A DNA stretch of 64,000 bases from Candidatus Methanoperedenaceae archaeon GB37. Lineage in GTDB: Archaea; Halobacteriota; Methanosarcinia; Methanosarcinales; EX4572-44. The stretch lies in NCBI GenBank assembly GCA_905171695.1, contig LR991653.1, forward strand, positions 1,338,150-1,402,149, read 5' to 3'. Below the pieces are notes generated by a model. The model did not search any database and was not told the DNA's origin. It saw only the letters and a list, made by a program, of their open reading frames with translations. Positions within the stretch are counted from its first letter, which is position 1. Each line of letters opens with the position of its first letter. Below are positions 1 through 64,000 of this stretch, piece by piece. The position numbers were made by a program, and so were the translations under genes.

Positions 1-858
1 GATTGCTGTTATTTTGATTCCAAGTCTTCCGAATAGGGAGACGTACATTGAAACGCTGAATTTGATGTAGATTAGCGTTATTATGATCATGCTTCCAATT
101 AGAAGCGTCAATATCGCTTCTTTCTCTGTTATGATTCCCTCGGTTAGGAACGATCCGATGATTGCATATCCGACTGAGTAGTGTATGAACTGTCCTGCGA
201 GGGCTGCTGCACACTCGCCTGGGATTCCAAGTAGCCTGAGCAGGGGATCGAAGAGGATAGAGATCTGATTCATCAAGCCGTGGTCAAGTAAGAGACCGAT
301 TGAGTATATGGTTATTATGAGAAGTGGTATTATCTTTTTTAGCGTTGGATACGATGCTTTAAGTCCTTTTTTGATCGTGTCTCTCTCTAATGTGAGTCTT
401 TCAGGGTTGTTCTTGATCTGTATTCTCCGTGGTGGAAGGGCTATCTTCGAGTAGATCAATGCCCAGGTGGTCTGTATGAGGGCTGCAAAGAGGTTCAGCA
501 CGATATAGATTCCGCCAACTATAGGTCCGAGTATTACGAGTGCTGCCGGTGCCTGCACTCTGAAGAGTGATTCGCCGAGAACGACCGGGAATGTCCCCAT
601 CACAACGGTTATGATTGTTTCATCTTCTGTTATCTCGCCCCTTCTGTAGAGCTCGGCGAGGGTTGATTTGCCTGCGGTTGCGCTTAAGAGCGTTGTGAAG
701 AGTGAGAGGATGCAGGTCTCTGGGAGGTTGGAAGCTTTGCAGAGTGGTTTTACGAGTGGAGATAGTCTTGATGGGATATTTGTCTCGACGAGAATGTTTG
801 CAAGTACCACACCCACTGTGACAAGTATCACGCTCTGGAAGAGGTACTTTATGAGCAT
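1..858 (-). CDS. Multi-pass membrane protein, nucleoside-recognition (Gate)-domain-like; 3' end runs off the window start
   Basis: Not in the ORF track because it is open at the window edge. My own translation from the ATG at 858-856 gives MLIKYLFQSVILVTVGVVLANILVETNIPSRLSPLVKPLCK...LLGIPGECAAALAGQFIHYSVGYAIIGSFL... It is hydrophobic throughout with no stop down to position 1. Confidence 0.45.
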   Translation of the reverse strand, partial: MLIKYLFQSVILVTVGVVLANILVETNIPSRLSPLVKPLCKASNLPETCILSLFTTLLSATAGKSTLAELYRRGEITEDETIITVVMGTFPVVLGESLFRVQAPAALVILGPIVGGIYIVLNLFAALIQTTWALIYSKIALPPRRIQIKNNPERLTLERDTIKKGLKASYPTLKKIIPLLIITIYSIGLLLDHGLMNQISILFDPLLRLLGIPGECAAALAGQFIHYSVGYAIIGSFLTEGIITEKEAILTLLIGSMIIITLIYIKFSVSMYVSLFGRLGIKITAI

Positions 859-2850
859 ACACTTCGTATGGAGCCTGCGATTGCATCAGCTTTCATCTCC
901 TCGAGTTTGAAGTATCTCGCCTTGAACGCATCTGCAAGCTCTCGTGCTGTGCCAAGGTCGAGGAGTCCCTCGGTCGTATCGATCAGAACCGTTTCGATCT
1001 CATCGTCCACGATCGAGGAGGCGAGTTCCTTTGCTTCTTCGATCGGATTCTTTCCAGAGATGCTCACGTTCGCCCGCCCATCAGAGATCAGAACCATGAG
1101 GGGGGATGTATCTCTATTTTTCAAGAGTTCTTGCTTCAGAAGCTGATATCCTTTAAGAATTCCATGAGAGAGTGGTGTTCTTCCACCTGTTGGAAGATTA
1201 ACAAGGAGTTTTTCTGCAAGCTCCACGCTCGCGGTTGGAGCAAGGAGGAGATCTGCTCTATCCTTTCTGAATGTCACAAGTCCCACCCGGTCACGCCTGA
1301 TGTATGCGTCTTTGATGAGTGAGAGGATCGCACCTTTTGCTGCGACCATTCGCTCCTTCACACCCATCGAGCCTGAGGCGTCGACAACGAATAGGATCGT
1401 GTTACCGATCTTTCGCTCACGCACCTTCTCCCGAATGTCAGAAGGGTGGAGCGCGATCGCTCTATCACCCTTATCTCGACTCTTGAACCCTGGGTCTCCA
1501 CACGCTGCCCTTATGGTGGCATCGAACGCAACATCCCTACCCATGACCTCCCCTCTCGGGATTCTGCTCCGCACGTATCTTCCCCTCTTTGAGAGCGTCT
1601 TTGTTCGTCTTCCGCTCCCATTCCTCGTTATCCTATCCCGCTTGCTTGAGATCGGTTTAACCCTGAACGTATCCCCCACCGGGAATAGCTCCTCGCCCCC
1701 CTCACGTGCCTCCTCCTCTCCTTCACCCTGCTTTTCACCTTCATCCTCGCCTCTCTCCCCTCTACCCATATCATCCTCGCTCTTCTCATCGTTCGAGTCT
1801 TCTTTATTCTTTTTGTATCGTTCAATCGAGTCATCGATCATATTCTGGTCTATCTTTCCCTCTTCAAACGGCTTCTTTCGCATCCGGTGTGTGAGGACGA
1901 GCTCTGCGACCGCTCTCACGTCATCCTCAATGACTTCACACCGCCCCTCATACGCTGCGAATGCAGTTGCTGCCTTTGCAAGTGTTATATCTGCTCTGTG
2001 ACCATCAACCCCGCAATCGATGCAGAGGGATGCGATAAGCTCAAGTATATCATCAGGGACGAAGACCTCTGATAAGATCTCTTTTGCCCTGAGGATCCTC
2101 TCTCTGATGATCCTATCATCCCTCTCCCATGCCCTTTCAAAGGCAAACGGGTCCTCTTCGAAACTCTTCCTCCTTTTTATAACCTCAACTCTCTCTTTGA
2201 GGTCTTTTATCCCTTCAATCTCGGCGCAAAGACCGAATCGGTCGAGAAGCTGTGGTCTGAGTTCTCCCTCTTCAGGGTTCATCGTTCCAACAAGGATGAA
2301 GTGCGCCGGATGCGAGAACGAGACCCCTTCACGCTCAACGATAGTTGACGCCCATCGCAGCAGAAGTCGAGGAGTATGTCAACGATGTGATCATCGAGCA
2401 GGTTCACCTCATCAACATAGAGTATCCCGCGATGTGCCTCAGAGAGAACACCCGGCTCGAACCGCTTCTCACCCTCCTTAATCACATGCTCTATGTCAAG
2501 CGTTCCAACGACCCGATCCTCTGTCGCATTTATCGGAAGGTCAACAACCCTCATCGGCTCTCTCGTAACCTTCGAACTCCTCCCCTGCCTCGAAGCCGTG
2601 CTATGCACGAGGAGCACATCTCATGCCGATCGATCGGACTGCATCTGAAAGGACAGTCCTTGACAACATCGATCTCTGGAAGAAGATGAGCCAGCGCCCG
2701 CACAGCAGTCGACTTTGCAGTTCCCTTCTCGCCCCTGATAAGCACTCCACCGAGCTTTGGATCTATCACATTGAGTATGAGTGCCCGCTTCATCCGTTCC
2801 TGCCCAACGATAGCACTGAATGTGTACACCGATCTCTCAAAACACGTCAT
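849..2850 (-). pseudogene. ChlI/ChlD-type chelatase subunit (AAA+ ATPase fused to an acidic linker and VWA domain), broken by frameshifts
   Basis: Three consecutive ORFs in three frames (2850-2551, 2617-2279, 2282-849) together read as one ChlI/BchD-like protein: [38 protein letters not shown]; [40 protein letters not shown]; then SAAMGVNYR in a third frame; then [36 protein letters not shown]; an E/D-rich linker; and VWA MIDAS ILFVVDASGSMG. Confidence 0.75.
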
Positions 2851-2992
2851 CTTCTAAACCTCATACTTACTTTTTACTTCATTCAGTTAAAAATGTTGCT
2901 ACTGCATAATCTCTCCTTCGGAGCCATCTACTTGAAAAGATTTATAAGGGTTTAAATAGGCGTAGTGTTGTACATGTTGGTTGTGATATATA

Positions 2993-3559
2993 ATGTCCAA
3001 ACTTGATGAAGCTAAGAGATCGATCAAGATCGAGAACGTTGTTGCCTCCAGTTCTGTAGGTACCACACTCGACCTTCAGGAGGTCATCAAGGTTCTCGAA
3101 AACGCTGATTATAACAAGGAGCGATTTCCTGGAGTGGTCTATCGCACCACCAATCCAAAGACGGCTGCACTCATATTTGGGAGCGGAAAGATCGTGTGTA
3201 CTGGTGCAAAGAGCATACCCGACGTCAATAAAGGCCTTGAACAGGTCTTCGATCGCATACGCAAGACAGGTGTTGAGATACTGGACAAGCCAGAGGTCAC
3301 AGTTCAGAACATCGTAGCCTCTGCCAACATCGGTTCTGTCCTCAATCTCAACGGCATTGCTATTGGATTGGGGCTTGAAAACATTGAATACGAGCCAGAG
3401 CAGTTCCCAGGTCTTGTCTATCGGCTAAAAGAGCCAAAAGTTGTAATGCTCTTATTTGGCAGCGGAAAACTGGTGGTTACAGGTGGAAAGAAGGTAACAG
3501 ACGCCGAAGATGCTGTAACCAAGGTTATGGAAGAACTTGAGAACCTGAAATTGCTCTGA
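2993..3559 (+). CDS. tbp: TATA-box-binding protein
   Basis: 188 aa with the two direct TBP repeats: IENVVASSSVGTTLDLQEV...FPGVVYRTTNPKTAALIFGSGKIVCTGAKS and VQNIVASANIGSVLNLNGI...FPGLVYRLKEPKVVMLLFGSGKLVVTGGK. Confidence 0.95.
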   Translation: MSKLDEAKRSIKIENVVASSSVGTTLDLQEVIKVLENADYNKERFPGVVYRTTNPKTAALIFGSGKIVCTGAKSIPDVNKGLEQVFDRIRKTGVEILDKPEVTVQNIVASANIGSVLNLNGIAIGLGLENIEYEPEQFPGLVYRLKEPKVVMLLFGSGKLVVTGGKKVTDAEDAVTKVMEELENLKLL

Positions 3560-3586
3560 AAGAATATAACCAAGTTCTCAAGTGTT

Positions 3587-4426
3587 ATGGACGGTCTCCC
3601 GATACTCGACGACCACATGCACCTCGATCGGCGAGGCAGATTCCTAGCCGCGGCACGAGAGTTTGCCAGATCTGGCGGAACCCACATAATCCTCGTCTCA
3701 AAACCGCCATCGACGATCAATATCAAGATCGCCAAGCCAGACGACTATCGAGAGGTCTTCGACGAGACACTCACAATAGCCGAGAGAGTGAGAGAGACAG
3801 GGATAGAGGTCTTCGTCATACTCGGCGTCCACCCAGCCGAGATAACCCGGTTGACAAGAGAGAGAGGGCTCGAGAATGCCGTAGAGATGATGAAAGACGG
3901 ACTTAGAATCGCAGGTGGATACGTCGAAGAGGGGCTTGCGATCGGGCTTAAATCGGGGCGACCACACTACCCGGTCCCGGAAGACGTCTGGAGAGGATCG
4001 AATCAGATAATGGAGCATGCAATGATACTTGCAAAGGAACTCGACTGCGCCATCCAGCTTCACACCGAAGAGACAAGTGAGAAGGGACTGCGCGAGATAA
4101 AAGAGATGATGAAGAGAAGTGGGATACCGCCTGATCGCACAGTAAAGCACTACGCATCACCACTGCTGAAGGAGTTTGAAAGAGCAGAGATCTATCCAAG
4201 TATCATCGCAAGAGAGAAGAATATCGAAGAAGCCCTCCAGAACGGCACACGCTTCATGATGGAGACAGATTACATCGACGACCCAAGCCACCCAGGAGTC
4301 GTTCTCGGACCAAGAACCGTTCCAAAGAGGACGAATAAACTGATCAAAATATATGGCACAGAACCATTCTACAGAGTACACAAAGAGAACCCAGAGAGAG
4401 TATACCAGATAGAGATAGACCTATAA
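3587..4426 (+). CDS. TatD-family metal-dependent hydrolase
   Basis: 279 aa. It has the N-terminal LDDHMHLD metal-binding motif and later His/Glu/Asp positions (IQLHTEE, METDYIDD) typical of the TatD/amidohydrolase fold. Confidence 0.6.
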   Translation: MDGLPILDDHMHLDRRGRFLAAAREFARSGGTHIILVSKPPSTINIKIAKPDDYREVFDETLTIAERVRETGIEVFVILGVHPAEITRLTRERGLENAVEMMKDGLRIAGGYVEEGLAIGLKSGRPHYPVPEDVWRGSNQIMEHAMILAKELDCAIQLHTEETSEKGLREIKEMMKRSGIPPDRTVKHYASPLLKEFERAEIYPSIIAREKNIEEALQNGTRFMMETDYIDDPSHPGVVLGPRTVPKRTNKLIKIYGTEPFYRVHKENPERVYQIEIDL

Positions 4427-4443
4427 AACCAGGACTCGAAGCA

Positions 4444-4520
4444 GGGCTCGTAGTATAGCCTGGAGAGTACACTGGCCTCCGGAGCCTGAAACCCGGGTTC
4501 AAATCCCGGCGAGCCCACCA
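4444..4520 (+). tRNA. tRNA-Arg (anticodon CCG), CCA encoded
   Basis: Acceptor GGGCTCG/CGAGCCC; anticodon arm CTGGC-CTCCGGA-GCCTG (one U-U mismatch; loop has T33, CCG, G37); T arm CCGGG-TTCAAAT-CCCGG; discriminator A followed by CCA. Confidence 0.85.
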
Positions 4521-4579
4521 TAAAAATACCCCCTAAAACAACTCAAGTCATAGAATACCTTCATAGAACGGTAGTCACT

Positions 4580-4704
4580 GACCTCTAAATAGAGGGACGC
4601 CCGACAAATCAAAATTTCAAGGAAAATAGAGCATATTAGAGATTTTAAATCAAAAAGTAAATTTTTATAACTATTAGTGATTGCCGGGCATTCTTATAGA
4701 GGTC
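4580..4704. repeat. Imperfect inverted repeat pair flanking about 75 bp of AT-rich DNA (MITE-like or hairpin)
   Basis: GACCTCTAAATAGAGGGACGCCCGACAA (4580-4607) versus the reverse complement of TTGCCGGGCATTCTTATAGAGGTC (4681-4704). The outer GACCTCTA and inner GCCCGnCAA blocks match. Confidence 0.4.
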
Positions 4705-5033
4705 GGGGTATTTGGGAGGATGCTCATGAATTATATTTTGATATGATTATTTGTTATCTGATGCCAAATGAGGCGCAAATATGCGATTTATAATGAAGTA
4801 ATGACGAAACCATTGAGGGAAACGTTACCCTAAGACATATAGATTCTATAGTATTATTATGTAAATAATAATTTCACTCTACGTTTTAAGGGTTGTTAAC
4901 TTGCGTGGTGTTACCTTTGAAACTTTGCAATCTCTGCAATCTCTGCATATTCAAACCCGAGACAGAACCCAAAATACCTCAAATCAACAACGAACTCAAA
5001 ACAGTGTCAACATCATATACCATGACAGTACCG

Positions 5034-5610
5034 CATTTTATGCTGTGTTGAACAATTGGCTGAGAAGCTTCCTGGAATAAACCTTCAATAGTTTTTGCTC
5101 TGGATGTTTCTCCAAATGCTCTTTTAACTCCAGAAAAGAAGGCTTCAGATGCTCATCTCTTGCCATGTCTATACTTATCTCTCCAGGCTTCATATCCGAG
5201 TCTCTCCATTTCTCTCACCGTCTTGGTTCTTGATGGAGATCCCCTTGCTTTTGTGGATGAGTTCTTTCTCGTCTTTATTACTGCCTTGATCTTCTCTTCA
5301 TCAAGAAAGGTTGAAGTTATCTTACTATCATATACCTCCATTGCCATTGATACTCTTCTTAGTCTCTCTCACCAGCGCTATTAAGCATCTTTCCATCACC
5401 GGTTCTTTCATCCTCCAAAGCCAAAAGCCTCTCTTTCTTTTCACATCAACAAGCGATTGTGAACCTTGATCCAACCTTTATGTACTCTCCATTTATGTCT
5501 GATCCACTCTCCTCTACCTGTAACACACCAGATGAACCAATAGCAATAACGACATTCTCCAGATTTTCTATAGTATTCGGACAGTTTTCTTATAAAACTT
5601 TCTATCTGCC
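5034..5610 (-). mobile_element. Truncated IS5/IS4-type IS copy (fragment B), C-terminal transposase part only
   Basis: Starts with GCATTTTA+TGCTGTGTTGAACAATT, the same as the left end of the copy at 6767. ORF 5153-5347(-) ...NSSTKARGSPSRTKTVREMERLGYEAWRDKYRHGKR parallels the C-terminus of the 7007-7729 transposase. It is cut at 5610 by another IS end. Confidence 0.7.
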
Positions 5611-6766
5611 TGCTGTGTTGACCAAATGAGAAGATTTATTCGTATTCTTAATAATAAAATTATAAAAATAAGTAAATTTTATGGTATTGGATTTATTATC
5701 ACTATCAGGAGATTATTAACTCAAGAAATGAAACATATAAGATGGGGTAAAAAATTCGAAGATAAGAGAGACTGGAAGTAATATAACGGGAAGTAATATA
5801 ACGGGAAGTAATATAACGGGAAGTAATATAACGAGACGTTGGTCAGACGTGGAGAACTCTACCTCTCATTCGGTTTTCTGGATAGTTGGGATGATGAACT
5901 TGCTATAGATGAATGCGGGCAAAAGAGGAGCACCTTTCTCATACCCAGATCAGTTCGTTGCTTTTATGGGATTTATATATTCGATATTTCATATTCCCTA
6001 CAGGCAAATGGAAGGATTCTTGAGGAAACTTTCAGGTTTAGTTTCCCGAGACATAACAGCGGATTACACGACTTTATTCAAACGTATATCAAAAATGAAC
6101 TTTGATCTCCCAGAGACGATCTCGGAAGAAGAAGACGATATAGTAATAGCCGTAGATCTATCTGGTGTAAAGGTTACAAATCGTGGAGAGTGGATGAGAG
6201 AAAAATGGAGAGTGTACATGGGAGGGATCAAGGTACATATAGCAGTAGATATCAGCACTAAAGAGACTCTGGCTATTGAAGTAACAGATGAGACCGTGTA
6301 ACTGAGAGTGAAAAACTCGATAATCTTATAGATCAGGGAGGGGAGAACATAATATAGGAGGTAAGAAAATAAAACGTGTTTTGGGAGACGGTTGTCATGA
6401 CGATCGAGATTGCTTCAATACCCTGGATAAAAAGAAGATAGAATCTGGAATAAAAACACGAATTAATCCAAGTACGAGGCCGAGAAGACCGCCATACAGA
6501 GCTAAACGTGTTAGAGAAAAGAGAGAACTTGGTGACTACAAAGGTTGACGAGGCAAATATGAATATGGCAAACACCGGATCGTAGAAAGCGTACTCTCCG
6601 CTGTTAAAAGAATATTTGGCGAGATAGTGAGAACGACCAGCATCGAGGGAATCTTCAAAGAAGCAAAAATGAAGTTTAATTTGCTACAATATATTGTTGA
6701 ACTACGTATAGATTTAAAGAGAGTAAGAGAGGAAGTCAGAAAACTAAAGATTTATTCAACACAGCA
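5611..6766 (+). mobile_element. Degraded IS5/IS4-type IS copy (copy C) inserted into fragment B
   Basis: Ends are TGCTGTGTTGACCAAAT (5611) and TTATTCAACACAGCA (6752-6766). The interior encodes broken pieces homologous to the 7007-7729 transposase (LVRRGELYLSFGFLDSWDDEL; GKRGAPFSYPDQFVAFMGFIYSIFHIPYRQMEGFLRKLS...IVIAVDLSGVKVTNRGEWMREKW) with stops and frameshifts. Confidence 0.7.
5774..5833 (+). repeat. Perfect 4 x 15-bp tandem repeat (GGAAGTAATATAACG) inside the degraded transposase 5' region
   Basis: Read directly: units at 5774-5788, 5789-5803, 5804-5818 and 5819-5833. The unit corresponds to the W-K-E-Y-N codons of the intact homologue (KRNWKEYNEKLVRRGEL) but carries a TAA. Confidence 0.95.
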
Positions 6767-7784
6767 GCATTTTATGCTGTGTTGAACAATTAGCTGGATG
6801 GGGTATATCTTCAGGTAATTGTTTCTCTGAGAATGTAAGTTTAAACACTTATGAGCATGTTGTAGAAGATGAATTTCATCTTTACTTCTTGAAATAAAGC
6901 TTCTGTAGATCTTGCTCTGCATGTCTCTCCAAATACTCTTTTAACACCAGAGAAGAAACTCTCTGTTGTCCATCTGCAGCCATACCTGTATTTATCTTTC
7001 CATCTTTCATGACCTAACTCTTTTGGGTTCTCTTACTCTCTTAGCTCTGGATGGAGAGCCTCTTGACTTAGTTGAAGAGTTACTTCTTATCTTGATCACT
7101 GGTTCTACATTATTTTCAGCAAGATAATTGAAATTCTCTCTGCTATCATAACCTCCATCACCATATACCCTACTTATCTCTCCACCTCTTCCTTTAATTT
7201 GCTTTACCAGAGGTTTTAACATCTTTCCATCACCTGTTCTTTCATCTGTTATCTTTAAGGCTAAGAGTTTCCTTGTTTTAACGTCTATAGCAATATGAAC
7301 CTTAATCCAACCCTTTCTCGTTTTCCATTTATGTCTGATCCACTCTCCTCTATTCGTTATCTTCATACCAGACGAATCTATTGCAACTACAAGATCTTCT
7401 CCAAGATTACTAGAGAGTTCAAAGTCTAGTTTCCTCAACCTCTTACAAACAGTGGAATAATCAGCTACCTTTAACTCAGGTATATATTCTGATAATTTCC
7501 TCAAAAATCCTTCCATTTGTCTTAATGGAAGGAAAGCTACATGCAAGAAAGCTAGAAAACACATAAAGGTTCGAGGAAACCTGAAAGGTCTGCCAACCTT
7601 CCCCTCATTCATCCTATTTAATTCTTCATCCCAGTTCTCAAGGAAATCCAATGAGATATAGAGTTCTCCCCTCCGCACAAGTTTTTCATTATATTCCTTC
7701 CAATTTCTCTTACTCTGCATCCCAATCATCCCTCCTGTAAATGAGAAATACAGGAAGGAAACTTAAGAGTTATTCAACACAGCA
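6767..7784 (-). mobile_element. IS5/IS4-type IS copy (copy A), most complete, about 1 kb
   Basis: Terminal inverted repeats with core TGCTGTGTTGAA (6775-6786) and TTCAACACAGCA (7773-7784). It contains the transposase ORF at 7007-7729. Confidence 0.8.
6841..7729 (-). pseudogene. DDE transposase (IS4/IS5 superfamily) with a 1-nt frameshift near its C-terminus
   Basis: The 240-aa ORF reads MIGMQSKRNWKEYNEKLVRRGELYISLDFLENW...LPLRQMEGFLRKL...VVAIDSSGMKITNRGEWIRHKW...YGDGGYDS and ends ...KRVRS*. The conserved tail GHERWKDKYRYGCRWTTESFFSGVKRVFGE...YNMLISV continues in the +1 frame to 6841. Confidence 0.75.
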
Positions 7785-7787
7785 CTC

Positions 7788-8000
7788 AAGACTATAAAAG
7801 TAATAGTTGAAAAGCATCCTGAAGGATATGTGGCGTATCCTTTGGGGCTAAAAGGTGTAGTGGTTGGTGAAGGTAATACCTACGAGGAGGCACTTGCGGA
7901 TGTGAAGTCAGCTATCAAATTTCACATGGAAACCTTTGGAAGAGAGGTTTTTGAAAGTGAAGAGATTATGGAAACCTTTGTTGTAGAAGTGGCAGTGTAA
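7788..8000 (+). pseudogene. hicB: HicB-like antitoxin (UPF0150 type) that lost its start codon to the IS insertion
   Basis: Reads KTIKVIVEKHPEGYVAYPLGLKGVVVGEGNTYEEALADVKSAIKFHMETFG... with stop at 7998-8000. There is no in-frame start between the IS end (7784) and this sequence. Confidence 0.6.
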
Positions 8001-8218
8001 TGAAGTTCCCAAAAGATGCCCATAGGTGAAAGGTCATAAAAACATTCGAAAATCTCGGATTTAGAATAGCTAGAATGGGAGAACATATCTCAATGGTGAG
8101 AGAAAATCCAGATGGGACTAAAACTCCTTTAACCATGCCTAACCATGATAGGATAAAAGGTTCGACGCTGAGAGTTATTTGCAGGCAATCAGGTATAAAA
8201 GCGGGAGGAGTTTTTTAA
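8000..8218 (+). pseudogene. hicA: HicA-like mRNA-interferase toxin with an in-frame TGA at codon 10
   Basis: The ATG at 8000 overlaps the hicB stop (TAATG). It reads MKFPKDAHR-TGA(8027-8029)-KVIKTFENLGFRIARMGEHISMVRENPDGTKTPLTMPNHDRIKGSTLRVICRQSGIKAGGVF, which follows the HicA/YcfA pattern. Confidence 0.65.
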
Positions 8219-8236
8219 AAGCTTATGAAGAAACAT

Positions 8237-8277
8237 GAGTAACTTCGCCTAGGCTCGGAACGTTAGCAGAAATTCGG
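8237..8277 (+). repeat. Short-form cassette-junction site (E3): ...GAGTAAC...CGGAAC|GTTAGCAG-AAATTCGG
   Basis: Lies directly after hicA. GTTAGCAG (8262-8269) is the exact reverse complement of CTGCTAAC at 8836-8843. It shares GTTnnnnGAAATTC with the sites at 8852, 15006(-) and 27266. Confidence 0.55.
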
Positions 8278-8332
8278 GGCTCGTTTTTTGAAAAAGAAAG
8301 TTTAATAATTAAATATTGGATTCAAATGCATT

Positions 8333-8749
8333 ATGAATCACAGAAAAATATTGATCGTAAGTTTATTAGTGATCCTAGTCTTATCTAGTGTTTGGTTTGT
8401 TTTTAGTTTGCCTCCAACAAAAGCAACGGTTGAAAAATTTTTAAAAGAAAATAGTCGTAGTCTATCGTCCATTGAAACTGACTATGTTAGTGAATATTAT
8501 TGTGCCGCATATTTGAGAAGACATACAACATTATTAGGCGGACAAATTATTAGTGTCCCAAAATTTACATTTTTATTTGTTTTTACGCCATTTCACTATT
8601 TTAATTACATAGATCCAACTACTTTTGATAATCATGTATATGTTTTTGTTATTACAAGGGATGAAGGAATCTTAGTATACAATCCTGTTAATGGAGAATA
8701 TGTTGGTCGTTATGATGACTTACTTCAAAACATGAAAAACATTTCATGA
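8333..8749 (+). CDS. Hypothetical protein with an N-terminal membrane anchor (AT-rich cassette gene)
   Basis: 138-aa ORF beginning MNHRKILIVSLLVILVLSSVWFVF... I could not recognise a family. Confidence 0.5.
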   Translation: MNHRKILIVSLLVILVLSSVWFVFSLPPTKATVEKFLKENSRSLSSIETDYVSEYYCAAYLRRHTTLLGGQIISVPKFTFLFVFTPFHYFNYIDPTTFDNHVYVFVITRDEGILVYNPVNGEYVGRYDDLLQNMKNIS

Positions 8750-8793
8750 TACTTACATAAATGCATAGTTAAAATTTGTTGGATCGCCTCGAA

Positions 8794-8867
8794 CTCTGCG
8801 ACAACTTCGTTACCTTGCCCTCACTTCGTTCAGGTCTGCTAACCCGAATACGTTGTCCGAAATTCGG
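8794..8867 (+). repeat. Cassette-junction site (E2)
   Basis: CTCTGCGACAACTTCGTTACCTTGCCCTCACTTCG...CTGCTAAC-CCGAATAC-GTTGTCC-GAAATTCGG. The first 35 nt are homologous to 24661-24695 (CTCTGCGGAC...CCTTGCCTCGCCTTCGG). Confidence 0.55.
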
Positions 8868-8911
8868 CTCGGTGGCTTTAAAGATTTGAGAGTGGAAAAA
8901 GGTGAAAAATC

Positions 8912-9087
8912 ATGCTAGATGAGGCAGACACAAGGGTTAAACTGATGTATCTAAAATTGCATGAATCTGGATGGTCAGAAGATTTAATCTAGCTTTAGAG
9001 AGGTATTTTTCAATTGCTGTTGTGGAAGCAAAGGAAGAAGTAAAGCATCATGTAGTAGGAATTATAGAGGCAATGAGTTTTGGTTAG
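8912..9087 (+). pseudogene. Remnant of a type I/III restriction enzyme R-subunit N-terminal (HSDR_N-like) domain
   Basis: MLDEADTRVKLMYLKLHESGWSEDLI* followed by ...FSIAVVEAKEEVKHHVVGIIEAMSFG*. This matches the E-x-DTR-x-K-LI...GW and ...VVEAK... signatures but covers only about 55 codons and is broken by a stop. Confidence 0.4.
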
Positions 9088-9110
9088 GTGGGTTATGTTG
9101 GATACTATAA

Positions 9111-10004
9111 TTACCTGCTTACCTGCGCGCCTGCGCCTATCATGGTTTTATACTCGATTGAGTCTATGTCATGTTCTCTGAAGGCTTGCTTCATCGCATT
9201 GGCTATTCTATCGCGCTGGTTGAGCCTTGAGACTGCGATCATGGTTGGTCCTGAGCCGCTGATCGTAACACCGAGTGCGCCAGCGGCAGTAGCAGCCTTC
9301 TTCACGTCCATGTACCCTGGTATGAACTGTGAGCGTAGTTCCTCTATCACGTGATTCTCCATACCGAGTCCGATCAATTCGGGATCGCTTCTGAGCATGC
9401 CAGCGGTCATGAAAGCAGCGCTTCCGGCGTTGAAGACGAAATCGCTCATCTTGATCTTTAGAGGGAGGATCTTGCGCGCCTTTTTCGTGTTGACCTTCAC
9501 GAAGGGAGAGACCGCGGTTATCCCGATGTTCTTGGGTTTTATGCTGACAATCCTTCTCTCATGCACGATATTGAATCCTCCGAAGAGGGCTGCTGCCACG
9601 TTATCTGCATGTGGAATGCCCGCCGATACTCGCTCTCCTTCTGCTGCTATCCAGACGAGGTCCTCTCTTGAATGACCTGTGTTGTGGAGCACGTTTATCC
9701 CGAGTGCTGTTGCAGCGGCAGGTGCTGCACTGCTGCCAAGCCCGCTTGATATTGGGATCTCTGCGTGAATGGTTATCTGCACAGGATGACCCATCGCCTC
9801 TGCAACGATCCCTGCAGTATTCTCTTCAGGACTTGTCGGCACCTTCTCGCCATAAGTTCCGGTAACATCTATCGAGGTCTCATCACTGCTGCTCTCTGAG
9901 ACTTCAACGATGAGCCTTGGCTTGTCCAGTGCTATTCCGAAGATGTCAAAGCCTGCGCCGAGATTCGCACTCGTTGCGGGTGCTCTGACCTTCACAGATC
10001 TCAT
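9111..10004 (-). CDS. thrB: Homoserine kinase
   Basis: From the internal ATG at 10004: MRSVKVRAPATSANLGAGFDIFGIAL...PISSGLGSSAAPAAATA... (GHMP kinase motif), 297 aa. The upstream 168 codons of the 465-aa track ORF are low-complexity and overlap the divergent HIT gene. Confidence 0.85.
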   Translation of the reverse strand: MRSVKVRAPATSANLGAGFDIFGIALDKPRLIVEVSESSSDETSIDVTGTYGEKVPTSPEENTAGIVAEAMGHPVQITIHAEIPISSGLGSSAAPAAATALGINVLHNTGHSREDLVWIAAEGERVSAGIPHADNVAAALFGGFNIVHERRIVSIKPKNIGITAVSPFVKVNTKKARKILPLKIKMSDFVFNAGSAAFMTAGMLRSDPELIGLGMENHVIEELRSQFIPGYMDVKKAATAAGALGVTISGSGPTMIAVSRLNQRDRIANAMKQAFREHDIDSIEYKTMIGAGAQVSR

Positions 10005-10061
10005 TCTCAGCAAAAGAGATATATTCCGAGTATTAATAGATGGTGGTGTGGAGAGGATCGA

Positions 10062-10487
10062 TTGATGGAGTCTGAGTGTATATTCTGCAGGATAGTTGAT
10101 GGAGAGGTTCCGTCTGTGCGTGTCTATGAGGATGGTGAGCATCTTGCTTTTCTTGATGCAAATCCACGTTCCGAGGGGCATGTGCTGGCGATTCCGAAGG
10201 AGCATATAACAACTCTTGACGAGCTTGGAGACGAAGAGATAGCAAAGCTCTTTGTCGTGGTAAAACGGGTTGCAGAAGCCCTGAAGGAGAGAATGGGGGC
10301 AGAGGGATACAACGTTGTGAGCAACAACGGAGAGATCGCGGGTCAGGTGATACCTCACGTGCATATCCATGTAGTGCCGCGATACGCTGCTCAGGAGAGC
10401 AGGGCTGGCTTTGAGTCGGTATTGCCGGTCGACAGAAAAGCAAAGAGTCGGCTTGAAGAGGTTGGAGCGCGATTGAAGATCCAGTAG
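10062..10487 (+). CDS. HIT-family (histidine triad) nucleotide hydrolase
   Basis: 141 aa with CIFCRIVDGEVPS...ANPRSEGHVLAIPKEH...IPHVHIHVVPR (HxHxHxx triad). Confidence 0.9.
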   Translation: MMESECIFCRIVDGEVPSVRVYEDGEHLAFLDANPRSEGHVLAIPKEHITTLDELGDEEIAKLFVVVKRVAEALKERMGAEGYNVVSNNGEIAGQVIPHVHIHVVPRYAAQESRAGFESVLPVDRKAKSRLEEVGARLKIQ

Positions 10488-10889
10488 GGATGAAGAATTT
10501 GACTCCATGGTTTGCAGAGATCAGCATAGTTATACAAACCTGAACACAATATGGTCAGGAGATATTACGCCGAGTACGGTCTGCTAAGCACTGTGTGACG
10601 TTATTTGTAATGATCATCTCTAAATTTCCTACTTCTTTTTTCATAGCCTATCATCTGTAAACTCAAATCACACACAAATGTAATATATAAATAAAACGAT
10701 TTTTAGTTGTTAAATGGCACATATTGGCTTATACGATGCTGTAATTGAAGTCAAATTATGCAAGAATAATTTTTCGGCTCAGAGTAACGTTTGTATACCG
10801 AGGACATTATTCACGTGCAAAATATGTACGATAATATATTTAAAAAATAATTACTTAATAAAAGTTTCAATTAAAAAATTTAGAAATAT

Positions 10890-11105
10890 TTAAATGAAAT
10901 CTTTAAATGTTTTCTGTTTTTTGTATACTGGCAAAATTTTGGCACTCCGAACGGCTGAATCATTAAATTTCATATCGAATTTTTCCTCAAGTAGGGCTTT
11001 ACCTTCTTTACAAGCTTTTTCTCGATACTTATCACTAGCAAAAATATGGCCTTTCCACTTGTTAGCTATATAACTTTCTAGCCATCCTTTCGGGGACCCG
11101 TCCAC
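10890..11105 (-). pseudogene. 3' part of a gene split by the IS6-like element
   Basis: The frame opens exactly at the IS terminus (V/M)DGSPKGWLESYIANKWKGHIF... The 5' part is ORF 11772-12188(-), which ends inside the other IS terminus. Confidence 0.5.
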
Positions 11106-11794
11106 ATAGGATTATAAATATGGGAGACTATCTTTTATTTATGCTGAGGGTAAGGGAAATTGTTGAAGAGTTGAAGGTGTTTGAGAGGAATAAGGTTCCT
11201 TTTGAGGTTAAGGTTCTCGGTGTTGCAACCTATATTCAGACGTCTTCTGTGAGAAGGACTGCTAGAATTCTCTCTGAGCTTCATCCAGTCTCTAAAACCT
11301 CTGTTTGGAACTGGATACGGAAGTTTGAAGAGAAATTGCCTGTTGTATCAGAGAAGAAGAGAAGATACTCTATAGCATTGGACGAAACAGTTGTTAAATC
11401 AAATAAAAAGGCGTACTATGTCTATTCTGCGGTAGATGTTGAGAAGAACGAGTTAATTCTGATGAGAGTTTATACAAACAGAAATTATCTTGTTTCAAGG
11501 TCTTTTCTCAAAGAAGTGCTAAAGTTCTGCGAGAACAAGCCAAGATTCATCGTTGATAAAGCTCCCTGGCTTATAGATGCACTGAAAAGCCTGGATCTGG
11601 AATTTGAGCATCAAACCTTTCGGAGAGAGAAACCTGGTTGAATCGGTGTTTTCTTCGCTAAAACATAGAATAAAGATATTCTTTTTCTCAATTAGCTCTT
11701 TTAACCCTGTTAAAAACTGGAATTTCTTCTGTAAGCTCTTTATGCTTTATTATAATCGGTTGAGGTGGTGTTTATATTAAGTGGACACGTCCCC
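11092..11794 (+). mobile_element. IS6-family-like insertion sequence (about 0.7 kb)
   Basis: 14-bp terminal inverted repeats GGGGACCCGTCCAC (11092-11105) and GTGGACACGTCCCC (11781-11794), 12/14 complementary. It carries a single transposase gene. Confidence 0.75.
11120..11780 (+). pseudogene. IS6-type DDE transposase with a frameshift
   Basis: The 173-aa ORF reads ...SIALDETVVKSNKKAYYVYSAVDVEKNELILMRVYTNRN...IVDKAPWLIDALKSLDLEFEHQTF and then stops (RREKPG*). The conserved continuation GERNLVESVFSSLKHRIKIFF...YYNRLRWCLY* is in the +1 frame, ending at 11778-11780. Confidence 0.7.
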
Positions 11795-12188
11795 ACTTCT
11801 CCATTTTTAAATCGAATTCTTCTAAATGTCTTCCTTCACGAAATTCTTCTGCTAGATAGGCAGGGCAAACAAGTATTGATTCCATGTATTTATCATGTTT
11901 ATCTGAGATTTGATTTCTATTATTAAAATCCTGTTCTAGGTCACAATCTTGGGTTAAAACAATAATATACGGCACATTTTTTTCTACAACATTATATTTT
12001 GATCCTATGTCATCAGCATATTGCATTTCTAACAATAGCATATCTCTTAAAATATCTCCCTGATAGACCCTTCCGTTATTACGCTTACAGTATTGAGTAT
12101 CAACTTTTGAGGGAAACATAGGCAACGACCCTTTTTCTTGCCTTCGTTTTGGGGTATTTTGAAACATCCAATTCGACATCGTATTCAT
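11772..12188 (-). pseudogene. 5' part of the IS-disrupted gene (unknown function)
   Basis: Reads ...GRVYQGDILRDMLLLEMQ...VPYIIVLTQDCDLEQDFNNRN...ILVCPAYLAEEFREG...MEKWGRVHLI*. The last codons are IS terminus sequence. The true start is probably an internal Met (12167 or 12119) because the 5' end overlaps ORF 12100-12303. Confidence 0.45.
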
Positions 12189-12303
12189 TCATGGGTTCAT
12201 TAATGAGTCTTTTAGAGACATTAATAATCTTATTTTTAACTATAGTTTCTGTTTCGTATTCATCATCTGAAGAATACTTATTTTCCGTTTCAGTGGAATT
12301 CAT
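12100..12303 (-). CDS. Small acidic hypothetical protein (67 aa)
   Basis: Its ATG overlaps the stop of the upstream gene (ATGA at 12300-12303), which suggests translational coupling. The sequence is rich in D/E/T. Confidence 0.4.
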   Translation of the reverse strand: MNSTETENKYSSDDEYETETIVKNKIINVSKRLINEPMNEYDVELDVSKYPKTKARKRVVAYVSLKS

Positions 12304-13037
12304 AATGAATCCTCCTCAATTATTTCTTTGATCTTAGAACCGATACTCTCCTTAAATTTTATCTTTACTAGGTTGTGCATATTATTCAATAAAGTAAACG
12401 TTTCGTTGAAATCACGAGGCTCTTTTGTGTAGCAATCATAATCCAACACAAATTCCCTTTTTGATATTGGATTCGGGAACTCGCTGTTGTACATCCCATA
12501 TTGAAATTTCATTAGAAAGTCATCGTAATTATAAACTATTGTGCCCATACATCTTGCTAAAGTTTTTTTCTCGCTTACAAATTCTAACGATTTAAATAGA
12601 TTTGAATTGATCCAGTTCTCCCAATCAAACGGATTTCCCTCATTTAGCGTTATTTGGTTAATATATTTTAGGCCCAAACGCGCACTGTTTCCTTCTAAAT
12701 TCAATTCATCTATAACAGTCTTTATTAATTTTCTAAAACGTTCAAATGATAAATATTTGGAAACCTCTATCCAAATGGCATTCTCATCAATATGAATCCA
12801 TTCGGTTTCTTGCTCATTCTTAAAATCAAAAGTCTCACTTCGTCTCCTTATGGTTTTTTGCTCGTTTGCCCCCATCATAACTTCAACAGTCTCTAACTGA
12901 CCTTCATTATATTTAGGCAACTCATCCTTTATTTTTTCTTTCGCTTTTCTTAGATAGTCTATAGGGATTTTTTTACGCTCTTCAAAATCGATTTTAAAAA
13001 CAACTTTTGTTAAAAAATTGTCTCTCCCCTCAACCAT
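12300..13037 (-). CDS. Hypothetical protein (245 aa), first gene of a three-gene minus-strand unit
   Basis: Long uninterrupted AT-rich ORF. GGAGG lies 8 nt upstream of the ATG (13043-13047, minus strand). I could not confidently assign a family. Confidence 0.55.
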   Translation of the reverse strand: MVEGRDNFLTKVVFKIDFEERKKIPIDYLRKAKEKIKDELPKYNEGQLETVEVMMGANEQKTIRRRSETFDFKNEQETEWIHIDENAIWIEVSKYLSFERFRKLIKTVIDELNLEGNSARLGLKYINQITLNEGNPFDWENWINSNLFKSLEFVSEKKTLARCMGTIVYNYDDFLMKFQYGMYNSEFPNPISKREFVLDYDCYTKEPRDFNETFTLLNNMHNLVKIKFKESIGSKIKEIIEEDSL

Positions 13038-13177
13038 AGTATTCCTCCGTTTTGCTTAATTCAATTTTATCCATCGCGTGTAGAGATTAGGTGAAGGGTG
13101 TTAAAAAAACTTTCCGTTTCATCTTTAAAACCAATTCCCTCTCTTATTGAAAATTTGGGTCTTCGCCTCGCGAAGCC

Positions 13178-13195
13178 GTTTAACCCCCGTTATGC
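13178..13195 (-). repeat. Short-form junction site (E6): GCATAAC-GGGG-GTTAAAC (minus-strand reading)
   Basis: The plus strand reads GTTTAAC-CCCC-GTTATGC. It is adjacent to the perfect hairpin CTTCGC-CTC-GCGAAG (13161-13175). Confidence 0.4.
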
Positions 13196-13315
13196 CGGGT
13201 TGCGTAGCAATCTGGTTCATGTTTCTTCCTCTCGTTTTCTTCGTTAAACGAATCCAAGCCCTGTTTCTTTTGGTGGTTCAGGTCTCCTTTCCTCCGGGAA
13301 GGAGAATTGGAAATT

Positions 13316-13394
13316 TTGGCTAACGTTCTGCGGATAAAAGAAGTTGCCGAAGGCAATTTGGACGAAGCGTAGCGAAGCCTTTTATTAGATGATG
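13316..13394 (-). repeat. Long-form attC-like structured repeat (E5), decayed copy
   Basis: About 90% identical to 14323-14408 over TAACGTTyTGCGGATAAAAGAAGTTGCCGAAGGCAATTTGGrCGAAGCGyAGCGAA. Relative to that copy it lacks 7 nt (CCGCTGT), which removes half of one stem arm. Confidence 0.7.
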
Positions 13395-13410
13395 TGCGGA
13401 GTCCATATTA

Positions 13411-14259
13411 TCAATAGCCTCCAAAGAATCTTATAAAATCAATAAACCAATGAAATGTAATAGCAGTCTCTAAATTTCGTTTATATTGTAAAAATGCCAT
13501 CGGCAATCCAAATAAAAAACTGGTAGATATTAGCATAAATAGAGCACCTGGTATATTATGTATCCATAATTCTGGAAAGTGAATTAAACTGTGTGGAACT
13601 ATACCAAAGAAAAAACTAATTATAACTGAGTATTTCCTCTCAACCTTCCCTTCCAATAAATAAAATATGAAATTCATAGTAAAAAACCTAAATATAATCT
13701 CTTCAGAGATTCCTGGTGCTAAAGCTAAAAAACCTGCACTAAATATGTTTGTCCATTCAGCCTCACCTAAAGTCAGTCTAAAATAGATGTAATTTATTAA
13801 TGCAAAAGGTAATGCAACTATAAGACCTATTAAAAATGACTTAAATAATGATTTATACTTCTGTAATATGAGTAATGACTTGTTTCTATTACTTCCACCC
13901 GATAATAAACTACCTCCAAGAAATGCAACAAATGTTACAATAGAGTTAATTACTACTGTGAATATGTCTGTTTGTTGAATAAAACTAAAATAACTTATAC
14001 CCGATAACAATATTCCAAGCGCAATATATCTTAAACTCAACCACTTAAATTTCTTATAAATTACTATTAAAGCAAGACAAAATATATAATATTCTGTCCA
14101 TGTCCAGGCTCTATATGTAAACCCAGAATCCTGTTTACTTAGTGTATGGACAATTGAAATTATGTATATTAAAACAAATATGGTGAACAAAAGTATGGTG
14201 TATATAAAATATTTCTTGAAATTATTATTCATATCTTTATTTAAAACAACGCTTCTCAT
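13411..14259 (-). CDS. CPBP-family intramembrane glutamic endopeptidase (CAAX protease/Abi-like)
   Basis: 282 aa, polytopic. It has the three CPBP motifs: GISEEIIFRFF (EExxxR), FGIVPHSLIH (FxxxH) and ITFHWFIDF (HxxxD/N). Confidence 0.75.
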   Translation of the reverse strand: MRSVVLNKDMNNNFKKYFIYTILLFTIFVLIYIISIVHTLSKQDSGFTYRAWTWTEYYIFCLALIVIYKKFKWLSLRYIALGILLSGISYFSFIQQTDIFTVVINSIVTFVAFLGGSLLSGGSNRNKSLLILQKYKSLFKSFLIGLIVALPFALINYIYFRLTLGEAEWTNIFSAGFLALAPGISEEIIFRFFTMNFIFYLLEGKVERKYSVIISFFFGIVPHSLIHFPELWIHNIPGALFMLISTSFLFGLPMAFLQYKRNLETAITFHWFIDFIRFFGGY

Positions 14260-14322
14260 TATATCTTGATTCCTCTCTTTCTTTTTCTTTAATCAATATT
14301 CCAATTACCATCACATTAGCAT

Positions 14323-14408
14323 GTCATCTAACGTTTTGCGGATAAAAGAAGTTGCCGAAGGCAATTTGGGCGAAGCGCAGCGAAATCTTTTATCCGCTGT
14401 TATATGAC
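14323..14408 (-). repeat. Long-form attC-like structured repeat (E4)
   Basis: Minus-strand reading: GTCATATAAC-A-GCGGATAAAAG-(38 nt incl. TTGCCTTCGGCAA hairpin)-CTTTTATCCGC-AAAAC-GTTAGATGAC. It has a perfect 11-bp stem pair, and the outer boxes are 9/10 complementary. Confidence 0.8.
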
Positions 14409-14462
14409 CCGAAGGGTAAGGTTGCAAAGCAACCATAGAGTACCGAACCCCGTCTAATATTT

Positions 14463-14927
14463 TCATTTTGGCTTACTATACCACTCTTTTTTTCCTTTAA
14501 GGAATTCATCCACTCCTTTTTTCTTAATTCTCCTTAGATTTCTTATATGGGCATCCCCGTGATTCGGCTTTAAAAAGTCCAGCTTCTCGCATGTTTCAAA
14601 TTCATCGCACTCCCAGCACCCCTCAAATCCTCTCTTCTGGCAACATTTCCTTATCTTGCAGAAAGGCGGACCTCCACCACCTCTGCAAGCGTTCTTGCAT
14701 CGCATTTTTACTAATGCACCCAGCACTTCATAGCATTCACTGTAGTTCTTGTATGCGGCAAAGAACGGCATCGTAGCCAGGTATTCCGCTGTCTTGTCAA
14801 ATTTTGTCTCTCTTAATTCTTTTCTGAGATCCCTTGCCAAATCTGCCGCCTTTTGCCTGTATCCAATACAATCCCCACAATAAAGACCACAGTATGCGAT
14901 TAGGTCCTTGTATTCTTTATTATTCAT
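14463..14927 (-). CDS. Cysteine-rich protein (DUF3795-like)
   Basis: 154 aa with YCGLYCGDCIGY near the N-terminus and a C-terminal Cys cluster (CKNACRGGGGPPFCKIRKCCQKRGFEGCWECDEFETC). GGAGGT lies 8 nt upstream of the ATG. Confidence 0.55.
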   Translation of the reverse strand: MNNKEYKDLIAYCGLYCGDCIGYRQKAADLARDLRKELRETKFDKTAEYLATMPFFAAYKNYSECYEVLGALVKMRCKNACRGGGGPPFCKIRKCCQKRGFEGCWECDEFETCEKLDFLKPNHGDAHIRNLRRIKKKGVDEFLKGKKEWYSKPK

Positions 14928-14997
14928 TTCTTGACCTCCATAAATGACACTTTGAATCTCTTTAATATTTCTATTTCCAAAGGCAGGGTTCGGAATT

Positions 14998-15018
14998 TCA
15001 TATAACTATGTTATATCA
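14998..15018. repeat. Palindromic minimal site TCATATAAC-TAT-GTTATATCA at the boundary of the cassette region
   Basis: Read directly. It overlaps the stop codon (15011-15013) of the CcdA/DsbD-like gene. Its minus-strand half GTTATATGA-AATTCCG matches the conserved GTTnnnnGAAATTC motif. Confidence 0.7.
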
Positions 15019-16363
15019 CTCCGAGTTGGATCAGTGCGGCGAGTGCGAAGAGCGTTATCCCTGTTATGATGCGGAGGGCGACACGCCACTCTTCTCTGAA
15101 CGATTCAACCTTCTCTGGGGCAAGTCCCGTGGCGATGGCTGCGCCTATGAGAAGCACTGGGAGCATGACTCCGAGGTTGTAGATTGCAAGGTATAACATG
15201 GCACTTGATTTGCCGCTCTTTATCATCTCGAGTATTGCAAGGTATATGGCGCCGACACACGGGGCTTTTATAAGTGAGAAGAGGCTTCCGAGTATGAAGG
15301 ATGCTGGGAGGCTTGCACCTTCTATTGCTCGTTCGGTCATTTTTGTGAAGATTTTTGGTGTGCGGAAGGTCGATCTCTTGTTCTTCTCGGATGTGTGGAT
15401 GTGATATGCGTCGTATACCTGCCAGAGCCCGAGTGCTACGATTAAGAGAACCAAGAATGTCTGGACCCCTTCCTGCATCTCACTGCCGATGACTTCGAGA
15501 AGACCGATTCCGAATATCAGATAGGTGGTGAAGATCCCAGAGCTGAAGGCAATCACAATGTAGAGAACGTTTCTTCTCTTTCCAGTGGATGCAAGGGTGA
15601 TACTTGCTATGAATGCAATTATTGCAAATAGGCAGGGGTTCAATCCAGCAAATAGTCCCATGAGTAAGATTGAAGGTGGTGAAAGGTCTGGTCTAACGTT
15701 TATCGTCAGGTCTTCTGATGCAAAGGTATGGTTTGAATCGTTCAGATAGAGGATTGTTCTTGAGAGGAGCCGTCTGCCATACCCTGATTTCTCTACTCTG
15801 ACTTGGTAGGTGTACGAGGCTTTATCATGGGGCTTGAGTCGTGCGTTCCACGAGGTCTCTCCGCCGATGAGTGTTGCGTTCGAAGTGAGGCGTTCGGTTG
15901 CGTTGATCTCTGCACTCCTGTTGCCTGTGTTTGTGAGAGTGATTGTGACGTTGATGAGATCCCCAGGTGCAGTCGATGTCCTGTCTGACCTCTTCTCGAT
16001 CGTTATAACAGGTTTTCCTCCTAAGGATTCTTCGATCTCTCTAAGAAGGAGTCTCTTGAGGAGTGTGGTGTTGCCGTTGTAGTCTTCATAGCTAATGAGC
16101 GTTGTTTCATCTATCACGATGCTTGGGATCTCGAAGACTCCATAGCTCTTTGCCTTCAGGATTCCTTCGTCGTTCTTGAGGTTATAGATCTCGTAGTGTA
16201 CTTTTCCCTCGTATCTGTAAACGACCTCTTCAACGACTGGGCGTGCGTCCTCGCATCTTGAGCAGAGTGGGTCGTAGAAGTATTTCACGCTGATGGGAGA
16301 CCTGGCGCTGGCTGGTATTGAGGGGAGGAGTAGAAGTAAGAGGAGGAGTGGCAAGACTCTCAT
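15011..16363 (-). CDS. Thiol:disulfide transfer membrane protein (signal peptide + thioredoxin-like CxxC domain + beta-sandwich + CcdA/DsbD transmembrane domain)
   Basis: 450 aa with MRVLPLLLLLLLLPSIPASA; DPLCSRCEDARP; and a C-terminal polytopic region with GLNPCLFAIIAF and IKAPCVGAIYLAIL (the two conserved Cys of DsbD/CcdA). Confidence 0.7.
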   Translation of the reverse strand: MRVLPLLLLLLLLPSIPASARSPISVKYFYDPLCSRCEDARPVVEEVVYRYEGKVHYEIYNLKNDEGILKAKSYGVFEIPSIVIDETTLISYEDYNGNTTLLKRLLLREIEESLGGKPVITIEKRSDRTSTAPGDLINVTITLTNTGNRSAEINATERLTSNATLIGGETSWNARLKPHDKASYTYQVRVEKSGYGRRLLSRTILYLNDSNHTFASEDLTINVRPDLSPPSILLMGLFAGLNPCLFAIIAFIASITLASTGKRRNVLYIVIAFSSGIFTTYLIFGIGLLEVIGSEMQEGVQTFLVLLIVALGLWQVYDAYHIHTSEKNKRSTFRTPKIFTKMTERAIEGASLPASFILGSLFSLIKAPCVGAIYLAILEMIKSGKSSAMLYLAIYNLGVMLPVLLIGAAIATGLAPEKVESFREEWRVALRIITGITLFALAALIQLGVI

Positions 16364-16504
16364 GAAGATCTCCGTAACAGCCTCTTTTTTAATCTGCTTA
16401 GAGATAAAGCATAGGGGCAGGGCATGAAAAAGAGAGGGGGTTAGGGTGTGACTGAGGGGGAACGATCGGGTTTTGATCGGGTTTTATACTTCCCAGGCAG
16501 AGGT

Positions 16505-17137
16505 TTATCTTTCAAGTATCATCGTTGTTGTGGCGTTCATCGTTCTGCTGTTCATCACAAGAGTTGCTGTTACGCTGTGTATGCCTGGATCGAGCTTGGC
16601 ACAGCCTGTGCAGCTCGGTGTTGTGAATGTGAAAGGTATCTCGTTCTCACCCGGGCTCAGATTCACATACCTAACCTCTCTTATTTTATCTCTACCCAGC
16701 TTATTTGTGAGCCCTGAGACCGTTAGTTCTACGTCGGATAGTTCACTCTCAGCGAAGACTGTTACGTTCACATGCATCATCTCACCAGAGTGATATGTCT
16801 CGTTCTCTATGGCAATCACGAGAACTGGTTTCACGTCTTCTACTTTCAAGAGAGGGGTATCGTTCTGATCGCTGAATGTTCCCCAAAGCGCTGCATAGAT
16901 GCCGGCATTACCGTAATCATCGATGGTATCTGATATGTTCTCAAGTTTGATCGCTCCGTCAAGCATTCCGTCCCTGATCTCGCCCTCAAGAGAGACATGC
17001 TTATCTATGTATTCGCTCCCATTTGCGAGGAGCTCTCTTGGTGATAACTCTTCATATACGATCTTCTCTGTGCATCCCATGCCTGCAATAACTATTGCCA
17101 GGATGCCTATCAGGATCTTTGATCTTATTCCCTTCAT
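16505..17137 (-). CDS. Putative secreted lipoprotein, unknown function
   Basis: The internal start gives MKGIRSKILIGILAIVIAGMGC (signal peptide plus lipobox-like Cys). The 53 upstream codons of the track ORF lie in repeat/promoter-like sequence. Confidence 0.5.
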   Translation of the reverse strand: MKGIRSKILIGILAIVIAGMGCTEKIVYEELSPRELLANGSEYIDKHVSLEGEIRDGMLDGAIKLENISDTIDDYGNAGIYAALWGTFSDQNDTPLLKVEDVKPVLVIAIENETYHSGEMMHVNVTVFAESELSDVELTVSGLTNKLGRDKIREVRYVNLSPGENEIPFTFTTPSCTGCAKLDPGIHSVTATLVMNSRTMNATTTMILER

Positions 17138-17264
17138 CGTTACTGCCGTCCACTCGTACTCTCTTCTGGATAATCGGTCCCTCATCCAAACTCTCTCCTC
17201 GGGATGAATGCACCGATTCTCCAGGAGCAGGTTCTCTAATACTCGTTCTATAATATTAGTCTTA

Positions 17265-17302
17265 CCCAATCCCCATCTTCTATATATTATATCCATGGGT
17301 GG
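17265..17302 (+). repeat. Left copy of a direct repeat bracketing the type III-C island
   Basis: CCCAATCCCCATCTTC (17265-17280) ... TGGGTGG (17296-17302). The same two blocks recur at 24825-24840 and 24846-24852. Confidence 0.8.
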
Positions 17303-17305
17303 CGG

Positions 17306-17391
17306 CGGGACGCGTCCATATAAAGCCGCGTAAATCTAAAAAACCGCTAACTGGCTTAGAGGGAAAATATACAAAGTGGACACATCCGCCC
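17306..17391. mobile_element. Miniature (about 86 bp) derivative of the IS6-like element (MITE-like)
   Basis: GGGACGCGTCCA (17307-17318) matches the IS left terminus GGGACCCGTCCA 11/12. GTGGACACATCCGCCC (17376-17391) matches the right terminus GTGGACACGTCCCC. Only about 57 bp lie between them and there is no ORF. Confidence 0.55.
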
Positions 17392-17437
17392 TACGTAATG
17401 ATAAAAAATAAAAGGTGGTATTGTATTAGATGAAAAC

Positions 17438-18523
17438 ATGGAAATTAAAATTAAGGCACTTACGCCCATCTGGACTGGTGGAGTGGAAGGCAAACCAGAC
17501 AGATTGCATACGACAAGCATCATTGGCAGCATGCGTTGGTGGTACGAGGTCGTTGTTAGGGGCCTTGGAGGGTATGCGTGTGATCCGTCGAGCGAAAAGA
17601 GATGTGAATTGTCGGGTAAGGAAAAGACACGTGAGGAAAGGCTTGCTAAGTTGTGCCCGGCATGTTATCTGTTTGGATGTGGGGGATGGAAAAGAAGATT
17701 TCGGTTAGAGGTTCAGAGTAATACCTCTGTTCCTTTTCAATTGGCCACTTTGGAAAGTAAGAACAAATTCAATCACTGGTGGCTTTCGCAGATTTTTGAA
17801 GATTCGCGAGGAACGAATTTACCATTTGGAGAGATATCATTGTCTTTAAATGGGGATGATGACGTGATTGATCAGGTTAAAGCTCTACTCTCTATCATGG
17901 TAAATATTGGTGGAATCGGTGCAAAAACTCAATATGGGTATGGTCAATTCGATTGGGACGATAAAATAGAATTAAAAAATGCGATTAACACAATTCGCCA
18001 GTTCTTATCAGGAAATATTTTTAAAAGCGGTTCAAACAAAGATAAATGGTATTCACTGACTAATTTTTGGTATTACAAATTGTCCATAACGTCTGACAAT
18101 GGGTTGGTGAACAAATTTAAAAATGCAAACTTGATTGGCAATGGAAATATGCCCTCGGATTATTTGCCTGTTTCGTTCGACATTCGCTATAAAATGCCAA
18201 GTTCTGGGGATGGTACTGGATTAAGGAGTGCATATTATTCATTTTGTAGGCATTCCATGTCAAAAGAAGACGCAAAACAAAAAACAAGATCATTATTTGG
18301 AACACTTGAAAATGATAAAATCGGAAGCAGGATTTTTGTAAGTCATCTTTTCAGGAGGAGAAACATTGATAATAATCATCATCTGAAAGTTTGGGGATTT
18401 ACTGACGATTCGGTTGGAAAAGTTGTTGGTGATGAATTAAAGAACATTTTTGGATTGGATAAACCCCCTTCTATAGTAACTGGAAAAGAGCTTATCAACT
18501 ACTCAAGGGGTGAAGTCCAATGA
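17438..18523 (+). CDS. cmr1: Type III RAMP protein, Cmr1-like (Cas7 group)
   Basis: 361 aa with IKALTPIWTGGVEGKPDRLHTTSIIGSMRWWYEVVVRGLGG, a Cys cluster ending CPACYLFGCGGW, and the Gly-rich GGIGAKTQYGYGQF. Confidence 0.75.
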   Translation: MEIKIKALTPIWTGGVEGKPDRLHTTSIIGSMRWWYEVVVRGLGGYACDPSSEKRCELSGKEKTREERLAKLCPACYLFGCGGWKRRFRLEVQSNTSVPFQLATLESKNKFNHWWLSQIFEDSRGTNLPFGEISLSLNGDDDVIDQVKALLSIMVNIGGIGAKTQYGYGQFDWDDKIELKNAINTIRQFLSGNIFKSGSNKDKWYSLTNFWYYKLSITSDNGLVNKFKNANLIGNGNMPSDYLPVSFDIRYKMPSSGDGTGLRSAYYSFCRHSMSKEDAKQKTRSLFGTLENDKIGSRIFVSHLFRRRNIDNNHHLKVWGFTDDSVGKVVGDELKNIFGLDKPPSIVTGKELINYSRGEVQ

Positions 18524-19767
18524 ATTATGATTATTGCTCGCATCTCACGAAGGAACAAAACCAAACCATTGAAAAAATATTGCGTCTAGAAAATGAAATA
18601 AAACAGGATAAACAGATAAAACAACAAAAAGAAACCGAAGTCGGAAGGCTACGAAAAGAATTATTATCACAAAACCCGCATTTGTTCTATCACGTTATAG
18701 CAGTGTTGAATAATTCATTAAAAGATAATTTACGCTCCACATGGCAAACGGGAAATATCAATATAAAATTGAACAATTACCATATCGATGAAATTATATC
18801 TCCATCAATCAACATATCCGTACTTCCAAAATACTCTTTTCTAATCCAATTCAAATTTACACTCGAAAAACCTTATATCTCACGTGATGAACAGGATTTT
18901 TACATCATAGACAATCCTATCCGCAAAGACAGGGTCTTTGGTCTTCCCTATATTACTCCCTCCTCATGGAAGGGAAGCCTACGGGCCGCACTGTGGCAAA
19001 ATGGACATAAAGAAGACGATGTCCAGATCAATCGAATATTTGGAAATAAACGAGGGATAGAAGAGCATACTGAACTCAAAGCCGGGCGATTGCATCTGTT
19101 TCCCACATTCTTTGATAGAATCGGTCTTGAGATAATAAATCCTCATAACAGGGAGAGACGGATTGTTGAGTATCCGATTCGTATCGAGGCCGTTCCGGGT
19201 GGTACATCGGGTATATTCACCCTTTTATATGTTCCATTCGATTTGATTGGGAAGAATGAAAAGGAGTTTAATAATCAGATCTCAAAAGATGTATGGATAA
19301 TTGCGCAGGGATTGAAAGCAATGTTCAGAGATTATGGCTTCGGTGCAAAGACTTCCAGTGGATTCGGTATTGCAAAACCAGAATTTACCGAAGGAAAACT
19401 CGTTCTGAAGGTCGAGGGCATAGACATCAACCAAAAAGAGGAGGCGACCATCCAAGAACCGGAGGACGGGTTTAAAAAATATCTTAATAGCGATGGGATT
19501 GTGAAAGAGGAGTTTAAAGGGAGTGGCGACGCTGGCCTTCTCAGCAACAATGAGTATAGCGAAACGGGTGAAAAATACGGCGGCGGCAGTCTTACCGAGT
19601 TCAAAAAGTTCAGGCGATGGTATGGCCGTTATGGTGAGAAATGGCAACAACAGTTAAAGAATTCTCATGCCGAATGGCCTATCTGGTGGTTTGAAAGCTT
19701 TGACGAGCTGGTGAATGTTGCGACGGAAATAAAAGAATCACTACTTTCCAAGGAGGCTGCGCGATGA
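18520..19767 (+). CDS. cmr6: Type III RAMP protein, Cmr6-like (Cas7 group) with N- and C-terminal extensions
   Basis: 415 aa with FGLPYITPSSWKGSLRAALW...INRIFG and the G-rich loop YGFGAKTSSGFG. It overlaps its neighbours by 4 nt at both ends (operon coupling). Confidence 0.7.
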   Translation: MNYDYCSHLTKEQNQTIEKILRLENEIKQDKQIKQQKETEVGRLRKELLSQNPHLFYHVIAVLNNSLKDNLRSTWQTGNINIKLNNYHIDEIISPSINISVLPKYSFLIQFKFTLEKPYISRDEQDFYIIDNPIRKDRVFGLPYITPSSWKGSLRAALWQNGHKEDDVQINRIFGNKRGIEEHTELKAGRLHLFPTFFDRIGLEIINPHNRERRIVEYPIRIEAVPGGTSGIFTLLYVPFDLIGKNEKEFNNQISKDVWIIAQGLKAMFRDYGFGAKTSSGFGIAKPEFTEGKLVLKVEGIDINQKEEATIQEPEDGFKKYLNSDGIVKEEFKGSGDAGLLSNNEYSETGEKYGGGSLTEFKKFRRWYGRYGEKWQQQLKNSHAEWPIWWFESFDELVNVATEIKESLLSKEAAR

Positions 19768-22451
19768 CTCCTGACCTTTCAGTTCTGAAGGAAAATAAGG
19801 AAGTCCTCCTCGCAGAGATGGCCGCCTGGCTGCATGATATGGGGAAGTGTAGCGATGAGATGATAGAAAAACAGGCTTTGGATTGTCCATCATCACCCAC
19901 ATTTCAATCCAATAGTGCATATAAAACCGCTTTTTCTTATCTACTGAATGGTAATAATCATAATATTAATTTGTTAGGCGAAACAGTAACCTTTAAAGAC
20001 CTCGTTGAAAAGGGGATGCCTAGGGCAATAAAGGATAGTAGTATTCAATTATCGCTAATTAAATACTTGGGTCGGTGTCATGCTGCTGCGCACATCGAAA
20101 AAGAAGGACAAGCAGATAAAAAGCAGACGGTGAATGATACAAGATTGAGTTCTCCCTTTGGAAATGAAACGGAAGTATTAGTACGTCTTACAGATAAGTT
20201 GAAAGCTTTGCCCTTTGATAAAATAGTCAACAGGGAGGAATTCCTGCCTATTTTGAAAGAAACATTCAAAAACGCACCTGGAGACACGGAAAGACCAATA
20301 AACGAGGTTGATCTGTGGAGCTGGTCCAGCATAGTCGCTGCTCTTTACAAATCTGCACTGGCAGGGGCACTTCTTGGTAACAAACCCAAACCAAATGATT
20401 TGAAGTGGCGGTTGTTGGCCATAAGAATTGATTCCGATAGGATTCTTGGCGATGTGGCGAAGATTCCAGTATTGCTTGCCAGAAAGAAATGGATTACCGA
20501 AGGGTTAGATAATGTTAAAGAACTGATTGAAGAAGAATATCCTCTTGGAAACGAGGTTTACAGGGATGAGAGCGGAAGTATTTTCGTTGTGCCGGACATC
20601 CCGAGTCTATTGAAACTTAAAGAAAATGCGGATAGTTCTGAAAAGACCTTGGAAGATTTAATCTCCAAAAAGTTAGGATTTGAAGGAGAGATTGTTGTAA
20701 CGCCTTCGTTATCTGAACACTGGTGGGGTCAGAATCCTAGTGGAAGACCTGATCCTACGAAAGATAAGATCCCACCGATTGGAGAGATCTTTCAGGAAAA
20801 ACCATATTCACCACCGGACCCAGAAAAGGTTAAGGAATGGTGGCGGGATGTGGACAATACAGAGATTTGCACGATTTCCTGGCTGAGACCTCAGGGAAAA
20901 AAAGAAGGAGCTTTGAGAAAATCTTCAGATTACTGGGCAAAAAAGGTTCGGGGACGATCTGAAGAATGGTATAAGGACAGGAGCAAAACTATATGGATAG
21001 ATGAGGTGGCAGATAAAAACGGCAGAATATGTCTCATCACCGGCAAACTGGACATATCAGGATGGTTAAAACCTAACGGTCATGTGAGGACCCTGCTTGT
21101 TAAGGCTCCAGATGGTAATTCCAGTCAAGTCATTCAGAAAACCCCTTCATTCGCTCGCCTCAGACGTGTCTGGGAAACAACAAAGACGTTCTGGGAGGAA
21201 GTCGAAGAAGATTTTGAGAAAACTGTCGGCAGGGTAGAAAAAAGATTGGTTATTACTGGCTCTGTAGATGATCTATCCAAAAATAAGCTTTTTAAAAACA
21301 ATGTGTATGAGATAGATATCGAAAAAACAAGGGTAAGTGTTTTCTATTCTGGAAATGGTCGGTTTATTGTCGTTGAAAATCTTGAACGATTGGCCCGTAA
21401 GATGGGTTATTCAAAGAACGATGATGACTATTTAGTGTACATTCAACAAGAATTAAACGATAAAGAAGTCAGAATATATAATCCAGACGGTAATAATAGA
21501 AATAAGCACATTGTACTAATAAAAATGTTGAGGGTCGAGCCGATAGAGGATAATTTCATTCCTGTGATCCCTATCTTCTCTGAGCCCAGTCTATTCATGG
21601 CAATCGTACCTGCCAACAAGGCTATGGACATCGTAAAAAACATCAATAAAAAATATGAAATAGAAATGGATAAAGTACGAAACCGTCTCCCTCTTAATAT
21701 CGGATTGACCTTTGCCAGATCTCATACGCCGATAATGGCTTTAATGGAGTCGGGGTGGAAGATGATAAACGCATCTCTAAAGGAGGAAATCAGGATACTC
21801 AATGCAGACTCTGAAAAATGCGATGATAAATATATCTTAAATTTCGAGAACGGGATAACCTGGCGTGTTCAGGGGAAAATGGGGGATGGAATAACAGAAG
21901 ATGTTTGGTATCCGTATTTTTATGTGGATGGAAATCCGAACGATAGAAATATGGTTTTTAAAGGTCCGAAGGGGTGGCTAGTGCATGTATCAGAATTAAA
22001 AAAAGGGGATGCCGTCAAAATCACACCTTCCTCTTTTGATTTCGAGTTTCTGGATTCTGCATCCCGGAGGTTTGAGATATCTTATGATGAAACTGGAAAA
22101 CGGCGTGATAATACAAAATCTAACCGTCCATATTTGATTGATAAATTTGATGACTTCGAGCGTATCTGGAAAGAGATGACAAATAATTTAGCAGCCACTC
22201 AAATAAAGAACGTCATAGGCCTTATTGAAACCAAACGGGAGGAATGGAATGTTTCCAGAGATGATGAAACATTCAAACAATTCGTCAATGATGTTCTCCG
22301 CAATGCCAACTGGAAGCATGGCACCCCTCAAAACCTCGATGAGATCACAAACATAGCAGTAAGTGGAGAGTTAAAAGATATTATCGAACTTTACATGAAT
22401 ATACTGAAGGCAAAAGGAGATTATATGAACGATACAGAGGTGAATACATGA
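19764..22451 (+). CDS. cas10: Cas10 large subunit with N-terminal HD domain and no GGDD cyclase motif
   Basis: 895 aa with HD motif AAWLHDMGK at residues 20-28. The conserved post-palm segment is RLPLNIGLTFARSHTPI. Where GGDD is expected about 40 aa upstream, the sequence reads SEPSLFMAIVPA. No GGDD occurs anywhere in the protein. Confidence 0.8.
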   Translation: MTPDLSVLKENKEVLLAEMAAWLHDMGKCSDEMIEKQALDCPSSPTFQSNSAYKTAFSYLLNGNNHNINLLGETVTFKDLVEKGMPRAIKDSSIQLSLIKYLGRCHAAAHIEKEGQADKKQTVNDTRLSSPFGNETEVLVRLTDKLKALPFDKIVNREEFLPILKETFKNAPGDTERPINEVDLWSWSSIVAALYKSALAGALLGNKPKPNDLKWRLLAIRIDSDRILGDVAKIPVLLARKKWITEGLDNVKELIEEEYPLGNEVYRDESGSIFVVPDIPSLLKLKENADSSEKTLEDLISKKLGFEGEIVVTPSLSEHWWGQNPSGRPDPTKDKIPPIGEIFQEKPYSPPDPEKVKEWWRDVDNTEICTISWLRPQGKKEGALRKSSDYWAKKVRGRSEEWYKDRSKTIWIDEVADKNGRICLITGKLDISGWLKPNGHVRTLLVKAPDGNSSQVIQKTPSFARLRRVWETTKTFWEEVEEDFEKTVGRVEKRLVITGSVDDLSKNKLFKNNVYEIDIEKTRVSVFYSGNGRFIVVENLERLARKMGYSKNDDDYLVYIQQELNDKEVRIYNPDGNNRNKHIVLIKMLRVEPIEDNFIPVIPIFSEPSLFMAIVPANKAMDIVKNINKKYEIEMDKVRNRLPLNIGLTFARSHTPIMALMESGWKMINASLKEEIRILNADSEKCDDKYILNFENGITWRVQGKMGDGITEDVWYPYFYVDGNPNDRNMVFKGPKGWLVHVSELKKGDAVKITPSSFDFEFLDSASRRFEISYDETGKRRDNTKSNRPYLIDKFDDFERIWKEMTNNLAATQIKNVIGLIETKREEWNVSRDDETFKQFVNDVLRNANWKHGTPQNLDEITNIAVSGELKDIIELYMNILKAKGDYMNDTEVNT

Positions 22452-23407
22452 ACAGTGAAAAGAAAAAGCTGTACACCCACCAGCGGTTTGTAATGTTCGC
22501 TCTTGACCCGATTCATATTGGGGCTGGTGGATACCGTCTTGGTCGGGTTGACAACAGTATTGTAAGAGAAATGGGGACGAATTTACCGAAGATTCCGGGT
22601 ACAAGCCTTGCAGGTGCCGCGCGAAGTTATGCTTCGATGAGATATGGGAAGCCTGAAGCCGCAGGCCAGCATAAACGGTTTATAGGTGAAAAAGAGAAGT
22701 GCCCGATAATCTACACCTTTGGAACCGCAACGGAAACCGGTGGTGAGGCAGGCAAGGTCAGCTTTGGAGATGCAAGGATTTTATTCTTCCCGGTGCCTTC
22801 AGTGGCGGGTCCTGTATGGGTCACCACAAAGGAGATTCTTGAGGAAGTTGGGTTCACCGTTAATGGTGGCGATGTCGGTGAGGAAACTGTGCTGTCCAAT
22901 CTTTCCTGGAGTAAAGAGCAAATAAACCTCGGCTGGTTATCGTTGAATCATAACTGGGGCTTAACCATTTCTCCACCCGAAGAAATCAAAGACAAAAAGG
23001 GATGGAAAGCAATAGAAAACAGGATTGTCCTCATTTCTCAGAAATTGTTTTCAGAGGTTGTCAACAGCAATTTGGAGGTGCGAACATCGGTTGCCATAAA
23101 CCCCGAGACCGGAGCTGCTGAAGACGGTGCCCTGTTCACATATGAAGCATTACCTCGAGCTACCTGGTTATGGCATGATATCATCGAGGATGATTACAAA
23201 CAAAGTTTCCCGAAAACGGAAAATCAATTCAAAGATAACAAGGAAAACAGTGGGGATGCTCTCGGGGAGATATGGGAGCGACCGTTGGATGTTGTGAAAG
23301 CCGGTTTAAGATTAATCGAATACCTTGGAATCGGTGGCATGGGGACACGCGGTTTTGGGAGGATGAAAAACATCTGTGATTGGGAGGTTGGCAGTAATGA
23401 ATCTTGA
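22448..23407 (+). CDS. cmr4: Cmr4-like Cas7 backbone subunit
   Basis: 319 aa with ALDPIHIGAGGYRLGRVDNSIVRE...LPKIPGTSLAGAARSYA and the C-terminal GIGGMGTRGFGRM glycine-rich loop. Confidence 0.8.
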   Translation: MNSEKKKLYTHQRFVMFALDPIHIGAGGYRLGRVDNSIVREMGTNLPKIPGTSLAGAARSYASMRYGKPEAAGQHKRFIGEKEKCPIIYTFGTATETGGEAGKVSFGDARILFFPVPSVAGPVWVTTKEILEEVGFTVNGGDVGEETVLSNLSWSKEQINLGWLSLNHNWGLTISPPEEIKDKKGWKAIENRIVLISQKLFSEVVNSNLEVRTSVAINPETGAAEDGALFTYEALPRATWLWHDIIEDDYKQSFPKTENQFKDNKENSGDALGEIWERPLDVVKAGLRLIEYLGIGGMGTRGFGRMKNICDWEVGSNES

Positions 23408-23762
23408 CCTTGAAGCTACGAGAACCTCCCAGGAAATAATAACGAAGACGGGAGGAAATAGATCCAGTGAGGTTGAAAACCTGATTACTAAGACGCTAGG
23501 GGTTCTTCAGGAGAACGGCATTTATGCATGCACACTCTATCTGAACTCCAGAACGAGTGAAGCGGAGAAGAAGATTGGCCCTGTCATCCACGAGGAACTT
23601 CTTAAAATGACGAAACGACTTGTTAAGACACCAATAAAAAACGATGATTACGAATATCTTACGGACGAAATCTGTTCAGACATTGACCTACTTATACTAA
23701 CAAAACAGCTCTGGGAGCAGACATTGACCTATGCTAGATACGGGGCGAAAGCAAGGACGTGA
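23397..23762 (+). CDS. cmr5: Cmr5-like small subunit (Cas11)
   Basis: About 121 aa and predicted helical (..VENLITKTLGVLQENGIYACTLYLNSR..). It lies between cmr4 and cmr3. The ATG at 23397 overlaps the cmr4 stop region; the track ORF starts at 23376. Confidence 0.6.
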   Translation: MNLDLEATRTSQEIITKTGGNRSSEVENLITKTLGVLQENGIYACTLYLNSRTSEAEKKIGPVIHEELLKMTKRLVKTPIKNDDYEYLTDEICSDIDLLILTKQLWEQTLTYARYGAKART

Positions 23763-23766
23763 TATT

Positions 23767-24660
23767 ATGACATGGACCCCCTATCTTGTAAGTTTCAAAT
23801 TGCGCTCACCAGTTCATATCGGATGGAAAAAAATTGGAAACTTGCAAGTAACACGCCCTTACATTACCGGAAAAACATTATGGGGTGCGCTGACAGCAAG
23901 ACTTGTTAGAGATGAAGGGAATAGCAATTATAGTGAGATTGGAAAACAAGTAGATGATGAATTACGCTTCACTTACTTTTATCCATCAACTAGTCCAGAT
24001 AAGGTCAATCTATGGCCATGGGATAAAAAGAACGAGTTTGCCTGGAAATTTCTGGGTAGTTATATCAGTACTGCAATAGAAGGCGATACCGCCGAGGAAG
24101 GGAGCCTCCATGAGGTTGAGTATATATCCCCAACAACTCGTGATGGAAACCCGGTCTTTCTTGTTGGGTATGTGATTGAAAAGAAGGATTGCCACTTGAA
24201 ATGGAAGGAAGCTTTAAAGCGGATTCAAATTGGCGGTGAGAGAGGATATGGATGGGGACGAACTGAGTTATTGAGCGATCCCAAACCAGTAGAAGAGTGC
24301 TTTGGTTATAGAATCGATAATTCCGAGATTTCTCCAATGATTTCTATTCCCAAAGATAATGTGATTCTTGCACATGCAAAAACCGATTTCCTAAAATGCA
24401 TAGGATATATTGAACCATTTCTGGGGAGAGAAACAAATGATTCGGATGGCGTTGGTGGAAAAATACCGCACCCTATAGGTGGAAAAATACCGCACCCTAT
24501 AGGTGGAAAAATACCGCACCCTATAGGTGGAAAAATACCGCACCCTATAACATGTTACACACCAGGGAGTAAAGTTGTGGCCGATACAACATTCGTTATT
24601 CAACCGAAAGGAGTATGGGAAAAAACGAGGTGCAATAGTTCGGGAGGTTCCAATCCATGA
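23767..24660 (+). CDS. cmr3: Cas5-group RAMP (Cmr3/Csx10-like) with an internal tandem octapeptide repeat
   Basis: MTWTPYLVSFKLRSPVHIGWKKIGNLQVTRPYITGKTLWGALTARLVR..., IGGERGYGWGR glycine-rich loop, then (GGKIPHPI)x4. It is the last gene of the operon. Confidence 0.65.
   Translation: MTWTPYLVSFKLRSPVHIGWKKIGNLQVTRPYITGKTLWGALTARLVRDEGNSNYSEIGKQVDDELRFTYFYPSTSPDKVNLWPWDKKNEFAWKFLGSYISTAIEGDTAEEGSLHEVEYISPTTRDGNPVFLVGYVIEKKDCHLKWKEALKRIQIGGERGYGWGRTELLSDPKPVEECFGYRIDNSEISPMISIPKDNVILAHAKTDFLKCIGYIEPFLGRETNDSDGVGGKIPHPIGGKIPHPIGGKIPHPIGGKIPHPITCYTPGSKVVADTTFVIQPKGVWEKTRCNSSGGSNP
24454..24549 (+). repeat. Perfect 4 x 24-bp in-frame tandem repeat (GGTGGAAAAATACCGCACCCTATA)
   Basis: Read directly: units at 24454-24477, 24478-24501, 24502-24525 and 24526-24549, with no mismatch. 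Each unit encodes GGKIPHPI. Confidence 0.97.
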
Positions 24661-24803
24661 CTCTGCGGACACTCCGTGTCCTTGCCTCGCCTTCGGCTCG
24701 GTCATATAACATGCGGGTATGCGGTTCGGGCTTACGCCCTCACCCAAATTGCTCCGCTCCCGTTGGTCGCTACGCAACTTCGCATACCCGCAAACCGTTA
24801 TAC
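24661..24803 (+). repeat. Long-form attC-like structured repeat (E1) immediately 3' of the type III-C operon
   Basis: CTCTGCGGACACTCCGTGTCCTTGCCTCGCCTTCGGCTCG-GTCATATAAC-AT-GCGGGTATGCG-(58 nt incl. CACCCAAATTGC)-CGCATACCCGC-AAACC-GTTATAC. It has the same architecture and conserved blocks as 14323-14408(-), but the 11-bp stems carry different, mutually compensating sequences. Confidence 0.8.
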
Positions 24804-24824
24804 CAACAATAAGTTTACAGAACC

Positions 24825-24852
24825 CCCAATCCCCATCTTCTTATATGGGTGG
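24825..24852 (+). repeat. Right copy of the direct repeat bracketing the type III-C island
   Basis: CCCAATCCCCATCTTC (24825-24840), TTATA, TGGGTGG (24846-24852). Compare 17265-17302. Confidence 0.8.
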
Positions 24853-24943
24853 TGTGTCTCGATATCTCTTTTATTGGTCTCATAGTTTATGTACCAAAAC
24901 AGATATACTATGATTGTCATCCAGCCGTCTTGTATTCGATTGT

Positions 24944-25049
24944 GCGAGGGTAACCAAGTCGGCCAAAGGTGCAGGACTTAAGTGGTACTGGTGGTATCGG
25001 AGTTATCCTGTCTCGAAGGAGTTCATGGGTTCAAATCCCATCCCTCGCA
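24944..25049 (+). tRNA. tRNA-Leu (anticodon UAA) with a 22-nt intron after position 37
   Basis: Acceptor GCGAGGG/CCCTCGC; anticodon stem CAGGA (24972-24976)/TCCTG (25006-25010); loop CTTAAG + intron TGGTACTGGTGGTATCGGAGTT (24983-25004) + A; long variable arm; T arm ATGGG-TTCAAAT-CCCAT. No CCA is encoded. Confidence 0.8.
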
Positions 25050-25094
25050 TCAAAAACAGAAAATTTTCTGAATTGTGATGGATGTGGTCTCTTG

Positions 25095-25634
25095 ATGGTT
25101 GACGATGATACTCTCTTTGGCGAGGTTGTTCGGGTGGATGGTGTGAATGTGTATCTTGTGAGGTCGGTCTCTCGGTCTTCTCGTGAGCTTGGTGTTGGCG
25201 AGTTCGTGGGAGTTGAGTGTGGAGGGGATGTTGTGGTCTCTGTTCTCACTGGCGTGGAACGGTCGATACCTGAGGATGTGGTATCGATGATCTCTCTTGA
25301 GATGGAGTCGAAGTATCTCCCTTACAGTTCTGAGCTGGATAGTAGCTATTATCGTCTCTTTGGGCTTGGGCTTCTCTCCCGGAGTGGTGTTCAGCATGGT
25401 CTTCGTGTGGCTCCGCGGCTTCGCAGCAGGGTGTGGCGATTGGATGATGATACGATCAGGAAGTTTCACCTACCTCATGGTCGTGCTAACATCTCTTACT
25501 TCAATCGGTATCGTGAAGCACTCGGGGATGATCTCCTGCTTGCGATCGTTGATGAGCTCTGGGCTCTTCTGCCAGAGGCTCGGAGGATGCTTGCGCCGGT
25601 CAGGAAGTACCTTAAGGGTGGTGGTGCACTCTGA
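25095..25634 (+). CDS. Hypothetical protein resembling a stand-alone HerA-type N-terminal barrel domain
   Basis: From the internal Met (the track ORF start at 24969 lies inside the tRNA). FGEVVRVDGVNVYLV...GEFVGVECGGDVVVSVLTGVER parallels the N-terminal region of the downstream ATPase. Confidence 0.4.
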   Translation: MVDDDTLFGEVVRVDGVNVYLVRSVSRSSRELGVGEFVGVECGGDVVVSVLTGVERSIPEDVVSMISLEMESKYLPYSSELDSSYYRLFGLGLLSRSGVQHGLRVAPRLRSRVWRLDDDTIRKFHLPHGRANISYFNRYREALGDDLLLAIVDELWALLPEARRMLAPVRKYLKGGGAL

Positions 25635-25642
25635 GCGGGTGT

Positions 25643-27223
25643 GTGATCGGGCTTGTCTTGACGCACACGCGTGAGGGCTTCTCTTTTGTAACGAAGTACT
25701 CACTTGCATCTGGCGAGTTTGTCTCTTATCGGTCTGGGAGTGATCGCGTCCTTGCCCGTGTGAGTCATACTGAGCCCTTGCGGGATTATCCTGTGGAGTT
25801 CCTGCTCGATCCCGAGGTTGACGCTGAGGATGTTGCACTCTTTTATGGGCTTGATGCAGATGATTATCGGTTTTATCGTGTGCATGCACGGGTTGTGGGC
25901 TACTTTGACAGGCGGGTTAACGAGTTCATAAACCCGCGTATGATGCCGCTCTCAGGGACGAGGATAGAGCGAGTGGATGAGACGATCCTCTCGGATGTGA
26001 ACCGGGTCTCTGCAGACGAGGTTGGCTCGGCTCACATCGGCACGATACTTGGCACGAAGACCGATGCTGTTCTCTCTGTTCGTGAGATGGTGAGCCAGCA
26101 TCTCTCAATCATCGCTGCAACGGGCGCAGGCAAGTCCTATACCGTTGGCGTGATCGTGGAAGAGTTGATCTCGGCAAAGAACATGGCGTCGGTATTGATC
26201 TTCGATCCACACGGCGAGTACAGTGTGCTAAGCGAGATTCAGAACGATCAGAGCTTCTGGGAAGAGGGGTATCGACCAAGGGTGCGGATCGTTAAGCCGG
26301 ACCAGATAAAGATCAGACTCGGTGATCTCACGCCTGGCGATTTTATCAGTATCATGGACGATGGTAACATGTCAGAGAAGATGAAGACGCTCTTTGTGGA
26401 GGCTTATGAGAGTTTGAAGAGGGATGAGAGGAGCCTCACACGAAGTTTCACCAGGAACGAGCTTCGTGAGACTATTGAGGGCTTAAGTGATGGCAAGAAT
26501 GAGCTGAGCATTGCAGGCCTCCTCTGGCGCTATGATAGGATGGTGCGTGAGAAGATCTTCGATGACTTTCGGAGCATCCCACTCCGCGAGTACTTCCAGC
26601 CAGGGCTTCTCACCATAATGGATGTCTCAGGCATAGGGGAGTGGAAACAGCAGTTGATCGCAACGATTCTCCTCCGCCAGCTCTTCGATTCTCGGGAGGG
26701 CACAGATAATGAGCGTTACAGTGAAGAGTTCCGACCTGAGCGTTATCTACCCTATCCTGTCTTCCTGATACTTGAAGAGGCGCACAGGTTTGCACCGCAG
26801 AGTGGAGATGCGAAATCGAGACAGATACTCAAGAAAATCCTATCAGAGGGTCGAAAATTTGGAATTGGCGTATGCATGGTCTCACAGCGCCCAAGTAAAC
26901 TCGATTCAGATGCGCTCTCTCAGTGTATGACACAGATCACGATGCGAATCATCAATCCAGCAGATCAAAAGCAGATAGGAGAGAGCATCGAGTCGGTGAG
27001 CAGAGACCTGCTCGAAGAGCTACCAGCCCTCACACGGGGGCAGGCGATCGTAAGCGGTGTTGCCATAAACACACCGATCATCGTTGATATCAGAAAGCGG
27101 CGCACAAGAGAGATAGGTGGGACGAGCAAGGACGCACCGCAACTCTGGAGAGAAGAGATGCAAGAGAGGCGATATGAGACGGTGGAGAGACGGCCAAGCT
27201 ACGAACTCGATGTGGGAGTATAA
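25643..27223 (+). CDS. HerA/DUF87-type P-loop ATPase
   Basis: 526 aa with Walker A IIAATGAGKSYTV, Walker B/sensor VFLILEEAHRFAP, and GRKFGIGVCMVSQRPSKLD, typical of HerA/FtsK-like DUF87 ATPases. Confidence 0.75.
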   Translation: MIGLVLTHTREGFSFVTKYSLASGEFVSYRSGSDRVLARVSHTEPLRDYPVEFLLDPEVDAEDVALFYGLDADDYRFYRVHARVVGYFDRRVNEFINPRMMPLSGTRIERVDETILSDVNRVSADEVGSAHIGTILGTKTDAVLSVREMVSQHLSIIAATGAGKSYTVGVIVEELISAKNMASVLIFDPHGEYSVLSEIQNDQSFWEEGYRPRVRIVKPDQIKIRLGDLTPGDFISIMDDGNMSEKMKTLFVEAYESLKRDERSLTRSFTRNELRETIEGLSDGKNELSIAGLLWRYDRMVREKIFDDFRSIPLREYFQPGLLTIMDVSGIGEWKQQLIATILLRQLFDSREGTDNERYSEEFRPERYLPYPVFLILEEAHRFAPQSGDAKSRQILKKILSEGRKFGIGVCMVSQRPSKLDSDALSQCMTQITMRIINPADQKQIGESIESVSRDLLEELPALTRGQAIVSGVAINTPIIVDIRKRRTREIGGTSKDAPQLWREEMQERRYETVERRPSYELDVGV

Positions 27224-27326
27224 AAGAACAACCAGACCACATGCTACCCAATGCAGAAAACCCGTGTTAAGCGAAATTGCCTCAGCAAAAGTAGGTTCTA
27301 TGAAGTCTTAGAGAAGGGTACAAAAT

Positions 27327-27815
27327 ATGCCAGAATGGAAAAATCACGATAAGTGGGCTGAAAAAATGGGGATATCAAAAGAGACTTCAAAGTTTGTCAA
27401 TGGTCTAATTGATTTTCCAAAAAATTGTCAAGAGTTCCAAGATTTTTGTGAGAGAGACCCTAGTGCAAGAATTTTTACCAAAGGTAGACCAACACGCATG
27501 ACTGTAGCATCCCTAATAACCCACGATAGTGGTAGAAGTAACAAATTTTATAGAGAAATACAGCTAAAATTCTTATCACAAAAAGGGAGCGATCATGTAA
27601 AAGCATATTATCTACACCAAGTTTTAGATTATATAGAATGGTGGATTAAAAATTATTCTGAAGAAAATCTAACCGTTGAAAACATTTTACAGGAAAAAAG
27701 GTTGGAAAAGAAAATTGGCGATCCTATAAACGAAGAATTACAGTCAGTGGTGAAATTTGCAATCCAAAATTCAGAGGAAATATTGCAAGATTATAGCAGG
27801 GATGACATAAAATGA
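27327..27815 (+). CDS. Hypothetical protein (AT-rich single-gene cassette)
   Basis: 162-aa ORF, compositionally unlike its flanks and bounded by GTTAAGCG (27266) and the structured repeat at 27885. No family recognised. Confidence 0.5.
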   Translation: MPEWKNHDKWAEKMGISKETSKFVNGLIDFPKNCQEFQDFCERDPSARIFTKGRPTRMTVASLITHDSGRSNKFYREIQLKFLSQKGSDHVKAYYLHQVLDYIEWWIKNYSEENLTVENILQEKRLEKKIGDPINEELQSVVKFAIQNSEEILQDYSRDDIK

Positions 27816-27884
27816 TCAGAGAATCTATACTTTTAGTTGAAGATAATTCTTTGCCCATTTCATTAGCTCAGCGCTGTTGCACTC

Positions 27885-27956
27885 ACTTAACACGGTGTAT
27901 GCAGTTCGCTTTCATTTACCCACACTGTTCGGCTTCACAGCGCATTTCGCATACAC
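27885..27956 (+). repeat. Long-form attC-like structured repeat (E8)
   Basis: ACTTAAC-AC-GGTGTATGC-(46 nt)-GCATACAC-AAGAA. It has a perfect 8-bp stem pair GTGTATGC/GCATACAC. ACTTAAC fits RYYYAAC. No clear GTT box follows. Confidence 0.6.
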
Positions 27957-28049
27957 AAGAATGGATGAGGGATTACACCGTTTGATTAAGTATAAATCCG
28001 ATGGTGTGAGTACTCGGGAAGATGATCTTACGTCTGCAGGGATAGAATC

Positions 28050-29012
28050 ATGGAAGGGTTTGAACTTGTTAAAAGGAACACGGAAGAGCTTGTGAGCGAA
28101 GAAGAGATACGAGAGCTCTGCAGTTCCAGTCAGACGCCAAGAGCGTATGCCGGATATGAACCGAGTGGAAGGATACACATGGGGCATGTTCTGACCGTGA
28201 ACAAACTGATAGACCTCAAGAGGGCTGGATTTGACGTGACAGTCCTACTCGCAGACCTCCACGCATACCTCAACCGCAAAGGCAGTATGGACGAGATCCG
28301 AGAGATGGTTGAGTACAACAAGAGGTGTTTCATTGCACTCGGGCTTGACGAGAAGAGCACAAGATACGTCTGCGGGACAGACTTTCAACTCGGCTCCGAG
28401 TACACCCTGAATATGCTCAAGCTCTCAAGAACTGCCACGTTGAATCGAGCACGAAGAAGCATGGATGAAGTAAGTCGTGACGCAGAGAACCCATACGTCT
28501 CACAGATGATCTACCCGCTGATGCAAGCCGTTGACATAGCAATGCTGAGAATAGACGTTGCAGTCGGCGGAATCGACCAGCGCAAGATCCACATGCTCGC
28601 ACGAGACACACTACCATCCATCGGCTTCAAACCACCACTCTGCATCCACACGCCGATCCTGACAGGCCTCGACGGCTCCAAGATGTCAAGCTCAAAAGAG
28701 AACTATCTCTCAGTCGATGATGAACCAGAAGTCCTAAAGCGAAAGATAAAGAAGGCATACTGTCCCGAAGGCAGAACCGAGAAGAACCCAATCCTTGAAC
28801 TCTTCAGATACCACATCGAACCAAGATACGGAAGACTCAAAATAGAACGACCAGAGAAATTCGGAGGCGATATAGAATACGAAGACTACACTGCGCTTGA
28901 GAGCGACTTTGCAGAGAGGAGATTACACCCACAGGACCTTAAAAGAAGCGCAGCCGAATACCTGATAAAGATCTTCGAACCTGTCCGAAAGATGATGAAG
29001 AGCACAGAGTGA
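28050..29012 (+). CDS. tyrS: Tyrosyl-tRNA synthetase (archaeal type)
   Basis: 320 aa with GYEPSGRIHMGHVLTV (HIGH-type motif), DLHAYLN and KMSSSK (KMSKS motif). Confidence 0.9.
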   Translation: MEGFELVKRNTEELVSEEEIRELCSSSQTPRAYAGYEPSGRIHMGHVLTVNKLIDLKRAGFDVTVLLADLHAYLNRKGSMDEIREMVEYNKRCFIALGLDEKSTRYVCGTDFQLGSEYTLNMLKLSRTATLNRARRSMDEVSRDAENPYVSQMIYPLMQAVDIAMLRIDVAVGGIDQRKIHMLARDTLPSIGFKPPLCIHTPILTGLDGSKMSSSKENYLSVDDEPEVLKRKIKKAYCPEGRTEKNPILELFRYHIEPRYGRLKIERPEKFGGDIEYEDYTALESDFAERRLHPQDLKRSAAEYLIKIFEPVRKMMKSTE

Positions 29013-29084
29013 AGAAGAGCAACATCCATATACTTTCTACTCCTTTGTGGTGTTGTGAGGATTCTCACGAAGAGGTGAATAGGT

Positions 29085-29927
29085 ATGGATGATAAGAGTA
29101 ATGATGTTGAGAGTGATAAGGTCTCCGAGGCACCTGAGGCACCTGAGGTTCCAGCTACACTGGAGCGTATCAAGCACAAGATCGTGGTTATGAGTGGTAA
29201 GGGTGGTGTTGGTAAGAGCACGGTTGCAGCCAATCTGGCACTTGCACTTGGGCGCAAAGGCTATTCAGTTGGGCTCCTTGATGTTGATATTCATGGGCCC
29301 ACCATCCCAGAGATGCTCGGTGTTGCATCTGAAACGCCCATTATTGAGAATAAGAAGCTGGTACCTGTCAGGGTCTCAGAGAATATTAAACTGATCTCGA
29401 TAGCGTTCATGCTCCCGGATAAAGACTCTCCTGTTATTTGGCGTGGTCCGATGAAGAGTGGGGTGATTCGTCAGTTCATAGGCGATGTGGACTGGGGAGA
29501 GCTTGACTATCTCGTGGTCGACCTGCCGCCTGGCACAGGCGATGAATCGCTAAGCATCGCCCAGATGATGCCTGGGAGCTATGCACTCATCGTTTCAACG
29601 CCACAGGAGATTGCACTCCTGAGCGTCAGAAAGTCGATAAACTTTGCAAAAATGTTGAAGATGCAGATCGTTGGGATCGTTGAGAACATGAGTGGATTCA
29701 TCTGCCCGCACTGCGGTGAGAAGACCGATCTCTTCAAGTCTGGCAGAGTCAAAAGCGTCGCAGAAGAGTTCAAGATACCGTTTCTTGGCAGTATCCCGAT
29801 CGACCCGGAGATAGTTGAGAGCGGTGACAGAGGGACGCCCTTTATACTGCGACACAGAGACTCGCTCTCAGGCAAGGTCTTCGAGGAGATCGTCTCAACG
29901 ATAGAGGAGTTCGTGGCAAAGGGTTGA
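29085..29927 (+). CDS. Mrp/NBP35-family Fe-S cluster carrier ATPase
   Basis: 280 aa with the deviant Walker A VMSGKGGVGKSTVAANLA, DLPPGTGD and the CPHCGE cluster-ligand motif. Confidence 0.9.
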   Translation: MDDKSNDVESDKVSEAPEAPEVPATLERIKHKIVVMSGKGGVGKSTVAANLALALGRKGYSVGLLDVDIHGPTIPEMLGVASETPIIENKKLVPVRVSENIKLISIAFMLPDKDSPVIWRGPMKSGVIRQFIGDVDWGELDYLVVDLPPGTGDESLSIAQMMPGSYALIVSTPQEIALLSVRKSINFAKMLKMQIVGIVENMSGFICPHCGEKTDLFKSGRVKSVAEEFKIPFLGSIPIDPEIVESGDRGTPFILRHRDSLSGKVFEEIVSTIEEFVAKG

Positions 29928-29984
29928 GGTAGCAGTCCTGACCACTTCACAATCAAGAGTTGCTCAGAGAGAAGAGGCAATATA

Positions 29985-30305
29985 GTGAAGATCTGTGTGA
30001 CCGCTGAATCAGATACTCTTGATGCTATGGTTGCCCCACACTTTGGGCAATCTCCGTACTTCATCTTCGTAGATTCTGAGACGATGGAATGTGAGGTTGT
30101 TGAAAACCCTGCAGACAGAACCGAGAAGGGGGCGGGCAAGCAGGTGGCACTGATCCTCATTGAGCGAGGCGTTGATCTGCTCATAACTGGGAAAGTTGGG
30201 GTGAACACATCGCAGATACTGGCTGCAGCCGAGATCAAAGTTCTTCAGGGCGTTACTGGAAGCGTGCGCGAAGCCATCGAGAAGTACAGAAGAGAGTCAG
30301 GATGA
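29985..30305 (+). CDS. NifB/NifX-type (dinitrogenase FeMo-cofactor-binding fold) small protein
   Basis: 106 aa, GTG start, with VAPHFGQSPYFIFVD...GAGKQVALILIERGVDLLITGKVGVN. Confidence 0.7.
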   Translation: MKICVTAESDTLDAMVAPHFGQSPYFIFVDSETMECEVVENPADRTEKGAGKQVALILIERGVDLLITGKVGVNTSQILAAAEIKVLQGVTGSVREAIEKYRRESG

Positions 30306-30387
30306 GCGAGGTTGAAAACTGCTGCAAAGAGTTATGGCAGATAAGTGCGTATCCTATCTATGCCCTTATAGGCAGGAGATATGAGTT

Positions 30388-30678
30388 GTGACAGAAGTTG
30401 AGATCGGAAAAGAAGTTGGTAAGAAGATCGATTCGAGTCTTGAGATCCTTAAAGAGATTGCAGAGAATGCTGAGCTTCCAAAACTTGATAAGGAGAAGTT
30501 TGAGGAGGTGATAGATCTGATAAAAGAGACAAAAGAGGCACTTACTACTACAACGATCAAAGACATCTTCGGACTCCTCGGGGGAAAGCGCATCGAGGCT
30601 AAACTGAGTTTCGATAAGCTGATGGTTGATGGTGCAATCAGGATCGATATCACACCGATCGAAGAGAAGGAGAAATAG
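30388..30678 (+). CDS. Hypothetical protein (96 aa)
   Basis: ORF only; K/E-rich with a GTG start. The overlapping antisense 133-aa ORF was judged spurious. Confidence 0.35.
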   Translation: MTEVEIGKEVGKKIDSSLEILKEIAENAELPKLDKEKFEEVIDLIKETKEALTTTTIKDIFGLLGGKRIEAKLSFDKLMVDGAIRIDITPIEEKEK

Positions 30679-30754
30679 ATATCAAGAGGCATATTGAATG
30701 CTTGAAAAATCAGCAACTTAGCTAAAAAAATAAAGAAGGTATACGTGGGAAGGT

Positions 30755-31183
30755 TTGAATAATTCATCCCCTGTTAATCTCTTAAATCTGGTAAAGAGTG
30801 GATCAGTAAGATCAGATCTGAAGATCGATGGATCCAAAAGAGTTGAGCTAAGGCTCTCCAGAGGTAAGATAGAGATTCAGATCGAGAGCCTTGACCTTTT
30901 AAAACTCATAGTAAAGATTACGAAATTTTTAAAGCCCGATGTTACTACAGAAGAGATTGAAACGAGAAGACTGGGAACGTTAGATAGTTTTAAAATCTTT
31001 AAAAACATAGCAGATGATCTTGCAAAATCGAGACAGACTGTAACAGTGGTTTACAAAGAAAAAGAAATTATAAAAATCGGTGAAGATGCAAAACCCATGA
31101 TAACAGGTATCTTCTTGAAACACGTAGAAGTGATCGATAAGACGGAGGCTCTCACCATCCTCAAGAACCTATCAAGAACTTAA
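30755..31183 (+). CDS. Hypothetical protein (142 aa)
   Basis: ORF only, with a non-ATG start in the track. Confidence 0.35.
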   Translation: MNNSSPVNLLNLVKSGSVRSDLKIDGSKRVELRLSRGKIEIQIESLDLLKLIVKITKFLKPDVTTEEIETRRLGTLDSFKIFKNIADDLAKSRQTVTVVYKEKEIIKIGEDAKPMITGIFLKHVEVIDKTEALTILKNLSRT

Positions 31184-31325
31184 TCTAAGCTACGACTAAA
31201 AAATCCTGACAATATCCTCGATCCAGCTGATATCGCTCTGACCAACGCCAGACACAAAGTATAAGAAGTAATATGAACCATATCTCCATAAGTCGATCGA
31301 GCATCGAGAGAAAGGATGTGATACT

Positions 31326-31646
31326 GTGAAAATAGGGATTGTGATCTACTCAAACGATCCAGAGACCGTGTGGAACGCCTTCAGATTCGGAAACTTCGCA
31401 CTTGAAGCTGGAGATGAAGTCAGCGTATTTCTACTCGGCAAGGGCGTAGAATGCGAATCACTTGGAACCGACACATTCAACGTGAGAGAAGAAATGCAGA
31501 GATTAATCACAAACGGCGGGAGCATACTCGCCTGCGGCTCATGTCTCGCAGTTCGAAAATCCAAAGGCTCAGAAACATGCCCAATCTCGACAATGAAAGA
31601 CCTGTATGATATGATAGAGAAAAACGATAAGATCCTTACATTTTGA
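31326..31646 (+). CDS. DsrE/DsrF-like family protein
   Basis: 106 aa with MKIGIVIYSNDPETVWNAFRFGNFAL..VSVFLLGKGVE...ACGSCL. Confidence 0.6.
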   Translation: MKIGIVIYSNDPETVWNAFRFGNFALEAGDEVSVFLLGKGVECESLGTDTFNVREEMQRLITNGGSILACGSCLAVRKSKGSETCPISTMKDLYDMIEKNDKILTF

Positions 31647-31743
31647 AAGGTTAGATCTGATAGCCTTGACCTTATAACATTCTGCAAATAAGAGAAGATC
31701 TGGATAGTTGAAGAGGTAGAAAAGAGAAGATAGAATAGAAACG

Positions 31744-31866
31744 GCTTTATTTACCGCTGGACTTCCGCACAACCTCTTTGCAACCAGCGTGAAGTTCCCA
31801 ATTCCACCTTATTCTCCCGACTTAAATCCTATTGAGTTTGGTTGGAAGAGTTTGTTAGTGCAGAAA
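31744..31866 (+). mobile_element. Remnant of an IS630/Tc1-type transposase C-terminus
   Basis: ALFTAGLPHNLFATSVKFPIPPYSPDLNPIEFGWKSLLVQK carries the PPYSPxLNPIE signature. It has no start and abuts the cobN stop. Confidence 0.7.
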
Positions 31867-31870
31867 TATT

Positions 31871-34800
31871 TCACTTCTTTTCATTTATCGTTCTTTCCAT
31901 CTTTTTCTTCCAGCTTTCTATGTCTTCCATTGTGAATATGTCGATTGATACGCCCTGGATTCCTGAGACGTCTTCTATTCGTTCTTCCATCCATCCTTCG
32001 ATCTCGATGTAGTGTTTTTTGAGTTTGTCGAGTACTTGGGGGTCCGGGTTCCAGAGGTCTCGCTCGTGGGCTTCCAGTAATCGTCTTCCTATCTCTTCGA
32101 GTGCCCATGGGTTTTTTTCTTCGAAGAACTCTCTCATTTCGTTGTCGAGGATGTATGTGCGTGTTATCTCGTTGAAGATCCAGTCGTCTACTTCGTGGGT
32201 TGTTGCCTGCCAGCCGTAGACCTTTGTGACTTTGCCTGATATTTCGGATGCTCCTCGGTATCCGTGTTCTTTCATTCCTTCGATCCATTTGGGGTTCAGG
32301 AGGCGGGTTCGAACGACTCGTTCTATCTCGTCTGAGAGGTCTGTTACCTGCACGTCTGAGGGGTTTCTTGTGTCTCCGTGGTAGGCTTTGACGTCTTTTC
32401 CTGATAGGGAGCGTGCGGCTGCTGTCAGTCCCCCGTGGTATCCATAGTAGCAGCAGCATCCGAATAGGTCGTGTTCGTCTGTTGGGTTGGATCTGAAGGA
32501 GAGGTTAACGGTCTTGAGCTGGTTCAGGAGTTCTTGGTGTGACTCTCTTCCTTGTATGCCTTTTCCGTAGGCGTAGCCGCTCCAGTAGATGAAGACGTTT
32601 GCGAGGTCTTCTTCGGTCTCCCATGCTGATGCGTTCACTGCGAGGTTGACGCCTGCACCGTATGTACCTGGTTTCGATCCGAATATTCGTGTTGTGGCAC
32701 GCTCCCACTCAAGTCCAGTCTCTCTCTGTGAGAGCGCGTGTTTTCTTATGAAGTTCATGTCGGGTGGTTCATCGAGTTCTGCAACCCGTCTTATTGCATC
32801 GTCGAGGAGCTCGATTACCTGCATAAATGAGTCTCTCATTATGCCGCTGATTCTGATGGTGACATCGATTCTCGGTCTTTTAAGTTCGTTGAGTGGTATT
32901 ATTCTCAGGTCTTTGACCCGTCTTGGCTCGTCCCACTCTGGTTCGACTCCGATGAGGTAGAGGATCTGTGAGAGTTCTTCGCCATCTGCCCATGTTATAT
33001 CGGTTGAGAAGAGTATCATTCCGCAGTTTTCAGGAATTTTTCCTGTTTCACGCTCGTATTTTTCTATCAGGTTTGTTGCAAGCTTTCTTCCGACTCTCCA
33101 TGCGGCGCGGGTCGGGATTCGTGTTGGGTCGAGTGTGTAGAAGTTTCGCCCGGTTGGGAGGACGTCCCACCTACCCCTTGTGGGGAGCCCTGATGGGCCG
33201 GGTGGTATGTAGCCCCCGTCAAAGCCATGGAGGAGATTTGTGATCTCATTCTTGCAGAGATCGATCCGTTCTGAGATATCCCTGACCTTGAGGGCGATTC
33301 CATCATCACGTTCATGGTCTGGGTCTTCGAGGATGCTTGACACGGCTTCCTTGAGCCTCTCCCGATCGTTCTCAAAGGCTCTCTTGACGTCCTCGTCAAA
33401 GCGCATCATCGATGCTATGAGCTCTATCTTCTCCTCTCCCTCTGGTGCTTCCCCGAATACGTGAAGCCCCTTGTTTATGAGCGAGTCTTTGATCCTTGAT
33501 ATCGCGTTATGCGCGCTTCTCACGACCTCTTCAAACTCAGTATTCTCATAGGATTCGATCTCGCCATTGAGGTTTGCCTTGTCGATCGCTTCGAGTATCA
33601 GGTGTTCCAGTGCATGTGCTCGTGCGTGGTCCGAGGTCTTTGCAAGCTCGTACTCGCCGATGAGCCTCTCAAGCTCGTTCAACTCTCCGTATGTCCCGCT
33701 CTCGGTCATCACTGGGAGCATGTGGTCCACGAGTGCTGCGTATGATCTTCGCTTTGCAACGATTCCCTCTGATGGGTTGTCGACAGAGTAGATGTATAGG
33801 TGGGGGAGGTCGCTTATTGCAAGGTCTGGGTAGCAGCTCTCAGAGAGTCCGACAGACTTTCCAGGTAGAAACTCGATGTTTCCATGTGTTCCAACGTGCA
33901 CGATCGCGTCCGCTCCCCAGATCTCTCCAAAGAACCTGTATGTTGCGATGTAGTGGTGTGTTGGTGGAATCTCAGGGTCGTGGAGGATCTTGCAGACCGA
34001 TCCATCGCATCTTGCACCATAGCATCCCCGTTTTGGCTGGGTGCAGACGAGAACGTTCCCGAGATCAAGCCCTGTTATAACGATCCTTCCCTTGTAGACC
34101 ATCGCATCTCCGGGTGGCTCGCCCCAGCCTTCGATCATACTCTTTCTTGTGTCTTGAGGAAGCTTCTCGAACCATGATAGGTATCTTTCCTTCTCAAGGA
34201 GGTGGATTGCGCCACCTTTCTTCACGATCTCGTCAACCGATGTCCACCTGAAGTCTGATATTGCCTTTCTTTCCATTATCTTCTCTATAAGCTCTTCTCC
34301 ATCGACAGGCATGTCGTTTATCGCGTAGCCTTCCTCTCTCATTCGTTGTAGAATTCTTGATAGGCTTTCAAGTGTGTCAAGGTTAGACCCTGCACCGACG
34401 TTTGACTCAAGCCCTGCACATGGATTGTTATGGAGAACAAAGACTATTTTCCGATCTTTTATTGGTTTTTTCCTGAGATTAACCCATTTTAAGACTCTAT
34501 CTGCAAGGTGCTCGACTCTCTCTCTTATCGGTGAGAAATGCTCGGATGTAGCACCCCCTGCCGTCTCTCTCACCCTTGCACCCGTTATCAGTGGCTCTAT
34601 TATCCCTTCGAACTCTGGCATGACGACCGACCATACGAGCTCCCCTCCAAGCCCGTGCATGTCCTCTCTCCACTCATCCTCTGTTCTGTGGTATGTTGTG
34701 ATGCCTTTTATGATCGGAACGTCCATCCGGTTAAGGACGCTTCTATCCTCTGTATGGATGAGAAAAGAGGATTGGAGATCGATCAAGAGATCTATTATGG

Positions 34801-35500
34801 GCTTATCATCCTTTATGAAGAACCTCTCGATGACGGTATCGTTGCCCGCAATCTCGAACTCTTTATTCGGAAAGTCCCATGAGAAGACTGGTATGACCGT
34901 GAGACCTCTCTCTTCTAAAGCCGAGATGAGTGCATCCTCGACCTCAAGGTCGCCAGTGACGACATGGCTTCGGTAGAAGAGGATTCCGACAGTCGACGCG
35001 CTCGTTATCCGCTCTTCGCCGTACCACTTGATGTAATCATCGATCGAGGAGAATAGACACGAACTCTCTGGATGGTAGATCCCCTCCCACTGGATCTCCA
35101 TCGGTGGTGGAACCTCGAGGTCAAGATCGAAGAACTCTCTTCCAATGTAGGATAGGGCGTTTCTCAGATTTTCAACTCCTCCGAGTCTGAGGTAACGATA
35201 GATCGTGCTCAGTTGCTCGCTACTCACGCTGGGTGATACGAAGGAGGCTGTGTAGCCAATGTTTATGATGAGTTTATCCTTGACCTTCGAGAGCAACTCG
35301 TCGACCGTGCCATCGAACCCTGAATGCGATACAAGGATCAGATCGGCTTCATCTCTGAGATAATCAAGAAACTCTATCCTGGTCTTCTCATCCTCAAGAT
35401 CTCTCAGGGATTTCAGGTTGATCTCGAGAAAATCGAGTTCACGAGATGCCTCTGTCATGCTCTCGATGTATCCGCTCCACATAACACATCCAATCTTCAT
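31871..35500 (-). CDS. cobN: Cobaltochelatase large subunit CobN (CobN/ChlH family)
   Basis: A single uninterrupted 1209-aa ORF, the size of a CobN/ChlH large chelatase subunit, with long colinear CobN-like blocks (e.g. ...HVGTHGNIEFLPGK..., ...LPTGRNFYTLDP...). All internal antisense ORFs are spurious. Confidence 0.9.
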   Translation of the reverse strand: MKIGCVMWSGYIESMTEASRELDFLEINLKSLRDLEDEKTRIEFLDYLRDEADLILVSHSGFDGTVDELLSKVKDKLIINIGYTASFVSPSVSSEQLSTIYRYLRLGGVENLRNALSYIGREFFDLDLEVPPPMEIQWEGIYHPESSCLFSSIDDYIKWYGEERITSASTVGILFYRSHVVTGDLEVEDALISALEERGLTVIPVFSWDFPNKEFEIAGNDTVIERFFIKDDKPIIDLLIDLQSSFLIHTEDRSVLNRMDVPIIKGITTYHRTEDEWREDMHGLGGELVWSVVMPEFEGIIEPLITGARVRETAGGATSEHFSPIRERVEHLADRVLKWVNLRKKPIKDRKIVFVLHNNPCAGLESNVGAGSNLDTLESLSRILQRMREEGYAINDMPVDGEELIEKIMERKAISDFRWTSVDEIVKKGGAIHLLEKERYLSWFEKLPQDTRKSMIEGWGEPPGDAMVYKGRIVITGLDLGNVLVCTQPKRGCYGARCDGSVCKILHDPEIPPTHHYIATYRFFGEIWGADAIVHVGTHGNIEFLPGKSVGLSESCYPDLAISDLPHLYIYSVDNPSEGIVAKRRSYAALVDHMLPVMTESGTYGELNELERLIGEYELAKTSDHARAHALEHLILEAIDKANLNGEIESYENTEFEEVVRSAHNAISRIKDSLINKGLHVFGEAPEGEEKIELIASMMRFDEDVKRAFENDRERLKEAVSSILEDPDHERDDGIALKVRDISERIDLCKNEITNLLHGFDGGYIPPGPSGLPTRGRWDVLPTGRNFYTLDPTRIPTRAAWRVGRKLATNLIEKYERETGKIPENCGMILFSTDITWADGEELSQILYLIGVEPEWDEPRRVKDLRIIPLNELKRPRIDVTIRISGIMRDSFMQVIELLDDAIRRVAELDEPPDMNFIRKHALSQRETGLEWERATTRIFGSKPGTYGAGVNLAVNASAWETEEDLANVFIYWSGYAYGKGIQGRESHQELLNQLKTVNLSFRSNPTDEHDLFGCCCYYGYHGGLTAAARSLSGKDVKAYHGDTRNPSDVQVTDLSDEIERVVRTRLLNPKWIEGMKEHGYRGASEISGKVTKVYGWQATTHEVDDWIFNEITRTYILDNEMREFFEEKNPWALEEIGRRLLEAHERDLWNPDPQVLDKLKKHYIEIEGWMEERIEDVSGIQGVSIDIFTMEDIESWKKKMERTINEKK

Positions 35501-36276
35501 GCTCTTACCTCCACAGGTTCTATCGGTATAATGTAGGGCTTCCCTCCATCCTCTATGAGAGAGACCTCAACACCGTAGACGCGTCTTATATTCTCTGGTG
35601 TCAGAACCTCATGGGAGGCTCCAACCGCCTCGATTCTCCCCTGGTACATCATACCTATTCGGTCAGCGTACCTGGAGGCTAAATTGAGATCGTGAATCGC
35701 CATTATCGCAAGAATACCATGTTTCTTCGTGATCGTTCTCATGATCTCCATCACCTCGAGTTGATGCCGTATATCGAGGTTCGATGTCGGTTCATCAAGG
35801 AGCAAGACCTCTGGGTCCTGGCAGAGTGCGCGGGCGATCAGGACCTTCTGTCGCTCTCCACCGCTGAGTTCATCAAAGGCGCGAAGCGATAGTTCCTCTA
35901 TATTGAGGAGCTCAACCATCTCCATAACCCTCTCAAGATCGTTCTCTGTAACCCTCCACTGGATGTGAGGACGCCGTCCCAAGAGGATCGCGTCAAATAC
36001 TGTTACTGGTGAGCCTCTCGGTGCGCTCTGCGGGACATACCCGATCTTCTTTGCAAGATCCCCTCGATCAAGATCGCTCACATCATGCCCGTTTAGCAGT
36101 GTTGATCCGCTCGTTGGCTTGAGGATTGCATCGATGCACTTGATGAGCGTTGTCTTGCCGGTCCCGTTCGGGCCAACGATTGCAAATAGCTCTGGGGGCT
36201 CGATCTCGAGTGTTACTCCATCGAGGATCGGGTTTGACCTGTAGCTGAAGGTGAGACCCTTTATCCTGAGCTTCAC
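35497..36276 (-). CDS. ABC transporter ATP-binding protein (FecE/BtuD-type)
   Basis: The GTG start at 36276 overlaps the permease stop (GTGA). VKLRIKGLTFSY..., Walker A GPNGTGKTT, signature LSGGERQ, Walker B LLLDEPTS. The longer track ORF extension overlaps the permease gene. Confidence 0.85.
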   Translation of the reverse strand: MKLRIKGLTFSYRSNPILDGVTLEIEPPELFAIVGPNGTGKTTLIKCIDAILKPTSGSTLLNGHDVSDLDRGDLAKKIGYVPQSAPRGSPVTVFDAILLGRRPHIQWRVTENDLERVMEMVELLNIEELSLRAFDELSGGERQKVLIARALCQDPEVLLLDEPTSNLDIRHQLEVMEIMRTITKKHGILAIMAIHDLNLASRYADRIGMMYQGRIEAVGASHEVLTPENIRRVYGVEVSLIEDGGKPYIIPIEPVEVRA

Positions 36277-37361
36277 CAGTAGCCACCTCGCTCTCTCATC
36301 AATAGATATACGAAGAGGGGTACGCCCATGAAGGATGTCACGATCCCAACAGGCAGTATCACGGGCGCAACGACCGTTCGCGCGAGTGTGTCTGCGGAGA
36401 GGAGGAGGACTGCACCGGTGAGGCATGAACCTGGGAGGAGGAACCTGTGGTCAGATCCTATAGCCATTCGTGTGATATGCGGGCAGACGAGACCTACGAA
36501 GCCTATCGTGCCTGTGAAGCAGATGATCGACGCGGTTATGAGGGCGGCGAGAAACATGCAGGATACCCTGATCCGTTCAACATTGACGCCGAGGCTCTTT
36601 GCGGTCTCGTCCCCTGTTCCAAGAGCGTTGAGGTCCCATGACTTCAGGAAGATATAGGGGATCGTTACTACAAGTATCATCGAGATTATGCCCAGGTTCC
36701 CGTAGGGAAAGTGAGAGGACCAGTTTGCACGGCTGAGGCTTCCGAACATCCAGTAAACAACCTCCTGGACCTCCTCTGCCTCGCCAATGTACTGAAGTGA
36801 TGCTACCATCGCGGTGAAGAGGTACATGATCGCGATCCCTGCAAGTATCATCGTCTCAGAGGATGTTCTTCTGCGCGAGAATCCATAGATCAAGAGCGCT
36901 GCAACCATCGAGAAGAGGAATGCGTTTGCGATTATGATGTGCGCTCCACCAACGACTCCCACACCGAGTATTATCGCAAGTGACGCACCGAATGATGCAG
37001 CCGATGCGATCCCTAGCGTGTAGGGGGATGCGAGTGGGTTCTTGAGTATCGCCTGCATGACCACTCCTGCGATTGCAAGACCGGATCCGGCGAGAATTCC
37101 CATTATAACTCTCTCTATCCGTAACTCCCAGATCACAGTGTATGCAAACTGGTCTACACTGATCTTCTCTGGGAAGAAGCGTTCAAGTATCGCTGAATAG
37201 GTATCTTTCAGGCTTAGATCCGCGGACCCGATCGATGCAGAGAGGACTGCGAGGAAGATGAGGAGTAGGAAGAGAGATATGATGAGATGCAGTTTTCTTT
37301 GTGTCAACCCAGTATACTCTTCTAGTATACTGGACCTAAGACTGGGTTCGGATGTCATCAT
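36273..37361 (-). CDS. FecCD/BtuC-family ABC permease
   Basis: 362 aa, polytopic, with the typical FecCD pattern (..NPLASPYTLGIASAASFGA.., ..LGTGDETAKSLG..). It overlaps both neighbours by 4 nt. Confidence 0.85.
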   Translation of the reverse strand: MMTSEPSLRSSILEEYTGLTQRKLHLIISLFLLLIFLAVLSASIGSADLSLKDTYSAILERFFPEKISVDQFAYTVIWELRIERVIMGILAGSGLAIAGVVMQAILKNPLASPYTLGIASAASFGASLAIILGVGVVGGAHIIIANAFLFSMVAALLIYGFSRRRTSSETMILAGIAIMYLFTAMVASLQYIGEAEEVQEVVYWMFGSLSRANWSSHFPYGNLGIISMILVVTIPYIFLKSWDLNALGTGDETAKSLGVNVERIRVSCMFLAALITASIICFTGTIGFVGLVCPHITRMAIGSDHRFLLPGSCLTGAVLLLSADTLARTVVAPVILPVGIVTSFMGVPLFVYLLMRERGGYW

Positions 37362-38461
37362 ATCTCCGGGTAGATGAATATCATCCCTTCAGGGTACTGA
37401 AGACCCTGCATCTCAAGGTATTCACGGTAGACAGCTTCGGGATCGATCTTGAATTCTGGATGGAATAGTTTTGTCCACTGGACGAGTCCAACGATGCTGT
37501 CAAGCCCGTAGAGTGTCTCGCAGCTTGTGACATAGACGTTCTCCTCGCCTATTATGCTTCTCCATCCAGGGCGATTCATGATCTCGTCTCTGATCTCACT
37601 GGGTTTGGAGGAGTTGTTCCAGCCCCATCTCACGTATCTCTGCTTTATCACTAGATCGGGCTCTTCATCGAGCACCCACTCTGCCTCGACGTGTGGAAAT
37701 GGGGTTGTGAGGTTGTGGGCGATGTTGATCCCTCCTGCAAGGGTGCAGAGTGTATCTGATGCAGAGCCGTTGGCGTATGTTCCGATCTCGCTCAGGTCTT
37801 CCACGCCTTTTGACCCTTCAAGGAAGACTCGTGGTCTCCTCTTCTCCTTCTCAACGAATTCCCTCACGGCTTCTTCGTACCCGGTATACCATTCGATGTA
37901 CTCTTCTGCTCTCTTCTCTTCTTCGAGTAGATATCCAAGCTTCCTGATCTCTTCTTTCAGGTTCTCCTGGTCTGTGAAGTCGAGTCTGAGAACCGGGACA
38001 TCGAATGCTTCGAGATCGAGATCGAGTTCGGCACCTGGCCATCTTACATAGGCGACCACAAGGTCTGGATCGAGTGATGCGATCGTCTCGATATCTGGCT
38101 CGTTCCACTTTCCAACCGATGGTGTGGCATTCAACTCGGGGAAGTAGTATCCCTTCCTTGTTATGATGCCATCGGCAACCCCCACGATCTTCTCGCTGCA
38201 TCCAAGTATCCTGACTGCCTCTGCAGTGTCTGTATTGAGAACGACGATTCGCTTGACCGGGGTGTAGATCGTTATATTTCTTCCAGCAGAGTCCTCGACT
38301 GTGCGGGGATAGTGGTGATGGATCGATGCAGCCTCTCTTGACTCAGAGAGATCCGTAGCTTCAACCGCTTCATCGGTATAGGTTGGCAGGAATATTAAAA
38401 GAACTACTATGAATATAAATAAAATAATACTTATTGATAGGATCTTCCATCCTTTCTTCAT
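37358..38461 (-). CDS. Substrate-binding protein of the FecB/BtuF class (N-terminal membrane anchor)
   Basis: 367 aa with the anchor MKKGWKILSISIILFIFIVVLLIFL and the class III periplasmic-binding pattern (..RIVVLNTDTAEAVRILG...PDLVV..). It is the first gene of the three-gene importer operon. Confidence 0.75.
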   Translation of the reverse strand: MKKGWKILSISIILFIFIVVLLIFLPTYTDEAVEATDLSESREAASIHHHYPRTVEDSAGRNITIYTPVKRIVVLNTDTAEAVRILGCSEKIVGVADGIITRKGYYFPELNATPSVGKWNEPDIETIASLDPDLVVAYVRWPGAELDLDLEAFDVPVLRLDFTDQENLKEEIRKLGYLLEEEKRAEEYIEWYTGYEEAVREFVEKEKRRPRVFLEGSKGVEDLSEIGTYANGSASDTLCTLAGGINIAHNLTTPFPHVEAEWVLDEEPDLVIKQRYVRWGWNNSSKPSEIRDEIMNRPGWRSIIGEENVYVTSCETLYGLDSIVGLVQWTKLFHPEFKIDPEAVYREYLEMQGLQYPEGMIFIYPEI

Positions 38462-38626
38462 ACTAGGTGGTGAGGTGTATCCCGATTGGTAATAAGTTTT
38501 TCGATTTCACAAATCCGAAAATCTTAAGTATTGTATTATAAGTATTACATTCTTTGAGGGTGTGAAGCTGAGAAGAGACGAAGAGGAGGTATGAATTGAA
38601 TCTGAGGAGGATAGGATGAGGATAGA

Positions 38627-39883
38627 ATGATCCCAGATCTATCCACAGTACTCCAGTCAGCAATCTACGAGATATCAACCTTCATGCTCTACCCTGTGAT
38701 GGCTATACTTCTCGGGCTTGTGACCTGGAGCATCATCGAACTGGGGGGTTTTCTCTTCGAGTTTCGATTCCGAGAGAGAGATCTGAAACGGATGGAAGAG
38801 GGTGCACTCCTCGCAAGAAGATACCTCTCCGAGGGAGACGACGATAGCGCGGTCCGCGTGATGAGAGAGAACGGCTCCAATTACTTCGTGCACAGTTTTA
38901 TAAACGATCTTCAGAGCTGCACCGGGAGGAAGGGCGAACTTCGAGCGGTCAAGGTGGAAAAGCTGATACAGGATTACGAGACAGCGATGCAGAAACGCCT
39001 TGAAAAGACGAGATTCCTGACGAGAGCCGGGCCCATGTTCGGGCTGATGGGCACACTCATACCGATGGGACCGGCACTGATGGGACTTATGCGGGGCGAT
39101 GTTGAAGCTCTTGCAAACAACCTCGTGATCGCATTCGGAACGACCGTTGTTGGACTTATGGCAGGGGTTACCGGCTTCATGGTCTCGATGGTGAGGTCTC
39201 GCTGGTACAGGCAGGATATGAGCGATATCCAGTACATATCAGAGGTGATCTTCGGTGATTTTACACGAGATACCGACATGAAGACCCCTCCTCTCGATCT
39301 ATCAGGGGAGGCATCATCTGCTACGCCAAGCGTCACACTCTCGATCGATGAGAGAGACTCGAAGATCAGGGGCATCATACGAACTGTTACGATGAGACTG
39401 GGTGAATCGATCTACTACACCCTCTTCTTCACACCGAGAAGGCTGATCATTGCAAAGACGACTGGCTCACTCCTTGCCAGCCCACTGGTCTTTATGGGTC
39501 TAATCATCTCTATCGACTCTCTTGCAATCATCGCCAGATTTTTCGAGATCGCCATTCCATTCAGCTATTTAATACTTATCAACTCACTTATCTGCGCTGC
39601 ACTCGTGGCTATGATACACGTCTGCAGGGTGCGTGCTAAAAGAAGATCAGACCAGCTCATCCATCTGCACCCCGACGAGATCTTGGCAGACGATGCAGCC
39701 AATCGCGAGATACCCTATCAGGATATCGTGCGAATAGAGGTGACCCATGGATGGTACAACCGCGCAGTGAAGATCTTAACAAGGAATAACCGGTGGATCG
39801 ATCTCGGATGCATCGAGAGATCCCAGCCAAAGAGCATTGGAATCATGCATGAAACACTCCCAGGGCGCATCATCGAGAGGTAG
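38627..39883 (+). CDS. MotA/TolQ/ExbB-family proton-channel protein fused to an extra C-terminal membrane/PH-like region
   Basis: 418 aa. The N-terminal approx. 200 aa have the family signature ..RAGPMFGLMGTLIPMGPALMGL.. The C-terminal half has two more hydrophobic segments and a soluble tail. Confidence 0.7.
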   Translation: MIPDLSTVLQSAIYEISTFMLYPVMAILLGLVTWSIIELGGFLFEFRFRERDLKRMEEGALLARRYLSEGDDDSAVRVMRENGSNYFVHSFINDLQSCTGRKGELRAVKVEKLIQDYETAMQKRLEKTRFLTRAGPMFGLMGTLIPMGPALMGLMRGDVEALANNLVIAFGTTVVGLMAGVTGFMVSMVRSRWYRQDMSDIQYISEVIFGDFTRDTDMKTPPLDLSGEASSATPSVTLSIDERDSKIRGIIRTVTMRLGESIYYTLFFTPRRLIIAKTTGSLLASPLVFMGLIISIDSLAIIARFFEIAIPFSYLILINSLICAALVAMIHVCRVRAKRRSDQLIHLHPDEILADDAANREIPYQDIVRIEVTHGWYNRAVKILTRNNRWIDLGCIERSQPKSIGIMHETLPGRIIER

Positions 39884-39896
39884 AGGTTTTGAGAGT

Positions 39897-40229
39897 ATGA
39901 GGTTTATGAAGAGTAGAATAGAAGCGTTCGAGGATGAAGACGATCCACTGAGCGGGGTTGCAAACCTCTTTGACGTGGCGATGATATTCGCCGTCGGCCT
40001 GCTCGTTGTGACAATGATGCACTTCAGCCTCACAGAGCTCCTCACAACAGAGGACGTAACGATCGTGAAGAACCCTGGAGAGGAAAAGATGGAGGTGGTG
40101 ATCAAGAATGGAACCGAGATCGAGAGACTGAATATGACCGAAGAGACAGTAACAACAAGAGGTCGGAAGATCGCCACACTATACACAACCCCTGAGGGTG
40201 CTACAGTATACGTGGAAGAGGAGAGATGA
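39897..40229 (+). CDS. Small single-pass membrane protein in the ExbD position (DUF2149-like)
   Basis: MRFMKSRIEAFEDEDDPLSGVANLFDVAMIFAVGLLVV... followed by a soluble domain. GAGGT lies upstream of the ATG at 39897. It is coupled to its neighbours. Confidence 0.5.
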   Translation: MRFMKSRIEAFEDEDDPLSGVANLFDVAMIFAVGLLVVTMMHFSLTELLTTEDVTIVKNPGEEKMEVVIKNGTEIERLNMTEETVTTRGRKIATLYTTPEGATVYVEEER

Positions 40230-41818
40230 TCCCACGCAGGATAGCGATAATGGTAACGCTGGCAGTGATGCTCTCCACGGCATCGATAGACGTTCTATCT
40301 GCAACCCTCGATCCAGAGAGTCCAGAGTACTGGAGTGATGTAGGGGACGCAACACTCTACAAGGGAGATACCTATAGCGCGAAGGGCTATACCATCGAAT
40401 TTCTCGATTATGAGTCCGTCCCGTTCGAAGCCAGCCTCGTCCACCTCGAGCTTCGAAGAGGAGATGACGTACTCGCAGACTTCATCCTCAATGCCACCTG
40501 CAATGCCTCGAATGAGACGATAGCAGTCTGTGATGAATTTATCTGGAACGATGAGGTCAAGGTCGAGATATACGCCGATACCGAGGAAGATCCACGATCC
40601 AAGAATCCTCTCGACTGGCCAAATCCCTCTATCCACATCAACCTCTACCTGCGAAAGATGCCAGAGATCTCACTTGAACTTGAGACCAACTGCGAGACGT
40701 ACACTGCACAGGACTCTCTGATCTTTCTCAGAGCGATAGTCGAGAATGAGGGGGATGCGGTGATCAAGAACCTGAGCGTGACAATCGATCCAGGCAGTTT
40801 GAGGTTGACAGACGGAGATCTCACCCGGCACTGGGGCAGTCTCGATCTCGATTGCGAGGAAGAATTCCATGCAAGACTACAGGTTCCATCCTGGATAACT
40901 GACCCCGCTGGAGAGTCGTTCGTGATCTTTGCAAATGCAACAGGCTTCGATGAGAAGGGCGTGGTCTACAGCAAGTCCACCTCAGCTGAAATCCTCGTAT
41001 TGCCAAGATGGGGTCTGAAGGTCAGAAAGAGTGTTAACAACATAACGATGGAAGAAGAAGCATGGGTCAGGATCGACGTGGAGAACACCGGGAGAGAAGC
41101 GCTCTCAATCGAGATAAACGACGCCACTCCAGAGCACTTCACCCTCTGCGACGACGAGAACCTCAACTGGAGATACAACATAACACCTGGAGAGAGAGTG
41201 CGATACTCGTACTTCATGAAACCGACCCGACCAGGCATCTTCAACCTTCCACCAGCAACTGCCACGTTCTCAGCGAACGGAGAGACGATCAACGTCACAT
41301 CGAATAACTGCACCCTCGCTGTTGATGGTGCATACATTGAGGTGAAGAAGAGAGCAGAGCCAGCAATAGTTACACCAGATGAAGATCTGAGAGTTATAGT
41401 GACCGCTACCAACACTGGAAACAAGGATGCAGTCATTGAACTTAGAGATCAAGTGCCAGTAAGTGCCCGGGTCACCAGTGGCAACACCACGATGCACGCA
41501 ACACTCTCACCAGGGAGTACGAGAAAGATCAGTTACACGATCACACTCAACACCACAGGGAAGATCACACTCGAAGCGCCAGTTGTGGCAGTGACAGGGA
41601 GTGGCTACAGCCGTGTTACCACATCACGAATGCCCGTGATCGAGGTGAGAGATACCGCTATCAAACCCACGCCGAGTACACTGAATAATCAAAGCGATAC
41701 TATCACACCCGAAGCCGAGAAACCCCAGAGAGAGAGACTGCCAGCGATGATGATATACGAGATCATGCTTGCAACAAGCACACTCGCACTCGTCTATCTG
41801 ATAAGCAGGTTCAGATGA
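40226..41818 (+). CDS. Secreted beta-sandwich-repeat protein with a C-terminal membrane anchor
   Basis: 530 aa with a signal-like N-terminus, many N-x-S/T sequons, repeated segments of the ...VENTGREALSIEINDA... / ...ATNTGNKDAVIELRD... type, and the C-terminal anchor IYEIMLATSTLALVYLISRFR. Confidence 0.55.
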   Translation: MIPRRIAIMVTLAVMLSTASIDVLSATLDPESPEYWSDVGDATLYKGDTYSAKGYTIEFLDYESVPFEASLVHLELRRGDDVLADFILNATCNASNETIAVCDEFIWNDEVKVEIYADTEEDPRSKNPLDWPNPSIHINLYLRKMPEISLELETNCETYTAQDSLIFLRAIVENEGDAVIKNLSVTIDPGSLRLTDGDLTRHWGSLDLDCEEEFHARLQVPSWITDPAGESFVIFANATGFDEKGVVYSKSTSAEILVLPRWGLKVRKSVNNITMEEEAWVRIDVENTGREALSIEINDATPEHFTLCDDENLNWRYNITPGERVRYSYFMKPTRPGIFNLPPATATFSANGETINVTSNNCTLAVDGAYIEVKKRAEPAIVTPDEDLRVIVTATNTGNKDAVIELRDQVPVSARVTSGNTTMHATLSPGSTRKISYTITLNTTGKITLEAPVVAVTGSGYSRVTTSRMPVIEVRDTAIKPTPSTLNNQSDTITPEAEKPQRERLPAMMIYEIMLATSTLALVYLISRFR

Positions 41819-41854
41819 AACCAACCCACCAAAACCACGTGGTGAAGAAATAAT

Positions 41855-44800
41855 ATGAAGATGCAGCATCTCTCTCTCGGGCTTCTCCTCCTCGGAATCA
41901 TCACAACCAGCGCGGTCCCATCAACCCAAGTCACCAATACCAGCAACCAGCCCACACCATTTCTGATCTACGGAGAGGTATTCTATGAGAACAACACCCA
42001 GGTTGACGCTCCAAGGGTTGTTGTGACGAACCTCAATACGAGCAGGGAACTTGTTGCTGAAAACCACAGCGGAGAAAACTTCTACCAGGTCATAACCACT
42101 ACCTCAGAGATACACCCCGGCGATCTACTGCTCATCAGCGCGGAGAAGGATGGAAGACCGGTTGGAAGTGTGAATCGCACGATAACAATGAATGAGAGTC
42201 GTGCTGGAGTTCTCATCGTGGATATCAACCGCGGACTCCCTGATCTTCGGGTGATAGGAATATTCCCACCCCAGTGTATATTCGACAGCAGGAATAACAC
42301 GGTCAATGCCACGATAGCAAACAACGGAACCACCCCGGCAGGAGGATTCAATGTGAGCCTTGCTGTGAATGGCGATCTCTTTGAGAGAGCACGTATCGAG
42401 TCACTTAATACGGGGTGCACCGAGAATCTCACCTTCAACTGGACGCCAGTAGAGAGAGGGAACCATACTCTGACCGTGACTGCGGATTCTGACGGTGAGA
42501 TCGATGAGTCGGATGAGATGAATAATGCTACGAGCGTGTCGGTACTCGTTGGCGCACCCGATCTCACTGTGACAGATATAAGCGTCAAAGGCTACGTGCT
42601 TGACCCAGAGTACCCGGATGAGACCGTGCCAGTCTTCGAGTACCCGAATAATGTAACGGCCACGATTCTGAACAGAGGGCGTCTGAGTGCTGATGCCATG
42701 GTTGAGTTCTGCAGTGAGCTTAACATCTCAAGCACACCTATAATCAGGTTTTTTACGGGTTATGGAAACTCATCAAACGATACCATCACACAGCCAAACG
42801 CCAGCAGGACAAGGGTTCATTTTATCAGTGTGAACCCGGGAGCATACTCGTATGTTAACATATGCGATGAAGAGAACAATACCGTGGAGACCATTGGTAA
42901 TCACAGGTCTGATTACTGGAGCAACTGGGTGGATGGCGATACCCTGCGGGTGCACGCCCGCATCGCCAGTACATCAGATTACATCTCTTTTGTTATAGAT
43001 AAATACGAATATGTGTTTGCAGATGCAAGCGTATCGATAGCTGCTAACAAATCCGTGAATATTACCAGAGTATGGCACGCCGACCCCCCGAGATTCACGA
43101 ATGAAACAGGGACCAGATACGTGATGATACCCTGTTACACACTCTCAGTGATTGCAGACCCTGCTGACACGCTCTGCGAACTCGATAAATCAAACAACAC
43201 CTACAGAAGAGAAGCGAGACTATACTACCCCTACGACTTCACGATCACGAACATAACATTTTCACCAGAGCATCCAAGAGAGGGCGATCCTGTGACCATT
43301 GATGCAGCCATGAGAAATAATGGTTTCAGAAGCATAGATGCGAGGGTTGCCTTCTACATCGATGATAGCATTCTTGCGGGAGAGAGTGTATATTTCAGGG
43401 CGAATAAGACAGAACATGTCACGGCAATATGGAATGCGCTACCTGATATAAACCACCTGAGATGGGAGCACAACATAACAGTCGTGGTCGATCCAGAGAA
43501 CGAGATAGAGGAGCAGGATGAGGAGAATAACAACCTCTCCAGAGTGATGAATATAACACTCCCAAACCTCACGATCACAGAGATAACAACCGATCCCGAA
43601 GAGCCAATCATCGGCGATACCATCGCTGTGACGGCTACCATCAGAAATGATGAGAATAGGACTGCAAATACCACGGCGTGGTTCTGCGAAGAGAACAGCA
43701 GCATACGGCTCACTGGCAGTGTCAACAGACCAAAATCACGGGTAATTGAATTTGATGAAGTCATCACGCACGAGGATGCGATCATGATGAGGGCGTACTG
43801 TACCATACATGGTGGGGTTGACGCTAGTGGTGGTACTCTCAAGGTCTATCTCAACGATCGCCAGGTGCTGACGTGTACAGGTGGAAATTTCAACTGGTCT
43901 GGATGGACATCGTGGACTTCTGGAAGCACCAAAATGATAAATATAACAGTAAAAGGAGATAACGTGCCGGACAACGACTTCCATGTTGACTACAGCATAG
44001 ATAAGTACCAGGCAGTATTTGGAAACACAAGTATAGTCATACCTGCCAACGAGTCCGTGAACCAGTCGATGAACTGGAGAGTGACTCAGAAAAATCCAAG
44101 ATTGATCGTTACTACGAGCAATGCCACAAACTCAACAGATGTGTCTGTGAGCGGGACCGATATTGCAGTTCAAGACCTATCGATCAGTGATGATCTCCTG
44201 TGGGATGGGGATGTTGTGAATATCACTGCTGTGATCGCCAATTTCGGTCGAATGAATGCAAGCAATATCACGGTCGCATTCTATGATGTGCCCCTCGATG
44301 CTGGCAATCAGACGGTGCTCATCGCCAAAAGAGATATCGCATCCCTCGATGCTGGTGAGTCGAGAGATATCACAGTGCCATGGATTGCATCCCTGAAGGT
44401 TGGAAGGGATATCTCATACAACCACACCATACAGGTCAAAACAATGCCAGAGGATAGTTACATTGAGGATAATCCAGAAAATAATACAATATATTCGAAT
44501 ACGATTATGGTAAAGCGTTCCCGTGATTTTTCGCTCACCGACATCTCTTTTTCCATGAACAATGAGACGCTTGATCCAGTGAATCTGAGCATAGGTGAGC
44601 TTTTGACCATAAACGCCACGATAGATGCCACGAATCTTGCCAGTTGCGGCGGAAGTGTTGAGGTAAGCTGCTATCTGGATAACACTCTGATCAACATAAC
44701 AACGGTCTCATTCCCTGCTGGCAATGAAACCGTAGATGCAGAATTTGAGTGGAATGTACGTGCTCATGGAAATCACACCATCACCGTGATCGCAGATCCT

Positions 44801-47800
44801 GAGAATAATATATCTGAATTCAATGAATCAAACAATGCGTCCAGTCAGGATATTTACATAAGAGCATCTGATATTACCGTAACAGATTTGACATTTGATC
44901 CAGCACGTCCGGAAGAGGGGGAGCCGGTGAATATCACGGCAACCGTGAGCAATCTGGGTAATAAGGATGCGAGTGATGTGACTGTTAGATTCATAGATGA
45001 ATCCTTTACTGATACGGAGGATGTGCAAATACCTCTGAATGCAGGCGATGAAAAGAACGTGACCGTGCGATGGAATGCAACGCCAGCCGGAGAACACATC
45101 ATAACCGCAGTGATCGATCCCAAAAATGAGAATCTGGAATCCGATGAATCGAATAACGAGTTAAGCAGAACATTGATTGTCCAAGGTGCGGATCTTACAG
45201 TCTCTGATCTACGGCTGGAAATCAACGGCACCGAAGTAAAGACCAGCACAGTGATAACGGCTGGCAGGGTCGTGAATATCAGTGCCGTGGTCAAAAACAT
45301 CGGAATAAGACCCGCAAGGAACCTCGATGTGAGTTTTTGTGTTAACGATATGGAGATTGCCAGCAGAACCAATCTGAGTCTGAATATCACTGAGTCGGTG
45401 AACGTATCGGCAAGATGGAATGCCACGATTGGGAATCACACCATCGCCGTTGTGGCAGATCCAGAAAAGCGCATACATGAGACGAATGAGTCGAATAACA
45501 CGGCAGTGAGAGATATGTGGGTAGAGGGTGCTGATCTACTCGTCACAAACATCTCATGTCTCGTGATACCCCCAGATGGTGCAGCCATCAATGATACCGG
45601 CAGCGTGTTGTATGATACCGATACCCTATTGATCAATGCCACGATTGCCAACCGCGGGATCCTCTCGGCTGATAACTTCTCTGCACATATCTTCTATGAG
45701 ACTGGGGGGACTGGAGGTTTTGGCAAGTTGAAGGATGAGTGCGGGACTGGTAGCTGGATATGGATCAACAGGACTGTCGATGGTGCAGAGTGTGTCTACG
45801 TTAATATCCAAGATGCTATAAATATCAAAGATAATATAAAAATATATGATTGCAATGGCAGACTCATAGCCTGTCCTGAAGGTGACGGCTGGTATTATGT
45901 GGATGGTGATGAAGCAAACGTGTACTTCCAGAGCAAACACGGAGTTGGAATCCGCATGAGCTTTTATGCTGGCGAGATTCACCGATATGATCAACTGAAT
46001 ATCCTAGCCAATCAATCAAACAACCTCGCAGTAGAGCAGCAGGTATCTACCGGGGATCATGCCATCAGGGTCTTCATTGATCCTGAAAACAATGTAAGTG
46101 AGAATAGTGAAGACAACAATTATGCAGACCATGCACTGGTTGTGTATCCAGCAAGGGATTTTGTTGTGAGCAACATGCAAATATTCCATAATGAGTCTCC
46201 GATCGATCTCAACGACACGATCATGGACGGGGATACAGTACTTGCAAACGCCACTCTCAGAATGGATATCAATGAAAGCGATCCATATCACGAGTACAGG
46301 ACGGGTGTGGTTGATCTTTTGAGTATAAACGAGCATGAGTGGGTTTCCATCACACCACGATCTGTACTCACACCCTACGGATATGCCAAGATGATCACAT
46401 ACCCAGGAGCCGATGCGATACGGGTGCACTTCGATGAGCTAACTCTTCCATGGGCAGGGTGTGTTGAGATCAGGAATAGTAGCGGGGCAGTGGAGTGGAC
46501 TCGCTGCTGGAAGAGTAAGGATAAGTTTGACCACAACTCCTCGTGGGTTGAGGGAGATACGATCTATGTCTACAAGGTTGAAAAACCAACGGCGAGCACG
46601 CCTGTCTGGGGACGCACCACATTCTCCATTGACAAATACCAGTACAGGAAATTGAATCATACACGTGTATTGCTTGGTGCAGGCAGTACCCGAAAGATCA
46701 CCACTCTGTGGGATGTAAGTGCAGGAAACCACACCCTACAGGTACTAACCGATGCAGAAGATGTGGTGGGTGAGATAAACGAGTCAAACAATGAGATATC
46801 CAGAAAACTCCAGGTTGAAGCCTGTGAGGATCCCGGTGTTTTAAACATCACCTTCACCCCGCAAAAGCCGGGAGCTGGAAGCGATGTGCTGATAAATACC
46901 ACAATCACAAATTTTGGAAATCGGACAGCCAATTTCACGGTTGATCTGTGGGCTGAGAAGATCGAGTACCACCCGTTCGAATCACCGCATGATGAGGAGT
47001 TCCCGGTGGGTGGTAAGTACACGTGGGAGATACCATCCACGTACCCTGACGCAGATTGGATGGGTATTCACTTCAAGAAGATCAGCATGTCACAGAGAGT
47101 AGGAGAGACCACGATCAAGCGAAACCTCTACGTGTGGGATGAAAATGACACTATAGTGGATAATTTTTGTGGCTCAGAGGAGAGCGACGTATGGGTATGG
47201 GTGAGAGGAGATCGGGTCAAACTCAGGACAACAAAGTGTGATATGTTCCCTGGCTACCATGTCTGGGGTTTCAACATCACAGAGCATGGATATAGGATTA
47301 TACTCAACCACACCATACTGACCCTTGCCCCCAACGAAACAGCAACTGTCACGGGAAGATTGAGTAATGTGCGTGCAGGGAACCATTCCATGAATTACAC
47401 TATCTACGCGAGCCTCGATATGAATAACACCGTCTATGAAATGAACGAGTCAAATAATGAGATGGTTAGAGTCCTTAACATATCAATGCCTGATTTCACG
47501 GTCGACATCCATCCCCCAACAGCATACAGTGGTATACGTGCTGCATTCAGAAACATCGGTTCTGGCAGTACCAGTGCAAGGATCTTATTCTCTCGAGACG
47601 TGGATTATTCAGTTCGCAAAAGCGGGAGCTGGTACACAGTGGTCCCAGAAGATCCGATTCAAGATGATATCGACTGGACACGTCTCCACTTCAAGGAGTT
47701 GAACATAAGAGCGGGCGGGTACATGGAAGTTGGAGGCAGGCGATATGAAGAGAGTGAATCAGACTTCTGGTCACCATGGGTTGCCGGGGATCGTGCACGG

Positions 47801-49873
47801 GTAAAATATCTTCGCACAAGTTTTGAGATCGACAGGTATGAGTTTGGAGAAGAAGACTTCATCGATGATTTCGATGCTGACAGCAGGGTCTATCGGGAGG
47901 TTCCATGGGACGAATACACCGAGCCATATAACATCACAGTCTGGATCGATCCTTTTTACGAGATATCTGAAGGCAACGAGGACAACAACAATGAGACGGC
48001 ACGGGTGTGTGCGGATCTTGTGGCAGAGAAGATAGATTTTGTCAGCCCTGCTAAAAACAAGATGAGTCTTGATGCAGAGAGATTCATCATCGACGGGTGT
48101 ATCAGAAACGGCGCTGCTGGGGGTGGTATAGTATTCCCTGTCAGCGACTTCAATGTCACACTCGATGTCATGAAGAGACATCCAAATGGCACACTCGGCG
48201 AGAGCGTCTTCAATATAACAAAAGAGGTAGAAGATCCAGTCTATGCCGGAGAGAAGAAGATACGGTTTGAGTTTGATCCAGAAGATAAGTTCGAAAGTGG
48301 TGGGAACTACACGATACGATTGATCGCAGACTCCACAGATGATGTGTGCGAGTCAGACGAAGAGAATAACCTGATATCAGTGAATATATTTGTTTACAAT
48401 TCAAGCGGATACACCGGGGGCGGCGATCTGATCCCGGCTGCGCATGGGGAGGTGCACGGCAGGGTGGTATACACGATCGGGGACAGTTCTCTCCTTTCTC
48501 TGGAACCCGGGAGTGAAGGGGTCGTCAAATACCCTGATTTCATCCCCAGTACCGCAGACGAGATAGAACTTGCACGGCTCTTCGTGTACTGGTACACGTC
48601 TCATAAGGACCCAGTTAGGCCCGGGTGCTATCTCCCGGAGATGGCTGATGTGGATGTGAGATTCAATGGTCACAGTCTCACCATGGCTGGGAACTATTCT
48701 GATAACCCCGGTGCCACAGATTTCGATTTAGGCTATGGACTCTACAGTTACGATGTGAAAGATCACTTCAGAGACGGCGAGAATGAGGCAAGCATAACGA
48801 ACAAAGCGGACTGGCGTACGGGTGTGCATGCGATCGGTCTTCTTGTGGTCTATGAGGATGAGGATGAGCCGCTCACCAAGTACTGGGTCAATGAGGGTGC
48901 TGATATCATGATGGCTGCAAATGCCAGGTACCCAACAGGCCTTCCAAGTGGAGACTGCGTCACAAGAGCGTCATTTGAGGGCGTTGAACGAAACGATACA
49001 GAGAATGTCTGCGCATCGCTGCTGACTGTTCTTGGCATGTATCGCTCATACGATAGATCAGATCTGTTCTCGAATGAAGGTGATGCGCTTGAGTTCAATG
49101 ACCAATCGATCGGATCCAGGATAGGGACAGGCCACTGGGTGTATCATTACAATGGGAGCGGGATAGCCCTCACAAAGAACCAGTGGGAGGACGTGGCTGA
49201 CCACTTAAAGCGTGGAGATAATATTGCCACGATCCGCAGCCTTGGCAATTACATGATGCCGAACAACGCATTCCTCCGCCTGATCTTCCCGCCTGATCTC
49301 AACGTGATCAATATGACCGCTCCAGAGTACACACCGATCGGGATAGAGCACTCGATTGATGCCACGATCAGAAACGATGGCAGGAGCGATGCTCATGACT
49401 TCAATGTGACATTCTACATCGATGGAATGAAGATGAGGAGAATCCCGCACCTCGATCTTCCAGCGGGCGGGTCGATGACGCTCCACCTCTACAACTGGAC
49501 ACCCATGCTGCCCGGTCATGTGTACAACCTCACGGCTGCTGCTGATCTGCTATCGGGTGAGGACTGGAGAGAAGTTGAGATCAATAACAATGCTCTGAGC
49601 CAATACGTGATCATCACAGAGGGAGGCTGGGGGAACGAATCTGGTCCTGTTGGGTCAGGCGGGAAGAGCGAACGGACGGGTGGTATCTTCACCGAGAGGA
49701 TCACCGGGCGAGTGATGAACAAGATAATATCGGCGGCTCTTGGAGGGGGTGGTGGTGCAGGCATCTTCTCTATGCGGGAGTGGATCCTAAAGCTCGGGAT
49801 GCTCGCCCTCTGCGCACTCACCTTTGGCGTTGGGTACTGGAGAGAGCAGCGCAGGCATAATCGCAGGATGTGA
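41855..49873 (+). CDS. Giant (2672 aa) cell-surface protein with at least a dozen CARDB-like repeats, a signal peptide and a C-terminal TM anchor
   Basis: N-terminus MKMQHLSLGLLLLGIITTSAVPS. The repeat-ending motif D-x(3-6)-E-x-[ND]-E-x-NN recurs (DESDEMNNAT, EEQDEENNNLS, SEFNESNNAS, LESDESNNEL, HETNESNNTA, SENSEDNNYA, GEINESNNEI, YEMNESNNEM, SEGNEDNNNE, CESDEENNLI ...). The C-terminus has a GGGGGAG stretch, a hydrophobic helix and RRHNRRM. Confidence 0.8.
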   Translation: MKMQHLSLGLLLLGIITTSAVPSTQVTNTSNQPTPFLIYGEVFYENNTQVDAPRVVVTNLNTSRELVAENHSGENFYQVITTTSEIHPGDLLLISAEKDGRPVGSVNRTITMNESRAGVLIVDINRGLPDLRVIGIFPPQCIFDSRNNTVNATIANNGTTPAGGFNVSLAVNGDLFERARIESLNTGCTENLTFNWTPVERGNHTLTVTADSDGEIDESDEMNNATSVSVLVGAPDLTVTDISVKGYVLDPEYPDETVPVFEYPNNVTATILNRGRLSADAMVEFCSELNISSTPIIRFFTGYGNSSNDTITQPNASRTRVHFISVNPGAYSYVNICDEENNTVETIGNHRSDYWSNWVDGDTLRVHARIASTSDYISFVIDKYEYVFADASVSIAANKSVNITRVWHADPPRFTNETGTRYVMIPCYTLSVIADPADTLCELDKSNNTYRREARLYYPYDFTITNITFSPEHPREGDPVTIDAAMRNNGFRSIDARVAFYIDDSILAGESVYFRANKTEHVTAIWNALPDINHLRWEHNITVVVDPENEIEEQDEENNNLSRVMNITLPNLTITEITTDPEEPIIGDTIAVTATIRNDENRTANTTAWFCEENSSIRLTGSVNRPKSRVIEFDEVITHEDAIMMRAYCTIHGGVDASGGTLKVYLNDRQVLTCTGGNFNWSGWTSWTSGSTKMINITVKGDNVPDNDFHVDYSIDKYQAVFGNTSIVIPANESVNQSMNWRVTQKNPRLIVTTSNATNSTDVSVSGTDIAVQDLSISDDLLWDGDVVNITAVIANFGRMNASNITVAFYDVPLDAGNQTVLIAKRDIASLDAGESRDITVPWIASLKVGRDISYNHTIQVKTMPEDSYIEDNPENNTIYSNTIMVKRSRDFSLTDISFSMNNETLDPVNLSIGELLTINATIDATNLASCGGSVEVSCYLDNTLINITTVSFPAGNETVDAEFEWNVRAHGNHTITVIADPENNISEFNESNNASSQDIYIRASDITVTDLTFDPARPEEGEPVNITATVSNLGNKDASDVTVRFIDESFTDTEDVQIPLNAGDEKNVTVRWNATPAGEHIITAVIDPKNENLESDESNNELSRTLIVQGADLTVSDLRLEINGTEVKTSTVITAGRVVNISAVVKNIGIRPARNLDVSFCVNDMEIASRTNLSLNITESVNVSARWNATIGNHTIAVVADPEKRIHETNESNNTAVRDMWVEGADLLVTNISCLVIPPDGAAINDTGSVLYDTDTLLINATIANRGILSADNFSAHIFYETGGTGGFGKLKDECGTGSWIWINRTVDGAECVYVNIQDAINIKDNIKIYDCNGRLIACPEGDGWYYVDGDEANVYFQSKHGVGIRMSFYAGEIHRYDQLNILANQSNNLAVEQQVSTGDHAIRVFIDPENNVSENSEDNNYADHALVVYPARDFVVSNMQIFHNESPIDLNDTIMDGDTVLANATLRMDINESDPYHEYRTGVVDLLSINEHEWVSITPRSVLTPYGYAKMITYPGADAIRVHFDELTLPWAGCVEIRNSSGAVEWTRCWKSKDKFDHNSSWVEGDTIYVYKVEKPTASTPVWGRTTFSIDKYQYRKLNHTRVLLGAGSTRKITTLWDVSAGNHTLQVLTDAEDVVGEINESNNEISRKLQVEACEDPGVLNITFTPQKPGAGSDVLINTTITNFGNRTANFTVDLWAEKIEYHPFESPHDEEFPVGGKYTWEIPSTYPDADWMGIHFKKISMSQRVGETTIKRNLYVWDENDTIVDNFCGSEESDVWVWVRGDRVKLRTTKCDMFPGYHVWGFNITEHGYRIILNHTILTLAPNETATVTGRLSNVRAGNHSMNYTIYASLDMNNTVYEMNESNNEMVRVLNISMPDFTVDIHPPTAYSGIRAAFRNIGSGSTSARILFSRDVDYSVRKSGSWYTVVPEDPIQDDIDWTRLHFKELNIRAGGYMEVGGRRYEESESDFWSPWVAGDRARVKYLRTSFEIDRYEFGEEDFIDDFDADSRVYREVPWDEYTEPYNITVWIDPFYEISEGNEDNNNETARVCADLVAEKIDFVSPAKNKMSLDAERFIIDGCIRNGAAGGGIVFPVSDFNVTLDVMKRHPNGTLGESVFNITKEVEDPVYAGEKKIRFEFDPEDKFESGGNYTIRLIADSTDDVCESDEENNLISVNIFVYNSSGYTGGGDLIPAAHGEVHGRVVYTIGDSSLLSLEPGSEGVVKYPDFIPSTADEIELARLFVYWYTSHKDPVRPGCYLPEMADVDVRFNGHSLTMAGNYSDNPGATDFDLGYGLYSYDVKDHFRDGENEASITNKADWRTGVHAIGLLVVYEDEDEPLTKYWVNEGADIMMAANARYPTGLPSGDCVTRASFEGVERNDTENVCASLLTVLGMYRSYDRSDLFSNEGDALEFNDQSIGSRIGTGHWVYHYNGSGIALTKNQWEDVADHLKRGDNIATIRSLGNYMMPNNAFLRLIFPPDLNVINMTAPEYTPIGIEHSIDATIRNDGRSDAHDFNVTFYIDGMKMRRIPHLDLPAGGSMTLHLYNWTPMLPGHVYNLTAAADLLSGEDWREVEINNNALSQYVIITEGGWGNESGPVGSGGKSERTGGIFTERITGRVMNKIISAALGGGGGAGIFSMREWILKLGMLALCALTFGVGYWREQRRHNRRM

Positions 49874-49981
49874 ATAAAAAAGGGAAGTGGATGAAAGAAA
49901 CAACTCTCTTCCGTGCGGTGGATGTAGATATAGCTAACAAAGTTAAAAGCAATTTAGAATAAGGTGAATAAACCAGCAAGG

Positions 49982-50101
49982 ATGGAGTCAGATGTGATAA
50001 GAGTAAAGATATTGAACAGGGATGAAATTTTAACTGAGGAGGACCTGGAGAATATTTTGGAAGCAATAGACGAGAGAGAAAGGCGATTGCTAAGAGCTTG
50101 A
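49982..50101 (+). CDS. Small putative antitoxin-like ORF (39 aa)
   Basis: MESDVIRVKILNRDEILTEEDLENILEAIDERERRLLRA. It lies 13 nt upstream of the RelE-like pseudogene and is below the ORF-track size cut-off. Confidence 0.3.
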   Translation: MESDVIRVKILNRDEILTEEDLENILEAIDERERRLLRA

Positions 50102-50114
50102 TGAAGTGTTTAAA

Positions 50115-50363
50115 TGAGCTTTAAAGTAGTCTTTTCACATAAGAGCTATAAACAGATAAAATCCTTCAATGAATAACTGAAAAAGAGAATAAAGAAGGAT
50201 GCTATTGAAATCGGCAGTTATCCGTGGCATAGAGGAACTATAAAAGTAAGAGGTTATGAAAAGATGAGAGGGAAGAGGATGGACAATTACAGGATGCTTT
50301 ATACCGCTGATAAGAGGCGAAAAAACGAAACCGCATATATGGTTGAATGCATAGCATCTTAGA
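50115..50363 (+). pseudogene. RelE/ParE-like toxin with an in-frame TAA at codon 21
   Basis: MSFKVVFSHKSYKQIKSFNE-TAA(50175-50177)-LKKRIKKDAIEIGSYPWHRGTIKVRGYEKMRGKRMDNYRMLYTADKRRKNETAYMVECIAS. This follows the RelE pattern (..F.....KQLKKL......RI...I..L...P...G.K.L.G....YR.R.GDYR.iY.id). Confidence 0.55.
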
Positions 50364-51480
50364 CTTAGAACTCCTCATTCTACTTTTTTGCAAGTGTTAT
50401 CGATTTTGTTATCTTTTTGAAGGTTTTAGTAATAGTTTCTTTAAGTTCTTTTATATTCAGTGGTGTTTTCTCTGAAATTGCTCTTTTAGCACTCTTCTAG
50501 ACGTTTTCAATCGGATTTAGATTAGGTGAGTGAGGGGGGGATAAACCAGTGAAATGTTCGGTTTCTCGGCTTCTTTCTTTATCTTCCTGGTATGTTGTGT
50601 TCTGAGGTTGTTCGGGGTGATTACAATTCTCTTTTTTCAGGTTTTGCTTCCCTTATCTTTCTGGGAAAAGAGACGCGGAGTCTTCAGCCTTGCTGCTCTT
50701 GGGAGACTCTATTGAGCTTTCTCTGTTCAAGGTGTAGAATCCTGTAACTTTGGTTTTGATGTATGTAGCAACTCTTTTAACTGGTTTTCCGAAGCTTCAC
50801 AGCCTTGCTCTGTTTGCGTTCGCTTCGACTGCCATCTTATCGATGAATCCTATTTACGTCATCCTCGATTTCAGCGTCGTCAAGGGTTTTTAAAGTGTCT
50901 TCTGCATTATCTGGCTTCCTGTAATCCTTCTGGTACGGTTTGGCGTATCTCATTCCAAACGATTTTAGAATTCTTCTGACCTGCCACGAAGAATAGCTAA
51001 CTCCAAATTCTGCTTCAATGAGCTCTTGAACTTCCTTCGTTGTCCAGGAATCCTTTTTCTTGAGCATTTCTCTGAGTTCTTCCTTCTGCTCTTCTGTAAG
51101 TTTAGAGGGTCTACTTCCTCCATAGTTCGGTTTTAAGCCTTCGTAACCGCTAGAATTCCACCTTTTAAACCATGCATAGCCCGTTGCTTTAGTGACCCCA
51201 ACCAGTTCAGCAACTTCCTCAACACTCATCACTCTGTAGAGATATCTTATAAAGTATAATCTTTTGAGAACTCCTGTATCCTTTTCGAGCCTCTTGATCC
51301 TTTTGTCGAGTTCTTCTGCTGGTATGCGTTTTGCAACTTCGTAGACTCGCTTTCTGCCCACATATTTTGTTGCTTTGTTTTAGTATAAATAGCTCTGCTC
51401 AAGACCATAATTTGAAGTTTCATACAATTAATATATTAATGAATATTAGTGAATCCAACACATTTTATAAATATATTTAA
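50364..51480 (-). mobile_element. Degraded IS630-family element
   Basis: ORF 50837-51361(-) encodes only the N-terminal HTH part of an IS630 transposase (..MSVEEVAELVGVTKATGYAWFKRWNSSGYEGLKPNYGGSRPSKLTEEQKEEL...WTTKEVQELIEAEFGVSYS.WQVRRILKSFGMRYAKP). The region 50364-50836, where the DDE domain should be, has no long ORF. The ends are not defined. Confidence 0.6.
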
Positions 51481-51524
51481 AGTGTTTATGTGTAGACAGA
51501 GCGCTGAGAATGGATGAAAGATGA

Positions 51525-52214
51525 GCCGCTCTGAGCCTCCACTGGCGAGCACGATGCTCAAGGCAGTCTCGCTCGCACGCAGCATTCTGCCTTCAAGAGC
51601 TGAGAGAGACAAGTGTCGATGGAGTCATACTTGTTGACAACCAGTTCCTGAAACAGGCAGGAAAGGACATCAAAACTGCCTACGACAGCATAAACAGGAT
51701 GGTTGCAGATCGCTTCCTCTTCTTGATCCGCGCACTCGACAGTGAGATGATGATGGTAACAGACCTTGGAGACTTCAACACCCTGATGGCAAGCGGAGCC
51801 AGACTCGCGACCTTCGGATTCGCAAAAGGAGGGAAGAATCAGAGCATAAAAGACGTAATCAAAGAGAGCATGTCACCAAGAGGACTCCTCTTCTCAACGC
51901 AACCATACGAAGAAGCAGTGCGAGCAATGATAATCATACAGGGCGACAAAAAATACCTCGATATAAACGAGATCACGAGCGAAGTCGAGACACTCTCGAG
52001 CAATGTGGGACACGTCTTCAAAGGCGTACTCATACGAAACCGAGAAGAACCACAAGTCCTGACCATATTCTCACTATCAGCATCAGAAGAACTCGACAAA
52101 TTCTACCTTGAAGCAATCGAAGCCATCAAAAAAGAGAAAGAACAGAAAGAAAGAACAAAAAGCCAGAAAGAAGTAGCAAACGACCTGCTCAAAGGAATGG
52201 AACCAGAATACTGA
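51525..52214 (+). pseudogene. 5'-truncated tubulin/FtsZ-family (CetZ-like) gene remnant
   Basis: The open frame from 51525 reads ...VDGVILVDNQFLKQAGKDIKTAYDSINRMVADRFLFLIRAL...DLGDFNTLMASGARLATFGFAKGG...PRGLLFST.PYEEAVRAMIIIQGDKKYLDINEITSEVETL... This is the C-terminal half of an FtsZ/CetZ fold. The GTP-binding N-terminal half is absent. Confidence 0.5.
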
Positions 52215-52319
52215 CGAGAACGCCACGGGACACTCCAAGCGAGAACCCGCATAAAAACAAGCGAAAAGAATAAAAAGCATAATGATAATAATCACTAAAC
52301 AAGGTGGGCACAGACAACA

Positions 52320-54209
52320 ATGATAGAAGCAATCAAACAAATCGGGGAATATGCGATAGGGAGAGAAGGGAAGAGTGTTGACGATCCCCTTGACATTCTT
52401 GTGGATAGTCCTGCAAATAGAGATACAAAAAATGTGTTGTTTATTGTTCTTAAATGTGAGGGAGATGGTTTTAGTTATAAAGGTGTGGATGTTGAAGAAT
52501 ATTCAAAATATGATAAAGAAAAATATCTATATAAAAAGGGCAACCCAAGGGGTACGGACATCACACCAACTGCAATGATAACTGATGTGAAAAAAACGTT
52601 TGGAAATAAAATATTGAACTGGTTTAAAAATTATGATGAAATTGGATTGGATGAAAATCAAAATTTCTTGGTCAAAATCGGTAATTGTATTAGAAATAAT
52701 AGTGAACAGATATTAAAGGACCTAGAAGAAAAGCAGAGCAAGGAAAACAATATTATTAGCTTGAGGATCGACAATAAATATCTATATGATTTTAAGATAT
52801 TTCACGATATATTATTAGATAAAGCAAAAGAAAATTTTTATTCAAAATATGGTAAAATATCAAAATCTGAAAATCAGATATGTTCGGTTTGCAATGAAAG
52901 AAAGGCGGAAGTCTATGGTTTTGTGGATACATACAAGTTCTACACCGTCGACAAACGAGGTTTTGTAAGCGGGGGATTTCAGCAGAAGAATGCATGGAAG
53001 AACTATCCTGTGTGTTTAAATTGTGCACTAACACTTGAAGAAGGTAAAAAATATTTGCAGAATAATCTTAAATTTAATTTTTATGGTTTTAATTATCTTT
53101 TAATTCCTAAATTTTTAAATAATGTAGATAAATCAGTACAAGAAGACATTTTCAAAAGAATAGAAGAGCAAAATGACCCAAAATTCAGGAAAAAAGAGAT
53201 AAACAGGCTAACAGCCGATGAAAATGAAATATTAGAATCAATGAGTGAACAAAAGAACTATTTAAATCTGAATTTTATGTTCTACGACGCTCCTAAGGGA
53301 GATAATGGCTCCGTTTTTAACATATTATTATACATTGAAGATATTCTGCCATCGAGGTTGAAGACCTTATTCAACGCAAAAGTAGGTTGTGCAGAGGAGA
53401 ATATAATTGGAGTTGACCAGATTCAGATCTTTCAAGAATGCATGGTGTCTACGTTTGAAAATAAGAAAAAAACTGGAGAAAAGCCACTGGAGTTTAATTT
53501 TGGAATTTTAAGAACGTTTTTCCCAAAAACTAGCAATAATGGAACTTATGATAAGTATTTTTTAGATATCACAAATAAAATTTTCACAAATAAAACAATA
53601 GATTATTATTTCTTATTGAATTTTATTATGGAGAAAATAAGAGATGAGTTTGCCAATGGTTACCCAACTAAGGTTTCAACATTGAAAGGATTCATGTTAT
53701 TAAACTATTTAAATAAATTAAAGTTAGTGAATCTTGGTGAGGAGAGAGAAATGGATGAGAACAGATTAAACATGTTTGAAAAAAGCGTTTCAAAGGAAGT
53801 AACGGATTTAGATCAAAAAATTGATACATTTTTTAATGAGTTTTCAGATTTCTTTAAGAGTGATGCAAAAAAAGCAATATTTCTTGAAGGAGTTTTGACA
53901 CAATTCCTGCTAAATATTCAATATCAGGAACGAAACGCCACCCCTTTTAGAGTGAAGCTGAAAGGGCTGAAGTTAGATGAAAAACAAGTCAAAAAACTTC
54001 TTCCAGAAATACAAAACAAGCTTGAAGAGTATGGAAAGAATTATTATAGAAATTTGGAATCGATTATTTCGAAATATCTCGTATCTGCAGGAGATGAATG
54101 GAATATGAGCAACGATGAAATAAGTTACTATTTTGTGCTTGGAATGAATCTTTCTTATTTATTTAAGAAAGAAAATCAGGATAATGAGATAGGTGATGAA
54201 AATGAGTGA
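52320..54209 (+). CDS. cas8b: Cas8b large subunit (type I-B, TM1802-like)
   Basis: 629 aa with MIEAIKQIGEYAI... and the zinc-ribbon-like CSVCNERKAEVYGF...KNYPVCLNC. It is followed directly by cas7-cas5-cas3. Confidence 0.75.
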   Translation: MIEAIKQIGEYAIGREGKSVDDPLDILVDSPANRDTKNVLFIVLKCEGDGFSYKGVDVEEYSKYDKEKYLYKKGNPRGTDITPTAMITDVKKTFGNKILNWFKNYDEIGLDENQNFLVKIGNCIRNNSEQILKDLEEKQSKENNIISLRIDNKYLYDFKIFHDILLDKAKENFYSKYGKISKSENQICSVCNERKAEVYGFVDTYKFYTVDKRGFVSGGFQQKNAWKNYPVCLNCALTLEEGKKYLQNNLKFNFYGFNYLLIPKFLNNVDKSVQEDIFKRIEEQNDPKFRKKEINRLTADENEILESMSEQKNYLNLNFMFYDAPKGDNGSVFNILLYIEDILPSRLKTLFNAKVGCAEENIIGVDQIQIFQECMVSTFENKKKTGEKPLEFNFGILRTFFPKTSNNGTYDKYFLDITNKIFTNKTIDYYFLLNFIMEKIRDEFANGYPTKVSTLKGFMLLNYLNKLKLVNLGEEREMDENRLNMFEKSVSKEVTDLDQKIDTFFNEFSDFFKSDAKKAIFLEGVLTQFLLNIQYQERNATPFRVKLKGLKLDEKQVKKLLPEIQNKLEEYGKNYYRNLESIISKYLVSAGDEWNMSNDEISYYFVLGMNLSYLFKKENQDNEIGDENE

Positions 54210-55182
54210 GATTATAGGAAACAGGTCAGAGTTGGTATTTCTGTATGATATAAAAGATGCAAATCCAAACGGCGACCCATTGGATGAGAACAAGCCAAGA
54301 ATAGATGAAGAAACTGGGATAAATGTCGTAACAGACGTTCGACTGAAAAGGACAATACGAGATTATCTCATGAATTTTAAAAATCAGGAGATATTTGTTA
54401 GAGAGATAACAGATGATGAAGGCAATATCCAAGACGCCAAACTAAGAGCAAAAGATTTTTTAAATGGTGTATCTGACTTGGAGAGTAAGGGCTTTAATGA
54501 GCAAAAAGAGATAATCAAAAACAAAATAATCAGTACCTGTATTGATGTGCGTCTATTCGGAGCTACAATACCTCTTGATTTGACAATAAAAGACGGGAAG
54601 AAGTTAAAAAGTGTTACAGGGTCCATCACTCTCACAGGTCCTGTTCAATTCAGAATGGGCAGGTCATTGCACAGAGTTGAGATGAAGCATATTAAAGGTA
54701 CTGGTGCCTTTGCATCGAAAGCAGGAGCAACTCAAAAAACCTTCAGAGAAGAAGACATATTACCGTATTCATTAATTTGTTTCTACGGCATCATTAACGA
54801 AAATGCAGCAAAACACACAGGATTAACAGAAGAAGATGTCAAACTACTTTTAGAAGGAATGTGGAACGGCACTAAAAATCTGATTTCACGAAGCAAAGCG
54901 GGTCAAATGTCGAGATTGCTTTTGAAAGTGAACTATAGAGAGAACGGATATCACATAGGTGATCTTGACAAACTCATCAGGATAAAAGATATTGAAAAAA
55001 TAAATCAGGAGAGTATACGTGATATTTCTGAAATTGAACTGGATGCAAGCGAACTTGTTGAAACATTGAATCGTAATAGAGATAAAATTGAAAGTGTTGG
55101 GATAAAAAGGGATGATAGAGTGAAGATCGATTTAAGTTGGTTGGACAGCACTATTCGACAAAACGAGATAATCTTTGAATAG
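54196..55182 (+). CDS. cas7: Cas7 (type I-B, Csh2/CT1132-like)
   Basis: LVFLYDIKDANPNGDPLDENKPRIDEETGINVVTDVRLKRTIRDYL is the canonical Cas7 N-terminal block. The start overlaps the cas8b stop (alternatives are 54193 GTG and 54202 ATG). Confidence 0.9.
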   Translation: MKMSEIIGNRSELVFLYDIKDANPNGDPLDENKPRIDEETGINVVTDVRLKRTIRDYLMNFKNQEIFVREITDDEGNIQDAKLRAKDFLNGVSDLESKGFNEQKEIIKNKIISTCIDVRLFGATIPLDLTIKDGKKLKSVTGSITLTGPVQFRMGRSLHRVEMKHIKGTGAFASKAGATQKTFREEDILPYSLICFYGIINENAAKHTGLTEEDVKLLLEGMWNGTKNLISRSKAGQMSRLLLKVNYRENGYHIGDLDKLIRIKDIEKINQESIRDISEIELDASELVETLNRNRDKIESVGIKRDDRVKIDLSWLDSTIRQNEIIFE

Positions 55183-55185
55183 AAT

Positions 55186-55950
55186 ATGAATCCAGAGCAA
55201 AGGATAGACAAATTGTTAGTATTTGATGTGTGGGGAGACTATGCTCATTTTAGACGATTCTATACTACTACGTCTCCGCTCACTTTTACTGTCCCTCCAC
55301 GAACTGCATTATGTGGCTTAATTGGTGCAATGATTGGATTGGAAAAAGAGAACAATGAGTATCTAAAATATTTCACTACGGACAAGGCATACATCGGTTT
55401 AAAGCTGCTAACTCCAGTAAAAAAAGTAATTATTGCTGAAAATTTGATACACACAAAGAATGCAAAGGGCATTGGGATGAACTTGATAACTGAAAGAACT
55501 CAGATAAATTTTGAGTTCTTGAAAGACCCAAGATATAGAGTTTATTTTTACCACGCGGATAAAGAGATATATCAACAGCTGAGAGAAAACTTAGAAGCTC
55601 ATAAATCTGTATACACGCCGTGTCTTGGTTTAAGTGAGAACATAGCGAACTTTGTGTTTGTTGGTGAAGTTGAAGCTAAAACTAACTCAAGTATCGATGA
55701 ATATGTTCAAATTGATTCCGTATTGCCGTCTGAAAAAATTGTTTGCGAGAAGGGTATCAATTTTAATTTAGATGGAGAATTTTTTTCAATGAAAGTTCCA
55801 ATAGAGTTGAATTTAGAAAGGGTTGTTACAAAGTATAGTGATCTTTTGTTTGAGAGAAATGGCAAACGGATTGAAGTTAAATTAGCAGAACCTTATTGGA
55901 CTATAGATTATGGAACTGGAACACAGGAAAATATCGTCTTCATCGAATGA
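55186..55950 (+). CDS. cas5: Cas5 (type I-B)
   Basis: LVFDVWGDYAHFRRFYTTTSPLTFTVPPRTALCGLIGAMIGL is the canonical Cas5 N-terminal block. Confidence 0.9.
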   Translation: MNPEQRIDKLLVFDVWGDYAHFRRFYTTTSPLTFTVPPRTALCGLIGAMIGLEKENNEYLKYFTTDKAYIGLKLLTPVKKVIIAENLIHTKNAKGIGMNLITERTQINFEFLKDPRYRVYFYHADKEIYQQLRENLEAHKSVYTPCLGLSENIANFVFVGEVEAKTNSSIDEYVQIDSVLPSEKIVCEKGINFNLDGEFFSMKVPIELNLERVVTKYSDLLFERNGKRIEVKLAEPYWTIDYGTGTQENIVFIE

Positions 55951-58378
55951 GCTTAAATCGCATCCAGATAAGCATTTAATGGAACACTTATCAAATGTGG
56001 GAGCACTGTGTAAAGAGATCATATCATCGAAAAAGTTGAGCATGGATGAATATGTGGATTTTGACGTGCTCCAAGATGTGGCTTATCTGGTTGGAATAAG
56101 TCATGACTTCGGTAAAGCAACGTCTTTTTTTCAGAAATATATTAATGAAACAGATGAATTGAAAAGGATTAAACTAAAAAATAAACCAGAAACGTATCAT
56201 GGATTTCTTTCATCCCTTTTTACGTATTATGTTATAAAAGAGTATCTTTCCTCTAAAAACTTACAGGAGAGGAGATATTTAAAATATCTTCCTATAATAT
56301 GCTTTTTGATTGTTAAACGGCACCATGGGAATTTACATGATGCATTGGATGAAACCAGTGATTTTGGCGAGGCTGATAAAGCGATTTTAGAAAAACAAGT
56401 TGAGTCCATTGATTTTAATAAAATAAACGATATTTATAATGTGTTGTTCTTAAAGGTGCAGTTTAATTTTGATTGTAACTTCTTTCGAGATAAAATTTTG
56501 AATTCAAAACCGATCTATGTTTATGGGAAGCTTAAAGGACATAAGAAACATTACATGCATGATGTTGGAGGTGAGGGGAGGAGGTTGGTTAGGAATATAG
56601 ATGAAGAGCGCAGTTTGTTTTATTATTTTATAGCTTTGTTTTTGTATTCAGTACTTTTAGATGCTGACAAAACAGACGCTGCGAATTTAAAGCCAGTTAG
56701 AAGAAAAGATGTATCCAATGATATAGTTGATAATTATAAAAAATCCAGATTTAAAGAAAATGAGAGTAAGATGAACAGAATGAGAGAGGAGATCTATGAG
56801 GAAGTTATGAGCAACCTTAAAAATATTAATTTAGATAGAGATAAGATTTTATCGCTGAATGTTCCAACTGGTACTGGAAAAACACTTACCTCTCTGTCTT
56901 TTGCTTTAAAAATAAGGAAACGAATCGAGTATGAGAAGGGATATTCGCCACGGATTATTTACTCACTTCCTTTTTTGAGCATTATTGATCAAAATTATGA
57001 TGTTTTCAATGAGGTTTTAGGAAATCCAACCACAGATATACTTTTAAAACATCACCATTTATCAGACGTGCTTTATACAACAGAAGAAGACGAATTTGAT
57101 AGTATAGATAGCGATGTTGGAAAGGACGTTCTTTTAATCGAGGGATGGAATTCAGAGATTATTGTTACAACTTTTATACAATTTTTTCATTCGCTAATAT
57201 CAAATAAAAACAGGTCGATAAGAAAGATTTATAACATCGTAAACAGCATTGTTATATTAGACGAAGTTCAAGCTATTCCACACAAATACTGGTTGTTGTT
57301 AAATAAAACAATTAATTTTCTTGCAAATCATTTTAACACATATTTTATTTTTATTACAGCCACGCAGCCTTTGATTTTTAACGAAAAGAAAAATGAAATA
57401 AAAGAATTAGTAAAGAACAAGGAAAAATATTTTAGAGAACTTGATAGAGTTAAATTACATGTGGTTTTAGAGCCTATTTTAATTGAAAGCTTCAAAGAGG
57501 TCTTAAAAAAAGATTTAATAGAGAATGAAAACAAAGATTTTTTAATTGTTTTGAATACTATTAACTCGTCAAAAGACGTTTATGAGTTTGTTAAGGAGTT
57601 GAATATTAAAGATTCCAAAATATATTATTTATCTACAAATATTGTTCCAAAGAGTAGATTAAAAAGAATTAAAGAGATAAAGAAAGAAACGAAAGAGAGA
57701 AAAATCATAGTAAGTACCCAGCTTATAGAAGCGGGTGTAGATATGGATGTCGATATTGTTTATAGAGACTTTGCACCCCTTGATTCCATAAATCAGGTTG
57801 CAGGTAGATGTAACAGAAACTTTAGAGATACAAAAGGTATTGTTAAAATTTTTGTTTTAAAAGAAGAAAATAGAGAATATTACAAACATATCTATGGAAC
57901 ATTTTTACCCTCTAAAACAGAAAATGTCCTCAAAGACAAAAACAAAATAAACGAATCTGAATTTTTAAAAATAAATGAAAAATACTTTGAAAAAATAGAT
58001 ATTGAAAAAAGTGACGATGAATCAATGAGTATTTTAGAAACACTTGAAAAATTGAAATTTGAAGATTTATCCAAATTTAAATTAATAAAAGAGGATTATT
58101 TCAAGGTTGACGTGTTCATTGAACTTGATGATTATGCAAAATCTGTGTGGAGAAAATATTGTGAAATAAAAGAGCTTCCACCGTTTGAGCGCAGGAAGGA
58201 GTTTTTGAAGATTAAAAAGGATTTTTATGATTATGTGATTTCTGTTCCAAAAAATTATGCGGCTGGTTTTGAAGAGGGAGAAATAAATCACGTTTCAAAA
58301 GAGGAATTATCTAATTACTATGATGCTGAAACCGGTTTCAAACGAGAGACTGCAGGAGAGGGGGTGCTGATCTGTTAG
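55910..58378 (+). CDS. cas3: Cas3 (HD nuclease fused to SF2 helicase)
   Basis: 822 aa with HD motif GISHDFGKATSFFQ, helicase motif I LNVPTGTGKT, motif II VILDEVQ, and later STQLIEAGVDMD. The only in-frame ATG preceding the conserved SHPDKHLMEHL is at 55910 (41-nt overlap with cas5). Confidence 0.9.
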   Translation: MELEHRKISSSSNELKSHPDKHLMEHLSNVGALCKEIISSKKLSMDEYVDFDVLQDVAYLVGISHDFGKATSFFQKYINETDELKRIKLKNKPETYHGFLSSLFTYYVIKEYLSSKNLQERRYLKYLPIICFLIVKRHHGNLHDALDETSDFGEADKAILEKQVESIDFNKINDIYNVLFLKVQFNFDCNFFRDKILNSKPIYVYGKLKGHKKHYMHDVGGEGRRLVRNIDEERSLFYYFIALFLYSVLLDADKTDAANLKPVRRKDVSNDIVDNYKKSRFKENESKMNRMREEIYEEVMSNLKNINLDRDKILSLNVPTGTGKTLTSLSFALKIRKRIEYEKGYSPRIIYSLPFLSIIDQNYDVFNEVLGNPTTDILLKHHHLSDVLYTTEEDEFDSIDSDVGKDVLLIEGWNSEIIVTTFIQFFHSLISNKNRSIRKIYNIVNSIVILDEVQAIPHKYWLLLNKTINFLANHFNTYFIFITATQPLIFNEKKNEIKELVKNKEKYFRELDRVKLHVVLEPILIESFKEVLKKDLIENENKDFLIVLNTINSSKDVYEFVKELNIKDSKIYYLSTNIVPKSRLKRIKEIKKETKERKIIVSTQLIEAGVDMDVDIVYRDFAPLDSINQVAGRCNRNFRDTKGIVKIFVLKEENREYYKHIYGTFLPSKTENVLKDKNKINESEFLKINEKYFEKIDIEKSDDESMSILETLEKLKFEDLSKFKLIKEDYFKVDVFIELDDYAKSVWRKYCEIKELPPFERRKEFLKIKKDFYDYVISVPKNYAAGFEEGEINHVSKEELSNYYDAETGFKRETAGEGVLIC

Positions 58379-58548
58379 GAAGACACCGTCTCGCTCACAA
58401 TCCTATGAAATCAGTTTGAATGAGGAACAGTATACAAGAATACTGGAGAAGAGAGAAGTTATGGACGAAGTAGGAACGATCGTATTCGGACTCGATTGCG
58501 TGAGTGCGTCTTACGTCTTCGGCTATCAATCTCCAAAGGACTGAAACC

Positions 58549-59214
58549 ATGCCCCTTGAAACTCTCACTCTGACCCTCACATCCTCCCGCCCGGTCAGAG
58601 AGACAGGGGTTCAGCTCCGCGGCTTCTTTGCAACCAAGTTCACAGAGTATGAGCTCCTGCACCAGCACGTGGATGCGGGCAGACTCGTCTACCAGTACCC
58701 GAAGATCCAGTACAAGGTGATCGATGGCACTCCGATGGTGATCGGGATAAACGAGGGTGCAGAGGTATTAAAGGAGCTATACGACCAGTACGATAGAATA
58801 ACGCTTGGAGATAATACCTACGAGATTGTTGAGAGAAATATAACTCTGCGAGAGGAAGCTTTTGGTATCTCGCATCAGATTTTGAGTTATCGATTTATTA
58901 CGCCGTGGCTTGCACTGAATCAGAGGAATTATGAACGGTATTTTAGATTGGATTGGTCTAAGCAGAAGAATTTGCTGCGCAGAACGCTTGTTGGTAATAT
59001 ACTTTCGATGGCAAAGGGGCTGGATTATGTCGTGACCTCACATATAAAACTGGATATTGGTAGAGTGCGGCATAGGATGTGCACTGTTAAGGGTGTGAAC
59101 ATGCTTGGAATTGAATGCGATTTTATGGTGAACTTTGCAATTCCTGACTATCTCGGGCTTGGTAAGTCGGTATCGAGGGGGTTTGGGGCGGTTGTGAAGG
59201 TGAAGAATCTTTGA
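58549..59214 (+). CDS. cas6: Cas6 crRNA endoribonuclease
   Basis: From the internal Met: MPLETLTLTLTSSRPVRETGVQLRGFFATKF...YPKIQYKVIDG... and the C-terminal glycine-rich loop GLGKSVSRGFGAV. Its composition is noticeably more GC-rich than the flanking cas genes. Confidence 0.8.
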   Translation: MPLETLTLTLTSSRPVRETGVQLRGFFATKFTEYELLHQHVDAGRLVYQYPKIQYKVIDGTPMVIGINEGAEVLKELYDQYDRITLGDNTYEIVERNITLREEAFGISHQILSYRFITPWLALNQRNYERYFRLDWSKQKNLLRRTLVGNILSMAKGLDYVVTSHIKLDIGRVRHRMCTVKGVNMLGIECDFMVNFAIPDYLGLGKSVSRGFGAVVKVKNL

Positions 59215-59290
59215 AAGGGTTCTGGATGTGGAAAGGATTAATAAAGACGGAGAAGATAGTTAAATATTGCTTTACTGTTGGTGAAAAAAT

Positions 59291-61324
59291 ATGAGCGATG
59301 ATCTGGTTCCAGAGCTGCATGATATAGGGAAGATGGTTGATGAGTCGTTGATGAACGAAGACGGGCACACTTTTCGTCGTATAGACGATCGCTACAAGAA
59401 TAGAATAAAAGATAATAAAAATTGGGTTGGTATAAAATTTCATACAGGCGGAAAGACTCCAAATGAATACAAAGGAGACATGGATCTCTTTTTGCTTAAG
59501 TTATCGGATCACATGGCATCTGCCGTGTCGAGAATGCTACCTAAAAAAGAGGCGAATCAAGCCAAGGATCAAGCCAAAACACAAAACAAAACACAAAGAA
59601 GTGATAAAAAGCGGAGAAAATCGAGTATCTGCAAATTATGGTGGGAAAATGAAGCCGAGACGGAATTGATCTCGGATGATAAGGAATTCTTAGAATTAAT
59701 TGATTTTGTAAATAATTACTCGTCTAACGACGGTACTAAATATTTTGAAAAATACGGTAAAAGATTAAAAGAATGTCCAGAAGATAAATTTCCGGGATTA
59801 AATATCATATCTCTCTTTACACATTCAAAACTTGTTGGCAAGTTTTATAGATTCTTCAAGAAGTACGGGGACGATATCAAGGATAATGGAACAACTCTCG
59901 GAGAGGTATATGAAATAAAGAAAGCAGAGAATAATTTTACAATAAAACTCGTTCACGGAAAAATTAAATTTCATTTATCGCCTGTTCGAGCAGGAGATTT
60001 GAATATCTTCAATGTTAAAGAACGAATTGTAGAGTTTTTAAAGCAAAGAGATGAGATTTTGTTTTGCACTCAAGATGAATTTCTGGCAATTCTTCCAGTG
60101 AATAAAGATATAACGAGTATTTTTGAAAAAATAGAAGAAAACCTATACTTTGATGTAGAAGAGGCAGAAGCGGTGTTATATGAGGTATATCCCACTCCAC
60201 TGGCGATGAAAAGCAGATTTGAAAGAACAAATTCAAAAGGATTTAGGGTTCGTGAAAAATTTAACTATGCTGAAAAGTTGATATATTTCGATTTATCTCC
60301 GCAGATACATGATATCTGCGACCTCTGCCAGATGTATGAGGCAACAAAGGAATTTCCAAGAGATTATGTTTACGAGCATCTTTGTGAGAAATGTAGAACT
60401 GCTGTGAGAAATGAAGAATACCCGTTTCCTTTAGATAAAATCTGTGAGAGTTGCAAGAACAAAAACGAAAAATGGTTAGAGGAGACTATTTCTGAAAAAT
60501 TATGCATACACTGCTTTAATTTAAGAGAAGAAGAGCCTCGTGCACCAAAAATTGTAGAATGGTCTGAATCAGATGAAGATTTTAAGGTTGCGTGGGTCAA
60601 AATAAGTCTGGACATCGAAGAACTCCAGAAAATTTTGGAAAAACTGTATGAAGAATATCTAAATCTAAATGAAAAAGAGTTTGAAAAGAGCAGGGAAGGA
60701 GAGATAAGATTTTCTGTTCTTTCTGAGTTCCAGAGTGATTTTGAGAATTTCCTGGGAGATTTGATGAGAAAGAGAGAAGATGATGGGGAGATAGAGGGGT
60801 TGCTTGCAGATAAATTTGGAATTGCAAATTGTCAGTGGATTCTGTCAGATCTTTTCTGCGTCAGGATAGAGAGTCTGGCTGACATAACAGAAATTTTGGA
60901 AATCTACAACAAGCTCTTCAATGGATATTTCCCAAAGTTCAAAAAGGTAGCTTCGCCAATAAAACTCTCAATCTCCTACTCCAGCATAAAGTTCGCATTC
61001 TTCTGGCACTGGAGGTTTCTGGATAACCCAGTGAATGATGTCAATGTAAATCTCGTGGGCAAAGGCGAGATGCATCTGGATCTGGAACAGTTAGATAATA
61101 TCCTTGAATTGAATGAAATCTCTGTAGCTCAACTTCATAAGTTGGCAAAGATATCAGAAGTATCTAAAGAACTATCAAAGATCTTACTGTATCATAAAGG
61201 CGAGTGGAGGTTAGTCAAAAAAGAAGATTATGAAAAACTGAAGAAATTTACCTCAGCAGTTGGTTTTGAGAATATCTTGACCTATGCAAAGATGATACGC
61301 GATCAGGAGCAGTTGGTTGAATGA
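59291..61324 (+). CDS. cas10: Short Cas10-like large subunit (HD domain, four CxxC pairs, no GGDD)
   Basis: 677 aa with HD motif PELHDIGK at residues 7-14 and the Cys cluster CDLCQ..CEKC..CESC..CIHC. The palm-like segments read ILFCTQDEFLAILP and WILSDLFCVRIE, followed about 45 aa later by KLSISYSSIKF (the usual position of the SxGI block). Confidence 0.65.
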   Translation: MSDDLVPELHDIGKMVDESLMNEDGHTFRRIDDRYKNRIKDNKNWVGIKFHTGGKTPNEYKGDMDLFLLKLSDHMASAVSRMLPKKEANQAKDQAKTQNKTQRSDKKRRKSSICKLWWENEAETELISDDKEFLELIDFVNNYSSNDGTKYFEKYGKRLKECPEDKFPGLNIISLFTHSKLVGKFYRFFKKYGDDIKDNGTTLGEVYEIKKAENNFTIKLVHGKIKFHLSPVRAGDLNIFNVKERIVEFLKQRDEILFCTQDEFLAILPVNKDITSIFEKIEENLYFDVEEAEAVLYEVYPTPLAMKSRFERTNSKGFRVREKFNYAEKLIYFDLSPQIHDICDLCQMYEATKEFPRDYVYEHLCEKCRTAVRNEEYPFPLDKICESCKNKNEKWLEETISEKLCIHCFNLREEEPRAPKIVEWSESDEDFKVAWVKISLDIEELQKILEKLYEEYLNLNEKEFEKSREGEIRFSVLSEFQSDFENFLGDLMRKREDDGEIEGLLADKFGIANCQWILSDLFCVRIESLADITEILEIYNKLFNGYFPKFKKVASPIKLSISYSSIKFAFFWHWRFLDNPVNDVNVNLVGKGEMHLDLEQLDNILELNEISVAQLHKLAKISEVSKELSKILLYHKGEWRLVKKEDYEKLKKFTSAVGFENILTYAKMIRDQEQLVE

Positions 61325-62052
61325 ATTTTATTGAATACACGCTCACATCGGATATGCTCTGTATGGGCGAACGGATAAAGAAGGGGCAGTTCAGACCGAC
61401 AGTCACAACAATCCCTTATAGCCAGATTACTGGCGCCTTAAAGGCGGTTTTTGGAGATAAGGATATTCACGCCGTTGGTTACTTTCCTTTTGAGAATGAG
61501 CAGGAGTTTAGAAGAAGGCATGTGCAAATATTAACGTATTCACCGAGGGACAGGGCAATCAACACGAGCATCATTCCACTGTATATTGAATACCTGAGGG
61601 ATGTTAAAGGGAGGGTGTTTATCGCAGCGACAGATGATATCAGAGACGCCCTTAAAAATGAGTCAATTTCCATTTATATGGATATGGGTGCTTTCAAATC
61701 TAAAGGGTTCGGGGGGTGTACATTGAAAAAGTGCAGAGAGATAGGTGAAGAAGATTTGGAGATTCGAGAAGGGTTATTGAATACCAGAATTCCAATAGCA
61801 AAGGCAAAAGAGATGAATGGAATGGATGGCAAGTCTCAAAAGAGGTTGATAGACGAAGGGGGGACGACTGAATTCCTGAAAAATACATTCGGTATCGAAA
61901 AGGTTGTAAAGGCACGATATGGTTACCTCTTTGAGCCGACGAGTAAAACATCCGGGTGGTACGTGCTATCACTCTTTGAGGGAAGCGTGATAAAAGGACC
62001 GGAATTTCTGTTGAAGGATTATGATAGAGGTGATGGGAATGATACTCAATAA
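61321..62052 (+). CDS. Cas5-group RAMP (Csm4/Cmr3-like)
   Basis: 243 aa with ...TTIPYSQITGALKAVFG... and the glycine-rich GAFKSKGFGG. It overlaps the cas10-like gene by 4 nt. Confidence 0.55.
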   Translation: MNFIEYTLTSDMLCMGERIKKGQFRPTVTTIPYSQITGALKAVFGDKDIHAVGYFPFENEQEFRRRHVQILTYSPRDRAINTSIIPLYIEYLRDVKGRVFIAATDDIRDALKNESISIYMDMGAFKSKGFGGCTLKKCREIGEEDLEIREGLLNTRIPIAKAKEMNGMDGKSQKRLIDEGGTTEFLKNTFGIEKVVKARYGYLFEPTSKTSGWYVLSLFEGSVIKGPEFLLKDYDRGDGNDTQ

Positions 62053-62638
62053 CGTCGATGAATTTGTTAAGGAAATATTGAATGACCGGAGGATATTTTT
62101 TTATTCTCATGGAGCGGAACTATTTAACAAAGCGGAAATGGATAATCTGAAGAAAAAATATGAAAATAATAAGGCAGATTTTATCAAAAAGATCAAAGAT
62201 AAAATTGAGCAAGTTAATGAGGAGATAGAACATCTGAAAAAGCAAAAAAATAACAGACTGAAGAAAAGAATAGAGAATAGACAAAGATGTGTAAAACTTG
62301 CAGAATCGATGATTCGGGCGGTCACAGATACGTCAAATTCTTTAGAAGAACTAATAGAAACGTTCGATGACCTGGGGATATTATCAAGTAATCTAGCGCC
62401 AAAACATTTAGAAGATATTGGCCAATTGATAGAAGAGACCGAGAGAAATATCGTGAAAGAATTTATTTTGTATAAAGCTCAAAAAGAGGGAGATAAACGT
62501 AAAAGGGAGGCACTAATGGTTTTGTGGAATTATGTAGATCAACTATATGGAATGAATTTATCCCTACCTGAAAAGGGATTTGTAATAAGAAAAATAAATG
62601 CATTTAAGTTACTCCCTGAGGTGATAAACCATGAATAA
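62021..62638 (+). CDS. Putative small subunit (Cas11-like), helical K/E-rich protein
   Basis: Assigned by position between the Cas5-like and Cas7-like genes, by size (about 200 aa) and by helical/coiled-coil character only. The start may be 62033 or 62039. Confidence 0.35.
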   Translation: MIEVMGMILNNVDEFVKEILNDRRIFFYSHGAELFNKAEMDNLKKKYENNKADFIKKIKDKIEQVNEEIEHLKKQKNNRLKKRIENRQRCVKLAESMIRAVTDTSNSLEELIETFDDLGILSSNLAPKHLEDIGQLIEETERNIVKEFILYKAQKEGDKRKREALMVLWNYVDQLYGMNLSLPEKGFVIRKINAFKLLPEVINHE

Positions 62639-63488
62639 GTTTGAAACTCTTGCAGATATTGGAACAACCGAACAGATCGGCAGAATTAAGAGGCTTAATG
62701 TGGGCATAGTTGTGAAGGTTGAAGATGCGTCTTTCTTGCACATTGGGGGAAGTCCTACGCCATTGACAGATAAGAAAGCACCAATATTCATGATTGGTGA
62801 CCAGCCAGCGATCCCCGCATCGAGTTTCAAAGGGGCATTCCGAAATAAAGTAGAAGCCTACTTAATAGAACACCAAGACGAGATTAAAACGATTTTCAGA
62901 GTGGAAGATGCAAAGTGTTTGATGCCATGCATTCCCGCATCAAAACCCACCGCCGCAGAAAAATCTTTCTTGACCAACAAAGCTGTTTACAGAGAGAAAA
63001 ACTGCGAAGTGAAAGTGGACGAAAATACGATCAAATTCCCAAATAGTGGGATATGCCCAGTCTGTTATTTATTTGGTGCCAATGGCATAATGGGTTTCCT
63101 GCGAATACCCAACTTTCTACCAATAACGAAAGGGCTTAGCAAATTGGAACAAACTCAGATAGGAATTGACAGGAAAACAGGAACTGCTCGCCACGGAGCA
63201 ATTGTTCGCGGAGATCAGGTTTTACCGGGAACAAAATTCGTTGGTAAACTTGAAATTCTATTGAATGATGGTAATTTTGAATTTGGTGTACCGAGAAAGA
63301 TAGGCGAGAATAATAAACAAGTATTGGATACGTGGCTAAACAACACTGAAATAGAAGATCTTAATGAAATCCAGATTAAGATTATCGATAACTTGATACT
63401 AAGACCATTAAAAGAGTTGGATCGTCTTGGTGGTCAGAAATCCAAAGGTGCGGGGAAAGTAAAAATAACAGTCGGAGCGCCTCCATGA
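62631..63488 (+). CDS. Cas7-group RAMP (Csm3/Cmr4-like), the single backbone subunit of the minimal type III module
   Basis: 285 aa with LHIGGSPTP...QPAIPASSFKGAFRNKVEAYL, CPVCYLFGANG, IGIDRKTGTARHGAIVRGDQVLPGTKF and the C-terminal LGGQKSKGAGKV. Confidence 0.75.
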   Translation: MNKFETLADIGTTEQIGRIKRLNVGIVVKVEDASFLHIGGSPTPLTDKKAPIFMIGDQPAIPASSFKGAFRNKVEAYLIEHQDEIKTIFRVEDAKCLMPCIPASKPTAAEKSFLTNKAVYREKNCEVKVDENTIKFPNSGICPVCYLFGANGIMGFLRIPNFLPITKGLSKLEQTQIGIDRKTGTARHGAIVRGDQVLPGTKFVGKLEILLNDGNFEFGVPRKIGENNKQVLDTWLNNTEIEDLNEIQIKIIDNLILRPLKELDRLGGQKSKGAGKVKITVGAPP

Positions 63489-63586
63489 AACTTCGCGTCC
63501 AATCTTCAAAGTAAGATTTGTGTGTGGGGTGTTAGTGACAGCGTGGTGATAACCGATAATAAAATCCATAAAATACTCCAAAACTT

Positions 63587-64000
63587 ATGCATATGCAACT
63601 CGTAATCAACACCCGCGGATCATACCTGAGAAAGAAAGAGAACCGCTTTCTTGTCAGGAACGAGGAGAAGGTCTTTGAGATATCGGTGAATAAGGTTGAT
63701 AGCATACTGATTACGACATCTGCGTACATCTCGACCGACGCAGTCAAGTTCGCTGTAGATAACAACATCGATATAGTCTTCCTTGACAACTTTGGTGATC
63801 CTTTCGGCAGAGTCTGGCACAGTAAACTCGGTAGCACGACTCTTATCAGAAGGCGTCAGCTTGAGACCTCCAGCACGGCAAGAGGGTTTAACATGGCGAA
63901 GGGATGGGTGGAGATAAAGATCGATAATCAGATCACCTTTCTGAAGGACCTCAAGAAGAACCGTCCAGAGAGGAGGGGAGAGATCGAGTCTCACATCAGA
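63587..64000 (+). CDS. cas1: Cas1 integrase, N-terminal part (runs off the window end)
   Basis: Not in the ORF track (open at the edge). My own translation gives MHMQLVINTRGSYLRKKENRFLVRNEEKVFEISVNKVDSILITTSAYISTDAVKFAVDNNIDIVFLDNFGDPFGRVWHSKLGSTTLIRRRQLE..., the canonical Cas1 N-terminal domain. Confidence 0.85.
   Translation, partial: MHMQLVINTRGSYLRKKENRFLVRNEEKVFEISVNKVDSILITTSAYISTDAVKFAVDNNIDIVFLDNFGDPFGRVWHSKLGSTTLIRRRQLETSSTARGFNMAKGWVEIKIDNQITFLKDLKKNRPERRGEIESHIR

Follow-up and report, generated by a model that had tools for sequence, protein, structure and literature searches.

Sedentary chromosomal integrons, such as those with the Vibrio cholerae repeats, carry lineage-specific, conserved families of attC sites. 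Within one lineage, attC sites of the Vibrio cholerae type have long conserved blocks in common, while their stems vary with compensatory changes. In bacteria, isolated cassettes (SALIN) are described as well, with insertion at genomic GWT (attG) sites (Loot et al., 10.1101/2022.09.11.507474), and occasional imprecise excision that removes neighbouring chromosomal DNA is reported in the same work (10.1101/2022.09.11.507474). Integron cassettes in archaea were first reported in 2022, from fragmented MAGs (PMC9668308), in a survey that covers both archaeal integrons and CALINs (Ghaly et al. 2022, Sci Adv, PMC9668308). Singleton attC sites were left out of that survey. It lists MAGs of Methanosarcinales that have 4-15 attC sites but lack IntI, and no genome from GoM-Arc1, Ethanoperedens or Argoarchaeum occurs in the portions of its supplementary files drawn on here (PMC9668308).

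The DNA analysed here, called the window, is a stretch of 64,000 nucleotides from a 1.92-Mb contig of 'Ca. Methanoperedenaceae archaeon GB37', an ethane-oxidising archaeon of the GoM-Arc1/Ethanoperedens lineage; the cultures are described in PMC7175092. All coordinates refer to the window, and a slash within a sequence marks a junction. We examine a single gene and the repeat that follows it, lying between two host genes, which an earlier note on this DNA had described as a cassette.

A single-gene unit between HerA and tyrS

The gene order at the locus is type III CRISPR-Cas RAMP genes, an intron-containing tRNA gene, a 221-aa ORF (24969-25634), a HerA gene, the gene designated ORF162, tyrS and a ParA/NUBPL gene. 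The 221-aa ORF has no family match, and its relatives lie just upstream of HerA in related genomes. The left host flank is the HerA-type ATPase gene (25643..27223, + strand; Pfam DUF87/HerA_C), whose relatives occur in GoM-Arc1, Ethanoperedens and Argoarchaeum MAGs, and whose stop codon TAA (27221-27223) lies within the hexamer GTATAA. The right host flank (27990..29012, + strand), kept in all alleles and in the sister species, consists of the TATA-like box GTATAAAT at 27990-27997, a 52-nt leader and tyrS itself (28050-29012; Pfam tRNA-synt_1b). ORF162 (27327..27815, + strand) lies between these flanks and encodes a protein of 162 aa that is 100% identical to a hypothetical protein of 'Candidatus Methanoperedenaceae archaeon GB37'. 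The earlier note had called this gene AT-rich, and it has 33% G+C against 52% in HerA and 50% in tyrS. The strings that the same note quoted are all found where it placed them (GTTAAGCG at 27266-27273, CACTTAAC at 27884-27891, GGTGTATGC at 27894-27902, GCATACAC at 27949-27956 and AAGAA at 27957-27961). Among the ORFs of the 64-kb window there is no gene for an integrase or other recombinase.

Among genome contigs, no relative of HerA has tyrS within 6 kb, and the informative sister loci came from look-ups with TyrS. Contigs that encode an identical TyrS, all of them 98-99.5% identical to the window, fall into two classes, with and without ORF162. The gene is present in six conspecific contigs (L080/L084, L081, L082, L088 and L171), and the segment that contains it is absent from four (L083, L085, L086 and L087), where tyrS follows 61 nt after HerA. 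Both alleles co-occur in one sample, ERZ27227318, from which L082 is filled and L083 short. In a sister species (L168-L170), whose TyrS is 87% identical and whose HerA region has about 84% nucleotide identity to the window, HerA and tyrS are adjacent, with a 215-nt spacer and no ORF. The absence from the sister species and from some strains establishes ORF162 and its surroundings as a single-gene unit acquired between HerA and tyrS. The earlier note had proposed just such a single-gene cassette at this place, and its absence from the sister species and from the four short contigs bears this out.

An alignment of the four short-allele contigs with the filled contig L084 places the strain-variable segment at 27224..27989, so that 766 nt in the window correspond to a single G in the short allele. 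The short allele reads GGGAGTATAA-G-GTATAAATCC, with breakpoints GTATAAG/../GTATAAAT. In the sister species the spacer reads GTATAA/GTTAAATCTTAAAAATATTGATGCAAAAGGTCTCTCTGGTCACACCTCTCGATTAA/GTATAAATC; its first ~55 nt are kept in a third species, L001 (score 62 versus 15 for shuffles), and the spacer shared by L168 and L001 is about as conserved as coding sequence. The window, reading ...TTACACCGTTTGATTAA/GTATAAATCC, retains ACACC-N4-GATTAA directly beside the shared flank. The 16 nt TACACCGTTTGATTAA (27974..27989, + strand) are thus a remnant of the ancestral HerA-tyrS spacer, matching TCACACCTCTCGATTAA of the sister species, which abuts the shared GTATAAATC. The short allele lacks these 16 nt, which makes it a derived deletion and not the pre-insertion state; the idea that it represents an empty site was dropped after the comparison with the sister species. 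Its left breakpoint coincides with the G/TT of a GTTAAAT box that, in the sister species, immediately follows the HerA stop. Its right breakpoint lies off the crossover point of the site described below, so the deletion did not arise by attC-mediated excision. The strain polymorphism reflects a larger deletion allele that took flanking spacer along with the cassette, rather than excision of the cassette itself. The earlier note had offered comparison of the HerA-tyrS region in related genomes, with a search for a clean junction, as a test; with the apparently empty allele being a derived deletion that has lost 27974-27989, this test is weaker than was assumed.

An attC-like site without its R' half

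The region downstream of ORF162 contains a truncated attC-like site (27883..27956, + strand). Its parts are an R''-type box ACTTAAC (27885-27891), a stem GTGTATGC (27895-27902), a 46-nt centre (27903-27948) and a second stem GCATACAC (27949-27956). The box ACTTAAC fits RYYYAAC and aligns with the R'' boxes of two sites elsewhere in the window, A and C, and of a metagenomic site, L095; GTTAAGC, in front of the gene at 27266-27272, fits GTTRRRY. Such motifs alone are trivial, those of the RYYYAAC type being common. An R' box of the form GTTRRRY is absent from the 3' end of the site, where the sequence after the L' arm (27949-27956) reads AAGAATGGATGAG. A strict scan for RYYYAAC and GTTRRRY spaced 40-160 nt apart gave two matches in the window, neither of them at this element, and was rejected as too strict for the site family of the window. 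Rfam returned nothing at the gathering threshold and only noise at E <= 5. The native hairpin folds at the level of chance, with z scores against shuffles of +0.8, -0.1 and +0.3 as ssDNA and -0.6 as RNA. This chance-level fold had counted as evidence against a relation to attC, a view that was revised after the homology tests.

The window holds three other sites, which belong to a structured-repeat family. Site A (14318-14410) and site C (24699-24808) fold as ssDNA with z scores of -4.95 and -3.5, and site B (13310-13402), a degenerate copy, folds at chance (z -0.55). The three have one architecture and common blocks, with compensatory changes in the stems. In the direction of the upstream ORF, the family architecture is R''(ATATAAC)-A-GCGG(stem)...CCCAAATTGC..GCAACTT-(stem')CCGC-AAAAC-R'(GTTAGAT or GTTATAC). 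The central spacer of the family is asymmetric, 1-2 nt on one side versus AAAAC on the other, and the corresponding positions of the 3' element are ACGG versus AAGAAT(G).

Compared with site C (24701-24787), the 3' element earns a local alignment score of 21, versus 8.7 +/- 1.4 for shuffles (z 8.7, equalled in 0 of 2000), with an alignment that runs from TCACTTAACA to TTCGCATAC (27883-27954). The homology is limited to the orientation that matches the ORF; the opposite orientation scores at chance. The stem of the element is that of site C (GGGTATGCG/CGCATACCC) with one extra T. The earlier note had taken its stem pair, GTGTATGC/GCATACAC, to differ from those of the other long sites by covariation, which holds with respect to sites A and B and fails with respect to site C, where the stem is nearly the same and homology is the explanation.

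Of the covariance models of the site family, R1 and R2, which draw on two or three sites of the window, have no match at the 3' element. For R3, built from six sites, this element is the best new match in the window (27867-27986, - strand), at a weak 14.2 bits and an E value of 0.35 over the 128 kb searched, or 0.005 locally. The match starts 51 nt after the ORF162 stop, and the orientation of the model is antisense to the ORF, as it is for sites A, B and C. The alignment takes in both arms and the R'' side, with mismatches at the R' positions. These mismatches agree with the remark in the earlier note that a distal GTT box is missing and that the unit may be fixed or may have entered at a secondary site. 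To judge from its sequence, the 3' element is a weak, partial member of the attC-like structured repeat family of the window; the earlier note had assigned it to the same family as the other sites, and the homology to site C (z 8.7) and the R3 match speak for that assignment. Site C is the nearest other member, 3.1 kb upstream, where a spacing of less than 4 kb between two or more attC sites would count as a cluster; since the tRNA gene, the 221-aa ORF and HerA lie between it and ORF162, the two do not form an array.

Homologues of ORF162 and the sites that follow them

ORF162 belongs to an uncharacterised family of helical proteins, with about 219 clusters at 50% identity. For ORF162 itself AlphaFold predicts a helical fold with confidence (pLDDT 86.6). 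Searches of Pfam, PHROGs, PADLOC, NCBIfam and PDB gave nothing for the protein, and neither did structural comparison. The residues H7, D29, H66, H97 and D101 are near-invariant in the family; from these conserved His and Asp residues one might guess at a metal-dependent enzyme. Searches of phages, plasmids and IMG/VR for the origin of the unit returned no match, and a phage, plasmid or viral origin was dropped. A 57-aa ORF (27812-27985) overlaps the stop codon of ORF162 (ATGA). The two SNPs that distinguish L084 from the window are both silent in the frame of this ORF, but it is without any homologue and is improbable as a real gene.

The closest homologues of ORF162 likewise appear as AT-rich islands. 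Other homologues lie in diverse contexts, often again as AT-rich islets, and no neighbouring gene is conserved across the homologues; examples are a position between nadB and nadC with HicAB, and positions beside XPB, EcoRV, PGK or TonB genes. Searches of metagenomes with R2 and R3 found complete sites 42-47 nt after the stop codons of homologues at L095 (48% identity), L121/L122, L123 and L135, which are four distinct homologues at independent loci. At L121 a second site lies 0.8 kb further on, after an Abi_alpha-like ORF, with DUF6650 and HEPN-like ORFs beyond it. R3 found no sites over 686 kb of control HerA and TyrS loci. The ORF162 family is recurrently linked with attC-like sites. The short contigs with ORF162 homologues were scanned for integrase or other recombinase genes, and contain none.

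Where the acquired DNA begins and ends

Homology of the window with its relatives and with the short allele ends exactly at 27223. Because similarity to both other species ends at the HerA stop, the foreign sequence begins at 27224, 43 nt before the GTT box. The similarity of 27224-27326 to the ancestral spacer is no higher than that of shuffles. The first part of this stretch, a non-ancestral leader of 43 nt (27224..27266, + strand) with no similarity to the L168/L001 spacer, ends in AAAAC (27257-27261) followed by CCGTG, and AAAAC is the bulge pentamer that precedes the R' box in sites of the family. Compared with the 3' halves of family sites the leader gives nothing significant (z <= 1.9), and its similarity to the region after HerA in the relative L003 is at the level of chance. 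Since 27224-27266 is not ancestral spacer, a clean insertion into that spacer at G/TT (27266/27267) is not demonstrated. The earlier note had predicted a clean junction and indel boundaries at 27266 and 27961; the strain indel in fact spans 27224-27989, and the predicted left boundary is 43 nt off.

The right end is confined to a junction zone, AAGAATGGATGAGGGAT (27957..27973, + strand), as homology to site C ends at 27954-27956 and homology to the sister spacer has resumed by 27974. Because 27974-27989 is ancestral spacer, the acquired DNA must end between 27957 and 27973. Within this zone, a G/AT at 27964/27965 would fit a GWT secondary site (GWT consensus from 10.1101/2022.09.11.507474). 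The joint after removal of the cassette would read ..CCGTG/ATGAGG.., which fits GWT, with a left 43 nt that is unlike the ancestral spacer. No conspecific contig with this joint was found.

Pairing between the two ends of the unit

The left pairing arm CCGTGTTAAGCGA (27262..27274, + strand), which holds the R'-type box GTTAAGC (27266-27272), is complementary at 12 of 13 positions to 27883-27895, a segment of the 3' element. A pairing as good is reached by 7 of 500 shuffles if it is left unanchored, and by none of 20000 if the R'' box is fixed by homology. This result upholds the terminal-pairing rule that the earlier note had proposed, and the same rule applies at L095. There, the cassette opens 27 nt ahead of its start codon with GTTGTCC, an exact match to the reverse complement of its own R'' box, GGACAAC, whereas its own R' box is GTTAAAT. 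At L121, L123 and L135 the sites agree as far as the bulge pentamer, and from the R' box on they differ (GTTAACC, GATAGGG and ATTAACG, respectively). The pairing at L095 and the divergence among the other three are the signature of a crossover at the R' box.

Such pairing follows from the entry of cassettes as circles: when the circle joins a recipient site and becomes linear, the bases that come to stand first (GTTAAGC in the window) partner the R'' box of the cassette's own site (ACTTAAC). The cassette in the window would start at G/TT (27266/27267), and the joint of the circular form would read GCATACAC..G/TTAAGCG or GCATACAC/CGTGTTAAGCG. Together, GCATACAC (27949-27956) and CCGTGTTAAGCG (27262-27273) cover the 19-nt 5' arm CACTTAACACGGTGTATGC and leave no gap between them. 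If 27956 is joined to 27263 (segment 27263-27281), a 17-bp stem results, with z -3.99 versus +0.33 for the native sequence; the join was chosen from the repeats themselves. The complementarity extends 4-5 nt upstream of GTT (CCGTG), which a strict G/TT crossover does not predict.

Origin of the unit

The observation that prompted the analysis is confirmed as real and as more than chance, and the interpretation that the earlier note attached to it is partly supported. We consider it moderately probable that the unit is an isolated, decayed integron-type cassette, stranded outside any array and comparable to a bacterial SALIN. Its gene, ORF162, would have come by horizontal transfer and would lack a promoter, and an attC-like recombination site would lie about 50-70 nt downstream of it. 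In its normal working, the imperfect palindrome would fold as single-stranded DNA and an enzyme of the tyrosine recombinase type would cut it at the R' box, the recombination chemistry presumably being of the single-strand kind. As ORF162 has the same orientation as both of its neighbours, it is probably expressed by read-through from HerA; downstream of the cassette the TATA-like box of tyrS is intact. For lack of an R' partner at its right end, the native site has lost its fold; the cassette is very probably fixed, and it is probably immobile now. Entry may have occurred at a secondary site of the GWT type, or a fragment of an array may have been imported that carried along the end of the site before it. 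By the first route, a circular cassette would have inserted at the G/AT of 27964/27965, if the leader was already resident, and the pre-insertion allele would read ..AAAACCCGTG/ATGAGGGATTACACC. The unit would work like an integron cassette; its membership in the integron family is unproven, because no integrase was found and the architecture of the site is atypical.

An alternative that we think possible, if rather unlikely, dispenses with site-specific recombination of a single circular cassette. A piece of a donor array would have replaced about 39 nt of ancestral spacer through illegitimate or flank-homology recombination; on its left would be the 3' end of the preceding site (..AAAAC-CCGTG), on its right the L' arm of the site that belongs to ORF162, and the gene itself in between. 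Such a piece would fit a foreign sequence that starts with the first base after the HerA stop, at 27224 and 43 nt before the GTT box, and a leader that ends in the family bulge pentamer AAAAC, but that leader is not significantly similar to the 3' halves of family sites (z <= 1.9). At the other end, the R' box of the unit's own site and the end of its L' stem are missing and the spacer segment kept in L168 and L001 is gone, much as replacement by a broken piece would leave them; yet the right end falls within a few nucleotides of the canonical crossover (27957-27973), where a random break would be a matter of luck. No donor array is known.

A broader proposal, which we regard as doubtful, is that the GB37 genome carries a working cassette-exchange system of its own, whose enzyme may not be a classical IntI, and for which the HerA-tyrS spacer is a recurrent landing place. 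At this spacer the HerA stop of the sister species is followed at once by the consensus box GTTAAAT, and the relative L003 has a site 72 nt after HerA. If the proposal were true, the sites would be of a distinct architecture, with the asymmetric AAAAC bulge and the conserved inner hairpin, and the strain polymorphism would record recent activity. The cassettes would vary in size, ORF162 being an example of a single gene and a 7.5-kb type III CRISPR-Cas module marking the upper end, and would be delivered beside core genes and not only into one array.

Two remaining explanations have very little to recommend them. One is a small transposon or an element of the MITE type, whose ends would be either the 13-nt inverted repeat (27262-27274 and 27883-27895) or a direct repeat, GTATAA or AAGAAY, at the edges of the indel. 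It would account for an ORF flanked by a 12/13 inverted repeat, but the 13-mer is not enriched in the window, and the right arm of the repeat belongs to a site family that has its own architecture. GTATAA does occur on both sides of the indel, and AAGAAC and AAGAAT occur at 27224 and 27957, but GTATAA is already double in the short allele, and the ends of the indel are not inverted repeats. There is no transposase, and the non-coding parts of the unit have no other copy in the window or in 171 loci; for want of terminal repeats at the indel ends, of a transposase and of other copies, readings as an IS, MITE or IS200/IS605 element were rejected. An ordinary lineage-specific orphan gene with chance repeats, its 3' element serving only as a transcript-end structure, is equally hard to credit, since the chance-level fold of the native 3' region, the commonness of RYYYAAC-like motifs, and the absence of an Rfam family match and of a recombinase gene nearby stand against a site homology of z 8.7, an anchored pairing equalled in 0 of 20000 shuffles, sites after homologues at four independent loci versus none in 686 kb of controls, and a unit that is polymorphic among strains and absent from the sister species.

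Comparison with known systems

The ORF162 unit is a real example of an already known kind of mobile unit, and the result for the unit itself is modest, the unit being decayed and probably immobile. What it adds is an isolated cassette, if the reading as a stranded cassette is right, that is placed in a closed genome, with a sister species that lacks it and co-occurring strains that differ at the locus. Gain of cassettes outside arrays, experimentally shown only in E. coli, would thereby become observable in a natural archaeal population. In addition, an uncharacterised protein family (about 219 clusters) emerges as recurrently cassette-borne, and model R3 offers a means of looking through genomes of Methanosarcinales for arrays and for the recombinase that is missing.

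In comparison with the Vibrio cholerae repeats, the sequences of the GB37 family are unrelated, the host is archaeal, and no associated integrase has been identified. The likeness to the archaeal integrons is one of layout: an ORF is followed, on the same strand, by an imperfect palindrome with RYYYAAC and GTTRRRY ends. Verified archaeal attC sites (PMC9668308, Data S9/S10) have symmetric spacers of ~5 nt, in the order R''-AAxxx-L'' .. L'-xxxxx-R'. The GB37 family is unlike them in having 1-2 nt versus AAAAC, and in having a conserved inner hairpin (CCCAAATTGC..GCAACTT) as well. The sites of the GB37 family are at most candidate substrates for enzymes of the IntI type.

The closest comparison is with SALIN. 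The unit in GB37 differs from them in its archaeal host, in a site that lacks the R' half and in a left 43 nt that is not the ancestral target; the right breakpoint of the deletion allele is off the crossover point, and no IntI is known for the GB37 genome. The resemblance lies in the arrangement of one gene and one attC-type site between chromosomal genes, far from any integrase or array. It extends to the junctions, of which the left reads ..G/TT and the possible right one, G/AT, fits GWT, and to the larger deletion allele at the GB37 locus, which resembles the imprecise excision described for SALIN.

Sequence downstream of HerA in relatives

A complete site of the attC-like family (84 bits) occurs at positions 7650-7765 of contig L003, from the relative Ca. 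Ethanoperedens MAG GoM-Arc1-LC-WB58, in which HerA is 70% identical. The site follows the HerA stop codon at a distance of 72 nt and lies in sequence that is missing from the Argoarchaeum relatives. This is a hint of a recurrent landing place in the stretch that follows HerA. In the sister species, represented by contig L168, HerA and tyrS are adjacent, and the ancestral spacer between them opens with GTTAAAT (at about 3786-3800). This box fits GTTRRRY perfectly and comes immediately after GTATAA, which contains the HerA stop codon. The left breakpoint of the short allele, the conspecific form without the cassette gene ORF162, falls within this box, at G|TT. The L168 spacer also carries an additional segment of about 115-120 nt, at about 3860-3975 between a TATA-like box and tyrS, that is absent from the window. 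The palindrome GTTGTTAT..ATAACAAC lies within this segment, and the segment could be a small mobile element.

The stop codon of ORF162 is overlapped (ATGA) by a 57-aa ORF (27812-27985), which also spans the attC-like site that follows ORF162. Both of the SNPs that separate the window from the conspecific filled contig L084 in this interval are synonymous in the frame of the 57-aa ORF (2/2), and no homologue of the ORF was found anywhere.

CRISPR-Cas modules and site C

A type III CRISPR-Cas module of 7.5 kb (17303-24844), with RAMP genes at 17438-24660, is present in the window and absent from the related-strain contigs L083 and L084. In the window, copies of a direct repeat, CCCAATCCCCATCTTCT(T)ATAT..GGGTGG, of about 25-30 nt lie on either side of it, at 17263-17302 and 24826-24850. 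The 3' end of the module holds attC-like site C (24699-24808), the R'' box of which is matched by TTATAT near the left edge of the module. The last RAMP gene (23731-24660) carries at its 3' end five tandem copies of the 24-nt unit GGTGGAAAAATACCGCACCCTATA (24454-24573), which account for the weak "Cornifin" repeat match of its protein. An intron-containing tRNA at 24944-25049 is recognized through Rfam (48 bits) and is not called by ARAGORN. The listed ORF 24969-25634 overlaps this tRNA, and its true start codon must therefore be further downstream.

A type I-B-like cas operon (52320-63488), encoding Cas8b/TM1802, Cas7 and Cas3 and accompanied by further RAMP genes, is AT-rich, with 26-37% G+C compared to about 50% for the host. 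It represents a second compositionally foreign CRISPR-Cas module within the same 64 kb.

Cassette-like arrays

On the minus strand, the region from about 11700 to 15014 looks like a cassette array. Its ORFs are AT-rich, lie on the same strand and encode a DUF3795 protein, an Rce1-like protein and two unknowns, with attC-like sites A (14318-14410) and B (13310-13402) set between them. At the array start, adjoining a host DsbD-like gene, is the mini-palindrome ATATAAC-ATA-GTTATAT (15000-15014), and GTTATATGAA, which follows it, pairs with the R'' box of site A. The region is bordered by IS fragments.

The metagenome contig L121/L122 shows two sites of the same family 0.8 kb apart, at 913-1018 and 1701-1810. 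The gene order is ORF162 homologue, first site, Abi_alpha-like ORF, second site, then DUF6650 and HEPN-like ORFs. By the usual criterion, the two sites form a small CALIN-like array, and the cargo is of defence type.

Follow-up and report, generated by a model that had tools for sequence, protein, structure and literature searches.

Which part of a composite CRISPR-Cas operon is resident, and which part has been inserted? The question is raised by the end of the window, a 64-kb stretch of DNA in which type I-B effector genes, cas6, a small type III module and cas1 follow one another. A preliminary description had read both effector modules as foreign, AT-rich grafts on a resident cas6...cas1 scaffold. 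The window's Cas8b is 100% identical to a protein of Ca. Methanoperedenaceae archaeon GB37, and the public genome of Ca. Methanoperedenaceae archaeon GB50 (locus L001 among the comparison loci) is 98.4% identical to the window over a shared 14.7 kb. The host is an ethane-oxidising archaeon. The features of the locus are as follows.

51699..52214, +, ORF of 171 aa directly upstream of cas8b and co-oriented with it
52320..54209, +, cas8b (TM1802/Csh1 family), large subunit of the I-B Cascade; TIGR02556, 298.9 bits against a cutoff of 157
54193..55182, +, cas7 (Csh2), I-B backbone subunit; TIGR02590, 304 bits against a cutoff of 172
55186..55950, +, cas5 (Cas5h/Cas5b); TIGR02592, 156 bits against a cutoff of 97
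55910..58378, +, cas3 (HD nuclease and helicase); matches TIGR01587 (cas3_core) and TIGR01596 (cas3_HD)
58549..59214, +, cas6b; Pfam Cas6b_N and Cas6b_C, PADLOC Cas6b E 2.5e-76
59215..59290, +, spacer between cas6b and cas10f with a conserved AT-rich motif, GGATTAATAAAGA (about 59234-59247)
59291..61324, +, cas10f, the III-F Cas10; PADLOC Cas10a/Cas10f profile E 3.5e-103
61321..62052, +, cas5 of III-F (Csm4-like); PADLOC Cas5_IIIf E 1.2e-52
62021..62638, +, cas11 of III-F, the long variant of about 200 aa; PADLOC Cas11f E 1.1e-22 over the full length
62631..63488, +, the single cas7 of III-F (Csm3-like, clade A); PADLOC Cas7_IIIf E 1.9e-68 and Pfam RAMPs
63587..64000, +, first 414 nt of cas1, cut by the window end; PADLOC Cas1b E 7e-54

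ORFs and profile matches bear out the order and strand described earlier, cas8b-cas7-cas5-cas3, cas6b, cas10-cas5-cas11-cas7 and cas1, all on the plus strand, with the type III module nested between cas6 and cas1. By these matches, the type I-B signature set (Cas8b, Cas7, Cas5 and Cas3 with its HD and helicase parts) is complete in the window, and the cas8b product also matches Pfam PF09484 (E 8e-170). The only gene at the locus for a crRNA-processing endonuclease is cas6b. Its ORF reaches upstream to a GTG at 58504; we placed the start at 58549, the start of the 221-aa gene call in GB50, and so amend the probable start given before. No Pfam, NCBIfam or PADLOC profile matched the 171-aa ORF; GB50 has it (L001, L024), the related loci L025 and L028 do not have it upstream, and whether it belongs to the CRISPR system is uncertain.

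The window ends inside cas1, and cas2, cas4 and the array are known from the GB50 relative. There, a search past cas1 (14296-15270), as the preliminary description had proposed, finds cas2 (15278-15568), cas4 (15580-16176) and, from 16312, one array of at least 77 repeats. The presumption of one cas6, one adaptation module and one array downstream thus holds, the array being that of the near-identical GB50 chromosome, and a single gene cluster carries two interference modules of different types together with these parts. The GB50 repeat is 37 nt long (GTTGCAGAGCAACATCCACTAAAACAAGGATTGAAAC) and ends in ATTGAAAC, the Cas6b tag found experimentally on I-B Cas6b crRNAs of M. maripaludis and C. thermocellum (PMC3479195). 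The domains and the GB50 repeat thus show the pairing typical of type I-B, Cas6b with a repeat predicted to be cleaved to give an 8-nt AUUGAAAC tag.

The naming of the second effector as a minimal type III module stands, and it can now be made more precise: the module is subtype III-F, a known but rare four-gene effector cassette. Beyond this name and the cas6b start, the description of the sequence needed no correction. All four of its proteins match III-F-specific PADLOC profiles, and there is no second RAMP gene between cas10f and cas1. The AlphaFold2 model of Cas10f (pLDDT 85.7) has only Csm1/Cas10 structures among its top 40 Foldseek matches in the PDB, with E values down to 6e-11. In a profile of 38 homologues, its LHDIGK motif (residues 9-14) aligns with the HD domain of S. 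thermophilus Csm1, and H10, D11, H26, H51 and D73 are invariant, as are the Zn-finger cysteines; the protein has four CxxC pairs. No GGDD, GGDE or GGD occurs anywhere in it. In published III-F systems, the Cas10 HD domain is generally present, and cyclase motifs and effectors are always absent (PMC11229360).

A separate III-C island lies at 17438-24660, with a Cas10c match (E 3e-223) and matches to Cmr1, Cmr6, Cmr4 and Cmr3. Within it, the stretch 23407-23731 is not covered by any of these five assignments. Its Cas10c has the HD motif LHDMGK and no GGDD, so that both Cas10 proteins carry an N-terminal LHD[IM]GK and neither has GGDD or GGDE at any position. The motif scan thereby agrees with the earlier statement that neither Cas10 has a cyclase motif, and the count of three effector modules in 64 kb (I-B, III-F and III-C) is likewise upheld.

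Given these features, one could ask whether the III-F cassette is a decaying passenger without function. In addition to the missing cyclase motif, no CARF or SAVED effector was found among ORFs of at least 150 aa when the 64 kb were scanned with Pfam and PADLOC; a lysine (K49) in Cas7f occupies the position of the catalytic aspartate of Csm3 and III-D Cas7; and we found no paper characterising a III-F system experimentally in the literature searched. Decay is nevertheless very improbable, since none of the four ORFs is broken in the window, GB50 or relatives, neither the HD residues nor the Zn-finger cysteines vary among the 38 homologues, and overlaps of 4, 32 and 8 nt between the genes are typical of a co-translated operon. 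Purifying selection acts on all genes of the locus, none of which is disrupted: dN/dS is 0.01-0.25 overall and 0.13-0.25 for the III-F genes. Given the lysine in Cas7f, RNA cleavage may not proceed as in the usual type III cycle. Upstream of cas10f, the motif GGATTAATAAAGA is kept in the window, L025 and L028, despite 60-75% protein identity of the flanking genes, and it is possibly an archaeal promoter of the cassette.

Base composition does alternate along the operon, as had been noted. Per-gene GC3 is 0.29, 0.34, 0.31 and 0.28 for cas8b, cas7, cas5 and cas3, 0.54-0.55 for cas6b, 0.37, 0.46, 0.32 and 0.38 for cas10f, cas5f, cas11f and cas7f, and 0.64 for cas1; housekeeping genes of the window (TBP, TatD, aaRS, CobN, ABC transporter) range from 0.51 to 0.61. 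The differences amount to 5-7 binomial standard errors (137-820 codons per gene), and a uniform composition does not describe the locus. Relatives whose modules stand in another order, however, show the same contrast gene by gene, at dS from about 1 to saturation, and so does L034, an ANME-1 locus that lacks III-F. Because it is reproduced at such distances and without III-F, the contrast is not a mark of recent arrival. AT-rich effector genes beside host-like cas6b and adaptation genes are found in both mid- and high-GC hosts of this locus family. On these comparisons, the patchy composition is an old, conserved property of gene classes rather than the sign of a recent graft.

What, then, has been inserted? 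An Atribacteria contig (L035) carries cas8b-cas7-cas5-cas3-cas6b-cas1-cas2-cas4 without interruption and without III-F, its cas6b lying 12 nt from cas1; identity to the window's proteins is 59-74%, with Cas6b (41%) as the exception. L034 likewise lacks III-F, although L028, which has it, encodes a Cas1 93% identical and a Cas6b 86% identical to those of L034. Cas1 proteins of the window type share 61-93% identity among I-B loci, whether or not these carry III-F. Divergence tells the same story: identity rankings of the I-B effector genes, of cas6b and of cas1-cas2-cas4 all give ((L001,L025),L028,L033) over these four loci, and dS between L001 and L025 is similar (0.9-1.4) for the I-B effector genes, cas6b, cas1 and cas4. 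The uninterrupted L035, the L028/L034 pair, the congruent divergence and the recurring GC3 contrast together indicate that, in these comparisons, only III-F behaves as an insert in a I-B operon. Against this, no insertion scars flank the cassette.

These results bear directly on the proposal that I-B and type III effector modules of foreign origin were grafted separately onto a resident, host-like cas6...cas1 scaffold. Congruent phylogenies had been named as its refutation, and the identity rankings of the I-B effector genes, cas6b and the adaptation genes are congruent over the four loci. Also against it stand the uninterrupted I-B operon in L035, the similar dS, and a compositional contrast that persists at saturated dS and under other module orders, which a recent graft would not predict. 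The GC3 contrast is real, to be sure, and the I-B effector cassette has traveled widely: Cas8b-Cas7-Cas5-Cas3 is 60-70% identical across archaeal and bacterial phyla, with examples in ANME-1, Methanolliviera, Atribacteria, Actinobacteria and Desulfuromonadales. In L036, this cassette (62-77% identity) is accompanied by an unrelated cas6 and by a cas4-cas1-cas2 set of only 22-26% identity, so that effector and adaptation modules evidently shuffle at some depth. The I-B cassette is thus highly mobile in its own right, and some older exchange of its genes is conceivable; we consider the two grafts themselves unlikely.

The relationship could also be reversed, with III-F and its own cas6b, adaptation genes and array as the core (cas6b-III-F-cas1-2-4-array) and the I-B effector cassette added later. 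Adjacency lends this some appeal. cas6b adjoins III-F in L002, L003, L025, L028, L031 and L032 (L033, with two copies, is the exception), L030 has a cas6 not of the Cas6b type beside III-F, and in L025 the block cas6b-III-F-cas1-2-4 is unbroken and followed by the I-B effector genes. L031 is even a locus free of type I genes, in which III-F is accompanied by cas6b, cas1, cas2 and 17 repeats built on the same core (CCACTAAAACAAGGATTGAAAC). Yet Cas1 of the window shares only 30% identity with the L031 protein, against 66-69% with Cas1 of L034 and L035, which are I-B loci free of III-F, and the window's Cas6b belongs to a lineage encoded after cas3 (with L033a and L034), not with the copies after cas7f (L003, L031, L033b). 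We regard a III-F core as improbable, more so than the two grafts. The after-cas3 lineage of Cas6b also occurs in I-B loci free of III-F.

Incongruence does exist, inside III-F. The cas11-cas7 pair has been swapped, as has the N-terminal half of Cas10: the window's pair falls in a "long Cas11" clade common to Bacteroidota and uncultured bacteria, and L028, a near relative, carries the other cas11-cas7 clade. The window cassette is thus chimeric. The insertion point also varies among I-B operons: in L006 the III-F cassette separates cas1 from cas2, and in L009 and L011 it separates cas5b from cas3b. One can envision, tentatively and as a single joint proposal, that III-F is not a free-standing type but a small mobile "guest" cassette that dwells at varied insertion points in Cas6b-containing, mostly I-B, operons, relies on their Cas6b, spacers and array, and evolves by exchanging sub-parts, namely cas11-cas7 and the HD/first-palm half of Cas10, and that in this locus family the effector genes hold a synonymous composition AT-shifted against cas6 and the adaptation genes, through saturating divergence and across hosts. 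If the latter were true, it would imply either selection on composition, for example to control expression or to evade chromatin silencing, or else that effector DNA flows in permanently from low-GC donors.

Our preferred reading, which we consider likely, is that of a I-B operon, cas8b-cas7-cas5-cas3-cas6b-cas1-cas2-cas4-array, with a III-F cassette inserted between cas6b and cas1, working as follows. The array downstream of cas4 would be transcribed and cut by Cas6b within the 37-nt repeat, leaving the 8-nt 5′ tag AUUGAAAC, and both effectors would be loaded with the same crRNAs; we infer this sharing of Cas6b, adaptation genes and array from gene content. III-F can use this repeat family, as L031 with its repeats of the same core shows, which supports the sharing indirectly. 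The I-B Cascade (Cas8b, Cas7, Cas5) would locate PAM-flanked DNA and bring in Cas3. The III-F complex, made up of Cas10f, Cas5f, Cas11f and several Cas7f subunits, would bind complementary transcripts, and target RNA would turn on DNA cleavage by the Cas10f HD nuclease, as predicted for the subtype. Without a cyclase motif, and with no CARF-type effector found among the larger ORFs scanned, the complex is expected to emit no cyclic-oligoadenylate signal. We imagine that Cas1-Cas2-Cas4 supply spacers to both effectors, whereby III-F could back up I-B against PAM or seed escape mutants.

In its parts, then, the locus is an ordinary type I-B operon with a known III-F cassette inside. It shares Cas8b, Csh2, Cas5h, Cas3, Cas6b and Cas1-Cas2-Cas4, as well as the 37-nt repeat ending in ATTGAAAC (in the GB50 relative), with the TM1802/Csh1 (Hmari-like) I-B systems of M. 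maripaludis and C. thermocellum, but differs from them in having cas6b after cas3, the order cas1-cas2-cas4 and an interrupting type III cassette. Type III backs up type I in Marinomonas mediterranea, and crRNAs are shared in Pyrococcus furiosus. The CRISPRCasTyper preprint cites Bernheim et al. 2020 for the description of hybrid CRISPR-Cas loci. As in hybrid type I/III loci, interference modules of two types occur here together with a single adaptation cassette, a single cas6 and a single array; the type III partner, however, is the signaling-free III-F, nested within the type I operon instead of alongside it, and the sharing is predicted from the genes. Published III-F systems (PMC3973734, PMC8036902, PMC11229360) likewise consist of cas10, cas5, a small-subunit gene and only one cas7, with an HD domain and no cyclase motif in Cas10 and no signaling effector; in the window, none was found among ORFs of at least 150 aa. 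Most III-F loci lack arrays (PMC12669027); unlike them, the window's cassette is embedded in a complete I-B operon, to which cas6b, cas1-2-4 and, as seen in GB50, a long array belong.

As judged from comparison with its relatives, the CRISPR-Cas operon of the window is probably a coherent set of type I-B effector genes, cas6b and adaptation genes to which a type III-F cassette was added. The preliminary description was correct in gene order, composition and Cas10 motifs; its evolutionary reading holds in part only, in that a graft of two effector modules is not supported and III-F alone appears to be an add-on. Every gene from 52320 to the window end lies on the plus strand, as had been claimed. 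Profile searches identified cas8b (TM1802/Csh1), cas7 (Csh2), cas5 (Cas5h) and cas3 (HD plus helicase), with three signature profiles of the I-B genes exceeding the NCBI curated cutoffs, and both Cas6b domains were found in cas6b. The four genes after cas6b gave no useful Pfam or NCBIfam match, save for a RAMP domain in the fourth, and were assigned with PADLOC to the kind of module now named subtype III-F (PMC8036902).

Genes of the III-F cassette and cas1 in the window
cas10f, plus strand: PADLOC Cas10a/Cas10f, E 3.5e-103
cas5f, plus strand: PADLOC Cas5_IIIf, E 1.2e-52
cas11f, plus strand: PADLOC Cas11f, E 1.1e-22
cas7f, plus strand: PADLOC Cas7_IIIf, E 1.9e-68
cas1, plus strand: start at 63587, cut by the window end

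Genes overlap or abut inside each module, and the gaps between modules measure 125-170, 76 and 98 nt. Two AT-rich motifs kept in related loci, GGATTAATAAAGA upstream of cas10f (59234-59247) and GATAATAAAATCCATAAAATACTCC upstream of cas1 (63540-63580), are candidate internal archaeal promoters, in which case the III-F and adaptation genes may form separate transcription units. Scanning the internal gaps with a regular expression for archaeal TATA boxes yielded nothing informative, and an Rfam scan of 49000-64000 at E values up to 1 gave no match. ORF171, upstream of cas8b, matched no family in Pfam, NCBIfam or PADLOC.

The alternating base composition, from which two foreign AT-rich effector modules on a resident cas6...cas1 scaffold had been proposed, was confirmed quantitatively, since the GC3 values of the window's genes differ accordingly, low in effector genes and host-like in cas6b and cas1.

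GC3 of genes in the window
I-B effector genes: 0.28-0.34
cas6b: 0.54
III-F genes: 0.32-0.46
cas1: 0.64
Housekeeping genes (TBP, TatD, GHMP kinase, aaRS, Mrp/ParA, CobN, ABC transporter): 0.51-0.61

This contrast was followed through the window, L001 (the near-identical locus on the GB50 chromosome), L025, L028 and L033 (related loci with III-F), L031 (a stand-alone III-F locus), L034 and L035 (I-B loci without III-F, from ANME-1 and Atribacteria), and two further comparison loci, L030 and L036. The per-gene pattern is unchanged across L025/L026 and L027/L028 despite permuted module order, and it persists at dS ~1 (L001 versus L025) and at saturation (L001 versus L028). In L034, which has no III-F, effector genes stand at 0.28-0.33, cas6b at 0.50 and cas1-2-4 at 0.48-0.63; in L031 (host 0.57-0.67), III-F stands at 0.37-0.44, cas6b at 0.57 and cas1-2 at 0.50-0.53; in L030 (host ~0.83), effector genes stand at 0.61-0.70 and cas6 with cas1-2-4 at 0.77-0.86. 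All genes of L035, in a low-GC host (0.22-0.29), are uniformly low, and the III-C genes of the window lie at 0.34-0.48. Cas6 and adaptation genes track the host, and effector genes (type I, III-F and III-C) are AT-shifted in all hosts of mid or high GC that were examined. GC mosaics in cas operons should therefore be treated with caution as evidence of recent grafting, given that in these comparative data the mosaic follows the gene classes and is conserved with them. Elsewhere in the window, the ORFs at 12300-14259 and 27327-27815 are AT-rich too and deviate from host composition.

Gene relationships point the same way. The gene set of the window recurs with its modules permuted in L025/L026 (cas6b-III-F-cas1-2-4-cas8b-7-5-3) and L027/L028 (cas1-2-4-cas8b-7-5-3-cas6b-III-F-array). 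Identities rank as ((L001,L025),L028,L033) for cas5b, cas3, cas6b, cas5f, cas1 and cas4; cas8b and cas7b, missing from L033, agree over L001, L025 and L028, and cas2 likewise groups L001 with L025. Thus, I-B effector genes, cas6b and adaptation genes share one identity grouping, contrary to the proposed graft of two modules onto cas6...cas1. The two loci without III-F, found via Cas8b, are in keeping with this. L035 reads cas8b-7-5-3-cas6b-cas1-2-4 with no insert, its proteins being 59-74% identical to those of the window (Cas6b 41%), and L034 shares 93% identity in Cas1 and 86% in Cas6b with the III-F-bearing L028; identity between window-type Cas1 and that of L031 is only 30%. Taken together, the L034, L035 and L031 comparisons argue for a single coherent I-B operon type with III-F as the addition. 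Direct or inverted repeats sought as insertion scars flanking the III-F cassette amounted only to 7-nt chance matches. In L033, cas6b is present twice (3245-3913 and 15234-15887), following cas3 in one case and the III-F cassette in the other. The two copies come from different Cas6b lineages and share 41% identity, which suggests that I-B and III-F once each possessed a Cas6b, of which the window retains only the I-B-type copy.

What incongruence there is appears to sit within III-F and not between the I-B modules. Between L001 and L025, dS is 0.25 for cas11f and 0.13 for cas7f and ~1 for all other genes, and the L028 products are 26% (Cas11f) and 35% (Cas7f) identical to those of L001, because L028 carries the other clade of both subunits; its Cas11 is a short form of ~100 aa. 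The window Cas7f shares 57% identity with one from Bacteroidota. The cas11f-cas7f pair (62021-63488) thus has a history unlike that of cas10f-cas5f. The clades differ at the presumed active site as well. We mapped the catalytic column of Cas7f by alignment to III-D Cas7 and to the catalytic Asp, D32, of Staphylococcus epidermidis Csm3. Lys49 of the window protein (residues 45-52, LTDKKAPI) falls in this column of Csm3/III-D Cas7, which holds K in 65/73 proteins of the window's clade A and D or E in 40/52 of clade B. An acidic residue two positions earlier is mostly kept (D47 in the window, E in most). One can envision that target RNA cleavage by Cas7f may have been lost or that the catalytic residue may have shifted.

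In a profile of 38 homologues, the N terminus of Cas10f aligns to the HD domain of Streptococcus thermophilus Csm1, with H10, D11, H26, H51, D73 and two CxxC pairs invariant; its AlphaFold model (pLDDT 85.7) has full-length structural matches to Csm1/Cas10 only. As had been noted, neither Cas10 of the window has a cyclase motif: GGDD is absent from Cas10f, which also lacks GGDE, and from Cas10c of the III-C island (17438-24660), which has LHDMGK. With 327 clusters at 50% identity in a set of 1.84 billion representatives, the Cas10f family is small. Residues ~18-340 of Cas10f, the HD/first-palm half (59341-60312), are swapped between the two GB50 assemblies: this segment is 34-40% identical in L001 versus L024 (the second assembly), and the rest of the locus is 99-100% identical. 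The breakpoints lie at the conserved stretches LVPELHDIGK and HxICDLCQMYEATKEFP, and the alternative segment is nearest to that of L033 (61-69% identity). Either genuine strain variation or a chimeric MAG assembly could account for the swap.

GB37 and GB50 are Guaymas Basin enrichments of the ethane-oxidizing 'Ca. Ethanoperedens'. The Cas8b of the window matches that of strain GB37 at 100% identity. Over 14.7 kb, the window tail matches the GB50 chromosome (LR991654.1) at 98.4% identity, and there the array expected downstream of cas1 is seen, after cas2 and cas4. In this array GTTGCAGAGCAACATCCACTAAAACAAGGATTGAAAC is repeated at least 77 times, with spacers of 34-39 nt; the 64-kb window contains neither this repeat nor any array. 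The final eight bases of the repeat, AUUGAAAC, equal the experimentally determined 5′ tag of Cas6b-processed I-B crRNAs (PMC3479195). Spacers of GB50, L024 and L027/L028 compared with the window and all loci retrieved revealed no self-targets, only 17-18-nt matches that are chance or repeat derived. Three leader-proximal spacers, searched as exact 26-27-mers, found no protospacers in IMG/VR, which left no basis for deriving a PAM or strand bias. Across 49290-64000, nucleotide divergence from L001 stays at 0-0.2% as far as 51699, then climbs to 0.4-1.5% over the I-B genes and 2-4.8% over III-F; cas1 differs by 3.7% and the spacer between cas7f and cas1 by 10%. Between GB37 and GB50, the CRISPR locus changes or recombines faster than its flank.

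Several other features of the window deserve mention. The interval 31871-38461, first suspected to be the III-C island, encodes CobN and an ABC transporter instead. Perfect tandem repeats occur at 24454-24549 (4 x 24 bp; by coordinates in frame in III-C cmr3, encoding GGKIPHPI x4) and at 5774-5833 (4 x 15 bp, GGAAGTAATATAACG). Directly after the III-C genes, 24969-27223 holds a 221-aa ORF with no family match and a HerA-type ATPase (E 2.5e-51), possibly an accessory pair of the NurA/HerA kind. The interval 41855-49873 is one ORF of 2672 aa that carries repeated CARDB domains (Pfam, on the identical GB50 gene) and ends ~2.4 kb upstream of the CRISPR operon. Transposase-related genes or fragments (HTH_23/29/32/33, DDE_Tnp_1, DDE_Tnp_IS240) are dispersed in the window, including 7007-7729 (minus strand), 11120-11641 and 50837-51361 (minus strand), one of them being a short way upstream of the CRISPR operon.

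The operon genes are under purifying selection (dN/dS 0.01-0.25). The mechanism proposed is based on this, on gene content, on the presence of one cas6b, one adaptation cassette and one array, and on the repeat family shared with L031. III-F is among the least studied CRISPR subtypes, and no experimental study of it was found in the literature searched. Here, the cassette has a complete natural setting in cultivable ethane-oxidizing enrichments, with Cas6b, adaptation genes, a long array and a I-B partner. It thus lends itself to asking whether an HD-only, signaling-free type III complex can function with borrowed crRNAs, whether such a complex cleaves RNA at all and whether it backs up type I immunity.

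III-F is found in varied company. It lies between cas1 and cas2-cas4 in L006 (a Chloroflexota I-B locus), between cas5b and cas3b in L009 and L011, and after cas3 in L005; it adjoins a III-B module in L032 and has its own cas6b, cas1-2 and array in L031. Most III-F loci are said to be without arrays (PMC12669027). In L029 (Rosettibacter firmus, GCA_036860695.1; 4020-13418), a complete III-F sits inside a type III restriction-modification operon. Methyltransferase genes (N6_N4_Mtase, MTase_III) lie on one side of it and the gene of a type III restriction enzyme on the other; an NTP_transf_2/HEPN pair is adjacent, and neither an array nor any cas6, cas1 or type I gene occurs within 10 kb. Hybrid loci, in which two interference modules accompany a single adaptation cassette, form a recognized class (CRISPRCasTyper preprint), and the window region adds one more example to a known kind and is almost identical to public genomes.

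Follow-up and report, generated by a model that had tools for sequence, protein, structure and literature searches.

The window analysed here is a 64,000-nucleotide stretch of contig LR991653.1 from Candidatus Methanoperedenaceae archaeon GB37, an ethane-oxidising archaeon (GoM-Arc1, Methanoperedenaceae GB50 lineage), and is 98.4% identical to the reference genome of Ca. Methanoperedenaceae archaeon GB50. Its forward strand carries a type I-B effector block (52320..58378), matched by Pfam, NCBIfam and PADLOC profiles, consisting of cas8b (52320-54209, Cas_TM1802, E 8.2e-170), cas7b (54193-55182, Csh2, E 1.1e-90), cas5b (55186-55950, Cas5b, E 9.6e-46) and cas3 (55910-58378, Cas3b, E 2.8e-244). 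On the same strand lies cas6b (58504..59214), encoding the repeat-cutting endoribonuclease (Pfam Cas6b_N E 2.7e-33 and Cas6b_C 1.3e-41; PADLOC Cas6 7.4e-82), 77 nt upstream of cas10f, the first of four co-directional forward-strand ORFs encoding proteins of 677, 243, 205/199 and 285 aa, with start-stop overlaps like those of a translationally coupled operon. The forward-strand cas1 starts 98 nt past the last of these, cas7f, and is cut by the window end after its N-terminal 138 codons (63587..64000); it was recognised from its translation and from its orthologue in locus L001, which matches Pfam Cas_Cas1 and is followed by Cas2 and Cas4. In GB50, the locus continues beyond the window end with cas1-cas2-cas4 and then a 78-repeat array with the repeat GTTGCAGAGCAACATCCACTAAAACAAGGATTGAAAC, ending in ATTGAAAC. 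The GC content is 0.30-0.36 in the I-B effector block, 0.47 in cas6b and cas1, and 0.33-0.43 in the four genes between them. A III-C module is also present within the same window.

The four genes are not chance ORFs: their profile matches reach E-values of 1e-22 to 1e-103, and comparison with an orthologous locus gave dN/dS values of 0.12-0.30, showing that the module genes are under purifying selection. The first-pass annotation, made from the DNA without database searches, had placed these ORFs and quoted their motifs correctly to the residue, and its description of a minimal type III module of the composition cas10-cas5-cas11-single cas7 is borne out by profile searches, in which each of the four proteins matched a III-F profile best, at the E-values given below.

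The large subunit, encoded by cas10f (59291..61324, forward strand; PADLOC Cas10a|Cas10f, E 3.5e-103), carries PELHDIGK at residues 7-14, WILSDLFCV at residues 516-524 and four CxxC pairs, at 343 (CDLC), 365 (CEKC), 385 (CESC) and 405 (CIHC). When its AlphaFold2 (AF2) model (pLDDT 85.3, pTM 0.87) was compared with the PDB using Foldseek, 46 of the top 50 matches, including all of ranks 1-46, were III-A Csm1/Cas10 structures, the best with an E-value of 4.6e-12 and a probability of 1.0, confirming at the level of the predicted model the Cas10 fold that had been proposed for this 677-aa protein. The protein contains a degenerate Palm1, a Palm2 with the LSDL motif and, at the C terminus, a short helical domain of ~80 aa (598-677), together with a core Zn finger (C343/C346/C405/C408) inside which a second CxxC...CxxC insertion (365-388) is nested. 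The HD region aligns to LHDIGK of S. thermophilus Csm1, and the HD nuclease residues H10, D11, K14, H26, H51 and D73 are invariant in 20 sequences; across the wider family, H10, D11 and K14 are each found in 58 of 59 members and D73 in all 59. By the same count, the cyclase motif GGD[DE] is absent from the family (0/59 Cas10f members). The earlier reading of this protein as a Cas10 with an HD motif and without a cyclase motif is supported. In the AF2 model, a beta-hairpin (E514-518/E521-526) turns at S519-D520, and we infer that LSDL in this Palm2 hairpin turn replaces the GGDD of active Cas10, an equivalence based on expected place, not superposition.

Directly after cas10f lies cas5f (61321..62052, forward strand), encoding a Cas5-group RAMP (PADLOC Cas5_IIIf, E 1.2e-52; Cas5 (CAS-III-A), 2.6e-51); its orthologues hold this place in all loci long enough to reach beyond cas10f. 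Cas5f is the Cas10 partner and would hold the 5' handle of the crRNA.

The third gene, cas11f (62021..62638, forward strand), encodes the long form of the small subunit. Its homologues begin at Met7 (62039), giving the 199-aa protein called in the reference genome, and this is the probable true start. Where the first-pass annotation recognised no Cas11 motif in this 205-aa protein, the profile search gave a full-length match to the Cas11f profile PDLC01223 (E 1.1e-22) that spans protein residues 10-202 and profile positions 3-166 of 167. The short Cas11f profile PDLC01224 matches residues 116-196, and a profile-profile comparison of long and short III-F Cas11 using hhalign aligned the C-terminal ~70 aa (92.2% probability, E 5.9e-7). 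From these alignments, the protein reads as a long Cas11f, with ~100 aa of K/E-rich coiled coil inserted into the short III-F Cas11 core. Structure prediction, the other route proposed for this protein, returned an all-helical model, but at low confidence (pLDDT 63) and with no usable fold matches.

The sole Cas7 backbone subunit of the module, encoded by cas7f (62631..63488, forward strand; PADLOC Cas7_IIIf, E 1.9e-68), carries CPVCYLFG at 142 and IGIDRKTGTA at 177, and its four conserved cysteines (100, 125, 142 and 145) suggest a Zn site. Csm3 was its next best PADLOC profile (E 7.7e-21); Pfam RAMPs matched at E 6.9e-15, and NCBIfam Csx7 at 2.3e-19, under its cut-off. The best PDB sequence matches were the III-D Cas7 paralogues of 8bmw, whose TDNP aligns to KKAP in Cas7f, and in the alignment Lys49 stands at the position of the canonical catalytic Asp. 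Within the long-Cas11f branch, 16 of 17 members have Lys here, against Asp in 9 of 14 short-branch members. Because of this lysine, Cas7f of the long-Cas11f branch probably lacks target-RNA cutting, as judged by alignment, though another residue could take over catalysis.

On the strength of profile labels and gene composition, the module is very probably an intact member of the already described subtype III-F and not a new system. Profiles labelled III-F were the best matches for all four proteins and also for relatives from three sub-branches, with the window Cas10, Cas5 and Cas7 scoring 177-345 bits on Cas10a|Cas10f, Cas5_IIIf and Cas7_IIIf. The III-F small subunit, by whose detection CRISPRCasTyper tells III-F from III-A, was detected in the module as the PDLC01223 match; within III-F, the module falls in the long-Cas11f branch. 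Other III-F-family loci that we examined have the same gene order, cas10-cas5-cas11-cas7, except for loci L010 and L015 with a Cas5f-Cas11f fusion. None of the window ORFs scanned with Pfam, NCBIfam and PADLOC, a set taking in some of the small ORFs, matched a CARF, SAVED, Csm6 or Csx1 family. We rejected a III-A identity, given the missing GGDD, the lack of a CARF gene among the ORFs scanned and the single Cas7 gene versus Csm3 plus Csm5, and also an identity as type I-D (Cas10d) or type IV, given that Cas10d and Csf1 matches were absent and typeIV_Cas7 matched at 3.3e-5 versus 1.9e-68 for Cas7_IIIf.

The position of the module within a I-B locus, which the first-pass annotation held to be not the usual context, is not unusual. 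III-F modules adjoin I-B effector genes in 10 of the 25 distinct loci of our Cas10f-anchored set and in three further loci from a metagenome scan, and the arrangement recurs in archaeal as well as bacterial loci. The module is flanked by cas5b and cas3 in L019, L021 and L054 and by cas6b and cas1 in the window; in L013/L036 it immediately follows cas3, and in L017 and L027, both truncated by contig ends, cas10f comes directly after cas5b. A cas6 gene directly adjoins the module in L009, L010, L011, L015, L031, L033 and L053, and arrays neighbouring further III-F loci likewise end in ATTGAAA[CT]. With all four proteins placed in a described subtype and in the same context, the suggestion of a distinct lineage or new variant was essentially not sustained.

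The literature searched yielded no biochemical study of a III-F system, and each step of the mechanism that we propose is drawn by analogy with III-A/III-B. The module would serve as an extra interference module of a composite I-B/III-F locus, its complex made up of Cas10f, Cas5f, Cas11f and several copies of the one Cas7f. Judging from gene order, Cas6b probably supplies crRNAs to the I-B complex as well as to the III-F complex: its gene lies directly upstream of the module, and in the 98.4%-identical genome cas1-2-4 and the 78-repeat array are found downstream. Cas6b would cut transcripts of the shared array to leave the 8-nt 5' handle AUUGAAAC, and the resulting crRNAs would be loaded into both I-B Cascade and the III-F complex. 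The latter would pair with complementary invader transcripts, and wherever the 5' handle meets no matching anti-tag, the HD domain of Cas10f would be activated to cut ssDNA at the site of transcription. The complex would make no cyclic oligoadenylate (cOA), and in the long-Cas11f branch, with its Asp-to-Lys replacement, the Cas7f backbone would probably leave the bound RNA uncut. With an active HD DNase, no cOA and a non-cutting Cas7f, the module would thus provide transcription-dependent, PAM-independent DNA interference, backing up PAM-dependent I-B/Cas3 interference with the same spacers.

Beside this III-F assignment, it is conceivable, if somewhat doubtful, that the long-Cas11f branch constitutes a distinct variant, neither signalling nor cutting RNA, which is a habitual in-operon passenger of I-B systems and possibly relies on I-B parts. 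Its marks would be the coiled-coil insertion of Cas11f, the Cas7 lysine (16/17) and the dead cyclase, and, if real, it possibly needs Cas6b, the array and perhaps Cas3 for full function.

Assignment of the module to III-H, a more recent subtype, or to a nearby subtype that is still undescribed is in our view unlikely. The representative of III-H, AEth_01085 of Ca. Argoarchaeum ethanivorans (Altae-Tran 2023; Makarova 2025), comes from a relative of the window host, and the family found here is similar in its taxonomic character. Both are minimal type III systems, mostly from archaeal MAG hosts, with predicted DNA targeting, an HD-active and cyclase-dead Cas10 and a single Cas7 without the catalytic Asp, and the short (~80 aa) helical C-terminal domain of Cas10f would also fit III-H; however, the Asp-less Cas7, active HD and inactive cyclase do not discriminate III-H from the long-Cas11f branch of III-F. 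The system that, in our reading, later received the name III-H was first described as consisting of Cas10, one Cas7 and a Cas5 with no separate small subunit (PMC10910872), and was modelled likewise, a diverged Cas11 being said to replace the C-terminal domain of Cas10. The window is set apart from this description by a separate cas11 gene (62021/62039-62638) that matches the III-F Cas11 profile. Moreover, scores of 177-345 bits on III-F-named profiles are not 'distant', and none of the homologues found was a protein named Argoarchaeum. III-H loci are also said to lack an adaptation module, whereas the module of the window adjoins one, which may formally belong to I-B.

A functionally distinct variant whose dependence on the I-B host locus goes beyond crRNA sharing, for example by handing targets to Cas3 or regulating I-B in place of acting as an autonomous HD DNase, is a quite improbable reading of the long-Cas11f branch. 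The recurring positions inside or beside I-B genes described above, that of the window included, and the loss of the Cas7f Asp in 16 of 17 members are consistent with such dependence, and the unique coiled-coil insertion of Cas11f could be a docking surface; however, the family-wide HD motif argues for an intrinsic nuclease, a Cas3 contact is without support of any kind, and some long-Cas11f modules lack type I genes in their vicinity, lying in restriction-modification contexts (L039/40, L049/50), with no cas genes nearby (L046) or with only cas6 and adaptation genes (L053). That the I-B locus carries the module along as a silent or decaying relic, as the loss of both cyclase and Cas7 catalytic residues, a GC content different from that of the flanking cas genes and the mosaic alleles could suggest, is highly implausible against four intact ORFs with coupled starts and stops, dN/dS values of 0.12-0.30, HD, Zn and RAMP motifs kept across a family of 327 clusters, and the same four-gene order in dozens of loci.

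Read as III-F, the module can be set beside its relatives. Subtype III-F (Makarova et al.), whose prototype is Thermotoga lettingae Tlet_0097-0100 and whose predicted activity is RNA-guided DNA cleavage without signalling, shares the gene set with its single Cas7. III-F is described as having an HD domain, a dead cyclase and no cOA effectors (PMC11229360), and the window module agrees on each count, differing in its Cas11f of ~200 aa and in the Lys at the catalytic Asp position of Cas7. Most III-F loci have been drawn without arrays (PMC12669027), in contrast to the window member, which lies inside a I-B operon that also has a Cas6b gene, adaptation genes and a large array. Among III-A Csm systems (S. 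thermophilus, S. epidermidis and L. lactis Csm1-Csm5), Csm1 is structurally closest to Cas10f and shares the LHDIGK HD motif, Cas5f matches a profile formerly labelled III-A, and the logic of an RNA-activated HD ssDNase would be expected to be common to both. The window module differs from III-A in lacking the GGDD cyclase, the Csm6/CARF partner and the second, Csm5-type Cas7; Cas7f of its branch lacks the catalytic Asp of Csm3, and the C-terminal domain of Cas10f is much shorter. Hybrid loci in which a type I system and a type III effector draw on a common array, Cas6 and set of adaptation genes are frequent, as in Pyrococcus furiosus (I-A/I-B/III-B) and Marinomonas (I-F/III-B). Like these, the present locus has two interference modules beside one adaptation cassette and one array, whose repeat end, ATTGAAAC, gives the universal 8-nt handle on which both complex types rely; here, however, the type III partner is a cOA-less III-F module, situated inside the I-B operon, between cas6b and cas1, and not in a neighbouring operon.

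At positions 59291–63488 of the window, on the + strand, the ORF listing contained four co-directional genes, cas10f (59291–61324, 677 aa), cas5f (61321–62052, 243 aa), cas11f (62021–62638, 205 aa) and cas7f (62631–63488, 285 aa), with an overlap of a few bases at each junction, exactly matching the coordinates in the first-pass annotation. The motifs reported there were all recovered when mapped in the translations: the 677-aa protein carries PELHDIGK at residues 7–14, WILSDLFCV at 516–524 and CxxC pairs at 343, 365, 385 and 405, and the 285-aa protein carries CPVCYLFG at 142 and IGIDRKTGTA at 177. Homologues of the third protein start at its Met7, and the reference genome calls the gene likewise, so the true cas11f is probably 62039–62638 (199 aa).

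We searched all four proteins with the subtype-level Cas profiles of PADLOC. The best matches were Cas10a|Cas10f for the 677-aa protein (E = 3.5e-103, 345 bits), Cas5_IIIf for the 243-aa protein (E = 1.2e-52, 177 bits), Cas11f PDLC01223 (‘CAS-III-F; effector_SS’) over residues 10–202 of the 205-aa protein (E = 1.1e-22, 79 bits) and Cas7_IIIf for the 285-aa protein (E = 1.9e-68, 229 bits; runner-up Csm3, 7.7e-21). Pfam and NCBIfam recognised almost nothing in the module, with RAMPs/Csx7 matches for Cas7 only. Additionally, a confident AlphaFold2 model of Cas10f (20 homologues, pLDDT 85.3, pTM 0.87), compared with the PDB using Foldseek, retrieved Csm1/Cas10 of III-A as 46 of its top 50 matches, including ranks 1–46 (probability 1.0, E down to 4.6e-12), giving fold support for a Cas10. 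The Cas10f family profile also reaches S. thermophilus Csm1 by sequence, with LHDIGK aligned with LHDIGK. The earlier III-F-like reading is thus supported, the best match of each protein being a profile with a III-F label, and the competing suggestion of a new variant is not supported, since all four match profiles of an already described subtype. The module is a new, unannotated member of the known but unstudied subtype III-F.

Subtype III-H, a distant relative of III-F in the 2025 classification update (PMC12669027), was taken seriously as a rival because the archaeon that represents it, Ca. Argoarchaeum ethanivorans (PMC12669027), is a relative of the GB37 host. A 2023 paper described a new type III subtype consisting of Cas10, a single Cas7 and Cas5 (PMC10910872), which we take to be the one later named III-H; the supplements of the 2025 classification paper contain no mention of III-F or III-H. 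III-H is modelled without a separate small subunit, with a diverged Cas11 in place of the Cas10 C-terminal domain, and is said to be without adaptation modules (PMC12669027), whereas the window encodes a separate cas11 matching the III-F Cas11 profile. Because of this gene, the scores of Cas10, Cas5 and Cas7 on their III-F-labelled profiles (177–345 bits) and the CRISPRCasTyper rule that a locus with a detected III-F small subunit is typed III-F and not III-A, sequence comparison supports filing the module under III-F, placed there by profiles and set apart from III-H by description. Type I-D Cas10d, type IV and III-A were ruled out by profile scores and gene content.

The first-pass annotation had seen no recognisable Cas11 motif in the 205-aa protein, a view overturned by the match to PDLC01223. 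The protein encoded between cas5 and cas7 is shorter in more distant relatives, at ~90–120 aa, and this short form matches the short Cas11f profile PDLC01224 (E = 2.9e-33). Profile–profile comparison of 6 long with 10 short forms gave an alignment over the C-terminal ~70 residues (92% probability, E = 5.9e-7), and a first helix common to both forms was identified by eye (VDEFVKEILNDRRI vs VDELIEKIRNDRDV). On the strength of this alignment and the common helix, we read the 205-aa protein as a III-F Cas11 into which a K/E-rich coiled coil of ~100 residues has been inserted. Such an insertion would explain its spurious coiled-coil Pfam matches, SWI-SNF_Ssr4_C among them, which we rejected as compositional noise. 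An AlphaFold2 model of Cas11f from a shallow 7-sequence alignment was of poor quality (pLDDT 63), and Foldseek returned no matches for it.

Residue conservation in Cas10f was counted across 59 aligned sequences that span the family. Within the HD domain, H10, D11 and K14 are each present in 58/59 members and D73 in 59/59; in the zinc finger, C343, C346 and C408 never vary, C405 is found in 54/59, and the inner two CxxC pairs lie inside an insertion missing from about three quarters of members. GGD[DE] occurs in none of the 59, and the window protein has L-S-D-L in the hairpin at the position expected for Palm2. Scans of window ORFs with Pfam, NCBIfam and PADLOC gave no match to CARF, SAVED, Csm6 or Csx1. 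In the alignment with III-D Cas7 (8bmw), TDNP falls at the canonical catalytic Asp of Csm3-type Cas7 (D-[NS]-P-[IV] loop), and the window Cas7f has Lys49 at this position. The residue is Lys in 16/17 members of the branch with ~200-aa Cas11f and Asp in 9/14 of the short-Cas11f branch. Cysteines 100, 125, 142 and 145 of Cas7f (PCIP, xC, CPxCY), conserved across the whole family, probably bind zinc, resembling the zinc knuckle of III-D/III-E Cas7 domains, and the best PDB sequence matches of Cas7f are III-D Cas7 paralogues.

Upstream of the module, on the same strand, Pfam, NCBIfam and PADLOC identified a complete type I-B effector set, consisting of cas8b (52320–54209), cas7b (54193–55182), cas5b (55186–55950) and cas3 (55910–58378), with cas6b (58504–59214) as the last gene before cas10f. 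Just upstream of cas8b, a 171-aa ORF (51699–52214), conserved in the reference-genome locus (L001) and the sister GB50 assembly (L002), had no Pfam or PADLOC match and may be a regulator or accessory gene specific to this locus. An ORF from 63587, 98 bases past the last module gene, encodes the Cas1 N-terminus and runs off the window end. No CRISPR array was found within the 64-kb window; its last 14.7 kb, at 98.4% DNA identity, match GB50 contig LR991654.1, where the complete cas1 is succeeded by cas2, cas4 and a CRISPR array with 78 repeats (GTTGCAGAGCAACATCCACTAAAACAAGGATTGAAAC) ending in ATTGAAAC. A gene for the archaeal TATA-binding protein elsewhere in the window is consistent with an archaeal host.

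When 1.84 billion representative proteins were searched exhaustively by profile, 327 clusters passed E ≤ 1e-3, of which 218 also passed E ≤ 1e-30. All named-source family members are ‘hypothetical protein’ from archaeal and bacterial MAGs, look-ups of distant cluster representatives returned only the same, and re-searching a word-indexed protein database with the 59-sequence profile gave no wider match list. The order cas10f–cas5f–(cas11f)–cas7f did not vary among the genomic and metagenomic loci retrieved, with three forms of the small subunit: short Cas11f, long Cas11f, as in the window, and a 339-aa Cas5f–Cas11f fusion in Methanoperedens (L010, 2529–3548; L015, 12019–13038; Cas11f profile on residues 253–338), where the three-gene module is followed by cas6b.

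The I-B setting, previously regarded as unusual, recurs at other loci. The module has I-B effector genes as neighbours at 10/25 distinct loci of the Cas10f-anchored set, and a second scan of metagenome contigs, anchored on long Cas11f, yielded 22 further loci of that branch, three of which (L036, L044 and L054) have I-B genes alongside, L036 repeating the architecture of L013 and L054 that of L019. The position of the module relative to the I-B locus varies: between cas6b and cas1 in the window, ahead of cas1-2-4 and the I-B genes in the orthologous locus L031, immediately 3′ of cas3 in Bacteroidota (L013/L036), between cas5b and cas3 (L019, L021, L054), with cas10f immediately 3′ of cas5b (L017 and L027, contig-truncated), 3′ of cas1 (L014), or divergent from the I-B operon (L044). 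Other III-F loci have cas6 and/or adaptation genes only, and in L003 the module stands alone. L005 (7309–18657) is an autonomous III-F locus, made up of cas4, cas1, all four module genes, cas2 and an array of 56 repeats (GCTTAAATCAGACTATTTTAGGATTGAAAT), and type I genes are absent within 10 kb of it; most III-F loci are stated to be without arrays (PMC12669027), to which L005, with its own array, is an exception. Modules in L039 and L049/L050 lie among restriction-modification genes; in the latter pair (L049, 2298–8279; L050, 193–8735) a long-Cas11f module has on one side a 641-aa type III restriction-modification methyltransferase, its stop codon overlapping the start of cas10f, and on the other a Res-like gene of 847 aa, with no cas6, cas1 or array on the contigs. 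Metagenome modules beside restriction-modification genes or without cas neighbours led us to reject a strict confinement of the long-Cas11f branch to I-B loci. Overall, the I-B context is frequent for III-F, neither exceptional nor obligatory.

Compared with L031, the four module genes have dN/dS of 0.12–0.30, like the neighbouring I-B genes. The module shows two signs of internal recombination. Residues 1–350 (HD and Palm1) of Cas10f in L002 (10001–12136) are 32–58% identical to the window protein and residues 351–677 are 85–98% identical, with flanking genes at 95–99%, suggesting that the nuclease half was swapped between sister genomes. Similarly, between window 62039–63488 and L031 4928–6380, dS is 0.24 for cas11f and 0.13 for cas7f, with all other cas genes near 1.0, which points to recent exchange of this segment alone. 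GC content is 0.30–0.36 in the I-B effector genes, 0.47 in cas6b and cas1, and 0.33–0.43 in the III-F genes.

A second type III module, at 17438–24660, is a complete III-C set (cmr1, cmr6, cas10c, cmr4, cmr5, cmr3; cas10c of 895 aa, PADLOC Cas10c 742 bits), followed by an uncharacterised 221-aa ORF and a HerA helicase (24969–27223); I-B, III-F and III-C thus coexist in 64 kb of the host genome. Near its C-terminus, cmr3 contains a perfect in-frame 24-bp ×4 tandem repeat (24454–24549) encoding GGKIPHPI four times. Window GC swings between 0.30 and 0.52, and the region appears mobile-element-rich and mosaic. It contains several dispersed IS-type transposase or HTH genes, and a 15-bp ×4 tandem repeat lies beside DDE transposase fragments (sites 5774–5833, 5909–7729, 11120–11641 and 50837–51361).

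Together, these data describe a complete III-F gene set under selection, with a Cas6b gene, genes for adaptation and a large array next to it. By analogy with the established behaviour of III-A/III-B complexes, we propose that Cas6b would make crRNAs with an 8-nt AUUGAAAC handle capped by Cas10f–Cas5f, with Cas7f copies as backbone and Cas11f as minor filament. On pairing with an invader transcript without handle complementarity, the HD domain would cut nearby single-stranded DNA, and no second messenger would be produced. With Lys at the Cas7f catalytic position, bound RNA is probably left uncut in the long-Cas11f branch, in which case switch-off would need RNA release or host RNases. Because spacers would be common to the module and I-B, the module could cover PAM or seed escape mutants.

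The literature searched yielded no experimental study of any III-F system, nor of any of these steps in one. As a clean, selected and complete III-F example with its own Cas6b, adaptation module and array, in a host that has a closed genome and exists in a laboratory enrichment, the locus offers a practical starting point for testing whether cells can be protected by a type III complex whose only nuclease is HD, with no cyclic oligoadenylate and probably no cleavage of RNA, and how such a complex shares the work with I-B Cascade/Cas3 on the same spacers. The practical gain is annotation, since the module proteins are still hypothetical in public records. Compared with known systems, the sub-branch with long Cas11f and Asp-less Cas7f is the sole mildly novel element, and the conceptual gain is small, because subtype III-F has already been described, as has the idea of hybrid loci, a recognised phenomenon in which several interference modules are combined with one adaptation cassette.
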